The notes under the pieces: generated by a model
Told to the model about the DNA's origin: nothing
The model's database searches: none
The model's input: only the letters and a program-made list of their open reading frames with translations
Shown here: piece by piece, positions 1 to 64,000 of the stretch
Layout of the letters: each line of letters begins with the position of its first letter
How positions within the stretch are numbered: position 1 is the stretch's first letter
Position numbers and translations under genes: made by a program
Source: a phage
Reading direction: 5' to 3' (one strand)
Length of the DNA: 64,000 bases
Sequence record: PZ452595.1

Positions 1-277
1 CAATTAAGCGTTCGGCATGTTGGCGAGCTGTAACATAATACCATTCACCTAATTCATTTTGTTCAATTTTTCCAACGATTACTGTATTCAATTCATAAAT
101 CCAACCAGTAAAGAAATTATGAACTTGGATTGTAAAGGTGAAATCTGTTCCCATACCTTCTGTTGTTTCTACTTCAATAATATCACCTTCAACTGCCATT
201 AAGAACCACATAGTTTCATCATATTTACCATTGAAGCATTTAGTTTTAACTGTAGCGTTCAGATTAATCGTTTTCAT
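1..277 (-). CDS. hypothetical protein, 3' end cut by window edge
   Basis: Minus-strand frame starting ATG at 277..275 (MKTINLNATVKTKCFNGKYDE...) with GGAG 7-11 nt upstream, running off the window start; lies in the 30.x block downstream of rIII. Confidence 0.45.
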   Translation of the reverse strand, partial: MKTINLNATVKTKCFNGKYDETMWFLMAVEGDIIEVETTEGMGTDFTFTIQVHNFFTGWIYELNTVIVGKIEQNELGEWYYVTARQHAERLI

Positions 278-360
278 TTTATTCTCCTTTGTTTGTGTAA
301 GATAATACTATCACAAAGGAACCGTACTGTAAACAACTTTGTGCAATCTTTGGAAAATAA

Positions 361-383
361 AAAAGGACTCCCGAAGGAGTCCT
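361..383 (-). terminator. rho-independent terminator after the 30.9-like ORF
   Basis: Stem AGGACTCC / GGAGTCCT with UUCG loop (minus sense) followed by a U-run; same 23-nt element recurs at 53713..53739. Confidence 0.6.
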
Positions 384-387
384 CAAC

Positions 388-564
388 TTATGCTTTCTGC
401 TTACCAAAACGAGAAGCATCATCTCGAAGAACCGCACGTGCTCGGCGCATGATCTTCTCAACAGTTTGATTGATACGAGAGTTCGACCCACGCTTGTAAC
501 CAGCGCGTTTAGAATCACCAACTTTCTTTTCAACTGCTTTCTTTGCTTTAGCTTGTTTTGCCAT
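388..564 (-). CDS. small lysine-rich protein (T4 30.9-like)
   Basis: ATG at 564 gives MAKQAKAKKAVEKK... (58 aa, highly basic); the 72-aa track ORF extends to an upstream ATG at 606 without a clear SD; position immediately downstream of rIII. Confidence 0.5.
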   Translation of the reverse strand: MAKQAKAKKAVEKKVGDSKRAGYKRGSNSRINQTVEKIMRRARAVLRDDASRFGKQKA

Positions 565-852
565 TATAAATTCTCTTTTAAATGAAAATGCAGGACTTAT
601 TGGCATTGCCTGCGCAAGCCCTCAAGGGGAACATAGGTTTTGAATATTTACCGACAGGATAACCATAAACCTCGTCAACATACCACCAAGACTTACACAG
701 ATAACACTTTTCTGACGCATGATAGTAACATTCAAGAGGTACACCATAAAACTGCCGGGGTCTTAAAACTATAATGATTCGCAAATCATTAATCAGACAG
801 TTCGATGGCTCCTCGATTTTAGCTCACACTAAGGCAGTGAATCTCCAATAAA

Positions 853-1101
853 TTACTTCAGTGTTACCACAAAGTGACGAACTGCTTTTCGTGCAGCAGA
901 AGCCAAAGGCTTAGCATATTTAAGTTCATCTTTTTCCTGAAGCTCAGCAGCTAATGCAGTTTGAGCAGGATTCAGATGTTTGAAATAACGCAGGATTTCA
1001 AGAGCTTCGGCTTCAACATCAATAGATGCGCCATAGTTTTCGTGACCATTATTCCATGCGTTTCGTTGCAGTTCAAGAGCGTGTTGTAATTGTTTAATCA
1101 T
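853..1101 (-). CDS. rIII: rIII lysis inhibition accessory protein
   Basis: 82 aa, ATG start; length and position between gene 31 and the 30.x ORFs match T4 rIII. Confidence 0.85.
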   Translation of the reverse strand: MIKQLQHALELQRNAWNNGHENYGASIDVEAEALEILRYFKHLNPAQTALAAELQEKDELKYAKPLASAARKAVRHFVVTLK

Positions 1102-1248
1102 TTAAAAATTCTCGTTAGAGATTAAAACTCGGTAGTCACGTTCTTCTGAATTTCATCTTCTTTCGACAGATCTCTCAGTTGTAGACTACCACATAGAATT
1201 GTTCGGTTAACTTATTATTCCGACACCCAATTCATATTATTATTTATA

Positions 1249-1584
1249 TCACTTATAAAGACACGGAATAGCTTTATAGTGACAGGTAACGAATTTTTGT
1301 TTAATTTCTTTTGGCTGCTTAAGACCCAGAGCTACAAAAGGATGCGGAACATTTCGAATTTGACCAACTGGAAGAGAAGTCAAATCACCAACTTCGCAGA
1401 AACCTTCAGGAACATCAGGACCGACAGAGTGAACTACACACAGTTCAGGAACTTCACCTTGGACACGTTTACCGATAATAAGTCCTGATTCTGTAACTTC
1501 TTCATCACCCGCCTGTGCGGGTTCAGAAACTAAAATAACATATTCACCGACAGCACGAATTGGTAGCTGTTGTACTTCAGACAT
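1249..1584 (-). CDS. 31: gp31 head assembly co-chaperonin (GroES-like)
   Basis: 111 aa, [19 protein letters not shown]...; matches T4 gp31 length and N-terminus; synteny rIII-31-cd. Confidence 0.9.
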
Positions 1585-1640
1585 TGTTTTTCCTTTTTGT
1601 TAACAGATGAATTAATAATAACAAATAATTCTTAAAGCAT

Positions 1641-1949
1641 TTATTTACCAATAAATTGAAGCAAATGCTCAACTTTCATACCATTAACGGAAATCAATTT
1701 GTCAATAGAAAAACCTCGCCATGCACCAAGCTCAACATCAAATACTGGAATCATATCAGTAGATTCTTTCCGAGTAGATTCAGTTAATTTACCAGTTTGC
1801 ATGGTTGGCATAAAGTCTGCGTCACGAGTACCTTTCATAGTACGAATAGTACCATCAGACTTTTCAAAAACTACGTTTGAAACACCCATGGACAATTTAG
1901 TTTTCAAAATTTCACGAATTGCTACTTTCTGCTCAGTTGTCAGTTTCAT
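1641..1949 (-). CDS. hypothetical protein (31.1 position)
   Basis: 102 aa ORF, ATG start, tightly packed between gene 31 and the next ORF. Confidence 0.55.
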   Translation of the reverse strand: MKLTTEQKVAIREILKTKLSMGVSNVVFEKSDGTIRTMKGTRDADFMPTMQTGKLTESTRKESTDMIPVFDVELGAWRGFSIDKLISVNGMKVEHLLQFIGK

Positions 1950-2189
1950 TTATTTACCTATCACAGTTTTAATATGAGTTGTTCCACGTTCTTTAAGGGT
2001 GGAAAGTAATTTTTGGCATTTTTCTAAATCAGATTTCCAACTATATGGTCTATCAATACTAGTCCAATCAGTTTTATAATACTGTTTCCATTTAGAGAAA
2101 AAATATTTCTTATACTCTACAGCAAATGAGATGTTCTCATTAGAATAAGAACTAATTGCTGTGAGCTTTACCAAACGAAATTTCATCAT
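1950..2189 (-). CDS. hypothetical protein (31.2 position)
   Basis: 79 aa ORF; its ATG overlaps the cd stop codon (ATGA), indicating translational coupling. Confidence 0.55.
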   Translation of the reverse strand: MMKFRLVKLTAISSYSNENISFAVEYKKYFFSKWKQYYKTDWTSIDRPYSWKSDLEKCQKLLSTLKERGTTHIKTVIGK

Positions 2190-2767
2190 TCACCACAGAA
2201 TTCGTTGATATTTTCCCAGTTTAACTTATTCAAGTTTTTCTTAGGAACATTAAACACTTCAATACCTGCATTTCGCAAAATATCATCCCAACCAGGTTTA
2301 TTTTTGTCGTATGTTTCGCAATAAACTAGTTTTTTAATTCCAGATTGAGCTATCGCTTTTGCGCAATCCGGACATGGAGAAAGTGTTACATACATAGTAG
2401 CACCTTCAATAGAAGAACCATTTCGTGCAGCAAACAAAATTGCATTTAGTTCAGCATGAATTTCATTTTTAGATGACCATTCCGAGTGAGCGCTGCGGTG
2501 TTCTTTCGCCAAGACAAAACGATCAGTTGAACCAAATGATACACATTCAGGCTTATGACCTTGAATGATAGTATGTTTAGGCTTATTCAATAACCAACCT
2601 TGCTCAGCAGCATAATCACAACAGTTCACACCCCCTGCGGGTGAACCATTATACCCAGTAGAAATAATACGCCCATTCTTTTCAATTACTGCTCCTACCT
2701 TCCAGGAGCAACATTTTGATTCCTGCGATACTAAATATGCAATTTGAAGTACTGTACTCGCTTTCAT
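2186..2767 (-). CDS. cd: dCMP deaminase
   Basis: 193 aa; cytidine/dCMP deaminase zinc motifs (HAE...PCxxC: HAELNAI, SPCPDCAKAI); length and position match T4 cd. Confidence 0.9.
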   Translation of the reverse strand: MKASTVLQIAYLVSQESKCCSWKVGAVIEKNGRIISTGYNGSPAGGVNCCDYAAEQGWLLNKPKHTIIQGHKPECVSFGSTDRFVLAKEHRSAHSEWSSKNEIHAELNAILFAARNGSSIEGATMYVTLSPCPDCAKAIAQSGIKKLVYCETYDKNKPGWDDILRNAGIEVFNVPKKNLNKLNWENINEFCGE

Positions 2768-3102
2768 TTCATAATCACCAGATAAGCAGATTTAGCAGTT
2801 TCAACACGATAAATTTCGTGACGAAGTTTAGTTATACTTTTAATAACAGAACTAATTATATTCTGCCCATCTTTAAAGCGGTTTTTCTTATCAATAAAAA
2901 CTGCGCCAACCATCTTTTTGTGAAGCTCAACTGGATACTTCGTCACAATAATAGCATCATACACAGAAGGATGAATACTATTCACCAGAGTATCATTCAT
3001 TAAAGTTATTCTAATGAACTGTGCTGTTTCAGAATCAAGCGCTCTATGATCGCCAGTATCATTTTCAAGACAATTATCAATTATATCAGTTAAATTCATC
3101 AT
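2764..3102 (-). CDS. hypothetical protein (cd.x block)
   Basis: 112 aa ORF, ATG start, stop overlaps cd start (ATGA). Confidence 0.55.
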   Translation of the reverse strand: MMNLTDIIDNCLENDTGDHRALDSETAQFIRITLMNDTLVNSIHPSVYDAIIVTKYPVELHKKMVGAVFIDKKNRFKDGQNIISSVIKSITKLRHEIYRVETAKSAYLVIMK

Positions 3103-3338
3103 AGTACGCCATACACCCTTTGTGCTTCAACTAATCCATCAAAATCCAGTTTAAGATGCGATATTTGATCGCCATCACCTGGATTTACAATTACTAATAC
3201 TGAACGAGGAGTTTCGGTAATAACACGAACCGATGTTTCAGGAAATCGTTCAGAAACCTTATTTACCAATTCCTGTGCAAATAGCTTAACTTTTTCTTGG
3301 AATTCTTTAACAGTAATTGGTTTTTCACTTAGCAGCAT
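3099..3338 (-). CDS. hypothetical protein (cd.x block)
   Basis: 79 aa ORF, ATG start, overlaps neighbours by 4-10 nt. Confidence 0.5.
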   Translation of the reverse strand: MLLSEKPITVKEFQEKVKLFAQELVNKVSERFPETSVRVITETPRSVLVIVNPGDGDQISHLKLDFDGLVEAQRVYGVL

Positions 3339-3859
3339 GTTGATCCCAGCTCCTTACTTTCAACGTTTTTAACTAATTTGACAGAAACTAATTCAGCATC
3401 TTGAGTAATCATTACCGGACCTTCTTCATACTCTTCAAGATATTCTAGAGCTTTCTTTTTAGCTTCTTCCTTCGTATCAGTTTGAGCATAGATATAAAAC
3501 ATACAACCAGTAATACCTACTACTTTCCACTTAATTTCTTTATCAGCTTTAATTTCAAATTTACTGACAGAATCATCTTTTTGAACTTCTTCGAAAAAAG
3601 AATATTCTAACATATAAGCAATTGAAAATAACGGGCTAACTTTATAGGATTCGCCCATTACATCAACAGCTTTATACCAGCAGTCATCAATTTCGCGTTT
3701 AATGCTAATAACATTTTTCGCAGGATCTATTTTTACTTTAAATGAATTTTCCCCAATAAACTGGGCAATTCGTTTATTAGCCCCGCAAGTTTCATTAAAA
3801 ATATCTTTATATCCAGTTTTAAAGCGATAAACCTTATCTTCTTCAAACCATTCGCTCAT
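3329..3859 (-). CDS. hypothetical protein (cd.x block)
   Basis: 176 aa ORF, ATG start; early promoter 3890..3919 directly upstream. Confidence 0.6.
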   Translation of the reverse strand: MSEWFEEDKVYRFKTGYKDIFNETCGANKRIAQFIGENSFKVKIDPAKNVISIKREIDDCWYKAVDVMGESYKVSPLFSIAYMLEYSFFEEVQKDDSVSKFEIKADKEIKWKVVGITGCMFYIYAQTDTKEEAKKKALEYLEEYEEGPVMITQDAELVSVKLVKNVESKELGSTCC

Positions 3860-3889
3860 TTCAATTTCCTCATTTGTTTTGGTAGAGCT

Positions 3890-3919
3890 ATAATATCACA
3901 ACTCTACCGTAAAGTAAAC
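3890..3919 (-). promoter_or_regulatory. T4-type early (sigma70) promoter
   Basis: Minus sense GTTTACT -35, 17-nt spacer, TGa-TATTAT extended -10; AT-rich upstream. Confidence 0.55.
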
Positions 3920-3921
3920 CA

Positions 3922-4197
3922 TTAAATCGCTTTGAATTCCGCAGTTTGAGATTCAAAGCGAATGTCGCCTTTGATAACTAGCTCAGCATCAAGACCAAAT
4001 ACGACAATGATATGCGCGGAACCTGGATACAGTGTAATGGCAATAGAATCCACCTGGTCTGGAAGCAAAGTGTTCAATACATGAGTCACTTGAGCATGGA
4101 TTCGAAGCTCAGCTGCGTTATCAAGTTTTTCAAACATATTATTAGCGATAATTTGGCTAAACACTACTTCTACGATTTTAGAGTAAGTCGGAAACAT
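3922..4197 (-). CDS. hypothetical protein
   Basis: 91 aa ORF, ATG start, in the pseT-cd small ORF block. Confidence 0.5.
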   Translation of the reverse strand: MFPTYSKIVEVVFSQIIANNMFEKLDNAAELRIHAQVTHVLNTLLPDQVDSIAITLYPGSAHIIVVFGLDAELVIKGDIRFESQTAEFKAI

Positions 4198-4199
4198 AT

Positions 4200-4392
4200 T
4201 TACCTCACATAATTTTCTTCAAGCCAATCAATAACATCCAACGCATTATCAAAAGTTGAACCATCTACTCTGTCTTCTGTTTCATAATCAAGAACATCTA
4301 GGCCTACTCTTCCGTCAACAATAGGCCATAGACAAAATAGATATTTCTTTTCTTTTTCAATTTTATCACAAAGACGATAAATCTTTTCTAGG

Positions 4393-4400
<8 letters not shown>
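4200..4400 (-). CDS. hypothetical protein
   Basis: 66 aa ORF, ATG start. Confidence 0.45.
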
Positions 4401-5808
<1,408 letters not shown>

Positions 5809-5812
<4 letters not shown>

Positions 5813-6039
5813 TTATTTTTCTCAACCAATGATTGAATATAATCATGCAGGTCTTTAGATGCTTTACCCCACTTATTTTGATATTCATTTTTGAGATTAG
5901 CACGTGATTGAGCTAATAAAACATCATTAGTTGGAGGTAAAGATTCTAACCGCTGAATCTGGCGTCCATAAATCATTGCAGCCATCTCGGATTCATAAAT
6001 CAATCCTTTGAGATGTTCAAATTGATGCCATGAAATCAT
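5809..6039 (-). CDS. hypothetical protein (pseT.x block)
   Basis: 76 aa ORF, ATG start. Confidence 0.5.
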
Positions 6040-6335
6040 TTACATTTATCCTCTTTTAACTCTTGGCGATAATAACATATCATAGTTTTCTGGTCATGTA
6101 CATATCGTTTTACATCATTAAGCCAAATACGAAATTCCTGGGAATCTTCAAATTGCATACCGACCCAAGCTTTACCATCAATAACTTTAACTTGCCAAGA
6201 TAGTTTAGCTTCGTCATATGACTTTATTTGTACAGGCCAATTAGGATGAACTGTTTCTTTCTTTACTTCTAGAGGCTTTGTCGAACAACCAACTAGAAGA
6301 CCAATAGATAATATTACTGCTGATAGTTTAATCAT
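6036..6335 (-). CDS. putative lipoprotein
   Basis: 99 aa; N-terminal signal peptide ending in lipobox-like LLVGC (MIKLSAVILSIGLLVGCSTK). Confidence 0.5.
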   Translation of the reverse strand: MIKLSAVILSIGLLVGCSTKPLEVKKETVHPNWPVQIKSYDEAKLSWQVKVIDGKAWVGMQFEDSQEFRIWLNDVKRYVHDQKTMICYYRQELKEDKCK

Positions 6336-6685
6336 TTAGAAAGGTCCTGGATGTCTTCTGCGAACTTGTTGAAGGAGTTGTTAATTTGTTTTTCAACCAA
6401 TCCTGGCTTATGAGCCACCACATCCGCCTTCTTTGCGTCTTTGCGCAGTTTTTCATTTTCACGCTCAATAGCAGCAATTGCCTCACGATTTTTATTATTC
6501 ATCGCATCAATATAATTATACTGAATTCGCAAATTATTTAATGCTAAAGCGTTTTCATTGGCTGTTTTTGTAATTTCAGTAACTGATGTTTCTAATCTTT
6601 CTACCTTATTTTTTAAAATAATAGATGTTCCGCCAAATGCTATTACAAGTAATAGCAATCCAGCTGTAAAATTACTTACATGCAT
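6332..6685 (-). CDS. hypothetical membrane-anchored protein
   Basis: 117 aa; one N-terminal hydrophobic helix followed by a charged region. Confidence 0.5.
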   Translation of the reverse strand: MHVSNFTAGLLLLVIAFGGTSIILKNKVERLETSVTEITKTANENALALNNLRIQYNYIDAMNNKNREAIAAIERENEKLRKDAKKADVVAHKPGLVEKQINNSFNKFAEDIQDLSK

Positions 6686-7182
6686 AAAGTTTTAATAACC
6701 TCTATAATATCGTCTTGAGAAAGACCGTTAATTAAAATATGATGTTCAGCTGGAGATTTAGAAATTTTAAAGCATGCCTCAACATCTTCTGCCATATCCG
6801 ATGCACTACGATTTGGATTACTAATACCAAGGCGGTGTTTTCCCGTCAAAGGATTAACGATGATATAGCATTTGCAGCTATTGATATGAACATTGGGTTG
6901 AGTCTGATTAATGAACACTTCACAATCATACTTAGCGAGTTGATTTTCTAAAAAGACTTTCATCTCTTCAACCGCATCAGGAAGCATATCACGGGCTTGC
7001 TCAAGACGACGATTTCGATATTCTTTAATGGTCGTTTTCCGCTTGACTTGTTTAGCTAAATCTTTCTTAAGATCAGTGATATATCCAACTCGACGATTTC
7101 CTTTGAATACAGAAATCCCATCTGTAGTATCACCGTATGCTTCAACGACCATTTCAGTAGTAATAAGCTGCAAATCCATCAT
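6676..7182 (-). CDS. alc: Alc, inhibitor of transcription from cytosine-containing DNA
   Basis: 168 aa (MM start); length and position between rnlA and the pseT.x ORFs match T4 alc. Confidence 0.85.
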   Translation of the reverse strand: MMDLQLITTEMVVEAYGDTTDGISVFKGNRRVGYITDLKKDLAKQVKRKTTIKEYRNRRLEQARDMLPDAVEEMKVFLENQLAKYDCEVFINQTQPNVHINSCKCYIIVNPLTGKHRLGISNPNRSASDMAEDVEACFKISKSPAEHHILINGLSQDDIIEVIKTLCM

Positions 7183-7210
7183 AAAGTCCTCATGTTATGT
7201 TAGTAAGACT

Positions 7211-7240
7211 ACTATAACACAACACGAGGGACTTGTAAAC
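7211..7240 (-). promoter_or_regulatory. T4-type early promoter upstream of alc
   Basis: Minus sense GTTTACA, 17-nt spacer, TGt-TATAGT. Confidence 0.55.
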
Positions 7241-7243
7241 AGC

Positions 7244-8831
<1,588 letters not shown>

Positions 8832-8860
8832 AATAAAATGGGCCTTGCGGCCCACTCCTT
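8832..8860 (-). promoter_or_regulatory. structured ribosome binding site of denA
   Basis: Minus sense: AAGGAG, then 16-nt hairpin UGGGCC-GCAA-GGCCCA (GNRA loop), then 7 nt, then ATG; SD to ATG is 23 nt linear. Confidence 0.5.
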
Positions 8861-10037
8861 AAAAGTATTTTTTAAAACTCATCATAACTTTATCATCAAC
8901 ATCATTATCAATCTGTGCAACAAGGTAAGATGACAGTTCTACTTCTTGTGGCGCGGATTGAACATTATCAGAATTAAGATATTCACGAATCCAAGGATAC
9001 GGATGTTTAACCGGAGCATCGGTAATTGGGCATGGAAGACCACACTGTTTCATACGAGATACAGTTAAGTAATCAATAAAGCTCCACATGCTATTTGTAT
9101 TTAATCCAGGAACATCGCCGTCTTTAAATAAATGAACTGCCCAATCTTTTTCTTGGCGGTTAACTTCCATGAAAATATCAACTGCTTCTTGTTCACACTC
9201 TTGAGCAATTTTAACCCATTCATCGCCATCAGTGCCAAGTTGAAGTTGACGAATAATATATTGAGTGCCTTTAAGGTGAAGCTGCTCATCACGTGCAATG
9301 AACTTCATAATCTTGGCATTACCTTCCATGATTTCCATGTTTTTATGGAAGTTAAAGGTACATGCGAAAGATACATAAAAACGAATAGCTTCCAATGCGT
9401 TGATTACATGCAAACAGAGGTAAAGAGATTTCATTAGCTCACGCTTCCAATATGTCTCATGCTCAATAGCATCTTCAATAACGTCTTCGTCTGCATTAAT
9501 TTCTTTTTGGTATTCGATATCAGCTTTAGCGTTTTCCCAATAACGAGTTTTAATCAGAACATCATCATAATAACGTCCAATGGATTCAGCACGTTTCATA
9601 ATAGCTTCATCTAATACAATTTCATCAAATACCTTCGATGGATCAGTATAAAGATTTCGCATGATATGTGTATATGAACGGCTGTGAATAGTTTCACTAA
9701 AAGTCCACGTAGCAACCCATGTATCAAGGCTTGGGTCTGAAATTAATGACATAAGTACAGCAGACGGCGCACGACCCTGAATGCTATCCAAAAGTGATTG
9801 ATACTTCAGATTATTAGTAAAAATATTTTGCTGATACTGAGGAAGCTTATTAAACTGTGCAGCATCCATCATCAAGTTTACTTCTTCAGGACGCCAGAAA
9901 AATGATAATTGCTTTTCGGTTAAATCTTCAAAAACTTTATGACGTTGAATATCATAACGCGCAATACCAAGACCTGAACCAAAAAACATAGGTTCTTTTA
10001 AAACATCAACTGGATTTGTATTAAAAACTGTGCTCAT
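8859..10037 (-). CDS. nrdB: ribonucleotide reductase small subunit, uninterrupted
   Basis: 392 aa continuous ORF with ATG start; directly downstream of nrdA. Confidence 0.95.
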   Translation of the reverse strand: MSTVFNTNPVDVLKEPMFFGSGLGIARYDIQRHKVFEDLTEKQLSFFWRPEEVNLMMDAAQFNKLPQYQQNIFTNNLKYQSLLDSIQGRAPSAVLMSLISDPSLDTWVATWTFSETIHSRSYTHIMRNLYTDPSKVFDEIVLDEAIMKRAESIGRYYDDVLIKTRYWENAKADIEYQKEINADEDVIEDAIEHETYWKRELMKSLYLCLHVINALEAIRFYVSFACTFNFHKNMEIMEGNAKIMKFIARDEQLHLKGTQYIIRQLQLGTDGDEWVKIAQECEQEAVDIFMEVNRQEKDWAVHLFKDGDVPGLNTNSMWSFIDYLTVSRMKQCGLPCPITDAPVKHPYPWIREYLNSDNVQSAPQEVELSSYLVAQIDNDVDDKVMMSFKKYF

Positions 10038-10088
10038 AAATTTTCCGCTTAGTTAATAGATAGTGACTCGTCCATGAGTCAAATTATA

Positions 10089-12353
10089 TCATAATTTACA
10101 GGATGAACAATCTTCAGCTTTTGGAGTTTCTATTTCATAATCATCAGTACCAGAACCATCACGGGTATTATGATAATAGAAATTTTTTCCGCCAAAATAC
10201 CAAAAATACAAAAGGTCATCAATCATTATTGACATTGGAACCTTGCCTTTAGGGAAGATTTGGGGGTCATAATATGTATTCGCTGAAGCTGATTGACACA
10301 CCCATTTCAGCATAATAGCTACCTGCGTAAGATAAGGTTTATTACCTTTCTTAGCTAATTTCCATGTATAATCATAGAGGTCTATGTTATGCTCAATATT
10401 GGGCACGACTTGATTAAAGGAGCCCTCTTTTGATTCTTTAACAGAGACTGGTCCACGTGGAGGCTCGATACCGTTTGTACTGTTAGAAACTTGGGAAGAT
10501 GACTCACATGGCATAAGTGCTGATAATGTGCTATTACGGATGCCAAAGAGCTTAAGGTCTTCCCGCAGCGACGACCAGTCACAAACGTATTTTGGAGCTG
10601 CGATTTGGTCAATCTTTTTATTGTACCAGTCGATAGGTAATTCGCCTCGAGACCAACGAGTGTCTGAATAATATTCGCAAGGTCCTTTTTCTTTGGCGAG
10701 CTTAATGGATGCTTTAATGAGTCCATACTGTAATCTCTCAAATAGTTCATGTGTTAAATCGTTAGCATCTTCATAAGAAGCAAAGTTACTTGCCAGCCAA
10801 GCTGCATAGTTAGTAACACCTACACCGAGGTTACGACGCTTTTTAGCTTTTTCTGCTTCAGGAACTGGATATCCTTGGTAATCCAAAAGATTATCAAGAG
10901 CGCGAACTTGAACTTCTGCCAATTCATTAATTTTATCTTGGTCTTGCCAGTCAAAATTATCTAGTACGAATGCAGAGAGAGTACACAATCCAATTTCAGC
11001 ATCAGGACTATTCACATCATTTGTTGGAATAGCAATTTCACAGCACAAGTTACTCTGACGAATAGGTGCCTTTTCACGAATAAACGGAGTATAGTTATTC
11101 GTATTATCAATGAACTGTACATAAATCCTTGCTGTTCCTGAGCGTTCAGTCATGAGCAATTCAAATAGTTCACGGGCTTTAATACGCTTTTTACGAATAT
11201 TAGGGTCTTTTTCTGCTGCTTCGTATAATTCACGGAAACGGTCTTGGTCTTTAAAATAAGAATAATAAAGCTCGCCACCCATTTCATGCGGACTGAACAA
11301 AGTAATGTAATCGTTCTTTCCAAAACGTTCCATCATCAAATCATTCAGCTGAACACCATAATCCATATGACGAATGCGGTTTTCTTCTACACCTTTGTTA
11401 TTTTTCAAAACGAGAAGATTTTCAACTTCCAAATGCCAAATAGGATAATAAGCAGTAGCAGCGCCGCCACGAATTCCACCCTGTGAGCATGATTTAACAG
11501 CAGTCTGAAAATGTTTCCAAAAAGGAATAACCCCAGTATGGCGTACTTCACCCATGCCAATCTTAGAACCTTCGGCACGAATCATACCAACGTTAATACC
11601 GATTCCAGCTCGTTTGGAAATATATTCAACAATTGAAGCAGAAGCCTTATTGATAGACTTCAGCGAATCTCCTGCCTCAATAACAACGCATGAACTAAAC
11701 TGTCGAGTCGGAGTACGACAACCAGCCATAATAGGAGTTGGCAATGAAATCTGTCGAGTAGATACTGCTTCATAAAAACGAATAACATGTTTTAATCTAT
11801 CAACAGGTTCATCTTGATGCAGTGCCATTCCAATAGTCATAAATGCAAACTGCGGAGTTTCATAAATTTGACCAGTGGTTTTATCTTTAACTAGATATTT
11901 TTCTTTTAATTGCATCGCCCCGGAATAAGTAAATTCCATATCCCGCTCGTGCTTAATTTTTGATTCTAAAAATGTAATTTCTTCTGCTGAATATTTTGAC
12001 AATAATTCAGGGTCATATTTACCTTCATTTACACAGTAAGAAATATGGTCAATAAATGAACGTGGTTCATACTGCCCATAAACATGCTTACGAAGAGCAA
12101 ACATTAAACAGCGTGCAGCTACATATTGATAATCAGGTTCTTCAACCGAAATAGAATTCGCAGCAGCCTTAATGACAATAGTCTGAATGTCATCAGTTGT
12201 CATTCCATCACGGAGATATGATTTAATATTTTCATATAATTCATAAGGATCTACTGATGTTCCCTCAGCTGCCCAAGATAAAACTTTAATAATTTTTTGT
12301 GGGTCAAAGCTCTGAGAAACACCACTACTTTTGATAACATTAATTAATTGCAT
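10089..12353 (-). CDS. nrdA: ribonucleotide reductase large subunit
   Basis: 754 aa, [25 protein letters not shown]...; ATP-cone N-terminus and class Ia active-site cysteines; same length as T4 NrdA. Confidence 0.96.
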   Translation of the reverse strand: MQLINVIKSSGVSQSFDPQKIIKVLSWAAEGTSVDPYELYENIKSYLRDGMTTDDIQTIVIKAAANSISVEEPDYQYVAARCLMFALRKHVYGQYEPRSFIDHISYCVNEGKYDPELLSKYSAEEITFLESKIKHERDMEFTYSGAMQLKEKYLVKDKTTGQIYETPQFAFMTIGMALHQDEPVDRLKHVIRFYEAVSTRQISLPTPIMAGCRTPTRQFSSCVVIEAGDSLKSINKASASIVEYISKRAGIGINVGMIRAEGSKIGMGEVRHTGVIPFWKHFQTAVKSCSQGGIRGGAATAYYPIWHLEVENLLVLKNNKGVEENRIRHMDYGVQLNDLMMERFGKNDYITLFSPHEMGGELYYSYFKDQDRFRELYEAAEKDPNIRKKRIKARELFELLMTERSGTARIYVQFIDNTNNYTPFIREKAPIRQSNLCCEIAIPTNDVNSPDAEIGLCTLSAFVLDNFDWQDQDKINELAEVQVRALDNLLDYQGYPVPEAEKAKKRRNLGVGVTNYAAWLASNFASYEDANDLTHELFERLQYGLIKASIKLAKEKGPCEYYSDTRWSRGELPIDWYNKKIDQIAAPKYVCDWSSLREDLKLFGIRNSTLSALMPCESSSQVSNSTNGIEPPRGPVSVKESKEGSFNQVVPNIEHNIDLYDYTWKLAKKGNKPYLTQVAIMLKWVCQSASANTYYDPQIFPKGKVPMSIMIDDLLYFWYFGGKNFYYHNTRDGSGTDDYEIETPKAEDCSSCKL

Positions 12354-12670
12354 AAGTCCTCAACTTGAAAATCGTCTTTAAACAATCGGTTAACTATATG
12401 AGCTATTATATCACCATGACACGGCTTTGGTTTACATGTGCATCCTAGCCTCATTCCACGTAAAGGCTCTAAATGTGCTTTAGTTATTTCTCCGGATTTA
12501 ATTCGACGTATAAAATCTTTTTTGAATAATTCAATGGCAGCCTCCCGGCTGCCAGCATCTTTACCGACGTAATTTCCCCAAAATGTACCACGGTGAATAT
12601 TAACATCAAAGTCGGATTTATATTTATTCACTACCCGACATAGACGGCCCGCGCGGTGATAATTCGGCAT
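12344..12670 (-). CDS. hypothetical protein with C-x-C-x4-C-H-G-D motif (nrdA.1 position)
   Basis: 108 aa, ATG start; conserved-looking [12 protein letters not shown] segment; stop overlaps nrdA start. Confidence 0.6.
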
Positions 12671-12887
12671 ATTGTTTTTCCGTTAAAACAGTAATATCAT
12701 AATAACAGTCAGAAGAAATTTTAATGGTGGAAACTTTATTATCAAAATACTCACGGGTCATTTTATGAGTATAATATTTTTTGCCATAAATGATAATAGG
12801 CTGATTTGGTCCTGGAACTTCTAACTCGCTTGGGTTAGGAAGTGTAAAAAGAACAACGTCAGAAGTATCTTTAAATCGTAAAATCAT
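12624..12887 (-). CDS. hypothetical protein (nrdA.2 position)
   Basis: First ATG at 12887 (87 aa); the track start at 12899 is a TTG; overlaps the next ORF by 47 nt. Confidence 0.45.
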
Positions 12888-12907
12888 AAATCCTCGCAAT
12901 AATAAAA

Positions 12908-13767
12908 TTATACCGCCATCTTTCCTTTAATTGGCGGGTGAGATACATAGTCGTTAAGAACAAAATTATGCGGCTTTGCGAATTGACTCAACCAAAATAC
13001 CTGTGATTCTGTGTCCCATTCATCAAATTCATCTGGGAATTTTAATTGTAATTCGCATAAATCCATAGGTTCACGACGCAAAATTTCTTTACATTGTTCT
13101 ACGTGATTCATATAGATATGAGTATTACCGCCAGAAAATATCAAATCTCCCGGAATAAGATTACATATCTTAGCTACAATATGAACTAACGCAGCATATG
13201 ATGCAATATTAAATGGAAGACCGAGGAAAACATCTACTGATCGTTGATACCACTGAAGGTCAAGGTATCCATTACGAACATTAAATTGATAGAACATATG
13301 ACAAGGTGGTAATGCCATCTGCTTGAGTTCAGCTGGATTCCATGCTGAAACAATTTGACGCCTATCATTTGGCAGTTTTTTAATACGATCAATAACTTCT
13401 ATAATTTGGTCTACACCACCAAAATCACGCCACTGTTTTCCATAAATTGGACCAAGTTCACCGCTATGGTATCCTAAATCTTTTGCTTGATTTTCGTAAT
13501 TTTCATCCCAAACTGTTTTGCCTTGGATTAACGAATCATGTTGAATTAATCGCAAATCATTGACATTTGTGCTTCCCGATAAAAACCATATTAGCTCAGC
13601 AATGCAAGCTTTCCAGGCGAGCTTCTTAGTTGTTACTGCAGGAAAACCTTTAGTTAAATCCCAGCGTAATTTAGTACCGAACAAAGCAATTGTTCCTGTG
13701 CCTGTTCGGTCATCGGTTTCGTAGCCATTTTCCAGGATATCTTTAATTAAAAATTGGTATTGTTTCA

Positions 13768-13768
<1 letters not shown>
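12908..13768 (-). CDS. td: thymidylate synthase, intronless
   Basis: ATG at 13768 gives [26 protein letters not shown]... (286 aa), continuous; active-site region [11 protein letters not shown] present; track start 13780 is a TTG. Confidence 0.95.
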
Positions 13769-14793
<1,025 letters not shown>

Positions 14794-14797
<4 letters not shown>

Positions 14798-15153
14798 ATT
14801 ACCTCCCACTGAAAAGAGCTAGAAGCAAATCCGCTATCTTTAATCATTTTAACTAAAGTTACCATTCCTCTGTTAACTGCTTGTGCGATTTCATCAAAAA
14901 CTTCATCAATATCACCATAAAGATCGCTAAAAAGTTCTAATACGTTCTTCTGAACTTTTAATTTACAGCCAACAAATTCGCCTACAGTAAATTCGTTTCC
15001 GCCAATTCCAGTGTAAAACGTAATTACACCAGTTAATGGTCTTTCACTAGAACATAGGTCGTGTGATAAATTAATATAAGCCGTCCCGGGTGTAGTTTTA
15101 AGTTGGCAACGAATACTTACTCGAGCAATTCCAGCTACACGAATGTCAGACAT
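14794..15153 (-). CDS. hypothetical protein (frd.x block)
   Basis: 119 aa, ATG start, stop overlaps next ORF start (ATGA). Confidence 0.55.
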
Positions 15154-15163
15154 ATTATTTTCC

Positions 15164-15406
15164 TCAAACAGACTTTTTCACAATTTTCCAATCAGCTTTA
15201 AACTGCTCGACGTCAGAATGGTAAATCCAGAATCCTGCGCTTTCTCCGTCTTCATAAAGAGGACATCCATCGCATTCATCTTCCCATCCCATGTCACGTA
15301 AAAGATGTTCAGCTTTTTCAACAAGCTCAGAATCTTTACCGATGATATTAAAATACCATTTACCTCTAACTTCTGAATCTTTGATGCTCTGGCGTTGTAA
15401 TCTCAT
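15164..15406 (-). CDS. hypothetical protein (frd.x block)
   Basis: 80 aa, ATG start preceded by GAGGAG; early promoter 15435..15464 upstream. Confidence 0.55.
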   Translation of the reverse strand: MRLQRQSIKDSEVRGKWYFNIIGKDSELVEKAEHLLRDMGWEDECDGCPLYEDGESAGFWIYHSDVEQFKADWKIVKKSV

Positions 15407-15434
15407 TTTATTCTCCTCAGTAGTTGATAGGGTA

Positions 15435-15464
15435 ATAGTATCACACTACTACCCTGTTGTAAAC
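15435..15464 (-). promoter_or_regulatory. T4-type early promoter
   Basis: Minus sense GTTTACA, 17-nt spacer, TGa-TACTAT; shares the CAGTAGTTGATAG leader motif with other sites. Confidence 0.55.
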
Positions 15465-15466
15465 AA

Positions 15467-15727
15467 TTATTTTTGAATTTTATCGAGCCACTTACCAAGC
15501 TTAATCATTTCTTTAGTAGCCTTTTCCATACTTCTGAACTTAACCAATAGAGGATAGGTATCGACACCCATAACTAAACTGGTTACAAGACTGTGTTCAC
15601 CCACAAGCCATAATGAATACGTTTGAATATCGAGCCCGTAATTTCTGTCTTTATGGACCCGTACACCCATCACTTCAAATTTCTCACTAGCTTTTTCTAC
15701 CGCATCCAGGAAATCATCTTTAGTCAT
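15467..15727 (-). CDS. hypothetical protein
   Basis: ATG at 15727 (86 aa, MTKDDFLDAVEK...); track start is TTG. Confidence 0.45.
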   Translation of the reverse strand: MTKDDFLDAVEKASEKFEVMGVRVHKDRNYGLDIQTYSLWLVGEHSLVTSLVMGVDTYPLLVKFRSMEKATKEMIKLGKWLDKIQK

Positions 15728-15728
15728 A

Positions 15729-16115
15729 TTAGGCCTTAAAAGTTTTTCGCAAAAGTTCAATGATTTCGTCTACATTATTTTCGTCAACAATGCAGTGAAT
15801 TTTTGTTACGCCAGAAACCTTGTCTTCGATTTCATCTTCTTCAGAAGTCGGTTCTTTATATTCGCGGAAACAATAAAACTCTTCTTCACGAAGTTCAAAA
15901 TAATCATCACCCATACCATCATCATTATAGATTTCACCATTAGCACAAATGATTTCGGTTACATAATCAAAGCCATCTAAACTTAATATTGATTTAACTT
16001 CAAACCAACCACCATTTTCTTGAATGATGCCGACCATACTAGCATTTGATGAACTAATATCAATGAAAGATTTAATACGATGTGGATTTAACTCGTATTT
16101 TTTGCCGATTTCCAT
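15729..16115 (-). CDS. hypothetical acidic protein
   Basis: ATG at 16115 preceded by GAGGA (128 aa); an upstream ATG at 16130 lacks an SD. Confidence 0.45.
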   Translation of the reverse strand: MEIGKKYELNPHRIKSFIDISSSNASMVGIIQENGGWFEVKSILSLDGFDYVTEIICANGEIYNDDGMGDDYFELREEEFYCFREYKEPTSEEDEIEDKVSGVTKIHCIVDENNVDEIIELLRKTFKA

Positions 16116-16160
16116 TTTGATTTTCCTCATTTTAATAGGGGCTTGATAGCCCCTTGATAA

Positions 16161-16391
16161 TTATTGTTCAATCAGTCCCATGTAAAATTCTGCGTCTTCA
16201 GAATCCATGCCATCACAATATTCATTAGCCATAAAGCGGGTGAGGTCTTCAAGAGGACCTTCAATGACAATAGAAAAATTGCAATAATTGGGATCATCGT
16301 GAATACTTGTGATACTAAGTTCAGGATAACGATTACGAATAATTTCTTCGATATATTCAAAATCAACGATGTCAATATCAACTTTAGCCAT
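16161..16391 (-). CDS. hypothetical protein
   Basis: ATG at 16391 preceded by AGAGGA (76 aa); the longer track frame would start inside the promoter. Confidence 0.45.
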
Positions 16392-16434
16392 ATTATTTTC
16401 CTCTTTAATTATCAGCAGTATTGCCGATAGTTTT

Positions 16435-16463
16435 ATAGTACCATGGAAGGACAAGGATGTAAA
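16435..16463 (-). promoter_or_regulatory. T4-type early promoter
   Basis: Minus sense GTTTACA, 17-nt spacer, TGG-TACTAT; immediately downstream of the gene 32 terminator. Confidence 0.55.
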
Positions 16464-16491
16464 CAGTTTTGCGAAAAATTTTTAAAATAAA

Positions 16492-16514
16492 AAAGGGGAC
16501 CCTAGAGGTCCCCA
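16492..16514 (-). terminator. rho-independent terminator after gene 32
   Basis: Stem GGGGACC / GGTCCCC with 5-nt loop, followed in minus sense by UUUUUAUUUU. Confidence 0.65.
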
Positions 16515-16535
16515 ATTAATTAGTAATATAATCTA

Positions 16536-17444
16536 TTAAAGGTCATTCAAAAGGTCATCCAGGTCCGTGTCATCAGCACTAGATGAACTGCCAGAGCTTG
16601 AGCTCATAAAATCATCTTCAGTTTTTGTATTGAAGTCATCAACATTGAATGCATCCAAATCATCAGCAACTTTATCAGCTTTCTTAGCAGCAGTTGCAGC
16701 GGCACCGCCCATCACAGCAGTTCCCATAACTTGACCGAATTTAGTGCTCAGTTCTTCAAATGATTTGAATTTATCTTTAGAAGTCATTTCAGAAAGGTCA
16801 ACCATTTGTTCGAACAGTTCTTTCTGGAAAGATTCATCATCAATGTTTGGAATCGCAGATTGATTCAGGAATTTAGATTCATCGTAGTTACTAAATCCAG
16901 AAACCTGTTTAACTTTCAGTACAAAGTTAGCACCTTCCCACGGACAAGTTACATCAACCGGAGTTTCACCCATTTCAACATCAACTGCAATCATTGCATT
17001 GATTTTATCCCAGATTTTCTTACCGAAACGGTATTTAAATACTTTACCTTCATTTTCTGGAGCAGCTGGGTCTTTTACAACAAGAATGTTAGCCCAGTAA
17101 GAAGTTTTACGTTTAACAAGACTGTACTCTTTATTGTCAGTGTTGTACAGATCATTTTTACTGATGTATTGACATACTGGGCAAGAATCGTAATCACCGT
17201 GGGTAGATGAACAGTTTTCAATATACCATTTACCATTTTTCTTGAAACCGTGATTTACAAGAATTGCGAATGGTGCTTGTTCATCATTTTTAGACGGAAG
17301 AAAACGAATTACTGCTTGACCGTTACCCGCATTGTCGAGTTTCAGTTTCCACTCGCCTTTATCTTCAGAAGAAAAACCACCTTTATTTCCAGCCAGTTTA
17401 GCCATTTGCGCAGCGAGTTCAGCAGTAGATTTACGTTTAAACAT
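16536..17444 (-). CDS. 32: single-stranded DNA binding protein gp32
   Basis: 302 aa, [24 protein letters not shown]...; zinc-binding residues and acidic C-terminal tail; matches T4 gp32. Confidence 0.96.
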
Positions 17445-17518
17445 TTTTATTTCCTTTTTAATTTAATTAACAGTTGGTGCTATGACGATGTATGACCTCA
17501 TAGCTGGTCAGTAAGATA

Positions 17519-17543
17519 ATTATAATCTATTTATAATAAGCAA
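17519..17543 (-). promoter_or_regulatory. gene 32 regulatory region: middle promoter with overlapping late promoter
   Basis: Minus sense tTGCTTa (MotA-box-like), 12 nt, TATAAT; a late-type TATAAATA lies inside the spacer (17528..17535); AU-rich leader follows. Confidence 0.5.
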
Positions 17544-18197
17544 TTAATACTTGCAAGATTTCACAGTTTCAATGAAAACATTTTTAGCTTTCTGTGAATC
17601 AATATTTAAAATTTTTCTATAAGCCTTTAACTTTATAGAATAATTATTCCAGACTAAATTATCAGTCTGTTCATCATGTTTATCAATTATATTTAAAAAC
17701 GAATCAAGCAAGATAAACGTCTCAAACGAAATTATGTTCGATTGCAGAAGTTTAAAAATATAACTTGACTGAACCTTTGGATTATATTCAAAGATTTCTT
17801 TAAAAGCAGAAACTTCAACTTTTTTACTAAAATAGTAAATATTGCGAATATCTTCTTCAAACTTAAATTTAATTTGCTTTAAGCGTCCGATATATTCACG
17901 ATAAAACACAAGTGCATCAGCGTCAGAGATGTCACCAATCCAAGCATCTTGGTTAGCAACCAAATTACTTATAAAGATTAAAGCAAGTTCCTTTAATTTA
18001 TATTTTTCTGATAACTTCTGGAAAAAATACTTATCCCTTCGCTTTTGATAAGCGGCATCAGACACCCGCATGCACCAATTATACTTAATTACATCATACT
18101 TTCCATTCATATGCTGTTTTATCATTAAGTATAATTTATAAACTGATTTACCATCAATGTATCTTTCACCACCAGCAGGCATGCGGAGTTTAATCAT
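17544..18197 (-). CDS. 59: gp59 helicase loader
   Basis: 217 aa, ATG start; same length and position (33-59-32) as T4 gp59. Confidence 0.9.
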   Translation of the reverse strand: MIKLRMPAGGERYIDGKSVYKLYLMIKQHMNGKYDVIKYNWCMRVSDAAYQKRRDKYFFQKLSEKYKLKELALIFISNLVANQDAWIGDISDADALVFYREYIGRLKQIKFKFEEDIRNIYYFSKKVEVSAFKEIFEYNPKVQSSYIFKLLQSNIISFETFILLDSFLNIIDKHDEQTDNLVWNNYSIKLKAYRKILNIDSQKAKNVFIETVKSCKY

Positions 18198-18532
18198 AGC
18201 AGAAAATCTAATGTATTAGTTTTTTCACAACGAACAACAGAAGGACGTAAAAGATTTTCGTCAATAGCTTCTGACTGAATTTTTTCAATTATACCCGAAG
18301 GAATAAATTTAGCAAATTGAGTTTCAGGAATAGAGTTTTCTTCTAAGAATGCTGTTGTAGCTTCAAGATAACTCATTCCAAACTCTTCTACCATTTTTTC
18401 AATAATAAATCCGTTTTCTTGACGATCAAGAAGCTTTGCTATTTCATCCTTTTCTTTCTTAATTGAAAGTTCTTTTTCTGAAAGACCGGTCTCATCGACC
18501 GGACGAATATCATTTAGAGAAAACTGTGTCAT
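18194..18532 (-). CDS. 33: gp33 late transcription co-activator
   Basis: ATG at 18532 gives MTQFSLNDIRPVDE... (112 aa as in T4); track start is TTG; stop overlaps gene 59 start (ATGA). Confidence 0.88.
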   Translation of the reverse strand: MTQFSLNDIRPVDETGLSEKELSIKKEKDEIAKLLDRQENGFIIEKMVEEFGMSYLEATTAFLEENSIPETQFAKFIPSGIIEKIQSEAIDENLLRPSVVRCEKTNTLDFLL

Positions 18533-18779
18533 AAAGTTCAACTACCTCTTCAGTTTCAGCTTCAAACACATCACGGTTATCTTTATGATACAAAGCTAAT
18601 AGACGATTAAACATCTTACCATCAACGCCAAGTTCATCTTTGGCACGAATTCGAATATCTTTAATCAGTTCATTATAACCGGAAATTTTCAGTTTATGAT
18701 CAGATGCTTCTTTAATAAATTTAGCCAAGTCTTCGCCATGGATAGCTTCATCAAATTCAACCATTTCTTTTTTAGCCAT
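18510..18779 (-). CDS. dsbA: double-stranded DNA binding protein DsbA
   Basis: 89 aa, ATG start; length and position between rnh and 33 match T4 dsbA. Confidence 0.85.
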   Translation of the reverse strand: MAKKEMVEFDEAIHGEDLAKFIKEASDHKLKISGYNELIKDIRIRAKDELGVDGKMFNRLLALYHKDNRDVFEAETEEVVELYDTVFSK

Positions 18780-18787
18780 TATTCACC

Positions 18788-19705
18788 TCAAAATTCATTA
18801 ATGCTATTAGTTAATTTAGAAAGACCCGCTTTTACAAAATATGAATAAATTTTGCCACGCGGTGGTAATTTATATGAATTATAGTAATTCACAATGTTTG
18901 AAGCAATATTATCAGGAATATAATCAAAATCAATTAGAACTAAATTTTCTTTATAACGATTATATTCAGATTCTGTGAGAAGCACCTTAGCTTGCTCACG
19001 GTCATTAGCAATAGCTTCAACGATTGAAGTTTTCATTGAAGGAGTTCGTTCACCTTCAACTCTGGTAAACCAAAAGTCAGATCGTACTTTAACTGAAGCA
19101 ACGTTATCCTTTTTGTCGCCTTTAAGGATTTTAGTCATACAATCAATTTCAGCAGAACCGCTTTTAATTTTAACCCATTTCTTATGCATCGGAGACCATT
19201 GCTTAACATTTGGATATTTGTGAAGCTGAGTGAAGTCACCATCAGATGAAATGATTAAAATCTTATGTCCTTCTAAAGAGAACTTTTTAACAAGAACAGC
19301 AATGTGGTCATCTGCTTCATACTTATCAATATCCATAACAATGTATGGCATATAAGCTTTTAATTCATCTATAACTTTATGGCTGGATTCAAAATAACCT
19401 TCCCAGTCCCAAGTAGATTCTTCTCGTGCTTTTCCACGGTTTTTCTTATAATAATAGGCGAAATCACGACGCCAATATCCAGATTTCGCGTTATCAATAC
19501 ACAGTACAATTTTAGTGTATCCAAGCGTTTTTGCTTTTTTGACATTAAACTTAATTGAGTTCAATATCAAATGACGAACCATTGATAAATTAATTTTTTC
19601 TTTATCTGGGAAGTTTACAAGAGCAGTTGAAAGCGCAATTTGACTAAAGTCAATAAAGCAAATTCCTTCTTTGTAGTCTTCATCCAGCATCATTTCTAAA
19701 TCCAT
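18788..19705 (-). CDS. rnh: RNase H (5'-3' exonuclease / flap endonuclease)
   Basis: ATG at 19705 gives MDLEMMLDEDYKEGIC... (305 aa as in T4); FEN-family acidic residues; track start is TTG. Confidence 0.92.
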   Translation of the reverse strand: MDLEMMLDEDYKEGICFIDFSQIALSTALVNFPDKEKINLSMVRHLILNSIKFNVKKAKTLGYTKIVLCIDNAKSGYWRRDFAYYYKKNRGKAREESTWDWEGYFESSHKVIDELKAYMPYIVMDIDKYEADDHIAVLVKKFSLEGHKILIISSDGDFTQLHKYPNVKQWSPMHKKWVKIKSGSAEIDCMTKILKGDKKDNVASVKVRSDFWFTRVEGERTPSMKTSIVEAIANDREQAKVLLTESEYNRYKENLVLIDFDYIPDNIASNIVNYYNSYKLPPRGKIYSYFVKAGLSKLTNSINEF

Positions 19706-19766
19706 ATGAACCTCGTTCAATTAGTGAGATTTCTATTATATACCATCTAAATCTTAAAGTAAACAA

Positions 19767-19774
19767 GTATAAAT
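19767..19774 (+). promoter_or_regulatory. late promoter for the tail fiber operon
   Basis: Exact TATAAATA about 36 nt upstream of the gene 34 ATG. Confidence 0.65.
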
Positions 19775-19809
19775 ACTTATTATTGAAAACACAATAGGAG
19801 CCCGGGAGA

Positions 19810-22800
19810 ATGGCCGAGATTAAAAGAAAGTTCAGAGCAGAAGATGGTCTGGACGCAGGTGGTGATAAAATAATCAACGTAGCTTTAGCTGATCGTGCCG
19901 TAGGAACTGATGGCGTTAACGTTGATTACTTAATTCAAGAAAACACAGTTCAACAATATGATCCAACTCGTGGATATTTAAAAGATTTTGTAATCATTTA
20001 TGATAACCGCTTTTGGGCTGCTATAAATGATATTCCAAAACCAGCAGGAGCTTTTAATAGCGTACGATGGAGAGCGTTACGTACTGATGCAAACTGGACA
20101 ACTGTTTCATCAGGACCTTATCAATTAAAATCGGGCGAATCAATTTCAGTTGATACTGCAGCTGGTAATGACATTACATTTACTTTACCATCTTCTCCAA
20201 TTGATGGTGATACCATCGTTCTCCAAGATATTGGAGGAAAACCTGGAGTTAATCAAGTTTTAATTACAGCTCCGGTACAAAGCATTGTAAATTTTAGAGG
20301 TCAGCAAGTACGTTCAGTACTAATGACTCATCCAAAATCACAGATAGTTTTAATTTTTAGTAATCGTCTGTGGCAAATGTATGTCGCTGATTATAGTAGA
20401 GAAGCTGTAGTTGTAACGCCTGCGAGTCTCTATCAAGCGCAATCAAACGATTTTATCGTACGTAGATTTACTTCTGCTGCACCAATTAATGTTAAACTTC
20501 CAAGATTTGCTAATCATGGAGATATTATTAATTTCGTCGATTTAGATAAACTAAATCCACTTTATCATACAATTGTTACTACATACGATGAAACGACTTC
20601 AGTACAAGAAGTTGGAACTCATTCCATTGAAGGCCGTACAACGATTGACGGTTTCTTGATGTTTGATGATAATGAGAAATTGTGGAGATTGTTTGACGGG
20701 GATAGTAAAGCGCGTTTACGCATTATAACGACTAATTCTAATATTCGTCCAAATGAAGAAGTTATGGTATTTGGCGCGAATAATGGAACAACCCAAACAA
20801 TTGAACTTCAGCTTCCAACTAATATTTCTGTTGGTGATACTGTTAAAATTTCCATGAATTACATGAGAAAAGGACAATCAGTTAAAATCAAAGCTGCAGG
20901 TGAAGATAAAATTGCTTCTTCAGTTCAATTGCTGCAATTCCCAAAACGCTCAGAATATCCACCTGAAGCTGAATGGGTAACAGTTCAAGAATTAGTTTTT
21001 AACGGTGAAACTAATTATGTTCCAGTTTTGGAGCTTGCTTATATAGAAGATTCTGATGGAAAATACTGGGTTGTACAACAAAACGTTCCAACTGTAGAAA
21101 GAGTAGATTCTTTAAATGATTCTACTAGAGCAAGATTAGGCGTAATTGCTTTAGCTACACAAGCTCAAGCAAATGCTGATTTAGAAAATTCTCCACAAAA
21201 AGAATTGGCAATTACTCCAGAAACGTTAGCTAATCGTACTGCTACAGAAACTCGTAGAGGTATTGCAAGAATAGCAACTACTGCTCAAGTTAACCAGGAT
21301 ACTACATTCTCTTTTGCTGATGATATTATCATCACTCCTAAAAAGCTAAATGAAAGAACAGCTACTGAAACTCGCAGAGGTGTTGCTGAAATTGCTACGC
21401 AGCAAGAAACTAATGCAGGAACCGATGATACTACAATCATTACTCCTAAAAAGCTTCAAGCTCGTCAAGGTTCTGAGTCATTATCTGGTATTGTAACTTT
21501 TGTATCTACTGCAGGTGCTACTCCAGCTTCTAGCCGTGAATTAAATGGTACGAATGTTTATAATAAAAACACTAATAATTTAGTTGTTTCACCTAAAGCT
21601 TTGGATCAGTATAAAGCTACTCCAACGCAACAAGGCGCAGTAATTTTAGCAGTTGAAAGTGAAGTAATTGCTGGACAGAGTCAAGAAGGATGGGCAAATG
21701 CGGTTGTAACGCCAGAAACGTTACATAAAAAGACATCAACTGATGCAAGAATTGGTTTAATTGAAATTGCTACGCAAAGTGAAGTTAATACAGGAACTGA
21801 TTATACACGTGCAGTCACTCCTAAAACTTTAAATGACCGTAGAGCAACTGAAAGTTTAAGTGGTATAGCTGAAATTGCTACGCAAGTTGAATTCGACGCA
21901 GGCGTCGACGATACTCGTATCTCTACACCATTAAAAATTAAAACCAGATTTAATAGTACTGATCGTACTTCTGTTGTTGCTCTATCTGGATTAGTTGAAT
22001 CAGGAACTCTCTGGGACCATTATACCCTTAATATTCTTGAAGCAAATGAGACACAGCGTGGTACACTTCGTGTAGCTACACAAGTCGAAGCTGCTGCAGG
22101 AACATTAGATAATGTTTTAATAACTCCTAAAAAGCTTTTAGGTACTAAATCTACTGAAGCACAAGAAGGTGTTATTAAAGTTGCAACTCAGTCTGAAACT
22201 GTGACTGGAACATCAGCAAATACTGCTGTATCTCCAAAAAATTTAAAATGGATCGTGCAGAGCGAACCTACCTGGGCAGCTACTACTCTAATAAGAGGTT
22301 TTGTTAAAACTTCATCTGGTTCAATTACGTTTGTTGGTAATGATACAGCTGGTTCAACACAGCCATTAGAATCATATGAGAAAAATGGTTATGCAGTATC
22401 ACCATATGAATTAAACCGTGTATTAGCAAATTATTTGCCATTAAAAGCAAAAGCTGTAGATAGTAATTTATTGGATGGTCTAGATTCATCTCAGTTCATT
22501 CGTAGGGACATTGCGCAGACAGTTAATGGTTCACTAACCTTAACCCAACAAACGAATCTGAGTGCCCCTCTTGTATCATCTAGTACTGCTACGTTTGGTG
22601 GTTCAGTTTCGGCAAATAGTGTACTAACTATTTCTAATACTGGAACAGAAACTCATCTGATTTTTGAGAAAGGACCTCAAACTGGAACTAACCAAGCGCA
22701 GACGGTGACTATTAGAGTGTGGGGTAATCAATTTAGTGGGGAATCAGATACAACACGTTCTACTGTATTTGAAGTTGGTGATGAAACGTCTAATCACTTT

Positions 22801-23679
22801 TATTCTCAGCGTAATAAAGCTGGAAATATAACATTTAATATCAATGGTACAGTAACACCTATAAATGTTAATGCTTCAGGAACATTGAATGCAAATGGTG
22901 TAGCAACATTTGGTAATTCAGTCACTGCAACTGGTGAAATTATTTCTCGAAGCGCAAATGCTTTCCGTGCTATTAACGGAAATTATGGTTTCATTGTTCG
23001 CAATGATGGATCAGTAACGAATTTTATGCTTACTGCATCGGGTGATCAAACTGGCGGATTTAATGGATTGCGTCCTTTAGCTATTAATAATGCATCTGGC
23101 CAAGTAACGATTGGCGAAAGCTTAATTATTGCCAAAGGTGCTACTATAAATTCAGGCGGTTTGACTGTTAACTCGAGAATTCGTTCTCAGGGTACTAAAA
23201 CATCTGATTTATATACACGCGCACCAACATCTGATACTGTAGGATTCTGGTCAATTGATATTAACGATTCAGCCACTTATAATCAGTTCCCGGGTTATTT
23301 TAAAATGGTTGAAAAAACTAATGAAGTGACTGGACTTCCATACTTAGAACGTGGTGAAGAGGTTAAATCTCCTGGTACATTGACTCAGTTTGGTAACACA
23401 CTTGATTCGCTTTACCAAGATTGGATTACTTATCCAACAACTCCAGAAGCGCGTACCACTCGTTGGACGCGTACATGGCAGAAAACTAAAAATTCTTGGT
23501 CAAGTTTTGTTCAGGTATTTGACGGAGGTAACCCTCCTCAGCCATCTGACATCGGTGCTTTACCATCTGATAATGCTATAATGGGTAATCTTACTATTCG
23601 TGATTTCTTACGAATTGGTAATGTTCGCATTATTCCTGACCCAGTGAATAAAACTGTTAAATTTGAATGGGTTGAATAA
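19810..23679 (+). CDS. 34: long tail fiber proximal subunit gp34
   Basis: 1289 aa, MAEIKRKFRAEDGLDAGGDKIINVALADR...; same length as T4 gp34; repeated ATP/ATQ beta-repeat segments. Confidence 0.96.
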   Translation: MAEIKRKFRAEDGLDAGGDKIINVALADRAVGTDGVNVDYLIQENTVQQYDPTRGYLKDFVIIYDNRFWAAINDIPKPAGAFNSVRWRALRTDANWTTVSSGPYQLKSGESISVDTAAGNDITFTLPSSPIDGDTIVLQDIGGKPGVNQVLITAPVQSIVNFRGQQVRSVLMTHPKSQIVLIFSNRLWQMYVADYSREAVVVTPASLYQAQSNDFIVRRFTSAAPINVKLPRFANHGDIINFVDLDKLNPLYHTIVTTYDETTSVQEVGTHSIEGRTTIDGFLMFDDNEKLWRLFDGDSKARLRIITTNSNIRPNEEVMVFGANNGTTQTIELQLPTNISVGDTVKISMNYMRKGQSVKIKAAGEDKIASSVQLLQFPKRSEYPPEAEWVTVQELVFNGETNYVPVLELAYIEDSDGKYWVVQQNVPTVERVDSLNDSTRARLGVIALATQAQANADLENSPQKELAITPETLANRTATETRRGIARIATTAQVNQDTTFSFADDIIITPKKLNERTATETRRGVAEIATQQETNAGTDDTTIITPKKLQARQGSESLSGIVTFVSTAGATPASSRELNGTNVYNKNTNNLVVSPKALDQYKATPTQQGAVILAVESEVIAGQSQEGWANAVVTPETLHKKTSTDARIGLIEIATQSEVNTGTDYTRAVTPKTLNDRRATESLSGIAEIATQVEFDAGVDDTRISTPLKIKTRFNSTDRTSVVALSGLVESGTLWDHYTLNILEANETQRGTLRVATQVEAAAGTLDNVLITPKKLLGTKSTEAQEGVIKVATQSETVTGTSANTAVSPKNLKWIVQSEPTWAATTLIRGFVKTSSGSITFVGNDTAGSTQPLESYEKNGYAVSPYELNRVLANYLPLKAKAVDSNLLDGLDSSQFIRRDIAQTVNGSLTLTQQTNLSAPLVSSSTATFGGSVSANSVLTISNTGTETHLIFEKGPQTGTNQAQTVTIRVWGNQFSGESDTTRSTVFEVGDETSNHFYSQRNKAGNITFNINGTVTPINVNASGTLNANGVATFGNSVTATGEIISRSANAFRAINGNYGFIVRNDGSVTNFMLTASGDQTGGFNGLRPLAINNASGQVTIGESLIIAKGATINSGGLTVNSRIRSQGTKTSDLYTRAPTSDTVGFWSIDINDSATYNQFPGYFKMVEKTNEVTGLPYLERGEEVKSPGTLTQFGNTLDSLYQDWITYPTTPEARTTRWTRTWQKTKNSWSSFVQVFDGGNPPQPSDIGALPSDNAIMGNLTIRDFLRIGNVRIIPDPVNKTVKFEWVE

Positions 23680-23687
23680 GAGGTATT

Positions 23688-24803
23688 ATGGAAAAATTTA
23701 TGGCAGAGTTTGGACAAGGATACGTCCAAACGCCATTTTTATCGGAAAGCAATTCAGTAAGATACAAAATAAGTATAGCGGGTTCTTGCCCGCTTTCTAC
23801 CGCAGGACCATATGTTAAATTTCAGGATAATCCTGTAGGAAATCAAACATTTAGCGCAGGTCTTCATTTAAGAGTTTTTGATCCTTCTACAGGAGCATTA
23901 GTTGATAGTAAGTCATATGCTTTTTCTACTTCAAATGATACTACATCAGCTGCTTTTGTTAGTTTCATGAATTCTTTGACAAATAATAGAATTGTTGCTA
24001 TATTAACTAGCGGAAAGGTTAATTTTCCTCCTGAAGTAGTATCTTGGTTAAGAACCGCCGGAACGTCTGCTTTTCCATCTGACTCTATATTGTCAAGATT
24101 TGATGTATCATATGCTGCTTTTTATACTTCTTCTAAAAGAGCTATTGCATTAGAGCATGTTAAATTAAGTAATAGAAAAAGCACAGATGATTATCAAACT
24201 ATTTTAGATGTTGTATTTGACAGTTTAGAAGACGTTGGAGCTACCGGGTTTCCAAGAAGAACATATGAAAGCGTTGAGCAGTTTATGTCAGCGGTTGGTG
24301 GAACTAATAACGAAATTGCACGTCTACCAACTTCATCCGCGATAAGTAAACTTTCTGACTACAATTTAATTCCTGGCGATGTTCTTTATCTTAAAGCACA
24401 ACTATATGCTGATGCCGATTTACTTGCTCTTGGAACTACGAATATATCCATTAGATTTTATAATGAATCGGATGGATATATTTCTTCAACACATGCTGAG
24501 TTTACTGGTCAAGCTGGGTCATGGGAATTAAAGGAAGACTATGTAGTTGTTCCTGAAAATGCGGTAGGATTTACGATATATGCACAAAGAACTGCCCAAG
24601 CAGGTCAAGGAGGCATGAGAAATTTAAGCTTTTCTGAAGTATCAAGAAATGGCGGCATTTCAAAACCTGCTGAATTCGGCGTCAATGGTATTCGTGTTAA
24701 TTATATCTGTGAATCTGCTTCACCTCCGGATATAATGGTACTTCCTACACAAGCATCGTCTAAAACTGGTAAAGTGTTTGGGCAAGAATTTAGAGAAGTT
24801 TAA
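23688..24803 (+). CDS. 35: long tail fiber hinge protein gp35
   Basis: 371 aa, starts 9 nt after the gp34 stop with AAGAGG upstream; length matches T4 gp35. Confidence 0.92.
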   Translation: MEKFMAEFGQGYVQTPFLSESNSVRYKISIAGSCPLSTAGPYVKFQDNPVGNQTFSAGLHLRVFDPSTGALVDSKSYAFSTSNDTTSAAFVSFMNSLTNNRIVAILTSGKVNFPPEVVSWLRTAGTSAFPSDSILSRFDVSYAAFYTSSKRAIALEHVKLSNRKSTDDYQTILDVVFDSLEDVGATGFPRRTYESVEQFMSAVGGTNNEIARLPTSSAISKLSDYNLIPGDVLYLKAQLYADADLLALGTTNISIRFYNESDGYISSTHAEFTGQAGSWELKEDYVVVPENAVGFTIYAQRTAQAGQGGMRNLSFSEVSRNGGISKPAEFGVNGIRVNYICESASPPDIMVLPTQASSKTGKVFGQEFREV

Positions 24804-24808
24804 ATTGA

Positions 24809-24834
24809 GGGAGCCTTCGGGTTCCCTTTTTCTT
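24809..24834 (+). terminator. stem-loop with U-run after gene 35
   Basis: GGGAGCC-UUCG-GGUUCCC followed by UUUUUCUUU. Confidence 0.55.
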
Positions 24835-24842
24835 TATAAATA
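24835..24842 (+). promoter_or_regulatory. late promoter for genes 36-37-38
   Basis: Exact TATAAATA 24 nt upstream of the gene 36 ATG. Confidence 0.6.
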
Positions 24843-24865
24843 CTATTAAAATAAAGGGGCATACA

Positions 24866-25522
24866 ATGGCTGATTTAAAAGTAGGTTCAACAACCGGAGG
24901 CTCTGTCATTTGGCATCAAGGAAATTTTCCATTGAATCCAGCCGGTGACGATGTACTCTATAAATCATTTAAAATATATTCAGAATATAATAAACCACAA
25001 GCTGCTGATAACGATTTCGTTTCTAAAGCTAATGGCGGTACTTATTTAAATAAAGTAATTTTTAATAAAGGAATGACTGTTCCTGGCGCAGGGTCAGGTG
25101 ATAATGGTATTTTTGCTGGTCCTGGTGATAGTGCCACGTATGATACTACAAATATGGATATTGTTTCGTGGTATGGTATTGGTTTTAAATCATCACAAGG
25201 AACAGCAGGTAGAACTGTAGTAATTAACACACGAAATGGAGATATTAGCTCAAAGGGCGTAATTGAAGCATCACAAATCCGTGTAACTTCGTTATCACCA
25301 GTAAATAATTATGACCTTACGCGGAAAGATTATGTTGATGGAGCAATAAATATTGTTACAGCAAACGCAAACTCTAGGGTATTACGCTCTGGAGACACTA
25401 TGATAGGAAATTTAACTGCGCCAAACCTTTTTTCACAGAATCCTGCATCTCAACCCTCGCATGTTCCACGATTTGACCAAATTGTTATTAAGGATTCTGT
25501 TCAAGATTTCGGCTATTATTAA
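24866..25522 (+). CDS. 36: long tail fiber proximal connector gp36
   Basis: 218 aa, ATG start; length and position match T4 gp36. Confidence 0.92.
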   Translation: MADLKVGSTTGGSVIWHQGNFPLNPAGDDVLYKSFKIYSEYNKPQAADNDFVSKANGGTYLNKVIFNKGMTVPGAGSGDNGIFAGPGDSATYDTTNMDIVSWYGIGFKSSQGTAGRTVVINTRNGDISSKGVIEASQIRVTSLSPVNNYDLTRKDYVDGAINIVTANANSRVLRSGDTMIGNLTAPNLFSQNPASQPSHVPRFDQIVIKDSVQDFGYY

Positions 25523-25530
25523 GAGGACTT

Positions 25531-28500
25531 ATGGCTACTTTAAAACAAATACAATTTAAAAGAAGCAAAACTGCAGGAGCACGTCCTGCCGCTTCAGTAT
25601 TAGCCGAAGGTGAATTGGCTATAAACTTAAAAGACCGTGTACTTTTTACTAAAGATGACCAAGGAAATATTATTGATCTGGGTTTTGCTAAAGGCGGTAG
25701 TATTGACGGGAATGTTATTCATACAGGCAATTATAACCAAACTGGCGATTATACTTTAAATGGTGTCTTCACTCAGACTGGTAATTTTAATTTAACTGGT
25801 ATTGCTCGAGTAACTCGCGATATTATTGCCGCTGGGCAGATTATGACTGAAGGCGGAGAACTTATTACAAAAAGTTCAGGTACAGCGCATGTTCGTTTTT
25901 TCGATAACAATAGTCGCGAACGCGGAATCATTTATGCCCCGGCTAATGATGGTTTAACTACACAAGTACTTAATATCAGGGTTCAAGACTACGCCGCTGG
26001 TAGCGAAAGCACTTATGCATTTTCAGGCAGTGGACTATTTACTTCACCTGAAGTATCAGCATGGAAATCTATTTCGTCTCCACAAATTCTGACCGACAAA
26101 GTTATTACAAATGGGAAGAAGACGGGAGATTATGACATTTATTCTATGGCAGACAACGTTCCATTGTCTGAAAGCACTACTGCTATTAATCATCTCCGTG
26201 TTATGCGCAATGCTGTAGGCGCTGGTGTATTCCATGAAGTTAAAGATAATGATGGAATAACTTGGTATACTGGAGATGGCTTAGACACTTATCTTTGGTC
26301 GTTTACCTGGACCGGTGGATTGAAAGCAGGCCATTCTATTTCTGTTGGTACTCCTGGTGGCAATAAAGGATACTCTGAATTAGGGACTGCTTCAATTTCT
26401 CTTGGCGATAATGATACCGGGCTAAAATGGCATCAGGACGGATATTTCTATACAGTAAACAACGGAACAAGAACTTTCATCTATGGTCCAGGAGAAACGC
26501 AAAGCCTTAGAAAAATGGTTATGGCTTATTCTCCAGATGGGCTTCTTATGACAACGCCACCGACAGAAAACTATGCTTTGGCTACTGTTGTTACTTACCA
26601 TGATAATAACGCATACGGTGACGGTCAAACTCTTTTAGGATATTATCAAGGCGGTAACTATCATCATTATTTTCGCGGTAAGGGTACTACAAACATTAAT
26701 ACTCACGGCGGTTTGTTAGTTACTCCTGGTAATATTGACGTTATTGGTGGTTCTGTTAATATCGATGGTAGAAATAATGCTTCTACACTGATGTTTAGAG
26801 GTAACACAACTGGTAGTAGTTCAGTTGATAATATGACAATTTCCGTTTGGGGCAATACGTTTACTAATCCTAGTGTAGGTAATCGTAAAAACGTCATGGA
26901 AATTTCTGATGCAACTAGCTGGATGAGTTATATTCAAAGACTTACAACAGGTGAAGTAGAAATGAACGTTAACGGTTCATTTGAATCATCTGGTGTTACT
27001 GCTGGAAATAGAGGAGTTCACACAACGGGCGAAATTTCATCTGGGGCTGTGAATGCGCTTCGTATTTGGAACGCAGATTATGGAGCTATTTTTAGACGTT
27101 CAGAAGGTAGTCTTCATATTATTCCAACTGCTTATGGTGAAGGTAAACATGGTGATATCGGCCCACTTCGCCCGTTTAGTATGGCTTTAGATACCGGTAA
27201 AGTTACTATTCCAGATTTACAATCAAGTTACAATACGTTCGCAGCGAACGGCTATATTAAATTTGTTGGTCATGGAGCGGGTGCCGGCGGTTATGACATT
27301 CAATATGCTCAAGCGGCTCCTATTTTCCAGGAAATTGATGATGATGCTGTAAGCAAATATTATCCTATTGTTAAACAGAAGTTTTTAAATGGTAAAGCCG
27401 TTTGGTCTTTAGGTACTGAAATTAATTCGGGTACATTCGTTATTCATCATCTGAAAGAAGATGGATCACAGGGCCATACATCAAGATTTAATGCTGATGG
27501 TACAGTTAATTTCCCCGATAACGTTCAGGTCGGCGGCGGTGAAGCTACTATTGCTCGCAATGGTAATATTTTCTCAGATATTTGGAAATCGTTTACTTCT
27601 GCGGGAGACACTACAAATATTCGCGATGCGATAGCTACTCGTGTTGCCAAAGAAGGCGATACGATGACCGGTAGGTTGACTTTATCTGCTGGAAATGATG
27701 CCCTTGTTTTAACTGCGGGCGCTGGCGCTTCATCGCACATCCGTAGTGATGTAGGTGGTACAAATAATTGGTATATAGGCAAAGGCGGCGGCGACAATGG
27801 TCTAGGTTTTTACAGTTACATTACACAAGGCGGTGTATACATAACAAATAACGGCGAAATAGCGCTTTCTCCTCAAGGACAAGGAACATTTAATTTTAAT
27901 AGAGACCGCCTTCATATAAACGGTACACAATGGACTGCGCACCAGGGTGGTGGCTGGGGAAACCAATGGAATCAAGAAGCTCCGATATTTATAGATTTTG
28001 GTAATGTTGGTAATGATAGTTATTATCCTATTATTAAAGGAAAATCTGGTATTACTAATGAAGGATACATATCTGGCGTTGATTTTGGTATGCGACGCAT
28101 TACTAATAACTGGGCGCAAGGTATTATTCGTGTAGGTAACCAGGAAAATGGTTCTGATCCACAAGCTATCTATGAATTTCATCACAATGGAGTTCTGTAT
28201 GTTCCTAACATGGTTAAAACTGGAGCAAGATTATCAGCTGGCGGTGGTGACCCGGTGTGGCAAGGCGCATGCGTTGTTATTGGTGATAATGATACTGGAT
28301 TAGTTCATGGTGGTGATGGACGAATTAATATGGTTGCAAATGGAGTTCATATTGCTTCATGGTCTTCATCTTATCATTCTCATCCAGGCCTTTGGGATTC
28401 AAACGGAGCTTTGTGGACAGAAGTTGGCAAAGCAATTATTTCTCATGGTCATTTAGTTCAGGCGAATGACAGCTATTCAACGTTTGTCCGTGATGTTTAT

Positions 28501-28842
28501 GTCCGCTCTGATATTCGTGTTAAAAAAGACCTCGTTAAATTTGAAAATGCTTCTGAAAAGCTTTCTAAAATTAACGGTTACACTTATATGCAGAAACGTG
28601 GAACTGACGAAGAAGGTAATCAGAAATGGGAACCTAACGCCGGTTTAATTGCTCAAGAAGTTCAAGCTATTTTACCAGAATTAGTTGAAGGCGACCCGGA
28701 TGGTGAAGCTTTACTTCGTTTGAACTATAACGGTGTAATTGGTTTAAATACAGCTGCAATCAATGAGCATACTGCAGAAATTGCGGAACTTAAATCAGAA
28801 ATTGAAGAACTTAAAGCATTAGTTAAATCATTGTTAAAATAA
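25531..28842 (+). CDS. 37: long tail fiber distal subunit gp37 with C-terminal intramolecular chaperone module
   Basis: 1103 aa, AAGAGGA upstream; the C-terminal ~110 aa begin at an S|DIRVKKDL motif and end in a coiled-coil heptad segment. Confidence 0.95.
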
Positions 28843-28847
28843 TAAGA

Positions 28848-28861
28848 GGGGCTTCGGCCCC
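28848..28861 (+). promoter_or_regulatory. intercistronic hairpin between genes 37 and 38
   Basis: GGGGC-UUCG-GCCCC immediately followed by the gene 38 SD GGAGG; no U-run. Confidence 0.4.
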
Positions 28862-28873
28862 TTGGAGGTTTAT

Positions 28874-29650
28874 ATGGCAGTAACAGGACCGTGGGTAGGA
28901 TCGTCTGCAGTAGTTAATACAGGACAAAATTGGATGGGTGGTGCCGCGCAGAGATTGAGAATGGGAATTCCGTTTTGGATGAGTAATATGATAGGTCGAT
29001 CTGTTGAAATAATTCACACGCTTGGAGCAGACCATAACTTCAATGGTCAATGGTTCCGAGATAGATGTTTTGAGGCAGGTAGTGCACCTATAGTGTTTAA
29101 TATCACTGGAGATTTAGTATCATATTCTAAAGATGTTCCTTTATTCTTCATGTATGGAGATACACCCAATGAATATGTTCAGTTGAATATACACGGCGTA
29201 ACGATGTATGGTCGTGGCGGTAATGGCGGTAGCAATAGTCCTGGCTCAGCTGGAGGTCATTGTATTCAAAACGATATTGGTGGGAGACTAAGAATTAATA
29301 ATGGTGGAGCTATTGCAGGCGGCGGTGGCGGCGGTGGCGGCGGATATTATTCTCCTTTTTCACAAATGAGATTGACCTTTGGCGGCGGCGGTGGGCGTCC
29401 GTTTGGTGCACCTGGCGGATCTATTGATATGCAATCAGGAGCGACTGGCGGTACTATTTCTGCACCTGGCTCAGGATCCGTGAATGGTATCTATAATGGT
29501 GGAAACGGTGGTGAAGTAGGTTCCGCGGGAGGTAGATGCAATATTCGCGGTCAAGGATCTGAATATAATGGCGGCGATGCTGGTTATGCCGTCATAGGGT
29601 CCGCTCCAACGTGGATAAATGTTGGAGCAATATATGGTCCAAGAGTATAA
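28874..29650 (+). CDS. 38: gp38 receptor-binding adhesin, T2-type with polyglycine motifs
   Basis: ATG at 28874 with GGAGG 5 nt upstream (258 aa; the track frame adds 4 codons from a TTG); C-terminal half has Gly runs ([20 protein letters not shown]) separating short variable segments. Confidence 0.88.
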
Positions 29651-29680
29651 TTTGAATAAATATCCTTAAAAGGAGGGTCT

Positions 29681-30337
29681 ATGGCAGCACCTAGAATATC
29701 ATTTTCGCCCTCTGATATTCTGTTTGGTGTTCTAGATCGCTTGTTCAAAGATAACGCTACCGGGAAAGTTCTTGCTTCCCGGGTAGCTGTCGTAATTCTT
29801 TTATTTATGATGGCGATTGTTTGGTATAGGGGAGATAGTTTCTTTGAGTACTATAAGCAATCAAAGTATGAAACATACAGTGAAATTATTGAAAAGGAAA
29901 GAAATGCACGCTTTGAATCTGTCGCCCTGGAACAACTCCAGATAGTTCATATATCATCTGAGGCAGACTTTAGTGCGGTGTATTCTTTCCGCCCTAAAAA
30001 CTTAAACTATTTTGTTGATATTATAGCATATGAAGGAAAATTACCTTCAACAATAAGTGAAAAATCACTTGGAGGATATCCTGTTGATAAAACTATGGAT
30101 GAATATGCAGTTCATTTAAATGGACGTCATTATTATTCCAACTCAAAATTTGCTTTTTTACCAACTAAAAAGCCTACTCCCGAAATAAACTACATGTACA
30201 GTTGTCCATATTTTAATTTGGATAATATCTATGCTGGAACGATAACCATGTACTGGTATAGAAATGATCATATAAGTAATGACCGCCTTGAATCAATATG
30301 TGCTCAGGCGGCCAGAATATTAGGAAGGGCTAAATAA
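29681..30337 (+). CDS. t: holin T
   Basis: 218 aa, MAAPRISFSPSDILFGVLDRLFKD...; single N-terminal TM segment and large periplasmic domain; AAGGAGGG upstream; same length as T4 holin. Confidence 0.93.
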   Translation: MAAPRISFSPSDILFGVLDRLFKDNATGKVLASRVAVVILLFMMAIVWYRGDSFFEYYKQSKYETYSEIIEKERNARFESVALEQLQIVHISSEADFSAVYSFRPKNLNYFVDIIAYEGKLPSTISEKSLGGYPVDKTMDEYAVHLNGRHYYSNSKFAFLPTKKPTPEINYMYSCPYFNLDNIYAGTITMYWYRNDHISNDRLESICAQAARILGRAK

Positions 30338-30610
30338 TTATTTGTTCGTATACATCTCTAGATATCGATATACACCCTCAAAACCCTCGTTGAATTCGTC
30401 GATGAGGGTTTTCTTATCTTCCTGAGTTAATTCAGAAACAATTTTACGGAATGAATTCTGATTTAACTTTCTACCTTCATGCGTTACTCCAATCTCATTC
30501 AGAAATGCAATAAAATTAGCACGATTTTCAACAATATCTTCTCTGGAAAATTTAATCAAAATAGACGCAACAGTAATAATTTCACGAACTGTATCAATGT
30601 TTTTATTCAT
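30338..30610 (-). CDS. asiA: anti-sigma70 factor AsiA
   Basis: 90 aa, MNKNIDTVREIITVASILIKFSREDIVENRANFIAFLNEIG...; matches T4 AsiA; convergent with t. Confidence 0.95.
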   Translation of the reverse strand: MNKNIDTVREIITVASILIKFSREDIVENRANFIAFLNEIGVTHEGRKLNQNSFRKIVSELTQEDKKTLIDEFNEGFEGVYRYLEMYTNK

Positions 30611-30622
30611 TAACTATACCAC

Positions 30623-30775
30623 TCAATTAGTTGACTTTGTTATAATATCATCAGACGCTTGATTTGTAAACTGGTCTGTGTTATTTTCTTCAAAAATTTT
30701 TTCTACGAATTCCTTGAACGACTCACGTTCCTGAGCTACATTGTGCTCGATTACCTTTTCAAGATTATGACTCAT
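30623..30775 (-). CDS. small hypothetical protein (asiA.1 position), not in ORF track
   Basis: 50 aa hand-translated (MSHNLEKVIEHNVAQERESFKEF...); its ATG overlaps the arn stop codon (ATGA). Confidence 0.4.
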   Translation of the reverse strand: MSHNLEKVIEHNVAQERESFKEFVEKIFEENNTDQFTNQASDDIITKSTN

Positions 30776-31050
30776 TCGAAATAATCTTCAATTTCGTAAT
30801 CATGGACATAAATCATTATAGTTTTTAATACATCATCAATACTTTTTCCTGGAGCTGGAATTACGTAAAAATATCCTACTTTTGAGAGGTCTTTATAAGT
30901 TCCAATTAAGAAATCGTTATTCTCAAGATGTAGTTCTTCAACTAATTCATTGACAATTGAATGGTATAGATTTGGTAGAAACTTATATAGCTTTTCTAGA
31001 ATATCAATTTTGATTGTGTATTGAACCACGGATTGAGAATCAATAATCAT
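30772..31050 (-). CDS. arn: anti-restriction nuclease Arn (McrBC inhibitor)
   Basis: 92 aa, ATG start; length and position next to asiA match T4 arn. Confidence 0.85.
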   Translation of the reverse strand: MIIDSQSVVQYTIKIDILEKLYKFLPNLYHSIVNELVEELHLENNDFLIGTYKDLSKVGYFYVIPAPGKSIDDVLKTIMIYVHDYEIEDYFE

Positions 31051-31133
31051 AGACCTTCCCCTTATGTTTCTGTTTGCGATTAGATTCTTTAAACGCTTTC
31101 TTCTTATCCTTATGAACAGAAGCTTTATTAAAA

Positions 31134-31352
31134 TTATGTTTTGCGACTAAATTGTTCATAGTGCTGAATTACCTCTCTCAAACATTTGCATGTGAATGAA
31201 AACTTTTTAGCTACACCACATTCAAATATATGTTCTCTTAAATCACATGTATCGGTATATCCCATCTCAACAATAAAATGCCGTATTAGATTTTTATCTT
31301 TATCATTGAGAGAATTAAAATAATCAGATTTTGAATTAATTTCCCTGGCCAA
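31134..31352 (-). CDS. small Cys-rich hypothetical protein, start uncertain
   Basis: First ATG at 31265 gives 43 aa (…CDLREHIFECGVAKKFSFTCKCLRE…); the 72-aa track frame needs a TTG start. Confidence 0.3.
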   Translation of the reverse strand: MAREINSKSDYFNSLNDKDKNLIRHFIVEMGYTDTCDLREHIFECGVAKKFSFTCKCLREVIQHYEQFSRKT

Positions 31353-31632
31353 ATTGAATCACCTTCAGTTGACGTTTTAGTTCTTTTATCATCTCTTCGT
31401 TCATTGCAATATAAAGATCGCGTAGAGCAGGTTTTAGCATTCCATTTACCGGAGAACTAAATGGGCATACATAATCTTTTCCTACGAGCTTTTTAGTGAA
31501 TTCCATATCACAGAACTTAAATCCCGGCTCATTGGTATAAATTCCCCAATTGGTTGACATCATTTTATTAGCATATTCCAGTGCCTGGATTTGATTCATA
31601 ATTCCATCAATTTGAAACTTTTTAATATTCAT
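31336..31632 (-). CDS. hypothetical protein (arn.x block)
   Basis: 98 aa, ATG start. Confidence 0.5.
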   Translation of the reverse strand: MNIKKFQIDGIMNQIQALEYANKMMSTNWGIYTNEPGFKFCDMEFTKKLVGKDYVCPFSSPVNGMLKPALRDLYIAMNEEMIKELKRQLKVIQFGQGN

Positions 31633-32093
31633 TAGTAAAGGTCCTCAGAGTAAAGTTCTTTTTCACTACCACCACGTTCAATACGTACTTGTCCAGCGTA
31701 AGTTGCAATAATCATTGCTTCTTCACGTGTCCAATAATTACTATATTGGTCAATAAACCCTTGGTCATCATCACAAACTTGTTGAGTAACTAATTGAGGT
31801 TTAACTACATCTAAAACTTCTGCCATATCTTTAGAATAATGACGAGCACCTGGAATAATAAGAGTTCGTCCATCTTTTAATTTAAAACGGTTGGCTGCAC
31901 AAACAATTCGTCGTTGATACTTTTGGTTTTCATCCCAATACGCAGTCTGCCAACAGATTTCAGGAACTTCATCTAAAACATTTTGTTCTGTATATTCACC
32001 ACCGTAAGAAGCTAATTTAGCAGCCAGACTTTCCGGAGTCTCACGCGACAAAGCTTTATCTAACAGAGCTAAACGTTCTTTAAAAGTTTTCAT
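31632..32093 (-). CDS. hypothetical protein (arn.x block)
   Basis: 153 aa, ATG start, overlaps neighbours by 1-4 nt. Confidence 0.55.
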
Positions 32094-32419
32094 TTAAACC
32101 ATCCTTTAATACGTTGCCACAAAGTTTTCTGCTGAGCTTTGTTAACACCAATTGAGCGAATAACTGGTTGAGATTCCTGGAATTCTTTATAATCAGCAAG
32201 ATAAATTTCGTAAGCTGCATCCGTAAATGAACTTATCGCTGCCATAAAATTATTGCGAATACCTACTGGAGCATCTTTACTTTCACGAATAATCATGTAT
32301 TTACCAGTCTTAATCTTTACGATAGTTCCAAGATAAGCTCCATGATACCAGATGTCCCACCCCTCTTGAGTGGGTTCTGCGCAACGACGAAGTTCATTAA
32401 CAATTTCTAACTTGTTCAT
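32090..32419 (-). CDS. hypothetical protein (arn.x block)
   Basis: 109 aa, ATG start. Confidence 0.5.
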
Positions 32420-32429
32420 TATTTATTCC

Positions 32430-33065
32430 TCACAGTTCAGATGCTACAGTGATTACTGCTTCAATGTTTTCTGCCGAGCGTTTAATGTCAAGATACACAT
32501 TACCGTTTTTAGCGATTTTACATGACATTCCAATATCAGTAAATTTCTGAATATGATGTTCCATCATTTTGTATCCAAAAATTCGCATATTTCCATTGTT
32601 GTTAATTTCAAAATTACGAATTCCGTGAGTACGTTTTTCTAAAATAGCGAGATAGTTACTACGATAAGTTTCAACCTTTTTAAGAACAAATCCATTTTCA
32701 TCTAAAAGTTTTAACATGAAGTCTTTATCTTCTTCCATATCGGAAGTAATTTCGCGAGCTTTACGAGTTGCTCGTTTTTTCAGCAGTTCCGGAGCATTTT
32801 CTTGTGCGTATAAAGTTGCTGCATTTGAAATAATATCCTGAGCTTCGCCTGTAATGATTAATCCATCACCAGATTTCTCTACCAGGCCTTTTTTAATCAA
32901 TACCCCAATATTACTATTAACTACTGCGTTACCTAAATCTGGATGCACTTCACGAACTTCTGCAGCTGTAATGAAATCTTTCTTAGCAATAGTAATTAAA
33001 ATCGCAGCAGTTTTTTCATTCAGAACATCGTTAGAAGCTTTGATGATGTAAGTTACTTTAGACAT
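32430..33065 (-). CDS. motA: MotA middle-transcription activator
   Basis: 211 aa, MSKVTYIIKASNDVLNEKTAAILITIAKK...; length and position next to gene 52 match T4 MotA. Confidence 0.92.
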   Translation of the reverse strand: MSKVTYIIKASNDVLNEKTAAILITIAKKDFITAAEVREVHPDLGNAVVNSNIGVLIKKGLVEKSGDGLIITGEAQDIISNAATLYAQENAPELLKKRATRKAREITSDMEEDKDFMLKLLDENGFVLKKVETYRSNYLAILEKRTHGIRNFEINNNGNMRIFGYKMMEHHIQKFTDIGMSCKIAKNGNVYLDIKRSAENIEAVITVASEL

Positions 33066-33106
33066 TTTCTAATCTCCGTAATTCTGTATCAGTAGTTGAT
33101 AGTTGT

Positions 33107-33135
33107 ATAGTACCACAGTATGCTTTGGTTGTAAA
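33107..33135 (-). promoter_or_regulatory. T4-type early promoter upstream of motA
   Basis: Minus sense GTTTACA, 17-nt spacer, TGG-TACTAT, followed by the conserved CAACTACTGATAC leader. Confidence 0.6.
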
Positions 33136-33161
33136 CCGTTTTGTGAAAAATTTTTGAAATA

Positions 33162-33187
33162 AAAAAGGGAGAGCCGAGGCTCTCCCT
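33162..33187 (-). terminator. rho-independent terminator downstream of the 52 / motA.1 unit
   Basis: Stem GGGAGAGC / GCTCTCCC with 4-nt loop, then U-run in minus sense. Confidence 0.6.
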
Positions 33188-33191
33188 AAAA

Positions 33192-33341
33192 TTACTGCTC
33201 GAACGCGATAACTATCGTGATAACACGTTGAATTCCGAACGCAAGAAGACCTCCTGCTACGGCTGGAACAACGCCTAAACCCGCCAGTAAAATGCTACCG
33301 GATACTAATGCAGCGCTTGTAATACCAATGAATGGACTCAT
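33192..33341 (-). CDS. small membrane protein (motA.1 position), not in ORF track
   Basis: 49 aa hand-translated (MSPFIGITSAALVSGSILLAGLGVVPAVAGG...), hydrophobic; ATG overlaps the gene 52 stop (ATGA). Confidence 0.45.
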   Translation of the reverse strand: MSPFIGITSAALVSGSILLAGLGVVPAVAGGLLAFGIQRVITIVIAFEQ

Positions 33342-34666
33342 TTGATTTCCTCTAAATCTTTAGTGTATTCAGTAACTACATCAGTAGTTTTCCAATATTC
33401 ATTTTCTTCTTTTTTAGCTTTAGCTTCTTCAGCAAGTTTCTTTGCTTCATCGGAAGTCATATGAAAAATATTCATTCCAACTAGTTTATCAACATAAGAA
33501 GAATACATATCGATTTTCGAAAGTTCTTCGGTCAGTTCTTTACGAGTTTTACCCTGCACAACAATTTCACCTGAAATTACTTTCTTAATGAAATGTGCCT
33601 TGGCAAAGGCTAAACGAAAAGCTGACTCAGTTTCTTTAATTTTGTTATCAATTCGTTTTTGGACATAAGTTTTACGAACTTCAACGAAGTCTTTAATTAA
33701 ATCAACCACGTTATCGTAAACTTGTAGTTTTCCTTTCTCATTAATAACCGTAATATTCTGAGAACGACGCTCAATCAACCCGAAGTCTTTCATAATTTTT
33801 GCATGGCGTTCTTCTTCGTTATCGCTCAAAGAGTATTCTTTGCGGAATTTAACTTTGAAGCCAAAACCATGCTCACCACAAGCATCATCCCATGTAATGA
33901 AGCCTTTATCTTCAAGTGGGTCTAAGATTTTACTCACGTAAGTTTCACGATCATACTTATACGGAATCTCAGTGATATGCATTTGAGTTCGTGAAGTAAA
34001 CTTATATGTTCCACGAATTTCATATTGCCCATCAATTTCAACGACTTCACCACGAAATTCTGGGAATTCTACCTTCGGTTTAGTTACTTTCTTTCCTTGA
34101 AGAGCTTGTAGTACAGCTTTCTTGACAGAAGAAACACTATGAGGAAGAATGTAAGTTGCATAACCAGTTGCAATACCGGAAACGCCATTAAGAAGAACAG
34201 TAGGAATAATAGGCAAATAGAAAGCAGGCGGAATGTGTTCTTTATCTTGATGTACTGGAGCATATTCAGTATCTTTATATACGTTATAGAAATTTTTACT
34301 TACACGAGCAAAAATATAACGACTTGCCGCTGCCTTTTGGACAGTACGAGAACCGAAGTTTCCTTGACCATCTAACAGAGGAAAGTTATTATTCCAAGTG
34401 TTAGCCATCAAAGCTCCCGCATCTTGCGCAGAGTTTTCGCCATGGTGATATCCAAGGTCCGCTACACCACCTGCAATAGAAGCGAGTTTGTGAAACTTAT
34501 CTTTATTTCCTCGTGCCAAATCAAGAGCTCGAGCAATAACAAATCGTTGAACTGGCTTAAATCCATCAATCATATTTGGAATGGCACGATTTTCAACCGT
34601 GTACATAGCATAAGCCAATGCTTCATTATCAATGATACTTTTTAAATCGCGATTATTCAGTTGCAT
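33338..34666 (-). CDS. 52: topoisomerase II medium subunit gp52
   Basis: 442 aa, ATG start; GyrA-like N-terminal region; same length as T4 gp52. Confidence 0.95.
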   Translation of the reverse strand: MQLNNRDLKSIIDNEALAYAMYTVENRAIPNMIDGFKPVQRFVIARALDLARGNKDKFHKLASIAGGVADLGYHHGENSAQDAGALMANTWNNNFPLLDGQGNFGSRTVQKAAASRYIFARVSKNFYNVYKDTEYAPVHQDKEHIPPAFYLPIIPTVLLNGVSGIATGYATYILPHSVSSVKKAVLQALQGKKVTKPKVEFPEFRGEVVEIDGQYEIRGTYKFTSRTQMHITEIPYKYDRETYVSKILDPLEDKGFITWDDACGEHGFGFKVKFRKEYSLSDNEEERHAKIMKDFGLIERRSQNITVINEKGKLQVYDNVVDLIKDFVEVRKTYVQKRIDNKIKETESAFRLAFAKAHFIKKVISGEIVVQGKTRKELTEELSKIDMYSSYVDKLVGMNIFHMTSDEAKKLAEEAKAKKEENEYWKTTDVVTEYTKDLEEIK

Positions 34667-34670
34667 AAAT

Positions 34671-34811
34671 TTACCATACTAGTGAATGTAGTGCCATAAT
34701 AACATCAGAAATGAAAAGCACGACTTGAATTAATCCGAACATTACTCCATAATATAGTGCTACCAATAAAGTAGCAAGGGCTAATGAATAGCCCAAGATT
34801 TTCTTAATCAT
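34671..34811 (-). CDS. small membrane peptide upstream of gene 52, not in ORF track
   Basis: 46 aa hand-translated (MIKKILGYSLALATLLVALYYGVMFGLIQVVLF...), two hydrophobic segments. Confidence 0.4.
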   Translation of the reverse strand: MIKKILGYSLALATLLVALYYGVMFGLIQVVLFISDVIMALHSLVW

Positions 34812-34971
34812 TAGTAGATAACAACACAAATGTTAAATATGCACACATACCCTGGGCTAAAGCTTGTGAAAACACACTGCTAGCATCGATCAGATAGTTA
34901 AAACACATGCTACTATCCAACAAATAAATGAAATAACTCCTAATAATTTTGCGATATTCATAATATTCTCC

Positions 34972-35127
34972 TCAACTATTTTTAGAACCAATGTACGCGA
35001 ATAATGATAAAATCGCTAATACGCCCTGAGCTGATGCTTGTAAAAATACTGAAGTTTCTCCAGTTATTACTGTTCCGATGCATAAAAAGAACCAACAGAA
35101 AAAGGCTATACCGTGAACAAATTTCAT
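34972..35127 (-). CDS. small membrane peptide, not in ORF track
   Basis: 51 aa hand-translated (MKFVHGIAFFCWFFLCIGTVITGETSVFLQ...); GAGGA 6-8 nt upstream of ATG. Confidence 0.4.
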   Translation of the reverse strand: MKFVHGIAFFCWFFLCIGTVITGETSVFLQASAQGVLAILSLFAYIGSKNS

Positions 35128-35214
35128 ATTTTCCTCACTGGCGTCCGAAGACGCCTTTGGTTTTAAGATTGTTACGATAGAACTGCATCACATGTTCGTT
35201 ATGGAAATTACTCA

Positions 35215-35658
35215 TTAATATGCCTGCAAAACAAATTTAAAGTTATCAGCCAACATACGGTTCATTTCTTCAAGTGTTTGATACTCAGAATGATGATTAC
35301 GAGTAAACGCCAAAGCTAACTGACCTTTTCCAAATCCCGTCGTCAGAGGTTTCATCTTAGAAGCAGGCAGATAAAACACTGCGTATACCATATTGTTATT
35401 TGCAATAGTACGCGCAAGTTGAGACCGGCGTTGACGAATATGACTTAGAACTGCACTGAATCCTTGCTTAGAACGCTGATTACCTACATAAAATCGTGCA
35501 GATACGCATGAACCATCGAATTCACTTACTAAAAAGTAAAATCCAGGTTTAGACAAAATGTCTTTATGCGGAGTTCCCAAAAACCATTCACCACCCTTGA
35601 TTGTACCAATAACAGTAGCGCCTGCATCATTCAGATCAGTAACAGTCATATATTTCAT
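35215..35658 (-). CDS. ndd: nucleoid disruption protein Ndd
   Basis: ATG at 35658 preceded by GAGGA gives [28 protein letters not shown]... (147 aa); track start is upstream non-ATG. Confidence 0.75.
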
Positions 35659-35718
35659 ATTAATTTCCTCTAAATTATTTTCTACTCCAAGGCCGCATGA
35701 ATACACACGGCCATTAAA

Positions 35719-35934
35719 TTAATCGTCGCAGTCGACGCTCAATTCCCAAAACTCTTCTACAGTATAAGTTTCAGTATCATTTTCAATACAGAAACGTTCA
35801 TTACTATTATTTTCTAAAGTAGCGTTAACTGTCATTTTCTCGCTAGTGCTCTTAAGAGGTGAAATACGAATTAACTGATCACCGTTATCTAAACAAAAAA
35901 TTTCACCAACTTTTACATCTTTAAAGATTTTCAT
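35719..35934 (-). CDS. hypothetical protein
   Basis: 71 aa, ATG start. Confidence 0.5.
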   Translation of the reverse strand: MKIFKDVKVGEIFCLDNGDQLIRISPLKSTSEKMTVNATLENNSNERFCIENDTETYTVEEFWELSVDCDD

Positions 35935-36049
35935 AATTCACCTCAGGGAGTATAAAATCCAAACGCAGTTGTTGACCATCCCATCCAATACGGAAAATTT
36001 GCACCAATGTAAAACATAAGAATATAAAACCAACCGCTCAGCAAATTCA

Positions 36050-36247
36050 TCATTTTACACCGTTCCAAATTGTTTCAACCACAGATTTTAAACCATTTTG
36101 ATGAATATCAATTCCGACTACTGTCATCAAATAGATTCCAACTACAACTGAACCTAAGGCAAAAATCAGCATGAAAATGAATAAAGCCGGAAAAATATTA
36201 TCGAAAAACCATTCAATAAATGTAAAAGCACTGCGTTTACGCTTCAT
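36050..36247 (-). CDS. small membrane protein
   Basis: ATG at 36247 preceded by GAGGA (65 aa); one long hydrophobic segment. Confidence 0.45.
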   Translation of the reverse strand: MKRKRSAFTFIEWFFDNIFPALFIFMLIFALGSVVVGIYLMTVVGIDIHQNGLKSVVETIWNGVK

Positions 36248-36254
36248 ATTTTCC

Positions 36255-36368
36255 TCACATAAATCCAAAGTAAACGTTTAATACATCAATCATTAAAACG
36301 ATTGGGAATATACTCAAAACTATTAGTATTATAACTACATTCCATATAGCTTTAACAATCTTTTTCAT
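36255..36368 (-). CDS. small membrane peptide
   Basis: ATG at 36368 preceded by GGAGG (37 aa, MKKIVKAIWNVVIILIVLSIFPIVL...); track frame extends through the promoter. Confidence 0.4.
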   Translation of the reverse strand: MKKIVKAIWNVVIILIVLSIFPIVLMIDVLNVYFGFM

Positions 36369-36396
36369 TTTCTGTTCCTCCGTAGTTGATAGGGTA

Positions 36397-36425
36397 ATAG
36401 TACCACGGAAGAACAGTCTTGTAAA
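36397..36425 (-). promoter_or_regulatory. T4-type early promoter
   Basis: Minus sense GTTTACA, 17-nt spacer, TGG-TACTAT; leader CTATCAACTACGGAGGAACAGAAA-ATG nearly identical to the one at 63208..63231. Confidence 0.55.
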
Positions 36426-36684
36426 CAACTTTTTAAAAATATTCGTAATAAATGTGAATACCAACTACTACCGCTGAAACTTGCACAACCCACCACGCAC
36501 AAGCAATAAGTACAGAATTCAAAATTTTCATAATAACCTCATTACAAAAGTAAATGTTAAACAAATTACTGGAATACTAATTAACCAAACAAAACACCAC
36601 CACAGTGAACTCATAGTTCAATCTCAGCGATTTTCATTTTATTCTCCAAATCCGTATCAGTAGTTGTCAGTAGTTGATAGTTGT

Positions 36685-36713
36685 ATAGTACCACGGTCCT
36701 TGTGGTATGTAAA
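36685..36713 (-). promoter_or_regulatory. T4-type early promoter downstream of denB
   Basis: Minus sense GTTTACA, 17-nt spacer, TGG-TACTAT; tandem duplication of CAGTAGTTG in the leader. Confidence 0.5.
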
Positions 36714-36729
36714 CCATTTTGTGAAATTT

Positions 36730-37287
36730 TTAAATGGAAAGATACCATCCGTTGTAGTTGCTTTTTCTTACAACCTTACGAAGGTCTTCTCTATCACCGA
36801 TGAACTTCGGAGTGTACTGGATGACACCTGGATGAATTTCTTTAGTGTTGAATATAATTATACAGTCAGCGACTTGATGATTTAGAATGGGCCCTAGATT
36901 TATTCCAGAACCGTATGGATACTCTCCGCTGCATCCTGTTGTTACAGAAATCCAACGTGAGTCAGTTTGATGTGTCTTAACTTCTACACGAAGCCCGCAG
37001 TATTTTGGATGCGCCAATACATCCCATGCATATGTGTACGGATCATCGACATCTTCTTGGCCTTTATTGACATATCCGCTTAGCCAATCTGCCACAAAAA
37101 ACTCTGCGTACACAGCGATACGGCATCTTTCGATAACTTCTGCCTTATCCTGATTTGGGTTCTGTTTTAAAGAGTATCTTGCAGTATCAGCAATTTTGAC
37201 CTTCATTTCACTAGTCAAGTCACTGTTCGATAGGGTAAATGTCGGAATCTGAAACAGTCTCTGTAAACCCGGATTCGTTTTCTGCAT
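36730..37287 (-). CDS. denB: endonuclease IV
   Basis: 185 aa, ATG start; same length and position (between rIIB and ndd) as T4 denB. Confidence 0.8.
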   Translation of the reverse strand: MQKTNPGLQRLFQIPTFTLSNSDLTSEMKVKIADTARYSLKQNPNQDKAEVIERCRIAVYAEFFVADWLSGYVNKGQEDVDDPYTYAWDVLAHPKYCGLRVEVKTHQTDSRWISVTTGCSGEYPYGSGINLGPILNHQVADCIIIFNTKEIHPGVIQYTPKFIGDREDLRKVVRKSNYNGWYLSI

Positions 37288-37344
37288 TTAAACTTTCCTT
37301 TTATGTCGGAATCACCGATATTCATATAAATCATAATTTCTCTT

Positions 37345-37366
37345 AAAACAAAAGGGCCGAAGCCCC
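37345..37366 (-). terminator. rho-independent terminator
   Basis: GGGC-UUCG-GCCC stem-loop followed by UUUUGUUUU in minus sense, between the 64-aa ORF and denB. Confidence 0.5.
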
Positions 37367-37371
37367 TTATT

Positions 37372-37566
37372 TTACTTGAATTGTGCAATTCTTTTCTCTA
37401 GACATTCAGCATAAGATTTCATTGAGATAAACTGCGAAAGTAACAGTTCTTGCTCAACTGCATTAACTGTTAGAAACTTTGCGCTTTCTAAAAATTTGCT
37501 CAGTGCATTAATTTTGAGCATTAATTGATCGTATTCTTCTTTTACTCGTGCTTGATAACCTAACAT
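37372..37566 (-). CDS. hypothetical coiled-coil protein (denB.1 position)
   Basis: 64 aa, ATG start preceded by AAGGAAAA. Confidence 0.5.
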   Translation of the reverse strand: MLGYQARVKEEYDQLMLKINALSKFLESAKFLTVNAVEQELLLSQFISMKSYAECLEKRIAQFK

Positions 37567-37594
37567 AATTTTCCTTAGTTAAGGGCCGAAGCCC

Positions 37595-38533
37595 TTATTT
37601 AAATTGTTCAGTAACGTCTTCAACTACTTCGTATTGGCAGGTACGCATTTTAGCATCGTTGTAATCAATCGGAATTGATACTACATCGCGAGGATGAACT
37701 TTAACTTTTACAACTCGGCTGGTTGAACTGCCAAAGTGACGAATATAAGATTTAGAACACACATGCAGACCACGAGAACAAGTTTGTGTATCATCGTCAT
37801 TCACACGAGTACGTGGCATTTTAACTACTTTACCCGGACTGTTATCAAAGGTATTTGAGTGACAGTCAAAGTAATTGCTACGAACTACTTTCCAAGCATA
37901 GAAGTAACCATCTTCTGTAATTTCAATATCGTTTGCTACCAAGAAATCAAAGAGTCGAGATACCGCTTTTTGGCTTGGGTTTTCCAGCAGATTTTCCAAG
38001 AACGGAAAATAAAATTCAAAGTTTTCGCCTTTTTCCATCGAGTCAAGAATACGATCAACCAAACCAGACCGCAATTCAATATTTTGATAGAACAAGCTTC
38101 CACCTTCAATTCGAACATCGCCGGAAATATATTTTTCAACAGCGCGACGAACATTAATTTTTTGTGCCGCTTCTTCCAACTTATCCGCTACAAGCAGATT
38201 AAGAATTTCCTGGAAGTTTGAATGAGTATTAGGAGTTGCATTATAAGTTACACCGTCAACAGTAATTGAAATGAATTTTTTAGATGCATTCCAAATAATG
38301 TCAGATTTAGCAACTGGAGCAATAACTGCATCGCTATTAACTTTAACTGTAATATCACCGCTAATAGTAACTTTAGGGCGTTTAGCTTCTTCAGCATTTT
38401 TCAAAACACGACGGATTGTGTCAACCGATACACCTTGCCAATCAGCCAATTCCTGTTGGGTGTAATTACCACTTGAATACAGTTTAACAATTTCAGCTTG
38501 TTCGTTTTTGGTCAGGCATTTAATATTGTACAT
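37595..38533 (-). CDS. rIIB: rIIB membrane-associated protein
   Basis: 312 aa, ATG start; same length as T4 rIIB; directly downstream of rIIA. Confidence 0.92.
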   Translation of the reverse strand: MYNIKCLTKNEQAEIVKLYSSGNYTQQELADWQGVSVDTIRRVLKNAEEAKRPKVTISGDITVKVNSDAVIAPVAKSDIIWNASKKFISITVDGVTYNATPNTHSNFQEILNLLVADKLEEAAQKINVRRAVEKYISGDVRIEGGSLFYQNIELRSGLVDRILDSMEKGENFEFYFPFLENLLENPSQKAVSRLFDFLVANDIEITEDGYFYAWKVVRSNYFDCHSNTFDNSPGKVVKMPRTRVNDDDTQTCSRGLHVCSKSYIRHFGSSTSRVVKVKVHPRDVVSIPIDYNDAKMRTCQYEVVEDVTEQFK

Positions 38534-38544
38534 AATTTTCCTTA

Positions 38545-40722
38545 TTAGGCCGCAAGGGCCTTCATAGTTTTAGCGATTTGGGAAACTTCATCATCACTTA
38601 AAGAGTTGCGATAACTGATGAAGTCGGAAACAATACGGAATTTCTTGGTAAACTCAGCAACCATTTTATCACTGTTTTTTGAAGCATTATTTGATAATAC
38701 ATCAAAAAGATTAGTTACTGTCCAGATGTCATGACCGATGGTATCTTTTCCACCATTAAAATATACACCCTGTAATGAACTAACCATATTAGCGAGTCGT
38801 GTATATTCTTCAGAAACTTCATCTACACTGAAGTACTTCATCATAAAATCTAACTCAGGATACTTGATAATTTTATCAATATATCGTTTAGCTGAACTTG
38901 AATAACCTACATACTTATCATAATCTACATCATCAAAAGCATCTACATATAAATCACGCAAAGCTTCAAAAATACATTGGCACTGACCGAGTTCTTTTAC
39001 CTTTTTCTGTAAAAGCGGACGAATAACATAAAATTCATTAATGCCAATAAGATTAGCCATACGAATCAAAATATTCATAGATGGATGACAAAGAGATGTA
39101 GTACCATCCATAGAGAAAATATCAGAACGATGCATATACGCTACATAACCAGTAATTTCATCTGCTTCTGACGTAAGTGTAAATAGTTCCTCTTTTTCCC
39201 AGCGCCCGTCTTTAATTTCAAACTTAAATGCTGTAGCAGCTTTAGGACGAGGAGCTTTACTTTTAACTACCTTTGGAATATAGCTTTTAACTAAAGCTTC
39301 AATTTCTGACAAATAATGAATGTTAACTTCATCACTTTCAAACATCGCCATAATATCAGGAAGTAAATCAATCTGCGATTCTACTTCTGGGTTAATAAAC
39401 AGAAGGCGTTCGTTATGATGAATATTTAAAGTGTTATTAAATTCACTATCATCTAACGCATGTGCTAATCCACGGACAATATTAACACGATTTTTAATAT
39501 CATCAATAACGATATTAATTTTTGTTGTATTAATACCAAACAGACGATAGCTTGATGCAACGGCTGAAGTTTCATGGCTTTGCTTAATACGTTTCAGCCG
39601 AGGGTCAAGATTTACTTCATACACAACTCCTGCATTGCATAACTTACTATCAGGTTCAAACATGCTCTGCATCTTTTTATATGACAGATTTTTAGTCGTG
39701 AATTTGACTGAATTACTAATCATATAATCTCGAGCAGAATACCCCATCTTCATCAATTCACGATATGTATGACGAGGAGATGTAGATTCTTTAAATCGTT
39801 TTACATCTTCATTAAATGCTTTCTCACTGAGTTCTTTAACTCGTTCAATAATATTTTTACGAGTACGATCATCCAGTGAAAGAGCCTCGCGAGATGGAGC
39901 AATATCAAGTGAACCCATTGGAAACTTAATGTAATTCACTTCATTGCGAATGCTTAGCCAGTTACGGTCTCTAATAACACCATCGATAGGATAAACAATA
40001 CCGCCGTAGATAGCATACAATCCACCACGATCAGGCCAGTATCTTTCTGGATTTACGCCGTAATAATCATCGAAATCCGGAAAATAATCAATTTCGCGGT
40101 CAAGACCATTAATGATAGCCAAATCTTTGAACGGTCGCATGATATAAGAAACTTCATAAGCAAAGTTTCTAAAGTCTTTTTCTTCAACTGGAACTACGAT
40201 TTCAATACCAGTTTTATCATCTGGACCCATTTCTTTTACGAATGTAGGTTTAATCTGTGGACCATCACCATCCATGTAAGCTACATAACCACGAATTTCA
40301 CCTTTATGATAAGAAGTAATACTAAACGTATCAGTATAACTAAACGGAGATTTAGAACCTAAACCAAATCCGCCAATAAAGTCATTAGATTCAGCTTTAG
40401 ATGAACTGAAGTATGAATTATACAACCCAGGAGAATTATCATCACCTTGAATATCAAAATCACTCATACCCGGACCAAAATCTCGACAAACAAATCGTGG
40501 GTCTAAACGTCCAGGAACTTGTATGATAAATTTCTCTGGATTTCCATTAAGTGCATGAGCATCAATCATGTTAGTAATCAATTCACGGACTACTGCGCGA
40601 ATCTTGTTTGTATATAAATCAGATGACAGAATTTTAAATACTTTAGGAGATGCTGTGATGCTAAATGCTTTTGATTTAGAACCATTGCCAAGAATTGTTT
40701 CTTTTTCAGTGGTGATAATCAT
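38545..40722 (-). CDS. rIIA: rIIA protein
   Basis: 725 aa, ATG start; same length as T4 rIIA; GHKL-ATPase-like N-terminal region. Confidence 0.94.
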
Positions 40723-40732
40723 AATTTCCTCA

Positions 40733-40936
40733 TTAATTCATATTACGCTTAATAACTTCAGCAACTTCTAGTAGTTCATCTTTAGTTGCGGTGTCGGATT
40801 GAATTTTATCTCTAATATCTTTAAAGCGGTTTTTAAATTCTTCGGCTTCTCCCATATCGAAAAAGCGTTGAATGATTCTATATTCTCGATGAACTGCTTT
40901 ATCAAAAAGTTCTAAATTTACTTTATATGATTTCAT
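40733..40936 (-). CDS. hypothetical protein (rIIA.1 position)
   Basis: 67 aa, ATG start; early promoter 40962..40990 upstream. Confidence 0.55.
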
Positions 40937-40961
40937 TTCAATATCCTCATTTGCCCAATTA

Positions 40962-40990
40962 ATTATACCACATCCTTGTGGTAAAGTAAA
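40962..40990 (-). promoter_or_regulatory. T4-type early promoter for the rIIA.1-rIIA-rIIB unit
   Basis: Minus sense GTTTACT, 17-nt spacer, TGG-TATAAT. Confidence 0.6.
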
Positions 40991-42808
40991 CTATTGGCTC
41001 ATCCATTCTTTACGAAGGTCAGCATTATCTCCCATGAGCATTTCAAAAAGCTCTTTCCAGTTCTCAGGAAGTTTAACAACATCATATACTGGGTTTTGAA
41101 TCATCTCACGATATTCAGATTTTTCCAAAGAGCCAAGTCCTTTAATATAACGGATGCTATGTTTAGGTAAAGCATCTTTAGCACTCTCATATTCAGCGAC
41201 TGTATAAAACCATTCTTGTTTTTTACCGACCTGAGCGATGATTACAGGAGTTTTGACGAAGCGAATTCGTCCTTGCTCAAACAATTCTGGCCAATTACTA
41301 AAAAATCCAAGCAGAGAAGGATAAATGCTTCCTAGACCATCATGGTCAGCATCAGTCATAATAGCAATATTATGATAATTCAAGTTTTCAGCTTTTTCAC
41401 CGAGAACTAATCCAGTGATTGCGCAAATATCAAATAGTTCTTTGTTTTTAAGCATATCTGCATAAGACATACCCCAGCTATTAAGAACTTTACCACGCAA
41501 TGGATAACCACCGTGAAGTTCTTTATCACGAACATCAATAAGATATCCGATAGCAGAATCACCCTCAGTCAAGAAAAGAGTAGTGTCAGCATCTTTACCA
41601 CAAAGATTCGCTTTGATATGTTTATGAACCTTAGCTTTAGAAGCCTTTTTAGCTGCTTTAGTTTCTGCTGCTTTTTCTGCCGCCAATTTACGAGCCAAAG
41701 CAGCTTCAATAATCGGCATTAGAATTGCTTCATTATTTAGAATAGCACGTGAAATCTTTTTAGCATCAAGCTGAATATGACTACGGATTTCACCAAATGG
41801 AGAAGTCAAACGCTCTTTAGTTTGAGAATCAAATCGCATGTTTTTCATATCACGAACAAACATAACGATTGTCAAACATTCTTTTACACGCGCTTTAGTT
41901 ACATCAATTTTGAACTTACGTTTGATTTGTGGAATAAGGTCTTCACAAATATCATCCATAACACAGTCAATGTGATGGCCACCATTCTTAGTGTGAATGT
42001 TATTGACGTATGTTAATTGACGAAAACCATCCGGTGAACGACCAACCGCAATAGAACAATTTTCTTGTTCTTGAACGATAGCATGCTCATCATATTGGCG
42101 TGCATATTTCTTAAAATTGCCCTGAACCTTTTTACCATTAAAGGTAAATTGAATATCAGGATAAACTACTGCAAGTGTCTGGAGACGATCTAGTGTAATG
42201 TCAAGATAAACTTGGGACAGCTCATTAGTTTCAAATGACATAAAATCAGGAATGAAAGTAACACGAGTTCCTTTCCATTTTCCAGGAATATCTTCCCATG
42301 ATTTATTTTCCATGCCATTTGAACAACGAACTACAATATTATTTTGACCATCACCAGTTTCACCGACAAACATCACAGAAAAAATGTTTGTCAAACTAGA
42401 ACCAACACCATTCATACCACCGGTGACGCGTTCTTTATCATCACCGAAGTTACCACCTGCTTTTGGAATAGTCCATGCAGCAACAGGACCAGGAATTTCT
42501 TCACCGGTAGGTGTTTTAACCATCGCTTGTGGAATACCACGACCGTTATCTTCAACTGTTACTTGATTGTTTTTAATAGTAACATTAATTTTATTTGCGA
42601 ATTTAAACTTAGTACGAATACCTTCATCTACTGAGTTATCGATAATTTCATCAATAAGCTTAACAAGACCAGGTACATACTGAACACTTTCCCATTTACC
42701 AAACAGAAAGCGCTCATGCATTTCATTAGCAGAAGAGCCGATGTACATGCCACTGCGCTTTTTGATATGTTCAATATCGCTCAGAATTTTAATTTCATTC
42801 TTAATCAT
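40991..42808 (-). CDS. 39: topoisomerase II large subunit, unsplit (39 + 60 in one frame)
   Basis: ATG at 42808 (605 aa); GHKL ATPase motifs (EIIDNSVDE, GRGIP) and Toprim region (…IAIMTDADHDG…) in one continuous frame; no gene 60 gap. Confidence 0.93.
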   Translation of the reverse strand: MIKNEIKILSDIEHIKKRSGMYIGSSANEMHERFLFGKWESVQYVPGLVKLIDEIIDNSVDEGIRTKFKFANKINVTIKNNQVTVEDNGRGIPQAMVKTPTGEEIPGPVAAWTIPKAGGNFGDDKERVTGGMNGVGSSLTNIFSVMFVGETGDGQNNIVVRCSNGMENKSWEDIPGKWKGTRVTFIPDFMSFETNELSQVYLDITLDRLQTLAVVYPDIQFTFNGKKVQGNFKKYARQYDEHAIVQEQENCSIAVGRSPDGFRQLTYVNNIHTKNGGHHIDCVMDDICEDLIPQIKRKFKIDVTKARVKECLTIVMFVRDMKNMRFDSQTKERLTSPFGEIRSHIQLDAKKISRAILNNEAILMPIIEAALARKLAAEKAAETKAAKKASKAKVHKHIKANLCGKDADTTLFLTEGDSAIGYLIDVRDKELHGGYPLRGKVLNSWGMSYADMLKNKELFDICAITGLVLGEKAENLNYHNIAIMTDADHDGLGSIYPSLLGFFSNWPELFEQGRIRFVKTPVIIAQVGKKQEWFYTVAEYESAKDALPKHSIRYIKGLGSLEKSEYREMIQNPVYDVVKLPENWKELFEMLMGDNADLRKEWMSQ

Positions 42809-42861
42809 CACTTATCCTCGTTTGGTTTCGGGAATATTATACTCCAATAATCATAAAGCTA

Positions 42862-42877
42862 AAGGCCCGAAGGCCTT
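42862..42877 (-). terminator. hairpin, possible weak terminator
   Basis: AAGGCC-UUCG-GGCCUU stem-loop between the lipoprotein ORF and gene 39; only a weak U-run follows. Confidence 0.35.
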
Positions 42878-43138
42878 TTATTTAAAACGGATAGTCGAAT
42901 CCTTAAAGAACAGCCCAGAACATACTGTTCCTTCTACTTTCTGCCCAGTAGGTCCAATAGCACGAAATCCAGTATGCTGGAAATCATTTTCAGAGCAACC
43001 GAACCAATTATATCCAGTGATTTCAATATTAGTAAAACCACTTGAAGATAAAACTTTGGTTGCATTATCAGCATCAGTACATCCTGCTAACGACACTGCT
43101 AATACTAATGCTGCGATAGAACGATTAATATATTTCAT
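42878..43138 (-). CDS. putative lipoprotein (39.1 position)
   Basis: ATG at 43138 (86 aa); signal peptide with lipobox LAGC (MKYINRSIAALVLAVSLAGCTD). Confidence 0.5.
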   Translation of the reverse strand: MKYINRSIAALVLAVSLAGCTDADNATKVLSSSGFTNIEITGYNWFGCSENDFQHTGFRAIGPTGQKVEGTVCSGLFFKDSTIRFK

Positions 43139-43143
43139 AATTT

Positions 43144-43515
43144 TCACTTAAATTTAATGGCTTGAAGAAGACTAATAACTCTCAAGCGACTTCTTTCATC
43201 TTTAACTGTAAAAGAAAGAGGGTCACCAGATTTCATAGTAATAGTACATTCAAAATCAAAATCTTCGGAAACTTCTTTGAAGAAGTCAAATTCTTCATCA
43301 TAAATTAGAACATTACTCTGACAACTATGAAGAATTTTTCCATCATTTCCAGATGCTGTACTAATCATTGTAACATTATGACCTTTCATATCTTCAACGA
43401 TAAATTCACTAGTCAATATTACAGCATTAATAGAACTATTCCTATTACTAGCAGAAAGTAGATATTTCTGTTCTTCACCTTCACGAATGCGATATTTCTT
43501 ACCGATTTTAAACAT
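43144..43515 (-). CDS. hypothetical protein
   Basis: 123 aa, ATG start. Confidence 0.55.
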   Translation of the reverse strand: MFKIGKKYRIREGEEQKYLLSASNRNSSINAVILTSEFIVEDMKGHNVTMISTASGNDGKILHSCQSNVLIYDEEFDFFKEVSEDFDFECTITMKSGDPLSFTVKDERSRLRVISLLQAIKFK

Positions 43516-43517
43516 AA

Positions 43518-43694
43518 TTACCCTTTAAGTAAGTCGTAAAAACCACCATTCACATGCTTAGGAGCAGAAGGCCGACGAGTAGACAAACGATGACATTTAG
43601 GGCAAACATCATTTTCTCGTTCAGAAATCTTTTTAATTTTTTCATATTCATGCCCACAATCTTCGGATTGGCATTTATAATCATACATTGGCAT
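43518..43694 (-). CDS. zinc-ribbon small protein, not in ORF track
   Basis: 58 aa hand-translated (MPMYDYKCQSEDCGHEYEKIKKISERENDVCPKCHRL...); two CxxC pairs; AAGGA 6 nt upstream of ATG. Confidence 0.45.
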   Translation of the reverse strand: MPMYDYKCQSEDCGHEYEKIKKISERENDVCPKCHRLSTRRPSAPKHVNGGFYDLLKG

Positions 43695-43696
43695 AA

Positions 43697-44122
43697 TTAT
43701 TCCTTAAAGTGTGCTTTCAGCATTTGATACAAGGACCATGCCTGTTCATTATTTTCAATAGTAACTTTCATGACTGGGAATTCTGTGAAATCTTCTATTT
43801 GATCTTGCTCTTTCTCTTCCTGCTCTTGCTCTTCAACTGCCTGATATGGATTTTCCACTTCATCAAAGAACCCAGCTTCGTTAGTAGAAAGCCAGATAAA
43901 GTTTTCGTCAAGGATATCACCATGTGTTGCATATCCAACTGTGCCAGTAGATGTCACAATTTTAGTAGGACGACCAAGATGGTCAACATCTAAAATTTTA
44001 AAAGGATGCATACCTAAACGGCGCGCATAGATTCCGTTATCAGTATGATCTTTAATAAAATTTTCTTGAGCTTGTTTATTTTTAAATTGATACCATTTAT
44101 TAACTTCAAATCTAATAGCCAT
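43697..44122 (-). CDS. hypothetical acidic protein
   Basis: 141 aa, ATG start; Glu-rich stretch [12 protein letters not shown]. Confidence 0.55.
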
Positions 44123-44340
44123 TAATAAATTTCCTTCCAGTAAGTTGTACCGTCTTCAGTGATTTCACGGAATACACCATAAATCGGTTGTTTATCACCA
44201 ACCTTTTCATACACATAAACCGAAGTCAAGTGAGTAAACTTGATGGTGTGTTCCTTTTGAACTACTACCAAATTTGGATCAAATAATACATCTTCAAATT
44301 CATCATTAGTGCAATTCTGAACAATTTTACGTTTCATCAT
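44122..44340 (-). CDS. hypothetical protein
   Basis: 72 aa, ATG start (MM). Confidence 0.5.
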
Positions 44341-44350
44341 AATTTCCTCA

Positions 44351-44620
44351 TTAATTGAACATTGGAGCGATGCGTTTCAGAAGAGTAGCAGCACCTTTGG
44401 CGAATTTTACATCATGAAAAACAGTTTCTTCTTCCGTTACAACACGAGCTTTAATGTTTTCGCAATCCCAATTTTTGCGAACAATCTTCAAAAGCTGCAA
44501 TAAATCTTTACATTCAGCAATATCGATAACATATCCACGAGAATCTTCCATTATCGCACGATAACCATAAGCCATACCATAATCATTGAAAGATTGCTCG
44601 ATGATAATTAAGTTTTCCAT
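44351..44620 (-). CDS. hypothetical protein
   Basis: ATG at 44620 preceded by GGAG (89 aa); track start is TTG. Confidence 0.5.
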   Translation of the reverse strand: MENLIIIEQSFNDYGMAYGYRAIMEDSRGYVIDIAECKDLLQLLKIVRKNWDCENIKARVVTEEETVFHDVKFAKGAATLLKRIAPMFN

Positions 44621-44663
44621 TTTATTCTCCAAGTTATTTTCTGTATCAGTAGTTGATATTGAT

Positions 44664-44692
44664 ATAGTACCATAATCAACTACTGATGTATA
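44664..44692 (-). promoter_or_regulatory. variant early promoter
   Basis: TGG-TACTAT extended -10 with a weak -35 (TATACA); -10 sits inside a 13-nt perfect inverted repeat ATCAGTAGTTGAT / ATCAACTACTGAT. Confidence 0.4.
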
Positions 44693-44717
44693 TAGTTTTA
44701 TGAAAAAATTTTAAACT

Positions 44718-45209
44718 TTATGCATAGCGAGCTTTGCTGTAGTGTTTAATCCAACTTTCAGGAATGACTTTGTATGTTCCTAAAAATACCGCGTTGTATA
44801 ACTTAACGCCATCTTCTACCCATTGATCAGTAATGTATGCACACATGGCGCGAGTACGGTTAACAACCCCTTCCTCACCTTCAGTAAATTCAAACTCATA
44901 AGGAGCAACGAACTTAATAGCTTGACCGAGTTTCCACTTAAAGTCTACGCCTACATGCGAAGTATCAATCGTTTCAATTCCTTTAGCAGGAACAGCTTTT
45001 AAAAACGCAGACTCAAGAAATTTCGCACGAACATAGCCAAACTGAGGTTTAGACTTTCCATCTTTAGGAATGATACGCACTTTTACTTCAGAATCTTCAT
45101 CTTTAACACCGTGTTTAAGCTGAATGCTTACAACTTCAACCAATTTTCCTGCTGCTTTAGAACGGGATTTATCAGATACACGAGCAATTTCACCGATATT
45201 AATAATCAT
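44718..45209 (-). CDS. motB: MotB-like DNA-binding protein
   Basis: 163 aa, MIINIGEIARVSDKSRSKAAGK...; length and position between the cef-region ORFs and dexA match T4 MotB. Confidence 0.8.
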   Translation of the reverse strand: MIINIGEIARVSDKSRSKAAGKLVEVVSIQLKHGVKDEDSEVKVRIIPKDGKSKPQFGYVRAKFLESAFLKAVPAKGIETIDTSHVGVDFKWKLGQAIKFVAPYEFEFTEGEEGVVNRTRAMCAYITDQWVEDGVKLYNAVFLGTYKVIPESWIKHYSKARYA

Positions 45210-45253
45210 AGTTATCTCTCACTTGTTAAAAAGATTTTATACTCCACGGGACC

Positions 45254-45282
45254 ATTATACTCTGGTCCCAAGAGTTTGTAAA
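45254..45282 (-). promoter_or_regulatory. T4-type early promoter upstream of motB
   Basis: Minus sense GTTTACA, 17-nt spacer, TATAAT. Confidence 0.55.
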
Positions 45283-45285
45283 CTA

Positions 45286-45828
45286 TTAATTCAAAATAGC
45301 TACCACTGCACTACGAGGTACTACGCTAAAATCACCTGCATGAACAACGTTCAGAAGTTCAACACCATCTTCAATCCACTGGTCTGTTACCCAACCACAG
45401 ACCGAAATAAATGGGGTCTTGATAGCTACTGCACGAGTCAAAAGGTCAGTAGGATCAACTTCTTGGAAGAGGATAATCTCTGCTTCAAAGACTATAGTTT
45501 TAATTACTTCATCATTATCTAAGCGATGTGCTCGAATCACGTAAGCTTTATTCTTATCATACCAATTACTTTTTGAAAAACTTTTAACCACAAACTCACC
45601 TTCACCAAAAACACTGGTCAATGCTTTATAACCCAAATTTAGTTCAGTAGTTTTAATTTCAGTTTCAACCAGTTTGTAGGTTTTGCCAGTTTCGATGGTC
45701 CGAGCAGTCATAAATGTTTCCTTAATTTCTAATGGTTTAACAAGAGTGCCGTACATGCTTGCTATATCCATATCAAACGGTTTATCTACAGGATTCGGTG
45801 TGTATTCAGGATTATAATTAAATTTCAT
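45286..45828 (-). CDS. hypothetical protein with MotB-like C-terminal domain (motB.1 position)
   Basis: 180 aa; C-terminus GWVTDQWIEDGVELLNVVHAGDFSVVP aligns with MotB AYITDQWVEDGVKLYNAVFLGTYKVIP. Confidence 0.6.
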   Translation of the reverse strand: MKFNYNPEYTPNPVDKPFDMDIASMYGTLVKPLEIKETFMTARTIETGKTYKLVETEIKTTELNLGYKALTSVFGEGEFVVKSFSKSNWYDKNKAYVIRAHRLDNDEVIKTIVFEAEIILFQEVDPTDLLTRAVAIKTPFISVCGWVTDQWIEDGVELLNVVHAGDFSVVPRSAVVAILN

Positions 45829-45830
45829 AA

Positions 45831-46343
45831 TTATCTCATTTCAATAAAATCTACAAGTTCAGCATGGGATTTACGGAACATTACTTGATGCCCACCAATG
45901 ATAACTTGGTCATCTGGCACTTCATAAATCGCAATGTACATTCCACGATCTTTTAAGTCTTCACGCTCTTCTCGGGTGAACCATCTCATCATATCATATT
46001 CAGTAGCGAAAGCAAAATGATATAATGCAATAAACCACAATGGAATATAATTTTCAATTCGTGAATAATCTTTATTCCATTTAGTTTTAATAGCATCATT
46101 AGCATTTTCAACTAATAACTTATCATCGTGCGGAATAGGAATACTTTCATGACTTTCATAATTATCGCTATGATGATGAAATGACGATGAATTAATACCG
46201 CAAAATTTTAGCCAAGTTCGAGTTTTCATAGAATCAAATCCACGATAAGGAGTTGATTGAACGCATAACTCTTGCCTAATTTTCATTATACCACTATCAT
46301 CATTTAATGCGCTAAACGATGATTCAACACGATAAATTTTCAT
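45831..46343 (-). CDS. hypothetical protein
   Basis: ATG at 46343 preceded by GAGGA (170 aa); track start is TTG inside the promoter. Confidence 0.5.
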   Translation of the reverse strand: MKIYRVESSFSALNDDSGIMKIRQELCVQSTPYRGFDSMKTRTWLKFCGINSSSFHHHSDNYESHESIPIPHDDKLLVENANDAIKTKWNKDYSRIENYIPLWFIALYHFAFATEYDMMRWFTREEREDLKDRGMYIAIYEVPDDQVIIGGHQVMFRKSHAELVDFIEMR

Positions 46344-46370
46344 TTTATTATCCTCAGTAGCTATGGTGTT

Positions 46371-46399
46371 ATAATACCACAACTGACCGAGGAAGTAAA
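46371..46399 (-). promoter_or_regulatory. T4-type early promoter
   Basis: Minus sense GTTTACT, 17-nt spacer, TGG-TATTAT. Confidence 0.55.
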
Positions 46400-46406
46400 C
46401 AACTTT

Positions 46407-47090
46407 TTATCGTTTTGTTGGAAGAGACAGAGGATCGCATTCTTCCTCTGACGGAGCATCTTCAAGACCCATAGCGTATCGCAAAGCATACTTCATCATC
46501 AGGATGTCTTTCGCACAGTCATGAATAGAATCATGTGCAACGAATCCATCTAAGGTTCCCTTTGGAAGAGGACATGTGGTCATATCACGAACAAGCAGAA
46601 GTGCTTCAATTCTGGTACGAATATCACGCTGATTCCAGAATTTACACGGTTCTAACTTAAATGTGTCAAGCTCATTCTCAGAAACACCATTAAGACGTTG
46701 AATATCACGAATGAGATCGACTAAAATTGGAAAATCAAACGACATTCCGCGACACCAGCCTTGAGATTTCCAAGGATCGATATTATGTGCATTGATGTAA
46801 TCATTAAATTTTGTAATACCATCGATAGTGCTTACATCTTCATCTGATGGTGCAATATTTTTTCTAGCTTCAGGAGATTGATTTTTCCACCATTCGATAG
46901 TGCTTTTAGTAAAAAGACGATGTCCTTTTTGGCTTTTTAAATCAAATTTGATTTTAATGCCACGTGAAACTAATTCATCAAACGTTTCAACTACTTCTGG
47001 ATTAGGGTCAAAAGCAATTACAGCCAAATCAATAACAGCTGCTTTTTCACCGCTTCCCATTGTTTCAAAATCTATAATAAAATCAAACAT
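46407..47090 (-). CDS. dexA: exonuclease A (DEDDh 3'-5' exonuclease)
   Basis: 227 aa, MFDFIIDFETMG... with DEDD acidic motifs; same length as T4 DexA. Confidence 0.88.
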   Translation of the reverse strand: MFDFIIDFETMGSGEKAAVIDLAVIAFDPNPEVVETFDELVSRGIKIKFDLKSQKGHRLFTKSTIEWWKNQSPEARKNIAPSDEDVSTIDGITKFNDYINAHNIDPWKSQGWCRGMSFDFPILVDLIRDIQRLNGVSENELDTFKLEPCKFWNQRDIRTRIEALLLVRDMTTCPLPKGTLDGFVAHDSIHDCAKDILMMKYALRYAMGLEDAPSEEECDPLSLPTKR

Positions 47091-47347
47091 TAAATTTTCC
47101 TCGCTAAATCACGAATTTGATCTACAGTATAGTCTTGAATATAAACTTTATTGATAGGCTCATCAATAAATTTTGCCATAGATTCAATGTCTTTTTGTAT
47201 TTCTTCAAGACTGTATACTATCTTTAAAGCTTTTTCGCGAATAGTAATATTTTCAGGACCCTGATTTTCTTCAATGACAGCTTTAACATTTGTCATAAGA
47301 GATTTAAATTGGTACCAACTTAATTCAATCATTAATAATCGCCTCAT
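47090..47347 (-). CDS. hypothetical protein (dexA.1 position)
   Basis: 85 aa, ATG start overlapping the dexA stop region. Confidence 0.5.
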   Translation of the reverse strand: MRRLLMIELSWYQFKSLMTNVKAVIEENQGPENITIREKALKIVYSLEEIQKDIESMAKFIDEPINKVYIQDYTVDQIRDLARKI

Positions 47348-47585
47348 AAAGATAGCTAATTTCGCCTAAAACATAATCATTAATTGTAACAGTTTTCACT
47401 TCACCACAAAAGAATTCTAACGCAATTAAATCTCGTTCAATTTCTTCTAATTGAAGCATCAACTTACTAGATTCAATTTTTACAGTTTCACGATTTTTAC
47501 CATGAGCAATTTCATAAATTTCGCTAACTTTATCCTGAAGAAGATAAAACTGATCTTTAGTTATTTCCACGAATAGCTTCCTCAA
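47325..47585 (-). CDS. hypothetical protein, paralog of the preceding ORF; start uncertain
   Basis: Track start is TTG; a GTG at 47570 preceded by GAGGAAG is the more likely start; shares MR-L…QF…LEEI…DY pattern with 47090..47347. Confidence 0.4.
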   Translation of the reverse strand: MRKLFVEITKDQFYLLQDKVSEIYEIAHGKNRETVKIESSKLMLQLEEIERDLIALEFFCGEVKTVTINDYVLGEISYLYEAIIND

Positions 47586-47817
47586 ATTTAATTAGTAATT
47601 TACAGACACTTTCATCTAGTGTAATTACCGTATCTGTATTACTGTGATATGATTGTTTTTCAATTCGTTTAATTGCTAATATAGTATCACTTATAAGATA
47701 AAGCTTATGAAGGAGCTCAGCTCCTGTTACCATAACATTAAGATTATCTTGCTTATTAGTATGCTTCCTTATACCATCTATTAGACGATTTAAATATTTT
47801 GAATTGATGTTAATCAT
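47557..47817 (-). CDS. hypothetical protein
   Basis: 86 aa, ATG start; same size class as the two preceding ORFs. Confidence 0.5.
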   Translation of the reverse strand: MININSKYLNRLIDGIRKHTNKQDNLNVMVTGAELLHKLYLISDTILAIKRIEKQSYHSNTDTVITLDESVCKLLIKFEEAIRGNN

Positions 47818-47823
47818 ATATCC

Positions 47824-49143
47824 TCACACATAAAACACATCATAACGACCACGAGTGACACCTACATAAAGAAGTTGCTGAGCTAATTCAGCATCTGCAT
47901 AATGAATACAAGGCGTATAGATGAAAGCACGGTCTACAGACATACCCTGTGCTTTATGGAATGTTGATGCAGGAAGTGCTTTCACTTTACTAAACTGTGA
48001 TTTAGCATCCCAAAAATCACTCCATGGAGCTTTTCCGCCTTTGTTCCAATTTTTATAAGTTTCTGCTGTTTTACCTAAAAATAGGTTAAACTTATACAAT
48101 TCTTCATCAGATGAAATTATTTTAATCTTTTCACGATAATATTCATCATCGCCGTAAGTTTCTACTGTTAAATCCCAATGACGAATTAAGTATTCTCCTG
48201 GAACACCACGAGCTTTAACAAACGTTGATGTATACTCTGCTTCTATAATACGAACTAACTGTCCGTTATTAAAAATAATTTCTGACACAGGCTTTCCATC
48301 AATTTTATATGTTTTAATTAATGGTTCCTGCATTACAATAATTTCACCGACAATAAAATCTTTATCGGTTTCAAAAATCTTTTTACGAATAATGCTATTT
48401 AACTTGTCAACAGATTTATTCGTAAATGCCATTACGCGATTTTCAAACAAATCATCTAGTGATTTTACGATTGAAAAATAATTTACCATAAAATCACGTA
48501 AAGCAGTATCACCAGTAAATCCACGTACTCCATGCCCGTCAACAACTTTGTCATAAATCCACTTACCGTTGCGAACGTCAGTAGCTACATCAATAATAGG
48601 AGCATTACTGCGTTTAACTTCAGTAAGTTCACACTGATAAAAATCTTTATGTGTAAAGAATGGACTGATATAAGCACTGTTTTCTCCTGGGTCAACAGGT
48701 CTAATTTGCTTATTATCGCCTATTCCAATTATAGTACACCAAGGTGGAATAGTTGAAAGCAGAATTTTAAACAGCTTTCTATCATACATTGACACTTCGT
48801 CACAGATTAATACTCTGCATTTAGCTAAATCTGGTACTTCCTTCTGCTCAAAGAGGACATTTTCTTCATATGTTACCGGGTTAATTTTAAGAATACTATG
48901 AATAGTACTTGCTTCTTTCCCTGATAGTTTTGAAAGAATCTTTTTAGCTGCATGAGTAGGAGCTGCTAAAATAATACCAGTTTCACCCGTAGATATTAAA
49001 GCTTCAATGATGAATTTGGTAAGAGTAGTCTTACCGGTGCCAGCAGGTCCATTAATAGTTACATGATGTTTCTTTTCTTTAATAGCCTTCATAACAATGT
49101 TAAAGGCATTTTTCTGGCCTTCGGTCAAATCATCAAATGTCAT
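47824..49143 (-). CDS. dda: Dda DNA helicase (SF1B)
   Basis: 439 aa; Walker A GPAGTGKTT, DE box LICDEVSM; same length as T4 Dda. Confidence 0.95.
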   Translation of the reverse strand: MTFDDLTEGQKNAFNIVMKAIKEKKHHVTINGPAGTGKTTLTKFIIEALISTGETGIILAAPTHAAKKILSKLSGKEASTIHSILKINPVTYEENVLFEQKEVPDLAKCRVLICDEVSMYDRKLFKILLSTIPPWCTIIGIGDNKQIRPVDPGENSAYISPFFTHKDFYQCELTEVKRSNAPIIDVATDVRNGKWIYDKVVDGHGVRGFTGDTALRDFMVNYFSIVKSLDDLFENRVMAFTNKSVDKLNSIIRKKIFETDKDFIVGEIIVMQEPLIKTYKIDGKPVSEIIFNNGQLVRIIEAEYTSTFVKARGVPGEYLIRHWDLTVETYGDDEYYREKIKIISSDEELYKFNLFLGKTAETYKNWNKGGKAPWSDFWDAKSQFSKVKALPASTFHKAQGMSVDRAFIYTPCIHYADAELAQQLLYVGVTRGRYDVFYV

Positions 49144-49451
49144 CGTAAATTCCCTGCAATTGGTATACTAACAATACGCCCAGTATCTAAAATTCGCTGA
49201 TATAATCTTTGTGTGTCTACGTCAGGCTTAACATGTTTAACTTCTATTTTATTAAACCAAAACTTACGTGGAGTCTCAACTAATCTTGGAATTCCCTTAC
49301 CTAAAGCTAGTCGATACTGTTCTTTAAGAGTAGTAAATACTTTATCAGCAATCTTCCATTCAAAAAATACAGCAGGACGATGTTCATCAAGCGGAACTGG
49401 CGCCGTAAATCCGTCTTTGTCTCGGTAAACTATCGCATATACATAAACCAT
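49140..49451 (-). CDS. hypothetical protein (dda.1 position)
   Basis: 103 aa, ATG start, stop overlaps dda start. Confidence 0.55.
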   Translation of the reverse strand: MVYVYAIVYRDKDGFTAPVPLDEHRPAVFFEWKIADKVFTTLKEQYRLALGKGIPRLVETPRKFWFNKIEVKHVKPDVDTQRLYQRILDTGRIVSIPIAGNLR

Positions 49452-49452
49452 A

Positions 49453-50199
49453 TTATCCTCGGATAAGTTTAAAAATTGAACAATTTAGCGGATATCCTCT
49501 TTTCAGTTTAAGTTTATCAATAAAAGACAAATTTTGATACCGCTCTACACCTTGAATAATTTTATCACACATATCATATTGCATTTCTGCTTCTGACAAC
49601 TTTTTCACAATTTTCCAATCCGAGCCTTTAAGAAGAACGTTCAATTTAACAACTTCAGCGCCTTCTGCTATGCGAGAACCATCAATACGAGCTTTAAGTG
49701 CTATAATTCTTAGCTTAATGTCAGAGGTCTGTTTTGATTTAGAAAGCTGAGAAATGTGTTCAATTCGGTTTTCACGTTTTTTCTGTATAGCTTTAATTTG
49801 ATTATAAGTCTTTTTGATTTTAGCCCATTTCTTTTCATCTAAATTTAGTTTATGAACTTTTTTCGCAGATGAACGACCAATTCGCAAAGCAAATAAATCA
49901 CGCTTTTCAATTAACTCTTCTAAAGTATAATCAGAACGAAATGTATTATACTTTTTCTTTACTGCAATAACATTCCCTTTAATGTATCCAACGTTATTAT
50001 CAAAACGTTCTAATGATAATTTCTCTCCTTCAATACGATTATCAAAAGGTTCTCCCGAGTAAGCGCAAACTTTTTGATCTAAAATGTTCTTAATGTAATT
50101 GAAGTCTAAGTTAAAATCTTTAGAACGTCTTTTTGCAGATGCCTGAGTATGCTCTAAACGACGTTTAATTTTACGAATTTGGTTATTAGACAGCTTCAT
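49453..50199 (-). CDS. srd: Srd, sigma-factor-like regulator
   Basis: 248 aa, ATG start; basic protein; position between dda.1 and modA. Confidence 0.65.
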   Translation of the reverse strand: MKLSNNQIRKIKRRLEHTQASAKRRSKDFNLDFNYIKNILDQKVCAYSGEPFDNRIEGEKLSLERFDNNVGYIKGNVIAVKKKYNTFRSDYTLEELIEKRDLFALRIGRSSAKKVHKLNLDEKKWAKIKKTYNQIKAIQKKRENRIEHISQLSKSKQTSDIKLRIIALKARIDGSRIAEGAEVVKLNVLLKGSDWKIVKKLSEAEMQYDMCDKIIQGVERYQNLSFIDKLKLKRGYPLNCSIFKLIRG

Positions 50200-50235
50200 A
50201 TTTTTCTCACATCTTACGGACGGTTAACTACTTAT

Positions 50236-50264
50236 ACTATAACATTTTTACTTTAACTTGTAAA
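50236..50264 (-). promoter_or_regulatory. T4-type early promoter upstream of srd
   Basis: Minus sense GTTTACA, 17-nt spacer, TGt-TATAGT. Confidence 0.55.
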
Positions 50265-50322
50265 CAACTTTATGTAAAAATGCTTTAAAACTTTCATGGT
50301 ATAATGAATCTAAGTCCTTCCA

Positions 50323-50925
50323 TTATAGATTAAATCCTTCAAATTCAAGAGTATAGATAGTGTATGTTGAATACTTTTTGTACTCATATCTATCTGCAAT
50401 TCTAAATACACTTCCAGCTGGTATCATTACTTCTTGTTCATCTGAAACTAATTCCATATTACGATAACGATGGCTATCCGGAAACTTAAAGTTTGGATTG
50501 TATTCTTTACAGCGTAGAGCTTTTATAGCATACTCCTGGAAATTGAATACCATAGGAGCTTTGAATTCAAAAATAACTTGTGTGTTATACTCTAAACCAG
50601 AAGCAAAATGTAGAGCTATATTTTTATCATATGAAGCTGATACTACTTTATCAAATGTAATAATATCAATTCCTTGATTTAACACCTGCTTAGTCTCAGC
50701 TGGAACACCTCTCCAAAGAGGTTTATCGTTTGGAACCAAACGAGATTTGATTATTTCATTTAACCAAGAATGATCGTCTGGTTTATTAGTAATACAATGA
50801 ATTAAAAGTTCAATTTCAGATAAATTAAACCCTTCAGAAAGTAATTCTTCACGAATAGAAGCACGCACCGATGCATCCATTGATTTTATTTTAAAATCTT
50901 TTAGTTGCATTACTGAGTATTTCAT
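50323..50925 (-). CDS. modA: ADP-ribosyltransferase ModA
   Basis: 200 aa, ATG start; paralogous to the adjacent 207-aa ORF; same lengths and order as T4 modA/modB. Confidence 0.8.
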   Translation of the reverse strand: MKYSVMQLKDFKIKSMDASVRASIREELLSEGFNLSEIELLIHCITNKPDDHSWLNEIIKSRLVPNDKPLWRGVPAETKQVLNQGIDIITFDKVVSASYDKNIALHFASGLEYNTQVIFEFKAPMVFNFQEYAIKALRCKEYNPNFKFPDSHRYRNMELVSDEQEVMIPAGSVFRIADRYEYKKYSTYTIYTLEFEGFNL

Positions 50926-51545
50926 TCAACTACCTCAATATCATAAACTTTAAATGTTCCAAATGAATCGTGTAATTTTTCTTTTGAAATAGAAGTTATT
51001 CTATACTTTCCAATTGGAATCATCCATTCTTGTTCACGCACAATCATCATTAAGTTATCAGTACGCTCTGAATCTAGCCCATCAGTATCTTCATACGTGT
51101 ACTTAAACTCAGTATTAGGAGAAGAAAGTATAATATCGCTGATATGGTCAGAATAATTAAAAGCTTTATTAGTTTTTAAGCGAAGTATTATTTTAGTAAA
51201 ATATTCAGCGTAAGAAAAAGAACATGCTGTGAGCAAACTAGTAGTAAATGAATCTACTCTATTCGTTGAAAACACTTCTCCAACTTGTAAATCTTTAATA
51301 AGTTCTTCTGTTGATTTTGATATACCACGATATAACTGATAAGGTGATTTAGTTAAATGCTTTTTAATGATTTTATTCAACTGCCGATGAAGAGCTTCAT
51401 TCTTTTTGGCTTCCATACGTTGCCAAAGAACTGACTGCTCAAAGTCAGTAAATTTTTCACAGACCTTTTTATACATATCATATTGAAAATCGACGCTTTC
51501 AGCTTTTATAGATAACTGTTCAACATCTGCAAGATTAATAATCAT
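50922..51545 (-). CDS. modB: ADP-ribosyltransferase ModB
   Basis: 207 aa, ATG start; stop overlaps modA start. Confidence 0.8.
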   Translation of the reverse strand: MIINLADVEQLSIKAESVDFQYDMYKKVCEKFTDFEQSVLWQRMEAKKNEALHRQLNKIIKKHLTKSPYQLYRGISKSTEELIKDLQVGEVFSTNRVDSFTTSLLTACSFSYAEYFTKIILRLKTNKAFNYSDHISDIILSSPNTEFKYTYEDTDGLDSERTDNLMMIVREQEWMIPIGKYRITSISKEKLHDSFGTFKVYDIEVVE

Positions 51546-51571
51546 GATAGCCTCCGTATACTTCAGAAGCT

Positions 51572-51600
51572 ATCATATCATCGTTAGAAAGGAAAGTAAA
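51572..51600 (-). promoter_or_regulatory. T4-type early promoter upstream of modB
   Basis: Minus sense GTTTACT, 17-nt spacer, TGa-TATGAT. Confidence 0.55.
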
Positions 51601-51612
51601 CAACTTTTTGAA

Positions 51613-51795
51613 TTATTTTGCCCAGGGAGCCCAGGGCGGAGGGTCAAGATGGTATGAAGCTAGTTCTTCTAGAAGAGCATCTGGGGCTTCAATTCCATAA
51701 TTCTGTAATACTATACGGTACTCTTTCTTATAATCACTGGAATCATTCTGGTTATTCGTAGAATGATTATCTTCTAACATCTCAAATAAATCCAT
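51613..51795 (-). CDS. hypothetical acidic protein
   Basis: 60 aa, ATG start. Confidence 0.45.
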   Translation of the reverse strand: MDLFEMLEDNHSTNNQNDSSDYKKEYRIVLQNYGIEAPDALLEELASYHLDPPPWAPWAK

Positions 51796-51803
51796 ATTAA
51801 TTC

Positions 51804-52274
51804 CTAGCGATAAAAACCAAATTGACGATTAGCTTCAATAATCTTTCTTTCTTCTTCGGACATTCTCCAGCGTAGTCCAACGTCAAAATGAGCCCAGACC
51901 ATCTTAACAAATGCATTTATATCTTTAATATCTTCAATAATGAATGTTTTACTTTTAAAAGGCTGACTCGCTAATTTAACTTTATCATCTTCAAACAGGT
52001 CAAAAAGACCATATTCATGAGCTCTTTTATAGCCTTTAATAGTTAAAGCTTCAGAAGAAGAAAACGGTGAATCAGTATTCTGCAAAATATCTTCAGTATG
52101 CTTTATAATTAGAATAATATTTTCTGGATATTTTCTTTCTTTTATATCTTTAATTAAAAAATCCGGATTTTCTGCTAAAGGAATAATTAATGAGCATTTT
52201 TTATCAAGTGTATTTACTGATTTACCTTCTTTAGACATAAATTCTATTGAATAATGTTTTGCTACTTCAATCAT
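51804..52274 (-). CDS. hypothetical protein
   Basis: 156 aa, ATG start. Confidence 0.55.
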
Positions 52275-52427
52275 GGGATTTCCTTTTGCCTACTAATGGA
52301 CCATCGGGAATTTTGTTTTCCTGGATATATTTCTCATTTTCTTCCATCATTTTACTACCAATTTTAAGAAGCAAATCCAGTGCTTCATTTGCTTTAGCTT
52401 TAGCCTCTTCCAGCGTCATATCTTTGT

Positions 52428-52631
52428 TCACGATTTATCCCCATAGATGTCTCTCATCAATTTAAGCGCTGAGCGTTCTAATTTCTTTTCTTTCTCAGCA
52501 CTAATCATTGATTTCATCCATTCTTCTGATTCGTTCTGCATTTCTTTATTTGCTTGTTCAACCCAACCATCATCAATGTACATTGAGTTTGGTCTATTGA
52601 ACCATTCAAGAATCTTCTTGAGAGCTTTCAT
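52428..52631 (-). CDS. hypothetical protein
   Basis: 67 aa, ATG start. Confidence 0.45.
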
Positions 52632-53091
52632 TTATTTTACCTAAAACAATAGTAGGAGCATCGTCAAATTTATGAATTTTGAGTAAATTTGGATTTAAAT
52701 TATTCCATAAAGAGGTAATAAAATATGATAGCGCATTTTCTTCTGTAATTATAAATTTATTTCCCTTATCTATTTTCCAGTCATATATTGAATCATATGA
52801 ATAGAAGGACAATGGTTTATTATTATAATATGCTTCACTAACATCAATATAGTTAGATTTAGTAAATGCTTGAATTGCCATAAATGGAGAATTTTGTACA
52901 GTTTCAATAATTCCGATCTTTTTAAGTTTTATTTCAACATCTTCTGGAATTGGCATTGAAATAAAATCTTCTACTAGATACATATTATTGTCATATCTTT
53001 TATCAATCATTACTGCTACGGTAATTGGAACATCCTTGACAAACGCCATACTAATACTATTGATAGACATTTCAAACAAAATTGCTTCCAT
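52606..53091 (-). CDS. hypothetical protein (mrh/srh region)
   Basis: ATG at 53091 preceded by GAGGA (161 aa); track start is TTG. Confidence 0.5.
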
Positions 53092-53099
53092 AATTTTCC

Positions 53100-53441
53100 T
53101 CAATCGCAAGATGTAGATGAACAACTAGAATCACAAGAACTTCCACATGAATCGCCCGTCCATACATGAACAGGAACATTAGTATCATATGAATCAGAAC
53201 TAGACTGTGTTTTCTGTGTGTTAGATGATGTAGTAGGTACTGACCAGCGCCAAGGATTTTTATAATATTCTTGGGCTTCTTCATAAGTCATAGTAACTGC
53301 TTCTACTGTTCCATCTCCCATATAAACATATTCAACTACAGTTAAAGGAAGGTAGTCATTTGAAATAGGAACTACACCTTCCCCAGGAGTCGTAGAGAAA
53401 AAATCCGTAAAGAAACTTTTAAACCAGTTAAAGATAAACAT
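53100..53441 (-). CDS. hypothetical protein with Cys/Ser-rich C-terminal tail
   Basis: 113 aa; C-terminus [18 protein letters not shown] (C-x3-C-x3-C-x4-C). Confidence 0.5.
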
Positions 53442-53647
53442 TACAAAAAGCCTCTCTTGAATTCGACTTGCTTTTCGCCATAATCATATCGAATCTCTGC
53501 ATTAAATTCGACAGAACCATCTGCGTACATCATAAATGAATGCACAACAACTTCTGTAGACCATGGTTGTAGTTCATATTTCTTCATTACATGCCGTGAA
53601 ATGATAATATCTAAATCTTCATTTGGTTTAATCCAGCGATTTAACAT
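53441..53647 (-). CDS. hypothetical protein
   Basis: 68 aa, ATG start. Confidence 0.45.
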   Translation of the reverse strand: MLNRWIKPNEDLDIIISRHVMKKYELQPWSTEVVVHSFMMYADGSVEFNAEIRYDYGEKQVEFKRGFL

Positions 53648-53712
53648 AGTACTCTCCTCTATAAGATAATTCTATTATACCATACTCATTTTGGAAAGTA
53701 AACCGTTTAAAT

Positions 53713-53739
53713 GAAAAAAAGGACTCCCGAAGGAGTCCT
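53713..53739 (-). terminator. rho-independent terminator after soc
   Basis: AGGACUCC-UUCG-GGAGUCCU followed by UUUUUUU in minus sense; identical to the element at 361..383. Confidence 0.65.
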
Positions 53740-53744
53740 TGAAT

Positions 53745-53990
53745 TTATTCACCAGTTACTTTCCACAAATCTTCATTTGCAGCAATCCATTCAGTACGTT
53801 GATTTTCTTCATATACTGTAGAATATGCTGCTTTTTCTGAAGGGAATGTCTGGTAATGAGCACCAGAAATTTTGTGAACGTCAGAGTAAAGAGGGAAAGC
53901 TACGGAAATTTCCTTTCCTTCAATTTTCTTATTTCCATCTAATTTCTGCTCAAATGTTTTAATATTAACATAACCGCGAGTACTAGCCAT
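53745..53990 (-). CDS. soc: small outer capsid protein Soc
   Basis: 81 aa, MASTRGYVNIKTFEQKLDGNKKIEG...; late promoter TATAAATA upstream. Confidence 0.9.
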   Translation of the reverse strand: MASTRGYVNIKTFEQKLDGNKKIEGKEISVAFPLYSDVHKISGAHYQTFPSEKAAYSTVYEENQRTEWIAANEDLWKVTGE

Positions 53991-54020
53991 GTAATTCTCC
54001 TTTTATTTAAATTACATGAT

Positions 54021-54028
54021 TATTTATA
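54021..54028 (-). promoter_or_regulatory. late promoter for soc
   Basis: Minus sense TATAAATA about 30 nt upstream of the soc ATG. Confidence 0.55.
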
Positions 54029-54073
54029 ATAAATTCTCGCGGCTTTTAAGTCGTCGTTTAAATAAACGAGCTA

Positions 54074-54592
54074 TTAATAGCCTCGATCTTGACGTGCGAA
54101 ATTTTCGGCATTTTTCAGATAATAAAGTTTAAAGATTTCCTCAGCTGACATTCCAAGAGCAATAAATTTATTCATAAAAAAGTGAAATTGGTCAATCAGT
54201 TCAAATTTAATTTCAAGCTGATCTTCAGGAGATAAGTCTTGAATTTTCTTGGATTGCATTTCAGAATAACGTTTCTTCCAAGGTTTCCATACGGCAGAAG
54301 CTTCTTTTTCACCATTACTCATACCACCAAGAGAAGTATATAGCTCGCGAGTTTCATCTGCGATATAATCGTCTTGGTTTCGCAGCCAAGCAAGAACTTC
54401 TCCTGCGGTTTCAAGTGAATCAGGATGACGATTTGTTTCTGGCTTATCATTAGCCAAACGAATCTGTAAAGACCGCTGCATATCAAGCATAACCTGCAAT
54501 GGGTCTTTTTCATCACCGAGAATATCCCAGTATTCATTTTGAGCTTTATCAACACCTTCGATCAAATGAGCGCATTCATTAAAGTGAGCCAT
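54074..54592 (-). CDS. 56: dCTP pyrophosphatase gp56
   Basis: ATG at 54592 gives MAHFNECAHLIEGVDKAQNEYWDILGDE... (172 aa, MazG-like); the track frame has a hydrophobic N-terminal extension. Confidence 0.88.
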   Translation of the reverse strand: MAHFNECAHLIEGVDKAQNEYWDILGDEKDPLQVMLDMQRSLQIRLANDKPETNRHPDSLETAGEVLAWLRNQDDYIADETRELYTSLGGMSNGEKEASAVWKPWKKRYSEMQSKKIQDLSPEDQLEIKFELIDQFHFFMNKFIALGMSAEEIFKLYYLKNAENFARQDRGY

Positions 54593-54626
54593 TATTTTTC
54601 CTTTCAATTCATGGGTTAGTAGATTA

Positions 54627-54650
54627 ATTATACAATAAATATATAAAGCA
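54627..54650 (-). promoter_or_regulatory. MotA-dependent middle promoter for gene 56
   Basis: Minus sense tTGCTTtA (MotA box), 11-nt spacer, TATAAT. Confidence 0.55.
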
Positions 54651-54663
54651 ATAAGGAGGACAT

Positions 54664-54864
54664 ATGGTACAAAAATTAATGGCACTTGTTGATGCCATAA
54701 AAGGTAATAAGAAACGTATAGCTTTTACTATTTCTGCTATGGTAGGAATTTTACTCTGGAACTTTATTCTATCACCTGTTGCGATTGCACATGGTATTAA
54801 TATTCCAGTAGTTACTCTTGATACATTCGTAGATTTAGCATTTGCTTTAGTTGGGTTAATTTAA
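54664..54864 (+). CDS. small two-helix membrane protein, divergent from gene 56
   Basis: 66 aa plus-strand ORF (MVQKLMALVDAIKGNKKRIAFTISAMVGILLWNFIL...); AAGGAGGA 5 nt upstream of ATG; stop overlaps the gene 61 stop convergently. Confidence 0.4.
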   Translation: MVQKLMALVDAIKGNKKRIAFTISAMVGILLWNFILSPVAIAHGINIPVVTLDTFVDLAFALVGLI

Positions 54865-55889
54865 ATCTTGGCATATTTAGATAGCCGCATTTTAGCCATC
54901 AACCCCTGGGCAATATTATTTTTCATATATTCCATAATTTGTTCAGTGGTTGCACCTTCCTTTCTAATCATATCATTAACATCTTTTGATTTCCAGGGAG
55001 ATTTATCCCAAAACATAACCCTTTCTCCTGCATCAACTAATTTAGTCATTCGCTTAATAGTGTCAGGATGACGAGGTTCATTATCTAAAACCCACACACG
55101 TCTATCTTTAAATGGAACAACTTCTAGGTCTAATTGACCACCCGTAATAGCTATACCATTTTCAATAAAAAGTGAATCTATAGGTCCTTCTAGAACATAT
55201 ACATCACCATCTTTAACTCGTTCTACTCCATAGATTTTTGTTGCCTCAGGATAAGCTTTGATGGTGATATATTTTTGAGGAGCATCTTTCTTTAATGCAC
55301 GTCCTTGAAAAGACTCAGCTTTTCCATTAGCATTATAAATTGGAATAACAAGACGAGGCTCAGAAATTTCCTTTTTATATGTTCCCGGTGCTATACTATT
55401 AACTAATTTAGGCCATTCGGTTGTAAACCAAAGATATTTCCATTTATCCTTTGGAATACAACGAGCTTTTACGTATTTTATAATTGGATGGTCTTCCGCC
55501 AGTTTATCTAATCTAACACATGACGGAAGAGATTTAATTATTTTCTTTTCAGGTTGTTTAGGAAGTTCTTTAAGTTTTTCTACTGGACGGCTTTTACCTT
55601 TTTCTTTTCTTATTTCAAAGATATACTCACGATATAAATCAGGTTCAAACTCCTTTAAATATATTCCGATTGGTGCATGATAGTTACAGTTATAACAATG
55701 AATATTTCCTTCATTATTATCACCATAATACCATCCACGAGCTTTATTTTGGTCGGTTTTTGAATCTCCACAAACAGGGCATCTAAACCGTAATTTAAAA
55801 GTTGAACTATTATTTACTTGTGTGAATTTAGGTAAATGGGCTAATGCACGGTATGCAAACTCATTATCAATCCAAGGTATTGATGACAT
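54861..55889 (-). CDS. 61: DNA primase gp61
   Basis: 342 aa; N-terminal zinc ribbon CPVCGDSK…CYNC and Toprim region; same length as T4 gp61. Confidence 0.95.
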   Translation of the reverse strand: MSSIPWIDNEFAYRALAHLPKFTQVNNSSTFKLRFRCPVCGDSKTDQNKARGWYYGDNNEGNIHCYNCNYHAPIGIYLKEFEPDLYREYIFEIRKEKGKSRPVEKLKELPKQPEKKIIKSLPSCVRLDKLAEDHPIIKYVKARCIPKDKWKYLWFTTEWPKLVNSIAPGTYKKEISEPRLVIPIYNANGKAESFQGRALKKDAPQKYITIKAYPEATKIYGVERVKDGDVYVLEGPIDSLFIENGIAITGGQLDLEVVPFKDRRVWVLDNEPRHPDTIKRMTKLVDAGERVMFWDKSPWKSKDVNDMIRKEGATTEQIMEYMKNNIAQGLMAKMRLSKYAKI

Positions 55890-55891
55890 TT

Positions 55892-56056
55892 TTACTCTTC
55901 TTTTTCTTTAGATTCCTCTTTTTTCTTTTTAGGAATCTGTTCAGGACCTTTATTTACTACAGCGCCTGATGTTGTTCCAGTAGAGATATTTTCAGGATTA
56001 CCACCTGAATCTCCAGCGACCATATCTTCTTTGATAAATTCTTTATATGTTTTCAT
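55892..56056 (-). CDS. small hypothetical protein (61.1 position), not in ORF track
   Basis: 54 aa hand-translated (MKTYKEFIKEDMVAGDSGGNPENISTG...); stop 3 nt before the gene 61 ATG. Confidence 0.4.
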   Translation of the reverse strand: MKTYKEFIKEDMVAGDSGGNPENISTGTTSGAVVNKGPEQIPKKKKEESKEKEE

Positions 56057-56057
56057 A

Positions 56058-56684
56058 TTAACCTCTATTCATAAAAGCATTAAAAATTTGGTCATCAATA
56101 GAAACATTTACTTTAGACTGTTTTTCAGATGGCAATTCATATCCACATATTACAATTTTATGATCAATATCAAAATACACAGAAGCAATATGATTAATGA
56201 TATTTTCAGTGAAGTCTAAATCAACATCAATGTCTTTTTGACCAAAGCCCAAAGGATAAATAATGCGAGTAATTCGATTATCTTTAACAAAGATTCCACC
56301 GACATACTCTGTGCTGCGTTTAAAGTCTACACGCCGACGAAATGAAAAATATTCAGGCTCTTTATGAGCTCGGCTCATAGGGCACAACGAATAACTAGAA
56401 TAAGAGATGTCAAATCCTACGCCTTCAATATGAACTAAATTGTCATGATTAAACCAATTATAATCGTATGCCAAGTCCATTAGATTGTCATATGTGAAAG
56501 GCACCGGATTAACATCATTGGTCACAAGCATATAATTAGCAACTGCTATAATTTCATTATTTTTAACGAATACAAACCGTGATTGATGCGAATGGCCTGG
56601 ACCTGCGTTTTCACGATTAATGATATAACACTGGGCACCTTTATATGTGTACGTGTCTTTACACTTGTGCATTTGATAAAGCAT
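56058..56684 (-). CDS. hypothetical protein (61.2 position)
   Basis: 208 aa, ATG start, overlaps the sp stop. Confidence 0.6.
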   Translation of the reverse strand: MLYQMHKCKDTYTYKGAQCYIINRENAGPGHSHQSRFVFVKNNEIIAVANYMLVTNDVNPVPFTYDNLMDLAYDYNWFNHDNLVHIEGVGFDISYSSYSLCPMSRAHKEPEYFSFRRRVDFKRSTEYVGGIFVKDNRITRIIYPLGFGQKDIDVDLDFTENIINHIASVYFDIDHKIVICGYELPSEKQSKVNVSIDDQIFNAFMNRG

Positions 56685-56977
56685 TATTCACCTACCACTT
56701 CAGCGATGATATTTTTATTATTAAAGTTTTTATCACAATACAGAACATAATTATACTGCATTACACCACCAGACTTAAGCTGTTTTTGCACTTCAGCTTT
56801 CATTTCAGGGCGATCGCGCTCAACGATATTCATAATATCTGCTTCAATTTGAGTTTCAACCTCAGTCTGATCTGCCGTCATAGACCATTCGCACAAATCT
56901 TTATCATAACCTGCCATAGCAGGCTGAGCAGCACAAGAAGCTAAAGCAAAAATTGTAGCAAAGATAAATTTTTTCAT
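56684..56977 (-). CDS. sp: Spackle periplasmic superinfection-exclusion protein
   Basis: 97 aa with cleavable signal peptide MKKFIFATIFALASCAAQPAMA; GAGGAG upstream; position (61.3) between 41 and 61. Confidence 0.7.
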   Translation of the reverse strand: MKKFIFATIFALASCAAQPAMAGYDKDLCEWSMTADQTEVETQIEADIMNIVERDRPEMKAEVQKQLKSGGVMQYNYVLYCDKNFNNKNIIAEVVGE

Positions 56978-57037
56978 GATAATCTCCTCAGTAGTTTATG
57001 TTTATATAGTATCTCAATTTCCAACAAAAGTAAACAG

Positions 57038-57295
57038 TTATTTTAAAATTTCTGCGTAATCACATGTTACAAACTGTTTCTCTAGCTTAACGATCTTACG
57101 AAAATACCTTTTACACTGACGAATCTGTCGCTTCGTAGGACGTACAGCAAACTTAATAAATTCCACTCGACCAAATGGAGGACTTTCTTCTGCTGGAATA
57201 TCTAACACCAATTCCCACGTATCTGCAATAAGTGCTTTAAATTGTGTATTTTTCCTGACGTTATACGGAGTAGGTTTAAATAAAACAATATGCAT
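57038..57295 (-). CDS. hypothetical basic protein (61.4 position)
   Basis: ATG at 57295 preceded by GAGGA, 2 nt after the dmd stop (85 aa); longer track frame would overlap dmd by 38 nt. Confidence 0.5.
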   Translation of the reverse strand: MHIVLFKPTPYNVRKNTQFKALIADTWELVLDIPAEESPPFGRVEFIKFAVRPTKRQIRQCKRYFRKIVKLEKQFVTCDYAEILK

Positions 57296-57296
57296 A

Positions 57297-57479
57297 TTAT
57301 CCTCGGCAATCCACTTCACATACTTTCTTGTCATCAATGAAAGCTTTAACTAATGCTTTATTAACTTCAGCATACTGAGTAGTAGCCCATTGAACGTCAT
57401 CTTTCATCATTGTGGTTTCTTTAGTAAACATGCTTTCATTCTTAAACCACCCCATAAAAACTACCTTTACCAATTCCAT
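57297..57479 (-). CDS. dmd: Dmd, inhibitor of host RnlA/LsoA toxins
   Basis: 60 aa, MELVKVVFMGWFKNESMFTKE...; length and position just downstream of gene 41 match T4 dmd (61.5). Confidence 0.82.
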   Translation of the reverse strand: MELVKVVFMGWFKNESMFTKETTMMKDDVQWATTQYAEVNKALVKAFIDDKKVCEVDCRG

Positions 57480-57508
57480 AACAATCTCCTCATTTAACCA
57501 ACAAGACT

Positions 57509-57537
57509 ACTATACCATAGTCTCGTCAGCTTGTAAA
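57509..57537 (-). promoter_or_regulatory. T4-type early promoter upstream of dmd
   Basis: Minus sense GTTTACA, 17-nt spacer, TGG-TATAGT. Confidence 0.55.
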
Positions 57538-58965
57538 CTAAAATTTTAATTCATTCGCCAAAGCATCTAACTGAGCTCGAGTGGATTCATTTCTTTGATA
57601 GCGATTCTGCTCAGCCTGAATCTGTTGTGAACCTGCTACTTCGTTCACTTCAGTTGGAGTAGAATCTTGTTCAATTTCTACCCATTTCTGATTTCCCTTT
57701 TGAACACCCATCAAAAACTTATTCCACTTATTCTTATCACCATATCGTGATTTGATTTGCTTAATGAGTTGTTGTTCAGCAGCTGCTAGCTCCTCGGTTT
57801 CAATGACCGCAAGCATAAAATCAGCTGTCGCTGGAAGACCAGCAGATTCTGCGATATCACTCATGTTAACATCAGAAGAATCCCAAGCTTGTTTGCCGAC
57901 CTGCGCTGCAGTCCAAAGAACAGTTTCGGTTTCAACAGCCAAAGCACGCAATTCCTCTGCAATAGCTTTAACAGTTGTGTAACTATTTTCTGAATAAACT
58001 CTAATACGGCAAGATTTACAAATACCAAGATAGTCGACAATAATGATTGTTGGAACAAAATTCTTCTTGAGCTTCAATTCGTTTAAAAGTGATCGAAATG
58101 TATTAGCATCTGCTCCACCAGTAGGATACTGTTTAACGATTAAACGCCCGAGAGTAGATTTCTCGCGCCATTTTTCCATTTTTCCTTTATACTCAGCGTA
58201 AGAAATATGCCCATCATCAATATCATCAAGAGAAACATCAAGCATATTAGCATCAATACGCTTAGCACAGACTTCTTCTGCCATTTCCATGGAAATGTAA
58301 AGAACGTTATGACCAAGCTGCAAATAATCTGCTGCCAATGAACACAATCCTAATGACTTACCAACGTTAACGCCAGCCATTAAAACGTTCAGTGTTCCAG
58401 TCTCAGCTCCGCCTTTAGTAATTTTGTTTAGAATTCTGAGTTTAAATGGAACCTTACGAGCTTTATTCATATAAGATAGCCAACGTGCTTCGTAGTCATC
58501 CATCCAGTCATGACCAACGTAGCTATCAAATGAAATTGATAATGCTTGCCGCATAATGTCAGGAATAGCACCAACATCCGGCATTTTCTTATTTCGTTTT
58601 TCCGGAGGAAGCTCAGCATTAGTTTGAATTTCGATTATTTTAGATGTAGCATTAAACATCGCCCTTTGCTGAACATATTTTTCTGTTTCTTTTACTAACC
58701 AGCTGTGGTCTTCCGGAGAATCAGCCAGTTTTGAAATAAGTGTTTTTACACCAGAATATTCTGTTTCAGTAAATGAACTATTTTCTAATGCAACATTTAA
58801 CGCATTAATAGATGGAACGCTATGATACTCATTGACATGAGATTTAATTAATTTGAATGTATTTTTAGCTGGACCACTTTCAAAATATTCTGAATCCATA
58901 TATGGCCAAACTTTTGAAAAATAAGCTTGATCAAATATGAGATGAGAAAGAATAATTTCTACCAC
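57538..58965 (-). CDS. 41: replicative DNA helicase gp41 (DnaB family)
   Basis: 475 aa; Walker A GVNVGKS; start codon is GTG preceded by AAGGAG with no nearby in-frame ATG; same length as T4 gp41. Confidence 0.94.
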   Translation of the reverse strand: MVEIILSHLIFDQAYFSKVWPYMDSEYFESGPAKNTFKLIKSHVNEYHSVPSINALNVALENSSFTETEYSGVKTLISKLADSPEDHSWLVKETEKYVQQRAMFNATSKIIEIQTNAELPPEKRNKKMPDVGAIPDIMRQALSISFDSYVGHDWMDDYEARWLSYMNKARKVPFKLRILNKITKGGAETGTLNVLMAGVNVGKSLGLCSLAADYLQLGHNVLYISMEMAEEVCAKRIDANMLDVSLDDIDDGHISYAEYKGKMEKWREKSTLGRLIVKQYPTGGADANTFRSLLNELKLKKNFVPTIIIVDYLGICKSCRIRVYSENSYTTVKAIAEELRALAVETETVLWTAAQVGKQAWDSSDVNMSDIAESAGLPATADFMLAVIETEELAAAEQQLIKQIKSRYGDKNKWNKFLMGVQKGNQKWVEIEQDSTPTEVNEVAGSQQIQAEQNRYQRNESTRAQLDALANELKF

Positions 58966-58974
58966 ACTTACTCC

Positions 58975-59319
58975 TTAAAAGAATTTAAATTTTTTCTTTG
59001 ACCTTTTATTAAATGCATCTTGTAGTTGCATTGTAATACATTTTTCTACATGAGGAGCTAACTCAGCTTTTCTTTCTTGGTCAAGAACAGCAAAGTCCAT
59101 TACAACCTTTCCATCAACCCAATCCAGTTTAGTTACATACACTATATGTGTAGAACCATCTTCTAGTTTAATGACAATCTCCTGGATAACATTTTCCATA
59201 GCAGATTTAATTATCTTAAGAGACTCATTAAAAAGACGTTCTTTTCTTTCTTCTTCCCCCTCCGAAGAGGGGGATTCATCGATAATTTCTAGATCTAAAT
59301 CTAAATCATCTTTATTCAT
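58975..59319 (-). CDS. 40: gp40 head vertex assembly chaperone
   Basis: ATG at 59319 (114 aa, MNKDDLDLDLEIID...); track frame adds 6 codons from a GTG. Confidence 0.7.
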   Translation of the reverse strand: MNKDDLDLDLEIIDESPSSEGEEERKERLFNESLKIIKSAMENVIQEIVIKLEDGSTHIVYVTKLDWVDGKVVMDFAVLDQERKAELAPHVEKCITMQLQDAFNKRSKKKFKFF

Positions 59320-60493
59320 TAAATTCTTCCATATCACTTAACTGATCTAGATCAGTTTCTAAATCAGCTGCTGATTTACTTTTACTTTCTGGAGATTTAA
59401 ATTTTTCAACCTTTGAGTTAATCAATTCATCAACTTCAGCTTCAACAATTTCATTACTATCAATAGCACCTAACTGATAAGCACGTTTAATAGCATCTCG
59501 GAATGGTTGATGCTTAAATAAAGGACCCCAGAATGTAGTGCAGTTGGTATCTTTTGCACGCCAAGATTTTTCTTCGCGAATCATCTCGCCGGTTTCTTCG
59601 TCAAGAAATTCACGAGCATACCAACCGTTCTTAGGTTTTACCACGAATCCTAATTCTAGAGCCATATCTAACAATCCAGAATAAGGATCGATACCACCGT
59701 CAAATTTAACATCAATAAAGAATTTACTTTTTTCTTTAACGGTACGAGATTTTTCTACATTTAGAACAAATTGATACCCCTGAAGATCAGAACCATCTTT
59801 AATCTGGCGTTTACCGATAATGAATACAGTATCAGCCGAATACATTACGCCTGTACCACCTGTCATCACGGTTTTACTAAACATTTCAATTGTTTCAATT
59901 GTATGGTTAACCGCAACACATGGAATATTTTTAATGCTAAAATAAGGAGTAACAATACGGAATAATGACTTCAGTGATTTAGCACGAGTCATATCTGCCA
60001 CAGATTTTTCATTCAAGGCATCTTCCGTTTCTTTCTTAGAAGCCATATTACCGATTGAGTCGATGAATACAATAACCTTTTCACCACGCTCAATAGCTTC
60101 AAGCTGATTCACCATATCAATTTTCAGCTGTTCAACTGACTGAATTGGCGTATGAATTACTCGTTCCGGGTCAACTCCCATGGAACGTAAATAAGCTGGA
60201 GTAATACCAAATTCGCTATCATAGAATAGACAAACCGCGTCAGGATATTTGTTCAAATATGCCGCAACCATAGTCAAAGACATATTTGATTTAAAGTGTT
60301 TAGAAGGCCCTGCGAAAATAGTTAAACCAGACTGCATACCACCATCAATCGCACCAGAAATAGCGATATTAAGCATTGGGATTTTTGTACGGATTACATC
60401 CTTTTCATTAAAGAATTTAGATGTAGTCAGTTCAGCAGTCATTTTAGAAGTGGAAGCTTTAATCAAACGGGATTTTAAATCTGCAATAGACAT
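59312..60493 (-). CDS. uvsX: UvsX recombinase (RecA-like)
   Basis: 393 aa; Walker A GPSKHFKS; acidic C-terminal tail; length and position match T4 UvsX. Confidence 0.94.
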   Translation of the reverse strand: MSIADLKSRLIKASTSKMTAELTTSKFFNEKDVIRTKIPMLNIAISGAIDGGMQSGLTIFAGPSKHFKSNMSLTMVAAYLNKYPDAVCLFYDSEFGITPAYLRSMGVDPERVIHTPIQSVEQLKIDMVNQLEAIERGEKVIVFIDSIGNMASKKETEDALNEKSVADMTRAKSLKSLFRIVTPYFSIKNIPCVAVNHTIETIEMFSKTVMTGGTGVMYSADTVFIIGKRQIKDGSDLQGYQFVLNVEKSRTVKEKSKFFIDVKFDGGIDPYSGLLDMALELGFVVKPKNGWYAREFLDEETGEMIREEKSWRAKDTNCTTFWGPLFKHQPFRDAIKRAYQLGAIDSNEIVEAEVDELINSKVEKFKSPESKSKSAADLETDLDQLSDMEEFNE

Positions 60494-60570
60494 TCATTTT
60501 TTCCATAGGCATCATTATATTTTCCTCACTGGTTAAAGATAGAGTAATTATAACACAATAAATTTAGGCA

Positions 60571-61413
60571 TTAATCAACTGCTATTGGATGAATAGCATT
60601 AAACTTATGAAATGCTTCTGATTTTTCTTTACGCGAAACACACATGCGAAGAACCTTTAATGGCTCATCTTCTTCACCCAACGATTTTCGTTTTTCAATA
60701 TTAGAAGTTTTCCAACGAGCTTGTTCTGGAAACTCTCTATTGATTTGCTCAAGCGCTCTATTATGTTTAGAATTACTACGAATTGAACTGCACCCGCCAG
60801 GAGCTTGTGCTTTTCCAGATACAACCAGATATTTGAACAAGGCCAAATGCGGATAACCTTGATTAATTAAATTGAGAAATGCATACATATCTTCGCATAA
60901 ATCAATTTTTCCATACCCAATTTGTTCTGTCGTAAGTTTTCCGAGGTCATACCATGTATTCGTGAATCCATATGAATTTTCACGATAATTACCCCAAGAT
61001 GAAGTAATTTTAAAAATAGGTAGACGAGCATGGCCATGATAATACCCGCAATCCATGGCATCTTCAACGTATTGAATCAATTCATAGAACTGTTCACGAG
61101 TTAATTGATTAACTTTATCTACGCAGCGACGATCATCTCTCTTTCGCATTGAACTCATACGAATAGTAGTATCATCGTCAATCATCCAGATTCGTTGACC
61201 TGCATACATATCAGTAATAGCTTTACGAGTACCGGCAATTCCATTTACATCATCAGGAATAGTTATAATTTTAGCTCTAGACCCATAGGCATCACAATAA
61301 GCTTTTTCTTCGTGTTCACGCACTACAATATGCGGTTCATAATCAGTCGGAAACATATCAAGGGCAGAAACTGCCCCAACACGCTGATAACTTGGAATTA
61401 CGAATTGAATCAT
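60571..61413 (-). CDS. HMC-DNA glycosyltransferase, GT-A type (candidate beta-alpha-glucosyltransferase)
   Basis: ATG at 61413 overlapping the gene 42 stop (ATGA), 280 aa; DxD motif in WMIDDDTT; sits at the uvsX-42 locus but is shorter than T4 beta-gt. Confidence 0.65.
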   Translation of the reverse strand: MIQFVIPSYQRVGAVSALDMFPTDYEPHIVVREHEEKAYCDAYGSRAKIITIPDDVNGIAGTRKAITDMYAGQRIWMIDDDTTIRMSSMRKRDDRRCVDKVNQLTREQFYELIQYVEDAMDCGYYHGHARLPIFKITSSWGNYRENSYGFTNTWYDLGKLTTEQIGYGKIDLCEDMYAFLNLINQGYPHLALFKYLVVSGKAQAPGGCSSIRSNSKHNRALEQINREFPEQARWKTSNIEKRKSLGEEDEPLKVLRMCVSRKEKSEAFHKFNAIHPIAVD

Positions 61414-62150
61414 TTCCACTCACCTTTATAGTCTTTTTTCACAATATGAGTTTCGCCAGTATTCCACCAATGATCAACCAAGTAAAAATGACGAGAATAT
61501 ACATGAAGACTTCCAACATTCCATATAATAGAACCTGCTTTATACTGACGAGTTGAATCGCCTGCATTCAAATCAGATACTAATTTATCTAATACGTATT
61601 TTTGCCATGCATAATCATTACGGAATCCGAAGACTACGTCATTTGAGCGCATGTTAACAACTGCATTGATTTTCTTGTCACGAATCAGGTATTGTACTGT
61701 ATTCGTACACATGAAATCTGACATACCATCTTTATTGTAGTCAAATTGCATAGATGGACGAGTATAAATCATGATACCACGTCGAGAATCAGGATTTTGA
61801 CCAAGTTCAGCTAAACACATATCATACTGAGCATAATTATCTTCTGACCAAATAGCCCAACCATAATTCGAGTTAATTTCACCTTTAGAAGATGCTACTT
61901 GTTGCCAAATCTTCGGTGTTTCACCCGGAATATCTTTAACGAACAAGCTCTTAGATTTATACCATTCAAGTTCACGCTGGATGTATTCATCATTAAGAGC
62001 GCCAAAAATAAACGGTTCATCTGCTACAAATGATGCGCCAATAATTTCAATAGTTTTAACGCCAGTTTTATCAACTACGAAATCTTTTTCTTTTAATGCA
62101 AGCCCCAAATGAAGACGGATTTCTTCAACTGTCATAGAGTCACTAATCAT
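61410..62150 (-). CDS. 42: dCMP hydroxymethylase gp42
   Basis: 246 aa, ATG start; thymidylate-synthase-like fold signature; same length as T4 gp42. Confidence 0.94.
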   Translation of the reverse strand: MISDSMTVEEIRLHLGLALKEKDFVVDKTGVKTIEIIGASFVADEPFIFGALNDEYIQRELEWYKSKSLFVKDIPGETPKIWQQVASSKGEINSNYGWAIWSEDNYAQYDMCLAELGQNPDSRRGIMIYTRPSMQFDYNKDGMSDFMCTNTVQYLIRDKKINAVVNMRSNDVVFGFRNDYAWQKYVLDKLVSDLNAGDSTRQYKAGSIIWNVGSLHVYSRHFYLVDHWWNTGETHIVKKDYKGEWK

Positions 62151-62303
62151 TTAAACCTCAATTGATACATTCATATTTAACTTGTAACAGTAATAAACTC
62201 CAACCTAAAATAATAGTTGGAATCATAAGAGGAACCGTTACACTATAGTATATACTTATTATAACCATCAAGATTAAAAGCAACACTGCTATAATTTTGC
62301 TTT

Positions 62304-62555
62304 TCATTCCTTCTCTCTGATGATAATTACTTGATTTGGCTGTGCAGACTTTTTAGTTTCACCCGCAATTGACCAAATAAATGTAATAAACCAACCAATA
62401 ATTGACCAGTTAAACAGCAAAGATGTGAAAAAGATTCCTACTGTCGATTTTGACCCACGCATCAAGGCGATGAACCATGGAAGCATGTATATAATAATAG
62501 CCAACACGCCTGAAACTAAAACCATAAAAATTGAACCTGTTACTAAAGTTTCCAT
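62304..62555 (-). CDS. imm: Imm superinfection immunity membrane protein
   Basis: 83 aa, METLVTGSIFMVLVSGVLAIIIYMLPWFIALMRG...; two TM helices; same length as T4 Imm. Confidence 0.88.
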   Translation of the reverse strand: METLVTGSIFMVLVSGVLAIIIYMLPWFIALMRGSKSTVGIFFTSLLFNWSIIGWFITFIWSIAGETKKSAQPNQVIIIREKE

Positions 62556-62562
62556 CTTTTCC

Positions 62563-62943
62563 TCACTTAGTCAAATTTTTTACGCATGAATTATAAGAAT
62601 TCACTACATACTCCATCGGAGCATTTTTACCAGTACGCCATTGGTAATTATTAGCCCAATTAGCCCAAATTTCGGCGCAGTAGTTTTCAATTTTTTCTTC
62701 GCGTGTAATTACATCCGAATTACGATATGCTTGAGCAGATTCATCTGGGCGAATAGCTTCGTCAAAATTCGCCTGCATTTGTTCTACTGTCTGTTTTGGA
62801 GCTTCTTTATAACACTTGACATTAGGATTATAAAATTTGCTTGAACAGTTTACAATTTTTCCTACATCAGACTGATTTACTACCGGTCCTTGAGCTACAC
62901 AACCAGTAAGACCTAATGCAATAACCAAAATAGCGATTTTCAT
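62563..62943 (-). CDS. putative lipoprotein
   Basis: 126 aa; signal peptide with lipobox LTGC (MKIAILVIALGLTGCVAQ). Confidence 0.55.
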   Translation of the reverse strand: MKIAILVIALGLTGCVAQGPVVNQSDVGKIVNCSSKFYNPNVKCYKEAPKQTVEQMQANFDEAIRPDESAQAYRNSDVITREEKIENYCAEIWANWANNYQWRTGKNAPMEYVVNSYNSCVKNLTK

Positions 62944-62955
62944 AATAATTTCCTC

Positions 62956-63207
62956 TTAAAACTTAACAAATAACTTTAAAGCATCTTCAGTTTTAATTCC
63001 TTTTCTTACACCCATAACAGAAATTGGCTGTGACTGAAATTTTCCTTTACCATTATAAATTTCTAATCCAGTCACCATTCCATTTTGTTCTATAATACCG
63101 TAAGTGTTACCTTCATTTTCAAATTCTTTAACTTTAAAGAGTTTATTAGCTTTTTCTGCATTAACAACTTTTAAATTTTGAATAAAATTAGTTTGAATAT
63201 TTTTCAT
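62956..63207 (-). CDS. hypothetical protein
   Basis: 83 aa, ATG preceded by GGAGG; early promoter 63236..63264 upstream. Confidence 0.5.
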   Translation of the reverse strand: MKNIQTNFIQNLKVVNAEKANKLFKVKEFENEGNTYGIIEQNGMVTGLEIYNGKGKFQSQPISVMGVRKGIKTEDALKLFVKF

Positions 63208-63235
63208 TTTGTGTTCCTCCGTAGTTGATAGTTGT

Positions 63236-63264
63236 ATAGTACCACAGAGGAACAGTCTTGTAAA
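63236..63264 (-). promoter_or_regulatory. T4-type early promoter
   Basis: Minus sense GTTTACA, 17-nt spacer, TGG-TACTAT; leader matches the one at 36397..36425. Confidence 0.55.
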
Positions 63265-63348
63265 CAGTTTTGTGAAAAAATTTTTAGGGAATTCTAAAGG
63301 TCCAGAATCATCTGTTTTTCATAAGTATAGATTTATATTACTTGTATG

Positions 63349-63370
63349 AAAAAGGGACCCGGAGGTCCCT
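63349..63370 (-). terminator. rho-independent terminator after gene 43
   Basis: GGGACC-UCCG-GGUCCC followed by UUUUUC in minus sense, directly after the gp43 stop. Confidence 0.6.
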
Positions 63371-63382
63371 AGATTTATTCTA

Positions 63383-64000
63383 TCAGCCAAACAGGAAGTC
63401 TAACGAAGCTTTTTCTTCATAGTCCATACCAGCCGATTCACACATACCCGCAAGCGGTTTAACAAACGATTTTTGGAACAAAGTTGAGTAGTCAATCCAA
63501 GACAGTACATCAGAACGAATTTCTTTTGGAAGTTCTGTGCCCGACGGCCAAGCAATGCACTTGTCACCAAATGGATTTCCTTCACGCAATGGAAGAACCA
63601 TTACCTTATTTCCATCCAAAATTGGAGCTACACCCAGACCACTAACAGCTCGACGATAAGTTAGCACACCACGAATATGGAACGGGCATTTAAATCCTGG
63701 CCAACCTTTATCATCATATTTCGCTATATCGTTCGCAGTTTTTACTTCAGCAATAACTTTATAGTCAAGTTGACGATATTCTTTCTCGAAGTTCTTGTAA
63801 TATTCTTGGACAGACTCTTCGCCTTCCTGAAGAATACGACGAATACTTTCTTCGAGAGCTTCTTGCACTGCTTTTGGTGTTGAGCTCTGCTGAGTTTCCA
63901 TACCCATGATTTTTAGATGTGGTTCAGCAAATCGCTTATCTTCCATATCATAAACGTTCAGAGCATAACGCTTTTTCGCTTTCCAAAATCCACCGACGCC
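63383..64000 (-). CDS. 43: DNA polymerase gp43, C-terminal part (5' end beyond window)
   Basis: Minus-strand frame open to the window end, ending ...ASLDFLFG (clamp-interaction tail); downstream of imm and 42 as in T4. Confidence 0.92.
   Translation of the reverse strand, partial: GVGGFWKAKKRYALNVYDMEDKRFAEPHLKIMGMETQQSSTPKAVQEALEESIRRILQEGEESVQEYYKNFEKEYRQLDYKVIAEVKTANDIAKYDDKGWPGFKCPFHIRGVLTYRRAVSGLGVAPILDGNKVMVLPLREGNPFGDKCIAWPSGTELPKEIRSDVLSWIDYSTLFQKSFVKPLAGMCESAGMDYEEKASLDFLFG

Follow-up and report, generated by a model that had tools for sequence, protein, structure and literature searches.

Between the stop codon of motA.1 and the start codon of motA, at positions 33107 to 33187 of the 64,000-nt stretch of phage DNA analysed here (the window), a GC hairpin with a T-run lies directly before hexamers that resemble a -35 and a -10 element. 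A sequence-only reading had reported the promoter-like motif at 15 or more minus-strand sites, several of them with a conserved leader and several directly after a hairpin, and had taken them for repeated early promoter and terminator cassettes. The question raised by the locus is what these repeats are, how many there are, and what the hairpins beside them may do. The window comes from a Tequatrovirus (T4-like) genome, and its motA region shares 98% identity with Yersinia phage PST and about 96% with T4. In the direction of transcription, the elements predicted around P(motA) are as follows.

33194..33192, minus strand: stop codon of motA.1
33166..33187, minus strand: predicted intrinsic terminator after motA.1, AGGGAGAGC-CUCG-GCUCUCCCU then UUUUUU
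33137..33165, minus strand: A/T-rich UP-element region of P(motA)
33107..33136, minus strand: core of P(motA), with GTTTAC at 33136..33131, TGG at 33115..33113 and TACTAT at 33112..33107
33066..33100, minus strand: motA leader, with the start-region motif ATCAACTACTG and a GGAG Shine-Dalgarno sequence (SD) at 33077..33074

Directly after the TACTAT -10 of P(motA) comes ACAACT and then ATCAACTACTG; the predicted +1 for motA is the A at 33100, and the motA ATG is at 33065. The sequence AAAAATTTTTCACAAAAC in the UP region is also found at sites 63236, 44664, 16435 and 36685 (sites are named by the first coordinate of their core).

A composite promoter motif confined to one strand

A position weight matrix (PWM) search, one of the checks suggested beforehand, returned 20 sites of the form GTTTAC(A/T)-N14-TGn-TAyWAT that score at least 16 bits, all on the minus strand, and nothing on the plus strand of the window at 12 bits or more. 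All 15 sites listed earlier proved real, and five others (305, 19735, 30642, 53674 and 57006) had been missed. The predicted early promoters other than P(motA) are listed below.

63236..63265, minus strand: upstream of imm.1, orthologue of T4 Pe26.4
57509..57538, minus strand: upstream of dmd (T4 Pe20.3 region)
57006..57035, minus strand: upstream of sp (T4 Pe19.8 region)
53674..53703, minus strand: upstream of mrh.2
51572..51601, minus strand: upstream of modB
50236..50265, minus strand: upstream of srd
46371..46400, minus strand: upstream of motB.2
45254..45283, minus strand: upstream of motB
44664..44693, minus strand: upstream of an 89-aa ORF that precedes cef; -35 degraded (ATATAC)
40962..40991, minus strand: upstream of rIIA.1
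36685..36714, minus strand: upstream of ndd.6
36397..36426, minus strand: upstream of ndd.4
30642..30671, minus strand: upstream of asiA, within the asiA.1 coding region
19735..19764, minus strand: upstream of rnh, orthologue of T4 Pe148.6
16435..16464, minus strand: upstream of frd.3
15435..15464, minus strand: upstream of frd.1
7211..7240, minus strand: upstream of alc
3890..3919, minus strand: T4 Pe133295
305..334, minus strand: upstream of 30.8

The -35 hexamer is exactly GTTTAC in 19 of the 20 sites, and the one degenerate form, at site 44664, is also degraded in T4 (T4 6601). TGn is present in 17/20 sites (TGG in 10/20) and absent at 19735, 45254 and 57006. The 27 nt upstream, where a UP element (-40 to -60) would lie, contain 75% A+T vs 64% in the whole window and have an A-tract/T-tract pattern in common, and the predicted start is an A at 14 of the 20 sites.

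In a window of this A+T content the sites could be chance sigma-70-like matches, and a scan with the generic sigma-70 consensus did return matches at chance level (36 found vs 40.9 expected), so that the case rests on the specific T4-type composite motif. The minus strand, however, carries 19 copies of GTTTAC-N18-TAnnnT and the plus strand none at that spacing, against an expectation of 0.34 and a maximum of 3 under a first-order Markov model (200 runs), which amounts to an approximately 56-fold excess, and when spacings of 8-30 from GTTTAC were scanned a lone sharp peak appeared at 18. The Markov expectation and the PWM scan together rule out chance matches. Nor are the sites MotA-dependent middle promoters, since a MotA box (TGCTT) lies within 30 nt upstream of the -10 hexamer at 0/20 sites, while MotA boxes are present at separate sites elsewhere in the window, where they match known T4 middle promoters. 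Taken together, the chance and middle-promoter readings retain next to no probability. No Rfam family was found in the window.

Assignment to the early promoters of T4-like phages

In T4, the positions that correspond to the 20 sites all precede early genes (motA, asiA, dmd, sp, modB, srd, motB, alc, rnh and others), with which the sites are co-oriented. The promoter that a note in the T4 record names Pe133295 is site 3890; no other promoter feature was found in the RefSeq/GenBank T4 records. A comparison with T4 early promoters had also been proposed, and it showed that the motif is the published PST/T4 consensus TTTACW-N17-TAYWAT of PeSLs, early promoters joined to stem-loops, for which a link to indels has been described as well (PMC2839356, PMC4122927). 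T4 early promoters are reported to be UP/-35/TGn/-10 promoters with extra conserved positions (PMC2988021). The absence of transcription starts 6-8 nt downstream of the -10 elements had been named as grounds for refutation; for Pe148.6 and Pe26.4, orthologous in T4 to sites 19735 and 63236 respectively, the published starts (150,727 and 27,044) lie exactly 7 nt past the -10 hexamers that we located (150,734 and 27,051), and primer extension has shown T4 Pe148.6 to be active at 1 min (PMC6024815). RB69 and JS98 have this promoter class too, with an equal strand bias and the start motif CTATCAAC.

The T4-like identity, the positions before early genes, the named T4 Pe orthologues and the PeSL consensus all support the initial reading of the repeats as early promoters. 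The sites are almost certainly early promoters (Pe) of a T4-like phage that depend on sigma-70, often joined to a stem-loop as PeSL. Their motif, that of a strong early promoter well known in T4-like phages, has been published before and is already known biology. Promoter activity in the present phage is predicted from orthology, and the +1 positions, RegB cleavage and termination would follow what the T4 literature describes. Host RNA polymerase with sigma-70 would recognise a composite 'uber' promoter (UP, -35 (G)TTTAC(A/T), a 17-nt spacer with TGn at its end, -10 TAyWAT). Transcripts would begin 7 nt further on, in most cases with the A of CT/ATCAAC, immediately after infection and without phage proteins.

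Two conserved parts of the leader

The conserved leader consists of a start-region motif, CT/ATCAACTAC, which is common to several T-even genera, and a GGAG Shine-Dalgarno sequence. GGAG is found in 12/20 leaders vs a background of 0.097 per 60 nt, and eight leaders have GAGG or AGGA without GGAG. The RegB/S1 cleavage consensus is GG/AGRAYARAA (PMC3014915), and its four full matches in the window all lie in these leaders on the minus strand, one of them being GGAGAATAAAATG in the leader of site 36685. The first part of the leader would act as a conserved start, or initially transcribed, motif; the second, a GGAG-type SD followed by an A-rich stretch, would be a target of the RegB/S1 endonuclease, which would later inactivate the early mRNAs.

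A conserved leader had been claimed before, and CAACTACGGAGGAACAnAAAATG is indeed common to sites 63236 and 36397. The further claim that CAGTAGTTGATAG occurs at six sites is correct if one mismatch is allowed, while the exact 13-mer is carried by only three leaders (15418, 33090 and 36668, with one mismatch in 36380, 63219 and 44647); matches with up to two mismatches number 12 vs 1.43 expected.

Terminators, stem-loops and possible cassette exchange

In addition to the terminator after motA.1, four predicted terminators lie close upstream of these promoters; each entry ends with the site concerned and the distance from its -35.

63353..63370, minus strand: terminator after gene 43, AGGGACC-UCCG-GGUCCCU-UUUU; site 63236, 87 nt
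53719..53740, minus strand: terminator after soc, AAGGACUCC-UUCG-GGAGUCCUU-UUUUU; site 53674, 15 nt
16495..16513, minus strand: terminator after gene 32, GGGGACCU-CUA-GGGUCCCC-UUUUUU; site 16435, 30 nt
363..384, minus strand: terminator after 30.9, GAGGACUCC-UUCG-GGAGUCCUU-UUUU; site 305, 28 nt

A GC hairpin with a T-run thus stands 15-30 nt upstream of the -35 at four sites (33187, 53740, 16513 and 384), and 5/7 of the minus-strand terminators of the window lie within 90 nt upstream of a -35. The loops are UUCG (twice), CUCG, CUA and UCCG, with no GNRA loop among the terminators near the 20 promoters. What had been described as UUCG or GNRA hairpin terminators directly before several promoters therefore stands for the four GC hairpins and the two UUCG loops and fails for GNRA; likewise, 'promoter plus terminator cassette' suits the 4-5 of 20 promoters with a canonical upstream terminator, a minority, and is not apt as a general description. 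Counting both kinds of stem-loop, promoter and stem-loop are combined at 12-13/20 sites (4-5 upstream terminators and 8 hairpins enclosing the -10), and about eight sites have neither. The stem-loop of a PeSL would accordingly be of two types: an intrinsic terminator just upstream, at which transcripts from the gene before it stop, and a hairpin that has its 5' arm in the untranscribed spacer or discriminator.

Because their sequence is shared, the cassettes would serve as recombination joints at which ORFs are swapped in and out. Junctions of ORF insertion or replacement relative to T4 fall inside the leader or SD at three sites: at 63236 a new 83-aa ORF is spliced in past the leader motif CTATCAACTAC, at 15435 the flanking ORFs differ between T4 and the present phage with the leader junction directly after CCCTATCAA, and at 3890 a 176-aa ORF is inserted at the SD. 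Pfam searches with the four ORFs at cassette junctions, of which T4 lacks three and has the fourth with an internal deletion, gave no match. Junction and cassette coincide in about 4-5 of 13 cases vs about 3 expected at random gene boundaries, a rough estimate by which cassettes have no clear excess of indel junctions over that expected from an intergenic position alone. The notion that all indels relative to T4 are cassette-mediated was rejected, as most are homing-endonuclease or intron differences.

The similarity of the cassettes, leader included, might mainly reflect duplication or gene conversion of a mobile module (PeSL mini-circle exchange) and not selection at each position. A subfamily of seven cassettes is 65-80% identical over -62..+20, where the median is 45%, BLAST gives cross-hits between cassettes, ORF swaps relative to T4 have their junctions exactly at the shared leader motif, and PeSL-mediated exchange between PST and T4 has been published for this same ndd region (PMC4122927). 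On the other hand, CT/ATCAAC keeps an equal register in RB69 and JS98, whose intergenic DNA has otherwise diverged, which argues for functional constraint; the other 13 promoters have only the functional elements in common; and the difference upstream of cef is a plain microhomology deletion and no cassette exchange. Duplication as the main source of the similarity is, in our judgement, unlikely.

Stem-loops spanning promoter and leader

At 8/20 sites, spacer and leader can form a duplex of -14 kcal/mol or lower, vs 0.8% of 4000 geometry-matched random positions (binomial P ~2e-12). These positions were used as the null in place of a swapped spacer/leader control, which gave a Mann-Whitney p of 0.08 and is confounded by the shared leader sequence. 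Fold z-scores of the hairpins range from -3.3 to -5.7. With the predicted +1, the SD falls within the 3' arm at about six sites (63236, 36397, 46371, 7211, 51572 and 53674): the spacer pairs with the SD at 63236 (-20.8 kcal/mol), spacer CTGTTCTTCCGTGG pairs with CTACGGAGGAACAG at 36397 before ndd.4 (-23.3 kcal/mol), a spacer/SD hairpin of 17 bp forms at 46371 before motB.2 (-23 kcal/mol), a long one forms at 7211 before alc (-21.6 kcal/mol), and at 51572 before modB both SD and AUG are paired with the -10 and discriminator. SD masking at -12 kcal/mol or lower was predicted for 5/15 promoter-proximal starts vs 5/66 other starts (Fisher p = 0.016). Four hairpins leave the SD uncovered: that at 57509 lies around the -10, those at 45254 (motB; GGGACC...GGTCCC) and 3890 (GGTAGAGTT / AGCTCTACC) enclose the -10, and at 44664 the spacer is an inverted copy of the leader motif (ATCAGTAGTTGAT / ATCAACTACTGAT).

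Single-protein searches with Alc and Dmd returned relatives 95-100% identical and useless for covariation, and RB69, JS98 and other genera were used instead. The pairing upstream of motB.2 covaries over five genera with unrelated arms (CCUCGGUCAG/CUACUGAGG, CUCCUCUGGUU/AACCAGAGGAG, CUCCUCAUG/CAUGAGGAG, UAUGCCUUCCUA/UAGGAGGGUAUA and AUGAUGACCUCCU/AGGAGGUCAUAU); this was taken from per-sequence folds, since the stems vary in length from clade to clade and the arms fell out of register when the motB.2 promoters were aligned with MAFFT. The modB design, [-10 + discriminator] paired with [SD + AUG], is found in three genera including RB69 and JS98 with differing sequences, JS98 has a different anti-SD spacer before alc (TCTCCTCAT / ATGAGGAGA), and the hairpin of site 3890 has two double-sided compensatory pairs in JS98.

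The PeSL authors proposed that such stem-loops are attenuators or terminators of upstream transcription, and they may alternatively stabilise the 3' ends of upstream mRNA. One phi1 PeSL stem-loop cut downstream lacZ about as much as rrnB T1 (PMC2839356), although that assay cannot tell termination from translational masking. The -10-enclosing hairpins are located at the 3' end of the preceding gene, and those that do not cover an SD need some other role. The terminator sites 33107, 53674, 16435 and 305 have no strong spacer/leader hairpin and most hairpin sites have no terminator, a largely mutual exclusion which suggests that the two are alternatives, but it is not significant (hairpins at 0/4 terminator sites vs 8/16 others, Fisher p ~0.1 by estimate). 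No U-run follows the -10-enclosing hairpins, which are thus not canonical intrinsic terminators, and attenuation leaves the anti-SD composition and the SD-specific covariation unexplained. We consider a role in attenuation or 3'-end stabilisation rather doubtful.

Another reading, which would add to the early-promoter explanation and not replace it, is that the -10-enclosing stem-loops are translational gates on read-through RNA. An anti-SD 5' arm in the spacer or discriminator would sit upstream of the +1, and the hairpin would be possible only on RNA arriving from upstream; such read-through RNA would fold and hide the SD/AUG and the RegB GGAG, while RNA from the gene's own promoter, which would not contain the arm, would be translated, and synthesis of the downstream protein would be limited to the immediate-early burst. 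The eight strong spacer/leader duplexes, the position of the SD in the 3' arm, the enrichment of SD masking near promoters and the covariation at motB.2 and modB are consistent with such a gate, and an equivalent logic is established for T4 e, soc, 49 and I-TevI, with a late promoter inside the hairpin (PMC3014915). Against it stand the four sites with an uncovered SD, the 12/20 promoters without such a hairpin, the T4 orthologue of 63236, which retains the spacer and has lost the complementary leader, the absence of the alc hairpin in RB69, and the confounded result of the swapped-partner control. Translational gating is a possible function of these stem-loops, to which we give somewhat less than an even chance. 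The more specific proposal, that a subset of T-even early promoters has a conserved anti-SD tract by which the gene is translatable only from its own immediate-early transcript and is silenced, with its GGAG shielded, on read-through (delayed-early/middle) RNA, is put forward tentatively and with more doubt than belief, and the predicted SD-masking subclass may be regarded as a modest lead.

Significance

T4 early promoters are the means by which host RNA polymerase is seized within seconds of infection. For the most part our finding bears out textbook T4 biology. The short burst of early expression is shaped by the terminators, RegB sites and stem-loops linked to the promoters, and shared cassettes help to shuffle small accessory genes among related phages. 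Since most deposited T4-like records have no annotated promoters, the 20-site map provides a better annotation of the present genome. The covarying anti-SD hairpin subclass is the sole forward-looking element; if its proposed function is true, it would mirror, in the early phase, the switches known from the late genes e, soc, 49 and I-TevI, would mean that the 'SL' of many PeSLs has a specific role other than termination, and would explain how some genes stay strictly immediate-early despite extensive read-through transcription.

Comparison with known systems

The T4 early promoters (Pe148.6, Pe26.4, Pe133295 and that of motA) have UP, GTTTAC, a 17-nt spacer, TGn and TAyWAT as in the present phage, and they match the present sites in early-gene position and orientation, with a +1 at 7 nt observed in the T4 orthologues. 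Relative to T4 and PST the sites are about 95-98% identical and nothing essential differs, apart from a few downstream ORFs. The reported RegB target in T4 motA mRNA is GGAG (PMC2988021), the T4 motA SD is a GGAG with documented RegB cleavage, and the motA SD of the present phage is also GGAG. More generally, the GGAG SD of RegB/S1 sites in T4 early mRNAs is matched in sequence by 12/20 leaders here and the full consensus by four.

The PeSL elements of Arbiol et al. 2010 (PMC2839356) and Comeau et al. 2014 (PMC4122927), strong early promoters with a stem-loop that are intergenic and near small ORFs of unknown function, are also found in the present phage, with an identical PST/T4 consensus and with ORF-swap junctions in the cassettes, including the ndd region of the 2014 paper. 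In that paper the PST/T4 stem-loops lie just upstream of the promoter, whereas here 8/20 enclose the -10, an arrangement commonest in RB49/phi1; experimental reports of termination or attenuation by PeSL stem-loops and of mini-circle formation concern only phi1/RB49 (PMC2839356). The papers searched gave no description of an early-promoter form of the hairpin that sequesters a ribosome-binding site. In T4 e, soc, 49 and I-TevI, the 5' arm lies before the proximal start and the 3' arm over the SD/AUG, a geometry shared by about six of the present sites; there, however, the internal promoter is late and masking delays expression until late, whereas at the present sites the promoter is early and the predicted effect is confinement to the early burst.

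Early promoters on the minus strand

The composite motif GTTTAC-N18-TAnnnT occurred 19 times on the minus strand of the window and not once on the plus strand at N18 spacing (0.34 sites expected under a first-order Markov model), and scanning spacings from 8 to 30 gave a lone sharp peak at 18, equivalent to 17 nt when the -35 is taken as TTTACW. With a position weight matrix built from the sites, 20 positions on the minus strand scored ≥16 bits and nothing on the plus strand reached 12 bits; the plus-strand block at ~20-30 kb (late tail-fibre genes) contained no early-promoter site. A generic sigma-70 consensus scan remained at chance level (36 found vs 40.9 expected), so the signal resides in the specific composite motif. 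All 15 promoters proposed in the sequence-only reading were borne out, 44664 with a degraded -35, and five had been overlooked (305, 19735, 30642, 53674 and 57006). Placed on the T4 genome, all 20 sites fall upstream of an early gene and share its orientation.

Early-promoter sites (coordinate at which the -10 hexamer ends), strand and downstream gene
63236, minus, imm.1
57509, minus, dmd
57006, minus, sp
53674, minus, mrh.2
51572, minus, modB
50236, minus, srd
46371, minus, motB.2
45254, minus, motB
44664, minus, ORF preceding cef
40962, minus, rIIA.1
36685, minus, ndd.6
36397, minus, ndd.4
33107, minus, motA
30642, minus, asiA
19735, minus, rnh
16435, minus, frd.3
15435, minus, frd.1
7211, minus, alc
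3890, minus, cd.2 (promoter named Pe133295 in the T4 record)
305, minus, 30.8

In T4, the Pe148.6 transcript starts at map unit 150,727 and is active at 1 min (primer extension and RNA-seq), and that of Pe26.4 starts at 27,044 (PMC6024815). These are the T4 orthologues of 19735 and 63236, respectively. We located the corresponding -10 hexamer ends at 150,734 and 27,051, which places the start exactly 7 nt downstream in both orthologues, within the 6-8 nt predicted beforehand, and we infer that the sites are probably active as promoters in the present phage.

Genome context

By sequence comparison, the window is a Tequatrovirus genome segment, colinear with T4 130-168.9 kb and then T4 0-27.8 kb, and its motA region shares 98% identity with Yersinia phage PST and ~96% with T4. 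Of ~21 homology breaks relative to T4, the majority were homing-endonuclease or intron differences. The T4 homing endonucleases and introns of this region were all absent (nrdB intron/I-TevIII, nrdB.1 and mobE, td intron/I-TevI, segG, the mobA/60.1 insert between genes 39 and 60, and segF; junctions 9361/9364, 10037/10093, 13219/13220, 17507/17543, 41326/41391 and 54028/54074). At 54632/54653, nothing corresponded to the region around T4 dam (DNA adenine methyltransferase; T4 16826-17724), with ~20 bp standing in place of ~900 bp of T4. At 60481-61428, T4 segA and beta-glucosyltransferase (~1.9 kb) were swapped for a 282-aa ORF (60571-61419, minus) matching PHROG 842 (beta-glucosyl-HMC-alpha-glucosyltransferase, E = 1e-88) and Pfam TAGT, which suggests that DNA is glucosylated in the T2/T6 (gentiobiosyl) manner and not in that of T4. 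The distal tail-fibre region (25697-29656; gene 37 3' part and gene 38) gave no DNA-level alignment with T4, as expected of a host-range variable region.

Predicted terminators, leaders and candidate RegB sites

The motA cassette is arranged as follows.

Features of the motA cassette
just 5' of the hairpin, minus, motA.1 stop codon
33187..33166, minus, terminator hairpin (9-bp GC stem, CUCG loop), then T-run
between T-run and -35, minus, A/T-rich stretch
33136..33131, minus, -35 GTTTAC
33115..33113, minus, TGG at spacer end
33112..33107, minus, -10 TACTAT
directly 3' of the -10, minus, ACAACT then ATCAACTACTG...
33077..33074, minus, Shine-Dalgarno (SD) GGAG
33065, minus, ATG of the 211-aa MotA ORF, which starts MSKVTYIIKASND

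In an unbiased scan of the window, the minus strand had just seven terminator-like hairpins. The four that follow motA.1, soc, gene 32 and 30.9 precede a -35 by 15-30 nt, and the one that follows gene 43 does so by 87 nt. The terminator-then-promoter arrangement described previously is thus real and holds for a quarter of the promoters; of its proposed UUCG or GNRA loops, UUCG occurred twice and GNRA in none of the five, the others being CUCG, CUA and UCCG.

The leader comprises two parts, the SD and a motif around +1 (CT, then ATCAACTAC), the latter exact or near-exact in seven cassettes (63236, 36397, 33107, 36685, 44664, 15435 and 16435) that share 65-80% identity over -62 to +20 (all-pairs median 45%). 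The 13-mer leader earlier reported at six sites was exact in three and carried one mismatch in the other three. Since RB69 and JS98 promoters keep CTATCAAC in the same register 3' of the -10, it is part of a T-even promoter/initial-transcribed consensus and not merely a recent duplication. GGAG was present in 12/20 leaders (background 0.097 per 60 nt), and GGAGRAYARAA, the strong cleavage consensus of the RegB/S1 endonuclease system (PMC3014915), had four matches in the whole window, every one inside an early-promoter leader; RegB cleavage at the T4 motA SD is documented (PMC2988021).

Three homology breaks relative to T4 fell inside cassettes. At 63236, an 83-aa ORF is joined in after ...CTATCAACTAC, carrying in a GGAGGAACA leader identical to that of 36397; the frd.1 cassette (15435) has different ORFs on either side, with the junction at CCCTATCAA; and at 3890 the SD is the insertion point of a 176-aa ORF. 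The cef-upstream difference was rejected as such an event, being a 200-bp microhomology deletion in T4. These junctions are consistent with the published model of modular shuffling rather than a demonstration of it, because a rough estimate gave no excess over random gene-boundary placement. Four small cassette-adjoining ORFs differ from T4 (62956-63207, 3329-3859, 44351-44620 and 15466-15727, minus): 44351-44620 is internally deleted in T4 and the other three are missing there; none had a Pfam match, and the PHROG families to which they belong are all of unknown function.

Hairpins pairing spacer with leader

At 8/20 sites the 18-nt -35/-10 spacer was complementary to the leader, with predicted duplexes of -14 to -23 kcal/mol holding the -10 in the loop, whereas 0.8% of 4000 random same-geometry positions reached -14 kcal/mol (binomial P ~2e-12). 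The 3' arm covered the SD at about six promoters (63236, 36397, 46371, 7211, 51572 and 53674); at 51572 the 5' arm was the -10 and discriminator, not the spacer. SD masking by upstream sequence (≤ -12 kcal/mol) was found at 5/15 promoter-proximal starts vs 5/66 other starts (Fisher p = 0.016).

The predicted structure covaries between genera. Upstream of motB.2, phages of the T4 group pair CCUCGGUCAG/CUACUGAGG, RB69 and JK45 pair CUCCUCUGGUU/AACCAGAGGAG, and Dhakaviruses pair CUCCUCAUG/CAUGAGGAG. The anti-SD tract of Pectobacterium phage PM2 and of Edwardsiella phage PEi20 is shifted into the -10/discriminator. Two double-sided compensatory pairs occur in the Pe133295 hairpin of JS98, and the modB design, pairing -10 and discriminator with SD and AUG, recurs in three genera with differing sequences. 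MotB.2 itself (45831-46343) matches its counterpart in Escherichia phage 121/2022-2B (OR958571) at 100% identity and that in T4 at only ~61%; homology to T4 ends 31 nt into the gene, and the upstream promoter and hairpin are ~98% conserved. At the cef-upstream promoter (44647-44685), the spacer repeats the common leader motif in inverted form (CAGTAGTTGAT pairing with ATCAACTACTG), so the shared leader supplies the 3' arm of a predicted 13-bp hairpin that encloses the -10; T4 has the same inverted-copy hairpin.

With its 5' arm located 5' of +1, the hairpin is possible solely on RNA read through from upstream. We hypothesize that on such RNA it would mask the ribosome-binding and RegB sites, and that the gene's own early transcript would escape masking. 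The authors describing PeSL cassettes (early promoter plus stem-loop) read the stem-loops as attenuators or terminators. This may hold here as well, but the spacer/leader hairpins have no U-run. Weighing against masking, four hairpin sites leave the SD untouched, 12 promoters have no hairpin, and the alc hairpin is absent in RB69. In a limited literature search, we came across no account of the SD being masked at early promoters.

Comparison with known promoter classes

No MotA box was found at the 20 early-promoter sites. Separate minus-strand middle-promoter-like sites with a MotA box were present elsewhere (wwTGCTTnA-N11-13-TAnnnT; -10 ends 54627, 38663, 22019, 18881 and 1615). Of these, 54627 and 38663 match the known T4 middle promoters P56/69 and PrIIB2, respectively, and 22019 lies antisense within gene 34, near T4 oriG. 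T4 early promoters are described as 'uber' UP/-35/TGn/-10 promoters with further conserved positions (Hinton review, PMC2988021), which our in-register alignment of the 20 sites resembles in its A+T-rich upstream region (75% over 27 nt), TGn (17/20) and A at 7 nt past the -10 (14/20). The PST/T4 consensus of the PeSL cassette, a composite of strong early promoter and stem-loop, is TTTACW-N17-TAYWAT (Arbiol et al. 2010, PMC2839356; Comeau et al. 2014, PMC4122927), the very motif of the sequence-only reading, whose early-promoter interpretation is supported by this consensus and by T4 orthology. The sites represent already known biology, namely the well-characterised early promoters of T4 in PeSL form, here in a new isolate from a phage group that is itself very well known. 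The subclass with covarying anti-SD hairpins offers a modest lead that is open to experiment: the same hairpin logic is established for T4 e, soc, 49 and I-TevI (PMC3014915), where the internal promoter is late, whereas at the sites described here it is early.

Follow-up and report, generated by a model that had tools for sequence, protein, structure and literature searches.

A T4-type early-gene block with a frameshifted ac beside an intact second ac type in a Tequatrovirus genome

Introduction

What kind of genes fill the interval between gene 52 and denB in the phage of sequence record PZ452595.1? The DNA analyzed here, a stretch of 64,000 nucleotides (hereafter the window), belongs to a Tequatrovirus (T4-like phage): it is about 96–97% identical to the best database records, and an identity of 95–97% links it to hundreds of Tequatrovirus genomes. 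T4 is the best-studied phage, and six or seven of its conserved early membrane peptides are still functionally unassigned. Mapping the region cleanly in this phage is of practical value, and it brings two corrections to an earlier, sequence-only reading: the phage does encode Stp, and the T4 interval is not the longer of the two.

Organization of the interval

On the minus strand, the genes follow the order 52.1, ac, stp, ndd, ndd.1, ndd.2, ndd.2a/ndd.3, ndd.4, ndd.5 and ndd.6. The ORFs were found where the earlier reading had placed them. The T4 annotation and its translations (T4p265–T4p275, NC_000866) align one to one with the window ORFs. Order, strand, overlaps and promoters are those of T4 and the proteins are 93–100% identical. 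The interval had rightly been placed between gene 52 and denB in a phage of the T-even group. In addition, PHROG profiles are matched by all ten mini-proteins tested (E 1e-17 to 1e-38), and three of them (52.1, Stp and Ndd.2a/3) score above the Pfam gathering threshold. Ndd.1, Ndd.2, Ndd.4, Ndd.5 and Ndd.6, which are 96–100% identical to T4, are assigned by full-length PHROG profile matches together with the T4 gene order.

We are confident that the phage carries here its own version of the non-essential T4 early-gene block 52.1-ac-stp-ndd-ndd.1..ndd.6, with the topoisomerase gene 52 on one side and denB on the other. The small hydrophobic ORFs are genuine, conserved and already known genes: they are 52.1, ac, stp and ndd.1–ndd.6, long annotated in T4, and the finding is therefore ordinary, save for a private frameshift in ac. 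The cluster had been presented as something unusual, but each ORF has an annotated T4 ortholog and falls in an existing PHROG or Pfam family.

Furthermore, the interval had been described as shorter than the T4 region. In fact the gap between 52 and rIIB spans 2928 nt, 168 nt more than the 2760 nt of T4, and from 52 to denB the excess is 165 nt, because a second ac copy of the RB32/RB69 type (B-type) is present and essentially accounts for it. Compared with T4, the window has an extra B-type ac, a frameshifted T4-type ac and an intact 65-aa form of ndd.3/ndd.2a. A length that differs from T4, an ORF absent from T4 and a 65-aa ORF not annotated as such in T4 could suggest a lineage-specific novelty, i.e. 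a rearranged or shortened ac-stp-ndd region in which new mini-genes replace T4 content. We consider this highly unlikely. The additional 165 nt are explained by a gene which 57 other phage records carry at full length, the 65-aa ORF is the common form from which T4 departs by a 1-nt deletion, and every other ORF is 93–100% identical to its T4 counterpart, with Stp in place. The stp-acB-acA-52.1 arrangement and the 65-aa Ndd.2a/3 are found, as in the window, in Aplg8, ADUt, Sf22, ECML-134 and others. In these tandem-ac Tequatrovirus genomes the mini-proteins are identical or nearly identical to those of the window, whereas their T4-type ac is intact.

Hydrophobicity and expression signals

Hydrophobicity was examined by the Kyte-Doolittle method in 19-residue windows with a threshold of 1.6 or more. 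Transmembrane (TM)-like segments occur in seven ORFs: two each in 52.1 and the ac paralog, and one each in the ac fragment, the 65-aa ORF, ndd.4, ndd.5 and ndd.6. On the same scale ndd.2 is moderately hydrophobic, while stp, ndd and ndd.1 are not hydrophobic. The impression of an interval packed with very small, mostly membrane-type ORFs holds.

A strong Shine-Dalgarno (SD) sequence is found ahead of ac, the ac paralog, ndd, ndd.1, the 65-aa ORF, ndd.4 and ndd.5. No good SD stands before the remaining genes, 52.1, stp, ndd.2 and ndd.6; each of these has a start codon that overlaps the preceding ORF's stop codon, a geometry of translational coupling. Two early-promoter-like sites, each with TTTACA, a 17-nt spacer, TACTAT and an upstream TG, lie on the minus strand upstream of ndd.4 (36397..36425) and between denB and ndd.6 (36685..36713); the latter is identical in T4. 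The T4 transcripts of all block genes are classed 'early' (PMC9697503 Table S2).

Coding evidence and selection

Are the smallest frames translated at all? They might be chance open frames in an AT-rich, T-skewed non-coding spacer made of untranslated regions, promoters and RNA structure. A T-rich coding strand alone yields hydrophobic codons, promoter-like sites and a stable hairpin do occur in the region, and T4 proteomics detected no peptide from the hydrophobic ORFs. Patterns of substitution speak for genes instead. Pooled pN/pS amounts to 0.12 for the annotated frame vs 1.13 and 1.97 for the shifted ones, third-position variation predominates, and per-gene values of 0.06–0.15 point to purifying selection on the mini-ORFs. 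Orthologs recovered by blastn are all intact ORFs (13–22 sequences per gene; for stp, 14 of 19), under an ungapped full-length criterion which itself leaves out frameshifted copies such as the split ndd.2a/ndd.3 of T4. For ndd.4, only four sites vary among close relatives and all four changes are non-synonymous, so that its selection signal rests on conservation in distant lineages.

In more distant T4-like lineages, where Ndd is 46–65% identical, orthologs of 52.1, stp, ndd.1, ndd.2, ndd.2a/3, ndd.4 and ndd.6 were found, and amino-acid conservation is still 40–60% in lineages too diverged for their DNA to align. The ORFs had rightly been read as real genes. Start/stop overlaps and SDs are ordered along the block, ac and stp are backed by genetics, and an Rfam scan of positions 33000–38600 (E up to 1) gave no match inside the interval. 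Taken against these observations, chance frames have a negligible probability, and we retain the reading of the ORFs as T4 genes. At the protein level, a T4 proteome study detected Ndd and Ndd.1, the latter as an early protein, and listed 52.1, Ac, Stp, Ndd.2, 2a, 3, 4, 5 and 6 as 'not detected' (PMC9697503 Table S2). This is expected because the peptides are tiny and hydrophobic; still, it is an absence. A search of the literature for small T4 proteins studied by ribosome profiling found no relevant paper. As a separate observation, the Rfam scan returned two far-sub-threshold matches, only near the motA terminator.

The stp gene

The 26-aa Stp frame had been missed. It is present at 35135..35215 on the minus strand, encodes a soluble peptide 100% identical to T4 Stp, and has an ATG which overlaps the ndd stop codon (TAATG). 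It belongs to PHROG 6763 and matches Pfam PF08133 Nuclease_act over positions 1–26 of 26 (75.3 bits, cut-off 25). Stp is an inhibitor of the type Ic restriction enzyme EcoprrI and in this way unleashes the PrrC anticodon nuclease (PMC1484252; T4 annotation). Given the sequence identity to T4 Stp, the same EcoprrI/PrrC activity in prr+ hosts is very likely. The 3′ end of stp carries a GGCGUC-UUCG-GACGCC tetraloop hairpin (35140..35155, minus strand), shortly before the next gene's SD, with a fold of -12.2 kcal/mol (z = -2.5).

The ndd genes

The nucleoid disruption gene ndd (35215..35658, minus strand) encodes a protein of 147 aa, 93% identical to T4 Ndd and 4 aa shorter because of a 15-nt in-frame deletion, as seen in an alignment with ADUt, RB14 and Aplg8. 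Upstream of it lies ndd.1 (35719..35934; like all genes of this section, on the minus strand), which specifies an acidic, soluble protein of 71 aa with 96% identity to T4 Ndd.1 (PHROG 2183, E 1e-37; pN/pS 0.12). The aromatic-rich, hydrophobic Ndd.2 (35943..36053; 36 aa, or 35 from the second Met) is 97% identical to its T4 counterpart (PHROG 4135, E 2e-24; pN/pS 0.10), and the ndd.2 start shares nucleotides with the stop codon of the 65-aa ORF.

This 65-aa ORF (36050..36247) is intact and corresponds to T4 ndd.3 plus ndd.2a. Alignment with T4, RB14 and ADUt shows that a 1-nt deletion separates the two in the T4 reference, which makes T4 the exception: the window holds the intact ancestral form, which is also the common one. 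The protein matches Pfam DUF7248 over residues 6–63 (68.1 bits, cut-off 27) and PHROG 2401; its frame is intact in 13 of 13 ungapped orthologs, with a pN/pS of 0.08.

Three single-TM-helix proteins complete the series. Ndd.4 (36255..36368; 37 aa, strong SD) is 98% identical to T4 Ndd.4, belongs to PHROG 3098 (E 3e-21) and retains 61% identity in several more distant T4-like lineages. Ndd.5 (36433..36531; 32 aa) shows 97% identity to T4 (PHROG 5011, E 2e-25; pN/pS 0.06), and Ndd.6 (36528..36614; 28 aa) shows 100% (PHROG 8851, E 2e-17; pN/pS 0.12).

The two ac copies and 52.1

Two types of ac, the acridine sensitivity gene, stand in tandem in the window, and the B-type (RB32/RB69-type) copy is the only intact one. 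The T4-type ac (34804..34961, minus strand) is disrupted: the T of the Cys24 codon TGT is lost between 34891 and 34890, which gives ATC TGA and a stop at codon 24. A 23-aa ORF (34890–34961) is thus the 5′ fragment, and the remaining codons lie in another frame. The deletion was placed by alignment with T4, Aplg8, ADUt, RB14 and RB18, and the two halves match T4 Ac in different frames. Once repaired, the protein matches PHROG 2501 over profile positions 1–50 of 50 (E 3.7e-25). None of 450 phage records shares the 1-nt deletion, and its site is not within a homopolymer. The frameshift could be a sequencing error. General sequencing sloppiness was considered as its source and set aside: among about 58 T4 genes with an ortholog in window positions 1–38533, only ac is split. 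The map would record a natural or laboratory ac-null allele next to an intact second ac type.

The B-type copy (34972..35127, minus strand; 51 aa) has two hydrophobic helices and a strong SD. It matches PHROG 2501 over the same 50 of 50 profile positions (E 4.9e-26), and its sequence is the same (100% identity) as that of the second 'acridine resistance protein' in Aplg8 and ADUt. This type is absent from T4. In RB32 and wV7 it is the sole ac and directly overlaps 52.1, whereas here it lies upstream of the decayed T4-type copy. The intact Ac has the TGETSVFLQASAQGVLA core in common with RB32/wV7 Ac and the motif TGETxVFxQAxxQG in common with Mosigvirus Ac.

The adjacent 52.1 (34671..34811, minus strand; 46 aa, two hydrophobic helices) is 98% identical to T4 gp52.1 and matches Pfam DUF7396 (81.9 bits, cut-off 27) and PHROG 3595 (E 1e-25). 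Its pN/pS is 0.15 over 22 orthologs, and its identity is 27–93% in most more distant T4-like loci, a few of which have no match. The gene stands immediately upstream of gene 52, its stop codon 4 nt before the gene 52 ATG. Translation of 52.1 may be reduced in this phage, because it has no SD and its ATG normally overlaps the stop codon of an intact ac, which is now frameshifted.

Functional considerations

Loss of ac function in T4 leads to acriflavine-resistant phage growth (bioRxiv 10.1101/2025.06.30.662393), and Ac renders infected or expressing cells acriflavine-sensitive (bioRxiv 10.1101/2025.06.30.662393; PMC13250531). The AcrAB-TolC pump has been put forward as the Ac target, as a preprint proposal and not a demonstration (bioRxiv 10.1101/2025.06.30.662393). 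Ndd disrupts the nucleoid, as described in the literature. Deletion of the whole block in sa-delta-9 leaves T4 viable with about 50% yield and abolishes the phage-induced stimulation of phosphatidylglycerol synthesis (PMC6071114), a mapped phenotype which is still without a gene.

The mini-proteins are likely early, small inner-membrane effectors. In the proposed mechanism, the hydrophobic peptides 52.1, Ac, Ndd.2, Ndd.2a/3, Ndd.4, Ndd.5 and Ndd.6 would insert into the inner membrane during the first minutes of infection and, as small proteins, modulate host membrane machines there. Ac would probably block drug efflux, and one or more of the other hydrophobic peptides would probably underlie the lipid-synthesis phenotype. 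For all peptides but Ac we infer this mode of action; for Ac, the efflux pump as target is the preprint's proposal. The bacterial AcrZ is a small inner-membrane regulator which binds AcrB. Regulators of the AcrZ type and the phage peptides both comprise about 30–65 aa and one or two TM helices, an analogy of size and TM count.

A more specific picture is tentative, and we regard it as possible rather than probable: a putative battery of small phage proteins of the inner membrane, in which every member has its own host membrane machine as target, the two Ac types are alternative or redundant efflux-pump inhibitors and one of 52.1, Ndd.2, Ndd.2a/3, Ndd.4, Ndd.5 and Ndd.6 is the long-sought phosphatidylglycerol-stimulation factor. 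Alternative or redundant Ac types would explain why a phage can lose one copy.

The same peptides could serve superinfection exclusion or lysis timing (Imm/Sp/holin-like) and not act on host transporters or lipid synthesis. Being early, directed to the membrane and not needed under laboratory conditions, they would fit an accessory role in competition or on particular hosts, and the neighboring rIIA and rIIB are membrane-associated, lysis-related genes. However, PHROG and Pfam scans gave no link to exclusion or lysis families, the sa-delta-9 literature found reports no exclusion phenotype, and mapping has linked the block to no phenotypes other than acridine sensitivity, PrrC activation, nucleoid disruption and phosphatidylglycerol stimulation. 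We therefore judge a role in exclusion or lysis improbable and favor modulators of host membrane machines.

The denB-proximal end of the block

The end of the block next to denB shows some minor features. Between ndd.6 and denB, many tandem-ac genomes have one or two additional ORFs that are absent in the window and in T4. An ORF of eight codons (MKIAEIEL; 36611..36637, minus strand) with a GGAG SD has a stop codon overlapping the ndd.6 ATG, and may provide translational coupling into ndd.6. It is kept in T4 and ECP52, and in two IMG/VR loci a longer ORF ends with it; probably, it is a remnant of a longer gene seen in RB14-type genomes. Matches to ndd.5, ndd.6 and the promoter in records of 47 kb and 38 kb looked suggestive of transfer to unrelated phages, a lead which was dropped: one record is fragmentary and classified as Tequatrovirus, and the other, a 38-kb contig that is unverified and unannotated, has a taxonomy of only 'Viruses' and an 88-nt match. 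Lastly, the leader upstream of ndd.6 carries a 10-nt tandem duplication here, unlike in T4.

Gene content of the 52-denB interval

Hundreds of Tequatrovirus (T4-like) genomes match positions 34300-37400 and 30000-42000 at 95-97% identity by megablast, with no identical genome among these matches. The surrounding genes all lie on the minus strand: motA, motA.1, gene 52 (33338-34666), the interval under study (34671-36611), denB (36730-37287), denB.1, rIIB and rIIA. Read 5′ to 3′ on this strand, the interval comprises an 8-codon ORF, ndd.6 (28 aa), ndd.5 (32 aa), ndd.4 (37 aa), a 65-aa ORF (36050-36247), ndd.2 (36 aa), ndd.1 (71 aa), ndd (147 aa, 35215-35658), stp (26 aa, 35135-35215), a 51-aa ac-family ORF (34972-35127), a 23-aa ORF which is the 5′ remainder of a frameshifted T4-type ac (34804-34961), and 52.1 (46 aa). 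The ORFs listed by an earlier sequence-only reading are all found where it placed them.

The T4 reference annotation of the same interval holds 52.1, ac, stp, ndd, ndd.1, ndd.2, ndd.2a, ndd.3, ndd.4, ndd.5 and ndd.6. With the exception of ac, each translated T4 protein gave one full-length match in the window at 93-100% identity. Existing PHROG families were matched by all ten mini-proteins (E 1e-17 to 1e-38), and the Pfam gathering score was passed by 52.1 (DUF7396), Stp (PF08133, anticodon nuclease activator) and the 65-aa ORF (DUF7248). These matches identify the cluster as the ordinary T4 gene complement; it is already known, and its presentation as something unusual is not supported. Stp, which the sequence-only reading had failed to find, is present and identical to T4 Stp. 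Specialist interest is limited to three points: the frameshift in ac, the presence of two ac types in tandem, and an unassigned lipid phenotype.

Nor is the 52-rIIB interval shorter than in T4, as had been thought: it measures 2928 nt here and 2760 nt in T4, and the 52-denB gap 2063 versus 1898 nt, because there is essentially one extra gene, the second ac copy. In the T4 reference a G is missing from codon 2 of the 65-aa ORF, hence its separate annotation of ndd.3 and ndd.2a; the uninterrupted 65-aa frame is the usual form.

Conservation and selection

Ungapped orthologues were taken from 13-22 related loci, comprising INPHARED records and IMG/VR contigs found via Ndd. The ORF was intact in all orthologues recovered for 52.1, ndd.1, ndd.2, the 65-aa ORF, ndd.4, ndd.5 and ndd.6, recovery being defined by an ungapped full-length match that excludes frameshifted copies from this count. 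Among these orthologues, mini-gene variation falls mostly at third codon positions (pN/pS 0.06-0.15), and the pooled pN/pS of eight small genes is 0.12 in the annotated frame versus 1.13 and 1.97 in the shifted frames. The exception among close relatives is ndd.4, where the four sites that vary are all non-synonymous, yet in several lineages further away its protein keeps 61% identity.

At loci where Ndd is 46-65% identical, tblastn identities are 27-93% for 52.1, 80-100% for stp, about 51% for ndd.1, 34-49% for ndd.2, 28-51% for the 65-aa ORF, 31-61% for ndd.4 and 40-59% for ndd.6; at this sensitivity, ndd.5 and T4-type ac are apparently confined to Tequatrovirus. A lack of conservation among relatives would have counted against the sequence-only reading; the mini-ORFs are conserved, most of them with matches persisting in distant T4-like loci. 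Within the block, ndd is conserved least, its protein being 90-94% identical to close relatives. Compared with phages ADUt, RB14 and Aplg8, this gene has an in-frame deletion of 15 nt (GRPFSNP to GS region).

Tandem ac types and the ac frameshift

The 51-aa ORF is an ac of the RB32/RB69 type (core TGETSVFLQASAQGVLA) and is full-length in 57 phage records. Its product matches the second ‘acridine resistance protein’ of Aplg8 and ADUt at 100% identity. In RB32 and wV7 this type is the sole ac. The neighbouring T4-type ac has lost a T of the Cys24 codon TGT, giving ATC TGA and thus the 23-aa ORF counted by the sequence-only reading. This 1-nt deletion is absent from all 450 records matching the 70-nt stretch around it, the best of which are 98.6% identical (71 nt in the record versus 70 nt in the query). 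Among about 58 genes compared, ac is the only one split across frames. Translation of 52.1 may be reduced by the frameshift, since this gene lacks an SD and overlaps the stop codon at which ac normally ends.

The frameshift site (34890-34895, minus) reads AUC UGA UCG, that is AUC-UG-AUC, so that the new stop has the same Ile codon on either side; this follows simply from the ATC TGT ATC of the undeleted gene. As pure speculation, a ribosome making a short hop from one AUC to the next would return to the original frame, and the resulting Ac would lack only Cys24.

Hydrophobicity and translation signals

In Kyte-Doolittle windows, seven interval ORFs show one or two hydrophobic segments of TM length, the ndd.2 product is moderately hydrophobic, and those of stp, ndd and ndd.1 are soluble. 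Strong SDs precede seven interval ORFs. The starts of 52.1, stp, ndd.2 and ndd.6 lie inside or against the upstream stop codon (ATGATTAA, TAATG, ATGA), an arrangement suggestive of translational coupling. Both ndd.4 and ndd.6 are preceded by an early-type promoter-like site (TTTACA, 17-nt spacer, TACTAT, TG upstream); the one before ndd.6 is identical in T4.

The 8-codon ORF MKIAEIEL (36611-36637, minus) has a GGAG SD, ends in an ATGA overlapping the ndd.6 start codon, and is conserved in T4 and phage ECP52. It looks like a remnant now coupling translation into ndd.6, because in two T4-like loci from IMG/VR these codons form the end of a longer ORF extending upstream, and RB14 is annotated with an 87-aa gene at this position. 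The leader between the promoter-like site and ndd.6 contains a 10-nt tandem duplication (CAACTACTGA twice; 36657-36676, minus) that T4 and ECP52 lack. The junction between ndd.6 and denB is a hot spot for indels (for example 2962-3437 of the ADUt locus and 4171-4646 of the RB14 locus): in many Tequatrovirus genomes it contains one or two additional ORFs (87 and 68 aa) absent from this phage and T4.

Within the last stp codons, a GGCGUC-UUCG-GACGCC tetraloop hairpin (35140-35155, -12.2 kcal/mol) lies directly upstream of the next gene's SD and may act as an mRNA stabiliser or processing barrier.

Expression and function

In a T4 time course (PMC9697503, Table S2), transcripts of 52.1, ac, stp, ndd.2, ndd.2a, ndd.3, ndd.4, ndd.5 and ndd.6 are ‘early’ and their proteins ‘NA’ (undetected), while Ndd and Ndd.1 are early as both transcript and protein. 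The sa-delta-9 deletion spans exactly 52.1, ac, stp, ndd, ndd.1-ndd.6 and denB (reviewed in PMC6071114); the mutant is viable, with about half the yield, and loses the stimulation of phosphatidylglycerol synthesis. Several proteins of this region are thought to be membrane-located (PMC6071114). Taken together, hydrophobicity, timing and deletion phenotype suggest that the uncharacterised peptides act at the inner membrane early in infection, as modulators of the host's membrane machines.

T4 without ac grows on acriflavine, and Ac expression sensitises E. coli (2025 preprint, bioRxiv 10.1101/2025.06.30.662393); a block of AcrAB-TolC by Ac was proposed there and repeated in a 2026 paper (PMC13250531). 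According to PMC1484252 and the T4 annotation, Stp is the T4 inhibitor of EcoprrI which activates PrrC.

Other regions that differ from T4

Outside the interval, differences from T4 were located at about 8900-10100, about 17450-17550 and 25531-29680. The T4 mobile-endonuclease genes mobE and segG, as well as nrdB.1, have no match in the window. T4 gp38 likewise has no match in the window and gp37 is only 35% identical to T4, which together point to a putative non-T4-type distal tail fibre and adhesin.

Follow-up and report, generated by a model that had tools for sequence, protein, structure and literature searches.

Is the large subunit of the phage type II topoisomerase encoded at this locus in one piece, and if so, is that the original state of the gene or a restored one? 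The question arises from phage T4, in which the subunit is divided between gene 39 and gene 60 and a 50-nt bypass has to be crossed during translation, as the preliminary description of this DNA noted and as the T4 record annotates (gene 39, of 516 aa, at 3778-5328; the mobA pseudogene with 60.1; gene 60 joined over 2458-2990, in which 2803-2852 is marked as a 50-nt “translational bypass”). For the 64,000-nt stretch of phage DNA analyzed here (the window), the same description proposed a single 605-aa frame at 40991-42808. This ORF is almost certainly the uninterrupted gene 39 of a Tequatrovirus (T-even phage), encoding the 68-kDa GyrB-like large subunit of a type IIA topoisomerase, and the lack of the MobA homing-endonuclease cassette in this genome explains why the gene is undivided.

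Reading frame, product and surroundings of gene 39

The features on which the reading of the gene and its immediate context depends are as follows.

43518-43694: 39.2-like zinc ribbon, upstream of gene 39
43144-43515, minus strand: RB32ORF005c-like ORF, upstream of gene 39
42878-43147: 39.1 homologue, upstream of gene 39
42861..42878, minus strand: terminator-like hairpin, AAAGGCC-TTCG-GGCCTTT (sequence reading; putative)
42836..42860, minus strand: promoter-like element, AGCTTTA, 12-nt spacer and TATAAT (sequence reading)
42815..42819, minus strand: Shine-Dalgarno GAGGA (sequence reading; putative role)
40991..42808, minus strand: gene 39 (“60plus39”), topoisomerase II large subunit CDS, 605 codons plus TAG stop (ORF list, Pfam, PHROG 543)
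40733-40936: rIIA.1, downstream of gene 39
38545-40722: rIIA, downstream of gene 39
37595-38533: rIIB, downstream of gene 39

The ORF list of the window gives a minus-strand ORF at 40991..42811 with 606 aa counted from a GTG, the second codon of which is an ATG (42808-42806) that yields a product of 605 aa. Since GAGGA lies 6 nt from the ATG and only 3 nt from the GTG, the ATG was taken over the GTG and is likely the start codon of the gene. The N-terminus that begins there, MIKNEIK, is common to the window gene and to gp39 of T4, T2 and T6. From this ATG the frame at 40991-42808 reads through without an internal stop to the TAG at 40993-40991, and it aligns free of indels with the genes of four relatives, so that the single frame proposed in the preliminary description stands. 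The base composition of the DNA gives a probability of ~4e-21 per position for 606 sense codons in a row, and the open frame is therefore not a product of chance. A mass of 68.3 kDa is computed for gp39 from its sequence, which agrees with the earlier estimate of ~68 kDa.

The genes on either side of gene 39 form the canonical T-even arrangement. The expression signals listed above would serve gene 39 as far as they can be judged by reading the sequence. The hairpin falls directly after the stop of the gene 39.1 homologue and 5' of the promoter-like element, whose geometry resembles that of a T4 middle (MotA-dependent) promoter by what we take to be the MotA-box consensus, making it a putative promoter of this class. 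Around gene 39, the element at 42836..42860 went uncalled in a sigma-70 consensus scan, and so did the hairpin in a terminator scan because of its weak T-run; promoter and terminator scanning over the same surroundings gave a count of 9 vs. 10.1 expected from shuffled sequence. The hairpin also contains a 10-nt match, GCCTTCGGGC (42874-42865), to the stem-loop at the take-off site of the gene 60 bypass in T4. With an E-value of 1.9 this match is at chance level and was dismissed as a remnant of a bypass; it probably reflects the frequency of UUCG hairpins in T-even transcripts.

Domain architecture and proposed mechanism

The ATPase and Toprim regions had been described as lying in one ORF, and both are recovered on the 605-aa frame by Pfam (HATPase_c, TOPRIM_C) and by their motifs. 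All three Pfam domains found in gp39 score above their gathering cutoffs, namely HATPase_c at aa 47-149 (38.3 bits vs. 26.4), DNA_gyraseB at aa 250-384 (51.1 vs. 27) and TOPRIM_C at aa 519-604 (30.7 vs. 29), and PHROG 543, “DNA topoisomerase II large subunit”, matches the protein with E=2e-295. The regions, their motifs and the partner gene are listed here.

42362..42670, minus strand: GHKL ATPase region, aa 47-149 (Pfam HATPase_c and motif positions)
gp39 residues 54-62: N-box, EIIDNSVDE
gp39 residues 87-93: G1 box, DNGRGIP
gp39 residues 130-138: G2 box, GGMNGVGSS
41657..42061, minus strand: transducer (DNA_gyraseB) domain, aa 250-384 (Pfam PF00204)
gp39 residues 327-334: QTK loop, DSQTKERL
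41336..41572, minus strand: TOPRIM catalytic core, LTEGDSA through TDADHDG (motif positions, conservation, structure alignments)
gp39 residues 413-419: TOPRIM Glu motif, LTEGDSA (E415)
gp39 residues 485-491: TOPRIM acidic cluster, TDADHDG (D486, D488, D490)
33338..34666, minus strand: gene 52, topoisomerase II medium (GyrA-like, DNA-cleavage) subunit, 442 aa (Pfam DNA_topoisoIV, E=9e-77)

These are the features that mark a B-type subunit: a GHKL fold with N-box, G1 (DxGxG) and G2 (GxxGxG), a transducer with the QTK loop lysine, a TOPRIM domain with the conserved Glu and the DxDxD cluster, and a GyrA-like partner (gp52) encoded in the same genome by a gene 52 that is collinear with that of T4. 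In a diverse alignment (A1), GHKL residues E54, N58, D87, G89, G91, G131 and G136 are nearly invariant, as are Q329, T330 and K331 of the QTK loop, whose lysine contacts the gamma-phosphate of ATP. The TOPRIM motifs are conserved in A1 as well, and the TOPRIM core of gp39 aligns with the TOPRIM regions of topoisomerase II, ParE and GyrB structures. The order GHKL, transducer, TOPRIM is that of bacterial GyrB/ParE and of the N-terminal half of eukaryotic topoisomerase II, and human TOP2A and TOP2B, yeast Top2 and ParE all align with window gp39 over its full length (E 1e-47 to 1e-59), while the insertion specific to GyrB is absent. The architecture of the phage enzyme has been described as closer to that of eukaryotic topoisomerase II, yet it is built from two polypeptides (PMC11461880).

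By its 99.7% identity to the assayed gp39 of T6 (PMC11461880), window gp39 would be expected to take part in ATP-dependent strand passage. In the proposed mechanism two gp39 and two gp52 would form an A2B2 enzyme; ATP would dimerize the GHKL domains so that a DNA duplex is captured; the TOPRIM acidic residues E415, D486, D488 and D490 would hold the Mg2+ with which the gp52 tyrosine cleaves DNA; and the captured duplex would move through the break, relaxing supercoils. These A2B2 strand-passage steps have been described structurally for T6, whose gp39 has the identity to window gp39 given above (PMC11461880), and the mechanism, while established for the family, is extended to the window allele by analogy.

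The T4 split, the unsplit relatives and the rest of the window

The alignment to T4 gp39 and gp60 that had been suggested as a check divides the window gene into two well-conserved blocks, nt 1-1419 against gene 39 and nt 1483-1818 against gene 60, separated by a short divergent stretch.

Window gene nt 1-1419: T4 counterpart gene 39, 96.9% identity
Window gene nt 1420-1482 (codons 474-494): T4 counterpart the cassette-borne copy in gene 60, 61.9% identity
Window gene nt 1483-1818: T4 counterpart the 3' part of gene 60, 98.2% identity
41327..41389, minus strand: codons 474-494, cassette-free “parental” stretch with the MobA target (identity drop vs. T4, match to T2)
41333..41338, minus strand: Gly491-Leu492 (GGT CTA), the point of the T4 bypass gap, gapless here (junction alignment)

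The split region measures 1117 nt in T4 vs. 64 in the window, and the window does not differ from T2 anywhere in the 63 nt that the T4 cassette replaces. The T4 sequence at the bypass point is GAT GGA [TAG...50 nt...GGA] TTA GGT, with the 50-nt gap following the GGA of Gly46 of gene 60, whereas the window reads GAT GGT CTA GGA AGC across D490-S494, gapless and without a GGA take-off codon. The elements of a T4-type split and bypass (a GGA take-off codon plus stop, a 50-nt gap and a GGA landing site) are thus missing from the window gene. The peptide AENLNYHNIAIMTDADHDGLGSIYPSLLGFFSNWPELFEQGR of window gp39 runs across the split point as well as the bypass point.

The T4 and window proteins are the same enzyme, with the same catalytic motifs, and differ around the split. 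T4 gp39 has a 43-aa C-terminal extension and T4 gp60 an N-terminal extension of about 30 aa, and window gp39 has neither; aligned with the artificial fusion of T4 gp39 and gp60 (8YO3 chain C), it falls into blocks 1-473 and 472-605, which are separated by ~70 extra T4 residues. The mobA pseudogene and 60.1 of T4 are likewise missing from the window, as is homR, the diverged copy of codons 474-494 that T4 carries. Four T4 queries searched by tblastn against the window (the mobA fragment, gp60.1 and the extensions at the gp39 C-terminus and the gp60 N-terminus) gave no matches, and blastn with the T4 50-nt gap gave only chance matches of 9-13 nt. With nothing beyond chance in these searches, hidden recoding or a cassette remnant in the window was rejected, and the statement that this gene has no gene 60 split or bypass is borne out by the gapless D490-S494 junction together with the lack of cassette matches. 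What the locus holds corresponds to the “parental” 60plus39 allele, that is, a continuous ORF of ~605 codons with no MobA ORF, no terminal extensions and no coding gap.

The breakpoints between the window and T4 are those published for the MobA element, with the 5' end placed at nt 1399-1419 and the 3' end immediately behind D490/G491 (RB14 numbering), or 9 nt beyond that point in the T4 clade (bioRxiv 10.1101/2022.08.31.505936). The element is reported to bring its own diverged “homR” copy of the stretch that it deletes (Manning and Atkins, bioRxiv 10.1101/2022.08.31.505936), and for T2 nicking and invasion by MobA have been reported at a site inside the replaced region (cited literature, including bioRxiv 10.1101/2022.08.31.505936). 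In T4 and about 40 close relatives the cassette was inserted between codon 473 and codon 494, splitting the gene into 39 and 60 and adding the 50-nt bypass gap.

The unsplit relatives agree with the window gene in length and register. T2, T6, RB14 and RB32 each have a gene of 1818 nt at the same genomic position that aligns without indels to the window gene, and the attribution of a T2/T6-type arrangement is confirmed by the single ORFs of this length in the T2 and T6 records.

AP018813, 2447-4264: T2 single ORF, 1818 nt
MH550421, 2447-4264: T6 single ORF, 1818 nt

The gp60plus39 proteins of RB14 and RB32 (ACP30647.1, ABI94827.1) equal window gp39 at 605/605 residues; their genes are 98.1% and 97.2% identical to the window gene in nucleotides, with 34 and 51 differences, respectively, that are exclusively synonymous and no amino-acid differences. 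The two phages also share the neighbors of the window gene, with 39.1 and the RB32ORF005c-like ORF upstream and rIIA.1 and rIIA downstream. The T6 gene (97.6% nucleotide identity) shares 603/605 residues (99.7%), its gp39 having T and H where window gp39 has D173 and Q526, both of which are the T4 residues. The T2 gene (96.75%) shares 604/605, the one difference being at position 70, with F in the window and L in T2. Window gp39 aligns without gaps over 1-605 to 8YLU chain C, which is T6 gp39 (PMC11461880); this one-piece subunit has been solved by cryo-EM (PDB 8YLU, 8YO1, 8YO5, 8YOD, 8YON, 9IMJ). Published assays demonstrate that the T6 enzyme with gp52 relaxes DNA (PMC11461880), and the number of topoisomerase II subunits is given as two in T2 and T6 and three in T4 (Nat Commun 2024, PMC11461880).

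Several differences from T4 were seen elsewhere in the window. Alignment to the corresponding T4 interval shows all seven T4 homing-endonuclease-associated insertions to be missing, and besides the mobA cassette these are the nrdB intron/I-TevIII, nrdB.1 with mobE, the td intron/I-TevI, segG, segF and segA, the window sites of the six being 9361-9364, 10037-10093, 13219-13220, 17507-17543, 54028-54074 and 60481-61428. The ORFs of td (12908-13780) and nrdB (8859-10037) are uninterrupted. The absence of all seven insertions fits T4 being unusually rich in homing elements. A scan of the whole window at Rfam gathering thresholds returned 0 families and no group I intron, ARAGORN found 0 tRNAs in the window, and the presence of another homing endonuclease among window-specific ORFs was rejected, as Pfam and PHROG scans of these gave no HNH or GIY-YIG domain. 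Five small minus-strand ORFs (3329-3859, 5492-5812, 14794-15153, 43144-43515 and 45286-45828) are absent from the matching T4 positions; they match PHROGs of unknown function, and none contains a nuclease domain. Among them, 14794-15153 is a DUF7247 protein, the C-terminus of 45286-45828 is MotB-like, and 43144-43515 and 3329-3859 have weak mutual similarity at the PHROG-family level (phrog_622, phrog_3710), which extends to goF-like proteins.

No dam gene lies in the interval 54685-54861 that separates gene 56 (54074-54685) from gene 61 (54861-55889), and T4 Dam as a tblastn query found nothing in the window. This dam-less layout is common, with most of the stretch present in 348 records and Shigella phage JK38 99.9% identical; gene 56 of the window is only about 78% identical to T4 gene 56. 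At 60571-61413 on the minus strand, a 280-aa beta-glucosyl-HMC-alpha-glucosyltransferase (PHROG 842, E=3e-88; Pfam TAGT), which we take to be the DNA glucosylation enzyme of the T2/T6 type, replaces segA and the beta-glucosyltransferase (b-gt) of T4. The distal tail-fiber region (25531-29650, plus strand) diverges from T4 as well: gp37 has 1103 aa with T4 homology ending after about 25697, and gp38 (28874-29650, plus strand, 258 aa from ATG) is an adhesin of the T2 type (Pfam GP38 and Gp38_N) and not an assembly chaperone of the T4 type. The gp38 adhesin and the beta-glucosyl-HMC-alpha-glucosyltransferase in place of T4 b-gt are T2/T6-type features of this phage. In nucleotide comparisons with the phage collection, identity peaks at 98.3% for a 2.5-kb stretch and at about 96% for 25 kb; going by sequence, the window phage is a mosaic Tequatrovirus that is identical to no record in that collection.

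Ancestral state, rival histories and significance

To place the gene among its relatives we consider how the one-piece and split forms are distributed. A 2.5-kb query across the gene matched 565 phage records, 522 of which cover at least 80% of the query in one place, while the T4 insert (mobA region and bypass) occurs in only 43 records, comprising T4 isolates, RB55, RB59, HY01 and similar phages. At the protein level, tblastn with gp39 found at least 80% coverage in one place in 2020 of the 2210 matching phage records; in the sampled rows a cassette-bearing phage shows as three joined pieces. Outside the close relatives, six genes were fetched from other Straboviridae genera and from Ackermannviridae (Mosigvirus mar005P1, Acinetobacter Ac42, Aeromonas avDM1, Vibrio PVA8, Klebsiella Miro and, for the latter family, Kuttervirus maane). 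All six have one collinear ORF across residues 466-495, and that of Ac42 is itself annotated “60plus39”. Because the ORF is single in the six outgroups, the one-piece gene 39 is read as ancestral, and outgroup comparison supports the T4 split as the derived state. The ancestral arrangement suggested in the preliminary description is in line with this comparison and with the view already in print (Manning and Atkins, bioRxiv 10.1101/2022.08.31.505936).

An ancestral gene form does not in itself fix the history of this particular allele, since a clean swap by a naive allele leaves no trace in the sequence and a never-invaded allele therefore looks the same as a restored one. The MobA/bypass cassette could have been present in an ancestor of the window phage and later removed cleanly, for instance if that ancestor recombined with a co-infecting phage that had no cassette. 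The mosaic nature of T-even genomes lends this history some plausibility, as segments of the window are 96-99.9% identical to different phages, and “hit and run” cases have been reported in clades of phages infecting Aeromonas and Campylobacter (Manning and Atkins, bioRxiv 10.1101/2022.08.31.505936). The published hit-and-run cases, however, retain cassette-derived C- and N-terminal extensions of which the window has none, the replaced 63-nt stretch equals that of T2 and is 62% identical to T4, making it the parental version and not homR, and unsplit genes outnumber split ones by about 12 to 1 among close relatives. On balance we consider such a secondary restoration very improbable; if it were true, the locus would be a natural example of the complete reversal of a homing event. 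An artefact of assembly or annotation, such as a collapsed or chimeric assembly that dropped a real insertion, has no observation in its favor and is scarcely credible, given that length and register exactly match the independently sequenced T2, T6, RB14 and RB32 genes and hundreds of further records, and that the window-T4 alignment has uniform flank identity and no junction anomalies.

The preferred reading, a gene 39 without the cassette in its ancestral form, is contradicted by none of the data and is not new. The unsplit gene is the common and already annotated state, described in T2, T6, RB14, RB32 and most relatives; it is annotated in one piece in hundreds of genomes, and its product has been structurally solved for T6. 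The value of this locus is as a reference, with an intact MobA target that is identical to that of T2. Because the 63-nt target is T2's, the window phage should accept MobA homing and would thus be a ready recipient in a mixed infection. The locus also confirms the three-subunit enzyme of T4 and its translational bypass as derived oddities that stem from a mobile element.

Follow-up and report, generated by a model that had tools for sequence, protein, structure and literature searches.

The short minus-strand open reading frame (ORF) that lies directly after goF in the phage sequence analysed here (record PZ452595.1, 64,000 nucleotides, referred to as the window) is the T-even gene 39.2, encoding NwgI, which has already been named and whose function in T4 has been published; as a gene, it is nothing new. 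We consider it highly probable that this copy is the gene 39.2 of a T2-like Tequatrovirus and that its product is a 58-residue ribbon protein of the FmdB/Zn_ribbon_8 type which acts on the host GroEL. As a discovery the ORF carries little weight, given that 39.2 is named and widely annotated and that its function has been described in T4. It is mainly useful as an annotation check, since it escapes ORF callers that require at least 60 aa. The ORF was not listed in the window because it is short; most of the related genomes annotate 39.2.

The positions of the gene, its parts and its neighbours are shown in Table 1. A preliminary description of the window had proposed that a gap in the ORF track was filled by a minus-strand ORF, and the ATG-to-TAA frame found there gave a translation that matched the proposed 58-aa protein exactly. 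The AAGGA SD that it named was present six bases before the ATG. The start and stop were also packed tightly against the adjacent genes, as had been described: two bases separate the TAA of goF from the ATG, and two separate the 39.2 stop from the start of the next ORF. The placement of the ORF upstream of gene 39 is right in the direction of transcription, with a goF-like ORF and gene 39.1 intervening before gene 39 is reached.

Table 1. Gene 39.2, its sequence elements and its neighbours, in window positions and ordered along the direction of transcription.
Feature	Position	Strand	Remarks
cef	44122..44340		PF24050
goF (comC-alpha)	43697..44122	minus	Immediate upstream neighbour of 39.2; synteny anchor
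Antisense ORF, 57 aa	43554..43727	plus	Overlaps 39.2
SD-like AAGGA	43701..43705	minus	Six bases 5' of the ATG at 43694..43692; inside the last goF codons
Upstream junction TAATTATG	43692..43699	minus	goF stop, two bases, 39.2 start
Gene 39.2 CDS	43518..43694	minus	58 codons and a TAA stop at 43518..43520; encodes Gp39.2/NwgI
First predicted zinc knuckle, C8-QSED-C13 (C-x4-C)	43656..43673	minus	Preceded by the family motif MPxYDYKC
Second predicted zinc knuckle, C31-PK-C34 (CxxC)	43593..43604	minus	C31 and C34 invariant in the 101-sequence alignment
G50-G51-F52-Y53	43536..43547	minus	Counterpart of the bacterial FmdB KGSGFYSTDY motif; in the low-confidence C-terminal tail
Downstream junction TAATTATG	43513..43520	minus	39.2 stop, two bases, start of the 123-aa ORF
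goF-like paralog, 123 aa	43144..43515	minus	Immediately downstream of 39.2; phrog_622 (E=6e-30), which is goF's own PHROG
Gene 39.1	42878..43147	minus	phrog_902; synteny anchor; N-terminal lipobox-like LAGC
Gene 39, DNA topoisomerase II large subunit	40991..42811	minus	Unsplit form, ~605 aa; synteny anchor

The arrangement at the upstream junction suggests that the translation of 39.2 is coupled to that of goF. The element tttaaggaataa was kept 5' of the ORF among the T-even relatives, and goF coding may account for part of this conservation. Scans for sigma-70 promoters and terminators around 39.2 were uninformative on expression, with promoter-like sites fewer than in shuffled sequence. The junction TAATTATG was identical at both ends of 39.2, and its downstream copy was also observed in T4 and in several relatives; translation may be coupled at both of these sites.

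Judged on its sequence, the window belongs to a T2-like Tequatrovirus. Between positions 43100 and 44200 its DNA showed 99.1% identity with Salmonella phage UAB_60 and 98.1% with T2. The T2 record LC348380 carries the identical protein under the name 39.2, with goF on one side and, on the other, a hypothetical ORF followed by 39.1 and 39. The gene order was kept in the T2, T4 and RB69 records, where 39.2 immediately follows goF and precedes 39.1 and 39 in the same orientation. The gene belongs to a leftward, mostly non-essential block, motB-cef-goF-39.2-39.1-39. The window protein shared with the T-even Gp39.2/NwgI group its full-length identity, its position, a length of ~58 aa, the four conserved cysteines and the conserved C-terminal tail.

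Comparison of the alleles located the differences within the protein. The T4 Gp39.2 of modern records such as MT984581 is orthologous, is likewise 58 aa long and was 81% identical to the window protein; the 58-aa 39.2 of the literature agrees with these modern records. The 11 differing positions of the 58 fell mostly in residues 11-15 and 27-42, and the two proteins agreed fully in MPxYDYKCQSxDC at the N-terminus and in SAPKHVNGGFYDLLKG at the C-terminus. The RB69 gene 39.2 product (NP_861696) was 93% identical and is 59 aa long, carrying one extra Lys near the C-terminus in addition to four substitutions relative to the window, and its gene order goF-39.2-ORF-39 is that of the window. T4 differs in having no ORF at the position of the 123-aa goF paralog, which in the window separates 39.2 from 39.1 and which was present in T2-like and RB69-like genomes. 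Gene 39.2 of the window is thus flanked on both sides by relatives of goF, namely goF itself and the phrog_622 paralog. The window gene 39 is unsplit, as in T2 and RB69, and does not carry the gene 60 / 60.1 / mobA insertion that splits gene 39 of T4.

Short ORFs can raise the suspicion of a chance frame, and for a frame of this length in AT-rich DNA it had to be considered that the stretch separating goF from the following gene is a non-coding spacer or holds only a chance ORF. The overlapping antisense ORF of 57 aa further shows that frames of such a size arise by chance in this region. However, the variation among relatives had the pattern of a coding sequence: across 19 distinct T-even nucleotide versions, the variable sites were concentrated at third codon positions (11, 7 and 39 at positions 1, 2 and 3), and the median Nei-Gojobori dN/dS, taken over the 113 pairs with dS > 0.15, was 0.04. 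In each of the 20 relatives examined, the 39.2 frame ran for 61 codons or more without a stop, whereas the other frames were not conserved: the antisense frame, which spans 64 open codons in the window, was reduced to 30-51 elsewhere in that set. The ORF is also widely present, with tblastn matching 39.2 in 886 phage records, 852 of which cover at least 80% of the protein, and it exceeded the curated thresholds of the family models described below. From these sequences, 39.2 is under strong purifying selection, and the chance reading, whose probability we regard as negligible, is refuted by this selection together with the conservation of the frame. The antisense 57-aa ORF and the remaining frames were also considered as alternative genes and were rejected, as they are not conserved among relatives.

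The assignment of the protein to a zinc-ribbon family, as the preliminary description had proposed, was borne out by the curated models. Gp39.2 matched Pfam PF09723 (Zn_ribbon_8; E=6.7e-12) with 45.7 bits against a curated cut-off of 34.4, and NCBIfam TIGR02605 (the FmdB family, CxxC_CxxC_SSSS) with 44.9 bits against a cut-off of 31.3; it also matched phrog_1076 (E=7e-12). The four cysteines were retained in every relative retrieved. The ribbon spans residues 1 to ~41, with the second knuckle 17 residues past the first, and C8 and C13 were invariant in the relatives' alignment. Like the FmdB family, Gp39.2 presented the MPxYxYxC start, two Cys knuckles ~17 residues apart and a GFY motif past the ribbon.

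The claim of two CxxC pairs held for one pair and failed for the other: C31-x2-C34 is a CxxC, whereas C8-x4-C13 (CQSEDC) is not. In this respect Gp39.2 is unlike most FmdB members, whose first knuckle is usually CxxC. In the alignment of 101 sequences, the spacing of the first knuckle was CxxC in 78, Cx1C in 10 and Cx4C in five; Cx4C was the T-even form and Cx1C was observed in some phage clades, and the second knuckle was almost always CxxC. As the Cx1C and Cx4C forms were also found in other members that pass the family model, the alignment suggests that the Cx4C first knuckle of Gp39.2 is a variant of the family and not a failure to belong to it.

A second difference concerns the C-terminus. 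The SSSS in the NCBIfam name refers to a Ser-rich C-terminal tail, which is typical of members and lies outside the domain model. Many bacterial FmdB proteins have 30-60 more residues, and most carry a KGSGFYSTDY motif past the ribbon. Gp39.2, unlike most of them, does not have the long Ser/Thr/Lys-rich extension; no Ser-rich low-complexity tail was found, as the protein stops at residue 58. Its own short tail carries SAPKHVNGGFYDLLKG, including GGFY, and ends five residues beyond that motif. As the ribbon and GGFY are kept and the long tail is absent, Gp39.2 can be regarded as a minimal version of the FmdB family. A literature search on FmdB zinc-ribbon proteins found nothing on the function of the family.

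The predicted structure was consistent with this anatomy. An AlphaFold2 model built from the 101-sequence alignment had a mean pLDDT of 74 and placed strands at residues 3-8, 16-20 and 37-41. The pLDDT fell after about residue 41, over the last ~17 residues, and was below 50 at residues 47-51; the model obtained from the single sequence was poor (pLDDT 58). The architecture would therefore be that of one four-cysteine zinc ribbon (residues 1 to ~41) followed by a short flexible tail with GGFY. Searching the PDB with Foldseek returned no match with E < 0.1 for the model, and the best matches, which were non-significant (E 0.2-1), were to the zinc modules of MCM, aRF1, Sir2 and RbpA. These matches fit a generic zinc-ribbon fold for the model and nothing more specific. 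A sequence search of the PDB found no related solved structure, the only match being at chance level to ribosomal protein bL31 (E=0.78). From the invariant cysteines, the three-stranded model and the non-significant matches to zinc modules, we infer that Gp39.2 would bind zinc through its four cysteines. The idea that the GGFYDLL tail imitates the mobile loop of GroES as a feature particular to phages was considered and dropped, as the GFY motif is general to the bacterial FmdB proteins.

T-even phages need GroEL and the phage co-chaperonin Gp31 to fold their major capsid protein. Since capsid folding has this requirement, a factor that keeps a variant GroEL competent for its co-chaperonin would widen the host range. 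Gene 39.2 is said to have been first selected from RB69 in a GroEL selection by Ang and Georgopoulos (Genetics, 2012), who reportedly also saw that the T4, RB43 and RB49 homologues act similarly and that overproduction is lethal. In the discoverer's own account, the 58-aa peptide of T4 39.2 is described as modulating GroES/GroEL in a subtle way, with GroEL being shifted to the open conformation, and T4 deleted for 39.2 is described as completely blocked on certain hosts with mutant groEL (PMC5153855). The same text mentions genetic and biochemical studies and allele-specific groEL effects for T4 39.2 (PMC5153855), and an independent summary gives the same GroEL role for T4 Gp39.2 (PMC4396842). 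Both sources present T4 Gp39.2 (NwgI) as shifting GroEL towards an open state that binds the co-chaperonin (PMC5153855, PMC4396842, on Ang and Georgopoulos, Genetics 190:989, 2012).

Given the identity of the window protein to those of T2, RB69 and T4, and the position of its gene, we infer that the window allele would do the same job as T4 Gp39.2. In the proposed sequence of events, the message that carries 39.2 is probably polycistronic, and translation of 39.2 would be coupled to that of goF through TAATTATG. By orthology with T4 NwgI, the protein would then act on the host GroEL chaperonin, shifting the equilibrium between its open and closed states towards the open one, which is able to bind a co-chaperonin, either the host GroES or the phage's own. 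This would allow phage proteins that depend on GroEL to be folded in hosts with an otherwise non-permissive GroEL. The phage would be expected to grow without 39.2 on ordinary laboratory hosts but to need it on particular groEL mutants.

A different function is implied by the name that RefSeq and PHROG give to the orthologues, FmdB-like transcriptional regulator, according to which a small zinc-ribbon protein would bind DNA or RNA polymerase and control phage or host transcription. Among the Foldseek neighbours, RbpA and a YdjO-SigA model are indeed small sigma-factor binders, but these structural matches are non-significant (E ~0.7) and no sequence relative was found in the PDB. The name itself was inherited from one bacterial gene and not from a test of Gp39.2. 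Furthermore, the protein is only 58 aa long, Pfam gave only Zn_ribbon_8 above threshold and no DNA-binding domain, and no DNA-binding or RNA-polymerase-binding domain emerged from the Pfam, PDB sequence and Foldseek searches taken together. T4 Gp39.2, which has been characterised experimentally, gave chaperonin phenotypes. We therefore regard a role as a transcriptional regulator as improbable. The label is nevertheless widespread, and it hides the only experimentally supported function, which is the modulation of GroEL.

It could also be supposed that the ribbon protein has another primary target in the host and that the GroEL phenotypes of T4 are indirect, arising for example from an altered proteostasis load. 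The combination of the ribbon and GFY is common to a large bacterial family and, in the contexts sampled, this family has no chaperonin gene neighbourhood, which would agree with such a target. Against this, the genetics, the biochemistry and the groEL allele specificity reported in the discoverer's account argue for a direct effect (PMC5153855), and we give a separate primary target only a slight chance of being correct.

The relationship to the bacterial proteins raises a broader idea, in which the whole bacterial FmdB / Zn_ribbon_8 family consists of GroEL modulators, one of which was captured and minimised by the T-even phages. The idea follows from the fact that Gp39.2 keeps both hallmarks of the family, the ribbon and GSGFY. 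To our knowledge, Gp39.2 is the only FmdB / Zn_ribbon_8 member with an experimentally assigned function. No groES or groEL was found near the bacterial FmdB genes in three contexts (Propionimicrobium, Cutibacterium and a Candidatus Eiseniibacteriota metagenome contig). The Propionimicrobium and Cutibacterium contigs displayed a conserved arrangement of MoeA (on the opposite strand), 5-formyl-THF cyclo-ligase, FmdB, a SAF-domain protein and MscL, with no chaperonin gene within 6 kb of the FmdB gene (6001..6255/6303). We consider a chaperonin role for the entire family to be unlikely, and the family as a whole may have a primary target other than a chaperonin. That a modulator of GroEL from a phage is tied to a huge, uncharacterised family of bacterial zinc-ribbon proteins is a modest lead.

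The old T4 reference record, NC_000866.4, presented a different picture of the region from that of the modern T4 records, as it annotates 39.2 as a protein of only 45 aa. The 39.2 stretches of the two versions were compared over 5640..5839 of NC_000866.4 and 351..527 of MT984581, in the numbering of the pieces compared. Within 39.2, the old record differs from modern T4 by five substitutions and by one extra T immediately preceding the PKH codons. This extra T shifts the frame, so that the tail PKH...GGFYDLLKG is out of frame. Gene 39.1 starts with a lipoprotein-like signal in both the window (…ALVLAVSLAGC; 42878..43147) and modern T4 (…SLIGC; MT984581 88..348), and in NC_000866.4 it is annotated as 65 aa (5398..5595) without this start. 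From the sequence comparison, the missing start of 39.1 is a further hint of errors in this part of NC_000866.4.

Follow-up and report, generated by a model that had tools for sequence, protein, structure and literature searches.

The early protein MotB of phage T4 was shown to bind DNA tightly and independently of sequence, modified and unmodified DNA being bound alike (PMC6070864, PMC7827196). [quoted passage not shown] The neighboring protein MotB.1 is already known to share its C-terminal domain with MotB: a study of 2021 described the common C-terminal domain alongside differing N-terminal domains and raised a duplication as a possibility (Patterson-West et al., 2021, PMC7827196). The same study assigned the C-terminal domain of MotB to the OB fold by HHpred with eIF5A as analogue and distinguished four categories of proteins bearing the domain, including a 29-aa peptide of RB69 (Patterson-West et al., 2021, PMC7827196). 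For the N-terminal domain of MotB.1, an LSm-like fold in common with GoF and Frd.2 was reported (Kim et al., 2025, PMC12152347).

The window, i.e., the whole stretch of 64,000 nucleotides analyzed here (PZ452595.1), derives from a Tequatrovirus (a T4-like phage), and its positions 44000-47200 are 92-98% identical to many Tequatrovirus genomes. On the minus strand the genes follow in the order dexA (46407-47090), a motB.2-like ORF (45831-46382), an ORF of 180 aa, motB, an ORF of 93 aa, cef and goF. The 180-aa ORF (45286-45828, minus strand) is located between motB.2 and motB, directly upstream of the latter in the direction of transcription, and corresponds to motB.1 in T4 nomenclature; the order dexA, motB.2-like, motB.1, motB is the same in T4 and in KMB42. 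Downstream of the motB.1 stop and ahead of the motB start, a sigma-70-type promoter-like site was recognized by its match to the consensus (TTTACA-17-TATAAT, 11/12; 45254..45282, minus strand). This stretch is identical in T4, and an inverted repeat (GGGACCA...TGGTCCC, 45248-45269) spans the -10 hexamer. The presence of a near-consensus site between the genes suggests that motB may be transcribed alone as well as via read-through.

The coding sequence of motB (44718..45209, minus strand; 163 aa and stop codon) was assigned to the DNA-binding early protein MotB by its full-length match to Pfam PF17613 (333.4 bits, residues 1-163 against model positions 1-162), its match to PHROG 1671 (MotB; E=1.7e-76) and its 91% identity to T4 MotB. 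It represents the same protein as T4 MotB in shared position and orientation, differing from it in length (163 aa compared to 162 aa) and at only a few residues, located in the hairpin insert (residues 101-120) of the C-terminal domain. From this identity, DNA binding and the copurification of H-NS/StpA are assumed for the MotB of the window as well. The AF2 model (mean pLDDT 79.9) predicts a five-stranded N-terminal barrel at residues 8-67, a disordered linker at residues 69-83 and a C-terminal barrel. The N-terminal domain (residues 1-67; 45009..45209, minus strand) is described as a KOW/SH3-like barrel on the basis of the AF2 strands and the conserved motif 'VxVSxxSRSKAAG', the KOW assignment following PMC7827196; it is basic with a net charge of +5 and a pI of 9.8. 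In the C-terminal barrel (residues 90-163; 44721..44942, minus strand), delimited by the AF2 strands and by hhalign to MotB.1, the beta1 segment 'FKWKLGQAIKF' is followed by a long hairpin insert and the core shared with MotB.1.

The coding sequence of motB.1 (45286..45828, minus strand; 180 aa and stop codon) encodes a long form of MotB.1, as supported by PHROG 2333 (E=1.3e-76, 258.4 bits, residues 1-180 against model positions 1-210), the alignment with T4 MotB.1 and synteny, and the family search yielded 232 relatives at E<=0.001. The AF2 model has a mean pLDDT of 72.6 and predicts a disordered leader (residues 1-42, pLDDT <50), a beta-alpha-beta3 barrel (residues 45-124) and a C-terminal five-stranded barrel. 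Within the leader, residues 19-36 form a motif (DMDIASMYGTLVKPLEIK; 45721..45774, minus strand) resembling the linker of the single-copy MotB proteins discussed below. It aligns with residues 76-92 of MotB of phage PEi20 (DTDVAHMYLTQIRPLVI) as a second BLASTP segment (E=4e-4), and an HMM built from the divergent relatives gives two matches on the KMB42 ortholog, one of which covers the leader region. The N-terminal barrel (residues 43-124; 45457..45702, minus strand), published as LSm-like, comprises in the model the elements E50-53, H61-74, E79-86, E95-102, E108-114, H115-120 and E121-124, i.e., beta-alpha-beta3 plus a short helix and a strand; the feature sought for the LSm-like family GoF/MotB.1/Frd.2 is a bent five-stranded antiparallel sheet homologous to the N-terminal domain of GoF. 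The gene goF lies three genes downstream of motB.1, and hhalign of the profiles of MotB.1 and GoF gave a colinear but weak match of the N-terminal domains (probability 9%, E=0.0036), by which the published link to GoF is neither confirmed nor refuted; the profile comparison of MotB with GoF gave no match. The C-terminal barrel (residues 125-180, DPTDLL...GWVTDQWIEDGVELLNVVHAGDFSVVPRSAVVAILN; 45289..45456, minus strand), defined by the AF2 strands, by hhalign to MotB and by its identity to PEi20 MotB, is acidic (net charge -4, pI 4.3).

T4 MotB.1 (UniProt P39415; PHROG 2333; 'Category 2/4' of Patterson-West et al., 2021) occupies the same slot between motB.2 and motB, and its C-terminal barrel ('DPTDLL...GWVTDQWIEDGVELLNVVH...') is almost identical to that of the window. 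However, the protein of the window is longer, i.e., 180 aa compared to 143 aa in resequenced T4 strains and 119 aa in the T4 reference. Unlike the T4 protein it carries the 42-residue disordered leader with the 'DMDIASMY...PLEIKE' motif, and the N-terminal barrels of the two proteins are only ~35% identical overall. The 119-aa form goes back to an extra G in the T4 reference (NC_000866.4/AF158101.6), which has 'GGATTGGAAGATGG' in place of the 'GGATTGAAGATGG' present in the window, in KMB42 and in independent T4 sequences. The extra G ends the annotated T4 MotB.1 at 119 aa ('...TDQWIGRWR') while the rest, 'EDGVELLNVVHAGEYSVVPRSAVVAILN', is intact in the next frame. In at least 13 further T4 or near-identical records this stretch is 557 nt long instead of 558 nt, and MT984581 annotates a MotB.1 of 143 aa with the full domain. 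The reference ORF thus truncates MotB.1 inside the shared domain, and experiments built on the reference may have used an incomplete protein. In the 2025 study a MotB.1 of 13.8 kDa was reported and neither a frameshift nor a truncation was mentioned (Kim et al., 2025, PMC12152347); the 119-aa form was apparently used in this functional work.

In the initial annotation it was proposed that the C-terminal 30 aa of the two proteins align around a common core while the N-terminal regions differ. The peptides quoted for this were found exactly at MotB 124-150 (AYITDQWVEDGVKLYNAVFLGTYKVIP) and MotB.1 145-171 (GWVTDQWIEDGVELLNVVHAGDFSVVP), and the shared C-terminal region with differing N-termini is borne out by BLASTP, Pfam, PHROG, hhalign and the AF2 models. 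The extent has to be corrected, as the MotB motif is followed by 13 further residues and is not the extreme C-terminus, and the homology is longer than 30 aa. Pairwise, BLASTP aligns a single significant segment, MotB 121-152 with MotB.1 142-173 (16/32 identical, 24/32 positive, E=3e-11), which defines the shared core in MotB (AMCAYITDQWVEDGVKLYNAVFLGTYKVIPES; 44754..44849, minus strand) and in MotB.1 (SVCGWVTDQWIEDGVELLNVVHAGDFSVVPRS; 45310..45405, minus strand). A full-length match to the motB family is lacking for MotB.1: the Pfam motB model PF17613 aligns at model positions 120-153 only, scoring 34.2 bits and thereby exceeding the gathering score of 25. PHROG 1671 (MotB) matches MotB.1 residues 116-178 (E=4e-17). 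At the profile level, hhalign aligns MotB 93-157 with MotB.1 129-178 over 51 columns (98.3% probability, E=1.1e-14), showing that the similarity extends beyond a short segment. The N-terminal domains of MotB and MotB.1 did not align, even in the profile-profile comparison by hhalign; homology of the whole proteins was rejected since hhalign aligns the C-terminal domain alone. MotB and MotB.1 have a homologous C-terminal domain of ~55-70 residues. The six-frame HMM and regex scan of the 64-kb window yielded exactly these two copies and no third one.

Family alignments of 31 MotB proteins, 18 MotB.1 proteins and 13 divergent or 'hybrid' proteins (A5, A6 and A7, respectively) show how the domain is organized. 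A beta1-like segment opens the shared region ('FKWxLGxGVxF' in MotB, 'DPTDLLxxAVxI' in MotB.1) and is followed by a variable hairpin insert and then by the invariant core [ST]-D-Q-W-x-E-D-G ... N-x-V ... P, of which [ST]-D-Q-W-x-E-D-G is predicted to form a hairpin. By these alignments and the core identities, the C-terminal domain of the window's MotB.1 is of the 'DPTDLL...ELLNVVH' flavor and is nearer to MotB.1 than to MotB. For the hybrid group, the alignment with MotB covers 142 columns (E=6e-38), and the C-terminal domain of MotB.1 is matched at E=7e-31; these bridging forms combine a MotB-type N-terminal domain with a MotB.1-type C-terminal domain.

The predicted folds of the two C-terminal domains agree. 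According to DSSP on the AF2 models, both consist of five antiparallel strands in the same order, beta4 and beta5 being separated by a 3-10 turn: in MotB the strands span residues 97-110, 115-132, 135-142 and 145-150 and, after the turn, 154-157 (pLDDT block means 81-95), in MotB.1 residues 133-137, 142-153, 156-163 and 166-171 and, after the turn, 175-179 (pLDDT block means 80-88). Solved structures were not matched by single sequences or profiles of MotB and MotB.1. Foldseek searches of the PDB with both models returned as best matches tandem Tudor (53BP1, UHRF1), Agenet and Spt5 KOW6-7 structures with a probability of ~1.0 and marginal E-values of 3-5e-3, and in BFVD the MotB.1 model retrieved relatives of MotB.1 and MotB and one phage protein with a KOW domain. 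In common with the tandem Tudor/Agenet/KOW pairs (53BP1, UHRF1 TTD, AGDP3, Spt5 KOW6-KOW7), the models have two SH3-like five-stranded barrels in tandem. However, identities of 9-16% amount to no sequence similarity, the domain orientation differs and the rmsd is 8-16 A, and the predicted likeness is a structural analogy only. Similarly, eIF5A, which combines a KOW-like N-domain with an OB-fold C-domain, resembles the models in its two barrels with a KOW-like N-terminal one and appears at lower rank in the Foldseek lists. The modeled C-terminal domains differ from it in having no helix between beta3 and beta4 and in placing a 3-10 turn after beta4 and before beta5, a topology of the SH3 and not of the OB kind. 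The predicted models speak against an OB fold of the cold-shock type for the C-terminal domain, as neither follows the beta1-beta3/helix/beta4-beta5 pattern, eIF5A still being a low-rank match. Since both models lack the beta3-beta4 helix expected of an OB fold, we assume with moderate confidence that the shared domain is an SH3/Tudor-like five-stranded small barrel rather than an OB fold. By these predictions both MotB and MotB.1 look like tandem SH3-like small barrels, of which the second is homologous.

In an exhaustive search of 1.84 billion proteins, the profile of the C-terminal domain retrieved 32 representatives at E<=0.001, all genuine members among them being small proteins of phages. 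Six long matches with multiple matching stretches are Ig, PKD, carboxypeptidase-regulatory or LRR repeat proteins and were judged to be spurious as cellular relatives. By tblastn the module was found in 781-850 phage records at ~1,700 places. Both copies were looked for in related phages: T-even phages of Escherichia, Shigella and Yersinia have 2-3 module places per genome, and among the outgroup records listed Kanagawavirus PEi20/26, Kosakonia 305, Enterobacter IME523 and ZX14 and Klebsiella KLB31 and Potts1 have one each.

The copies of these other genera are informative about the origin of the pair. The single-copy 'MotB' of Kanagawavirus PEi20, Marfavirus Marfa, Mosugukvirus PM2, Kosakonia 305 and the Enterobacter and Klebsiella phages is encoded in the same dexA-...-cef slot as the pair of the window, but as one gene instead of two and without the LSm-like barrel; its KOW-like N-terminal domain resembles that of MotB, and its linker and barrel resemble those of MotB.1. 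PEi20 and PM2 have the order dexA, motB.2, one motB-like gene, cef, goF, and in Marfa a small hypothetical gene replaces motB.2. In PEi20, Marfa and PM2 the single gene encodes the MotB-type KOW domain, a linker 'DTDVAHMY..PLVI' and a barrel of the MotB.1 flavor. PEi20 MotB is colinear with the MotB of the window along its entire length (E=2e-11), its C-terminal domain is 68% identical to that of the window's MotB.1 over 57 aa (E=3e-29), and its linker matches residues 19-36 of the MotB.1 leader. In two uncultured contigs, L008 and L009, a lone KOW gene with a barrel of the MotB flavor comes after dexA, the order in L008 being dexA, one motB, cef; in each outgroup locus there is one copy. DexA of PEi20, PM2 and Marfa is 65-69% identical to that of the window and DexA of L008 and L009 59-62%. 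The 33-aa barrel core of the window's MotB.1 shares 85% identity with Marfa, 76% with PEi20 and 64% with PM2, compared to 48% with the neighboring MotB, and for the MotB core the identity with the single-copy genes of L008 and L009 amounts to 64-67%.

The MotB.1 core is closer to single-copy genes than to MotB, and the MotB core has its own single-copy counterparts in L008 and L009, which argues that the barrel lineages of MotB and MotB.1 probably predate the Tequatrovirus pair. Moreover, the N-terminal halves are different domains that do not align as profiles, and the N-terminus of MotB.1 appears to have been replaced rather than to have diverged. In the window the additional barrel of MotB.1 sits between the old linker motif and 'DPTDLL', and in relatives a barrel of this type is located before the 'DxDxAxMY' motif (P0234) or is doubled (P0231), while in T4 the leader is absent. 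This variable placement and copy number points to domain insertion or replacement.

From these comparisons we infer the following order of events, along with a role of the barrel that is taken up below. The genes motB and motB.1 would descend from one gene encoding a KOW-like barrel, a linker and a C-terminal barrel, and a single gene of this ancestral type would persist in the dexA-...-cef slot of other T4-like genera. The barrel lineages 'KLYNxVF' (MotB) and 'DPTDLL...ELLNVVH' (MotB.1) would have split before the Tequatrovirus pair arose and would have been kept, or brought, side by side. MotB would have kept the basic KOW-like N-terminal barrel; MotB.1 would have lost it and would now carry the beta-alpha-beta3 barrel, located after the old linker motif and before the C-terminal barrel. 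The pair may go back either to an ancient duplication with differential loss or to the lateral acquisition of a diverged ortholog beside the resident gene. The hybrids are improbable as deletion products of the pair, since a deletion or unequal crossover between upstream motB.1 and downstream motB would be expected to join the N-terminal domain of MotB.1 to the C-terminal domain of MotB, opposite to what is seen. Taken as a whole, single-gene ancestry, a shared barrel, old lineages, replacement of the N-terminal domain and a role as interaction module are likely to be the best explanation. The initial annotation had suggested that the pair arose by tandem duplication and then diverged. That both genes go back to one ancestral gene is supported by the syntenic single gene, which is colinear with MotB and has a linker motif and the C-terminal domain in common with MotB.1; simple duplication and divergence is disfavored; the earlier interpretation is broadly right and too simple.

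Alternatively, the C-terminal module, with or without the linker, might have been transferred by copying or recombination onto a pre-existing, unrelated GoF/Frd.2/LSm-like protein so that the two genes are not paralogs as wholes. The modularity of the N-terminal barrel of MotB.1, occurring once or twice (P0231) and before or after 'DxDxAxMY' (P0234 compared to the window), would suit such shuffling, as would a fusion remnant (P0246) composed of the MotB.2 N-terminus and the last 29 aa of MotB.1, the published 29-aa peptide of RB69 (Patterson-West et al., 2021, PMC7827196) and the weak colinear match of the N-terminal domain to GoF. However, MotB.1 of the window retains the single-copy linker motif N-terminal to the inserted barrel, which is more easily reached by insertion into a MotB-like gene than by fusion of a bare C-terminal domain, and it occupies the syntenic slot of the single gene. 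Transfer of the module to an unrelated protein is for these reasons improbable.

A recent tandem duplication of motB within Tequatrovirus, followed by divergence by point substitution that was faster in the N-terminal half, would account for two adjacent genes on the same strand with a significant C-terminal match and for outgroup genera having one gene where the window has two. However, identity of the MotB.1 core reaches 76-85% with the single-copy genes of Kanagawavirus and Marfavirus and only 48% with its own neighbor, and for the MotB core it is 64-67% with those of the more distant uncultured phages. Moreover, over the shared stretch the DNA is 54% identical and third codon positions match at 10/32, about the random rate, by which a recent duplication or gene conversion was rejected. 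The N-terminal halves are different domains without profile similarity and the MotB.1 barrel separates motifs that are contiguous in the single-copy proteins, so that we consider a recent duplication to be quite improbable. Finally, that a short motif arisen by convergence or chance, or a recent gene conversion, underlies the similarity instead of old domain ancestry, as the pairwise BLASTP match of only 32 residues might suggest, is extremely improbable: the chance reading is already refuted by the profile and model results, i.e., E=3e-11 pairwise, E=1e-14 between profiles (51 columns), E=7e-31 via the bridging sequences, the same predicted strand pattern in both domains and a profile that retrieves only 32 representatives among 1.84 billion proteins, 26 of them short and of the MotB/MotB.1 type, and recent conversion is excluded by the DNA identity of 54% and the nearly random third positions.

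Regarding the role of the shared barrel in the favored history of a single ancestral gene and a replaced N-terminus, the charges of the two proteins differ. MotB of the window is basic (pI 9.2) with +5 in the N-terminal and a near-neutral +1 in the C-terminal domain, and MotB.1 is acidic (pI 4.9) with -4 in the C-terminal domain; these charges refer to the window's own domains, a family-wide calculation with a crude regex split having given unclear numbers. In the barrel, the invariant positions are occupied by acidic or aromatic residues, the C-terminal domain of MotB.1 is acidic and the positive charge of MotB lies in its N-terminal domain, suggesting that the shared barrel may be a common interaction or self-association module and not the main surface contacting DNA, most DNA contacts probably being made by the KOW-like barrel of MotB. 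As an extension of this, the barrel might serve docking or hetero-association, with acidic MotB.1 competing or pairing with basic, DNA-coating MotB for the same partner, so that the two would act as regulator and effector and not as redundant paralogs. We regard this as unlikely, and common partners could in that case be each other, H-NS/StpA or another host factor. If it were true, the missing phenotype reported for T4 'MotB.1' could partly reflect the 119-aa form, which is without two thirds of the barrel core.

The shared C-terminal domain itself is not a new finding, and the pair occurs in hundreds of sequenced T-even phages. For work on T4 early proteins three refinements could matter. 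First, the shared module models as SH3/Tudor-like and not as OB fold, and both proteins are predicted tandem small barrels. Second, the other T4 records that were checked do not contain the single extra G of the T4 reference. Third, the single-copy 'hybrid' genes of other genera, which are new in this analysis, suggest an old age of both barrel lineages and a replacement of the N-terminus of MotB.1.

The motB.1 gene of the T4 reference genome (NC_000866.4) carries a single additional G, GGATTGGAAGATGG, in a region that covers positions 3222-3320 and 3292-3651 of the reference locus and has its counterpart at 45289-45405 in the window. The annotated reference MotB.1 is thereby shortened to 119 aa, with the cut mid-way through the small barrel shared with MotB, and the remaining part of this barrel is undamaged in the next frame. 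The extra G is absent in 13 other records of T4 or near-identical phages. MotB.1 has 143 aa in MT984581, and in KJ477684 motB.1 is left without annotation. The MotB.1 of a recent functional study is a protein of 13.8 kDa, which apparently corresponds to the 119-aa form, and neither the extra G nor the truncation is mentioned there (Kim et al., 2025; PMC12152347).

Gene names in related records have spread without evidence. The label "transcriptional regulator" is widespread on MotB.1 and MotB.2, one MotB.1 record is labeled "putative adenylribosylating enzyme", dexA.2 is named "dextranase" in RefSeq T4 and motB.1 appears as "motB.-1" in phage KMB42.

Next to motB.1, the mechanically called ORF of the motB.2-like gene (window 45831-46382, minus strand) begins at a TTG. 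The true start is likely the ATG 13 codons inside this ORF, at about 46343 (MKIYRVESSF...), as this position fits the gene lengths in T4 and KMB42 as well as the N-terminus of the metagenomic protein P0246. In the 43 aa of P0246 the MotB.2 N-terminus MKIYRVESSFS is joined to the final 29 residues of MotB.1, and the protein is a deletion product in which most of motB.2 and motB.1 is gone, recalling the published 29-aa peptide of RB69. Both motB.1 and motB.2 are absent from the dexA-motB-cef locus of an uncultured T4-like phage (Logan contig SRR24146912, 1260-2687), where dexA is directly followed by one motB and then by cef. No other version of the locus in this analysis is as compact.

Between motB and cef, the window has an ORF of 93 aa (44351-44632, minus strand; PHROG 3720). 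The corresponding gap of 170 bp in the T4 reference is without annotated gene, whereas KMB42 has an annotated hypothetical protein in this position. Upstream of motB, a near-consensus early-type promoter-like site, TTTACA-17-TATAAT, is present on the minus strand (45248-45282, including the repeat), with its -10 hexamer flanked by a perfect 7-bp inverted repeat, GGGACCA...TGGTCCC. The T4 sequence is identical here. In transcripts that read through from motB.1, the repeat could fold into a hairpin; alternatively, it could be an operator-like element.

Finally, GoF comprises 141 aa in the window (43697-44122) compared to 225-255 aa in the outgroup genera, represented by PEi20 (L005 locus, 4735-5502), Marfa (L006, 4662-5384) and PM2 (L007, 4727-5404). 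The N-terminal barrel motif seems to recur in the additional segment, suggesting that the small barrel may have been duplicated within GoF, too.
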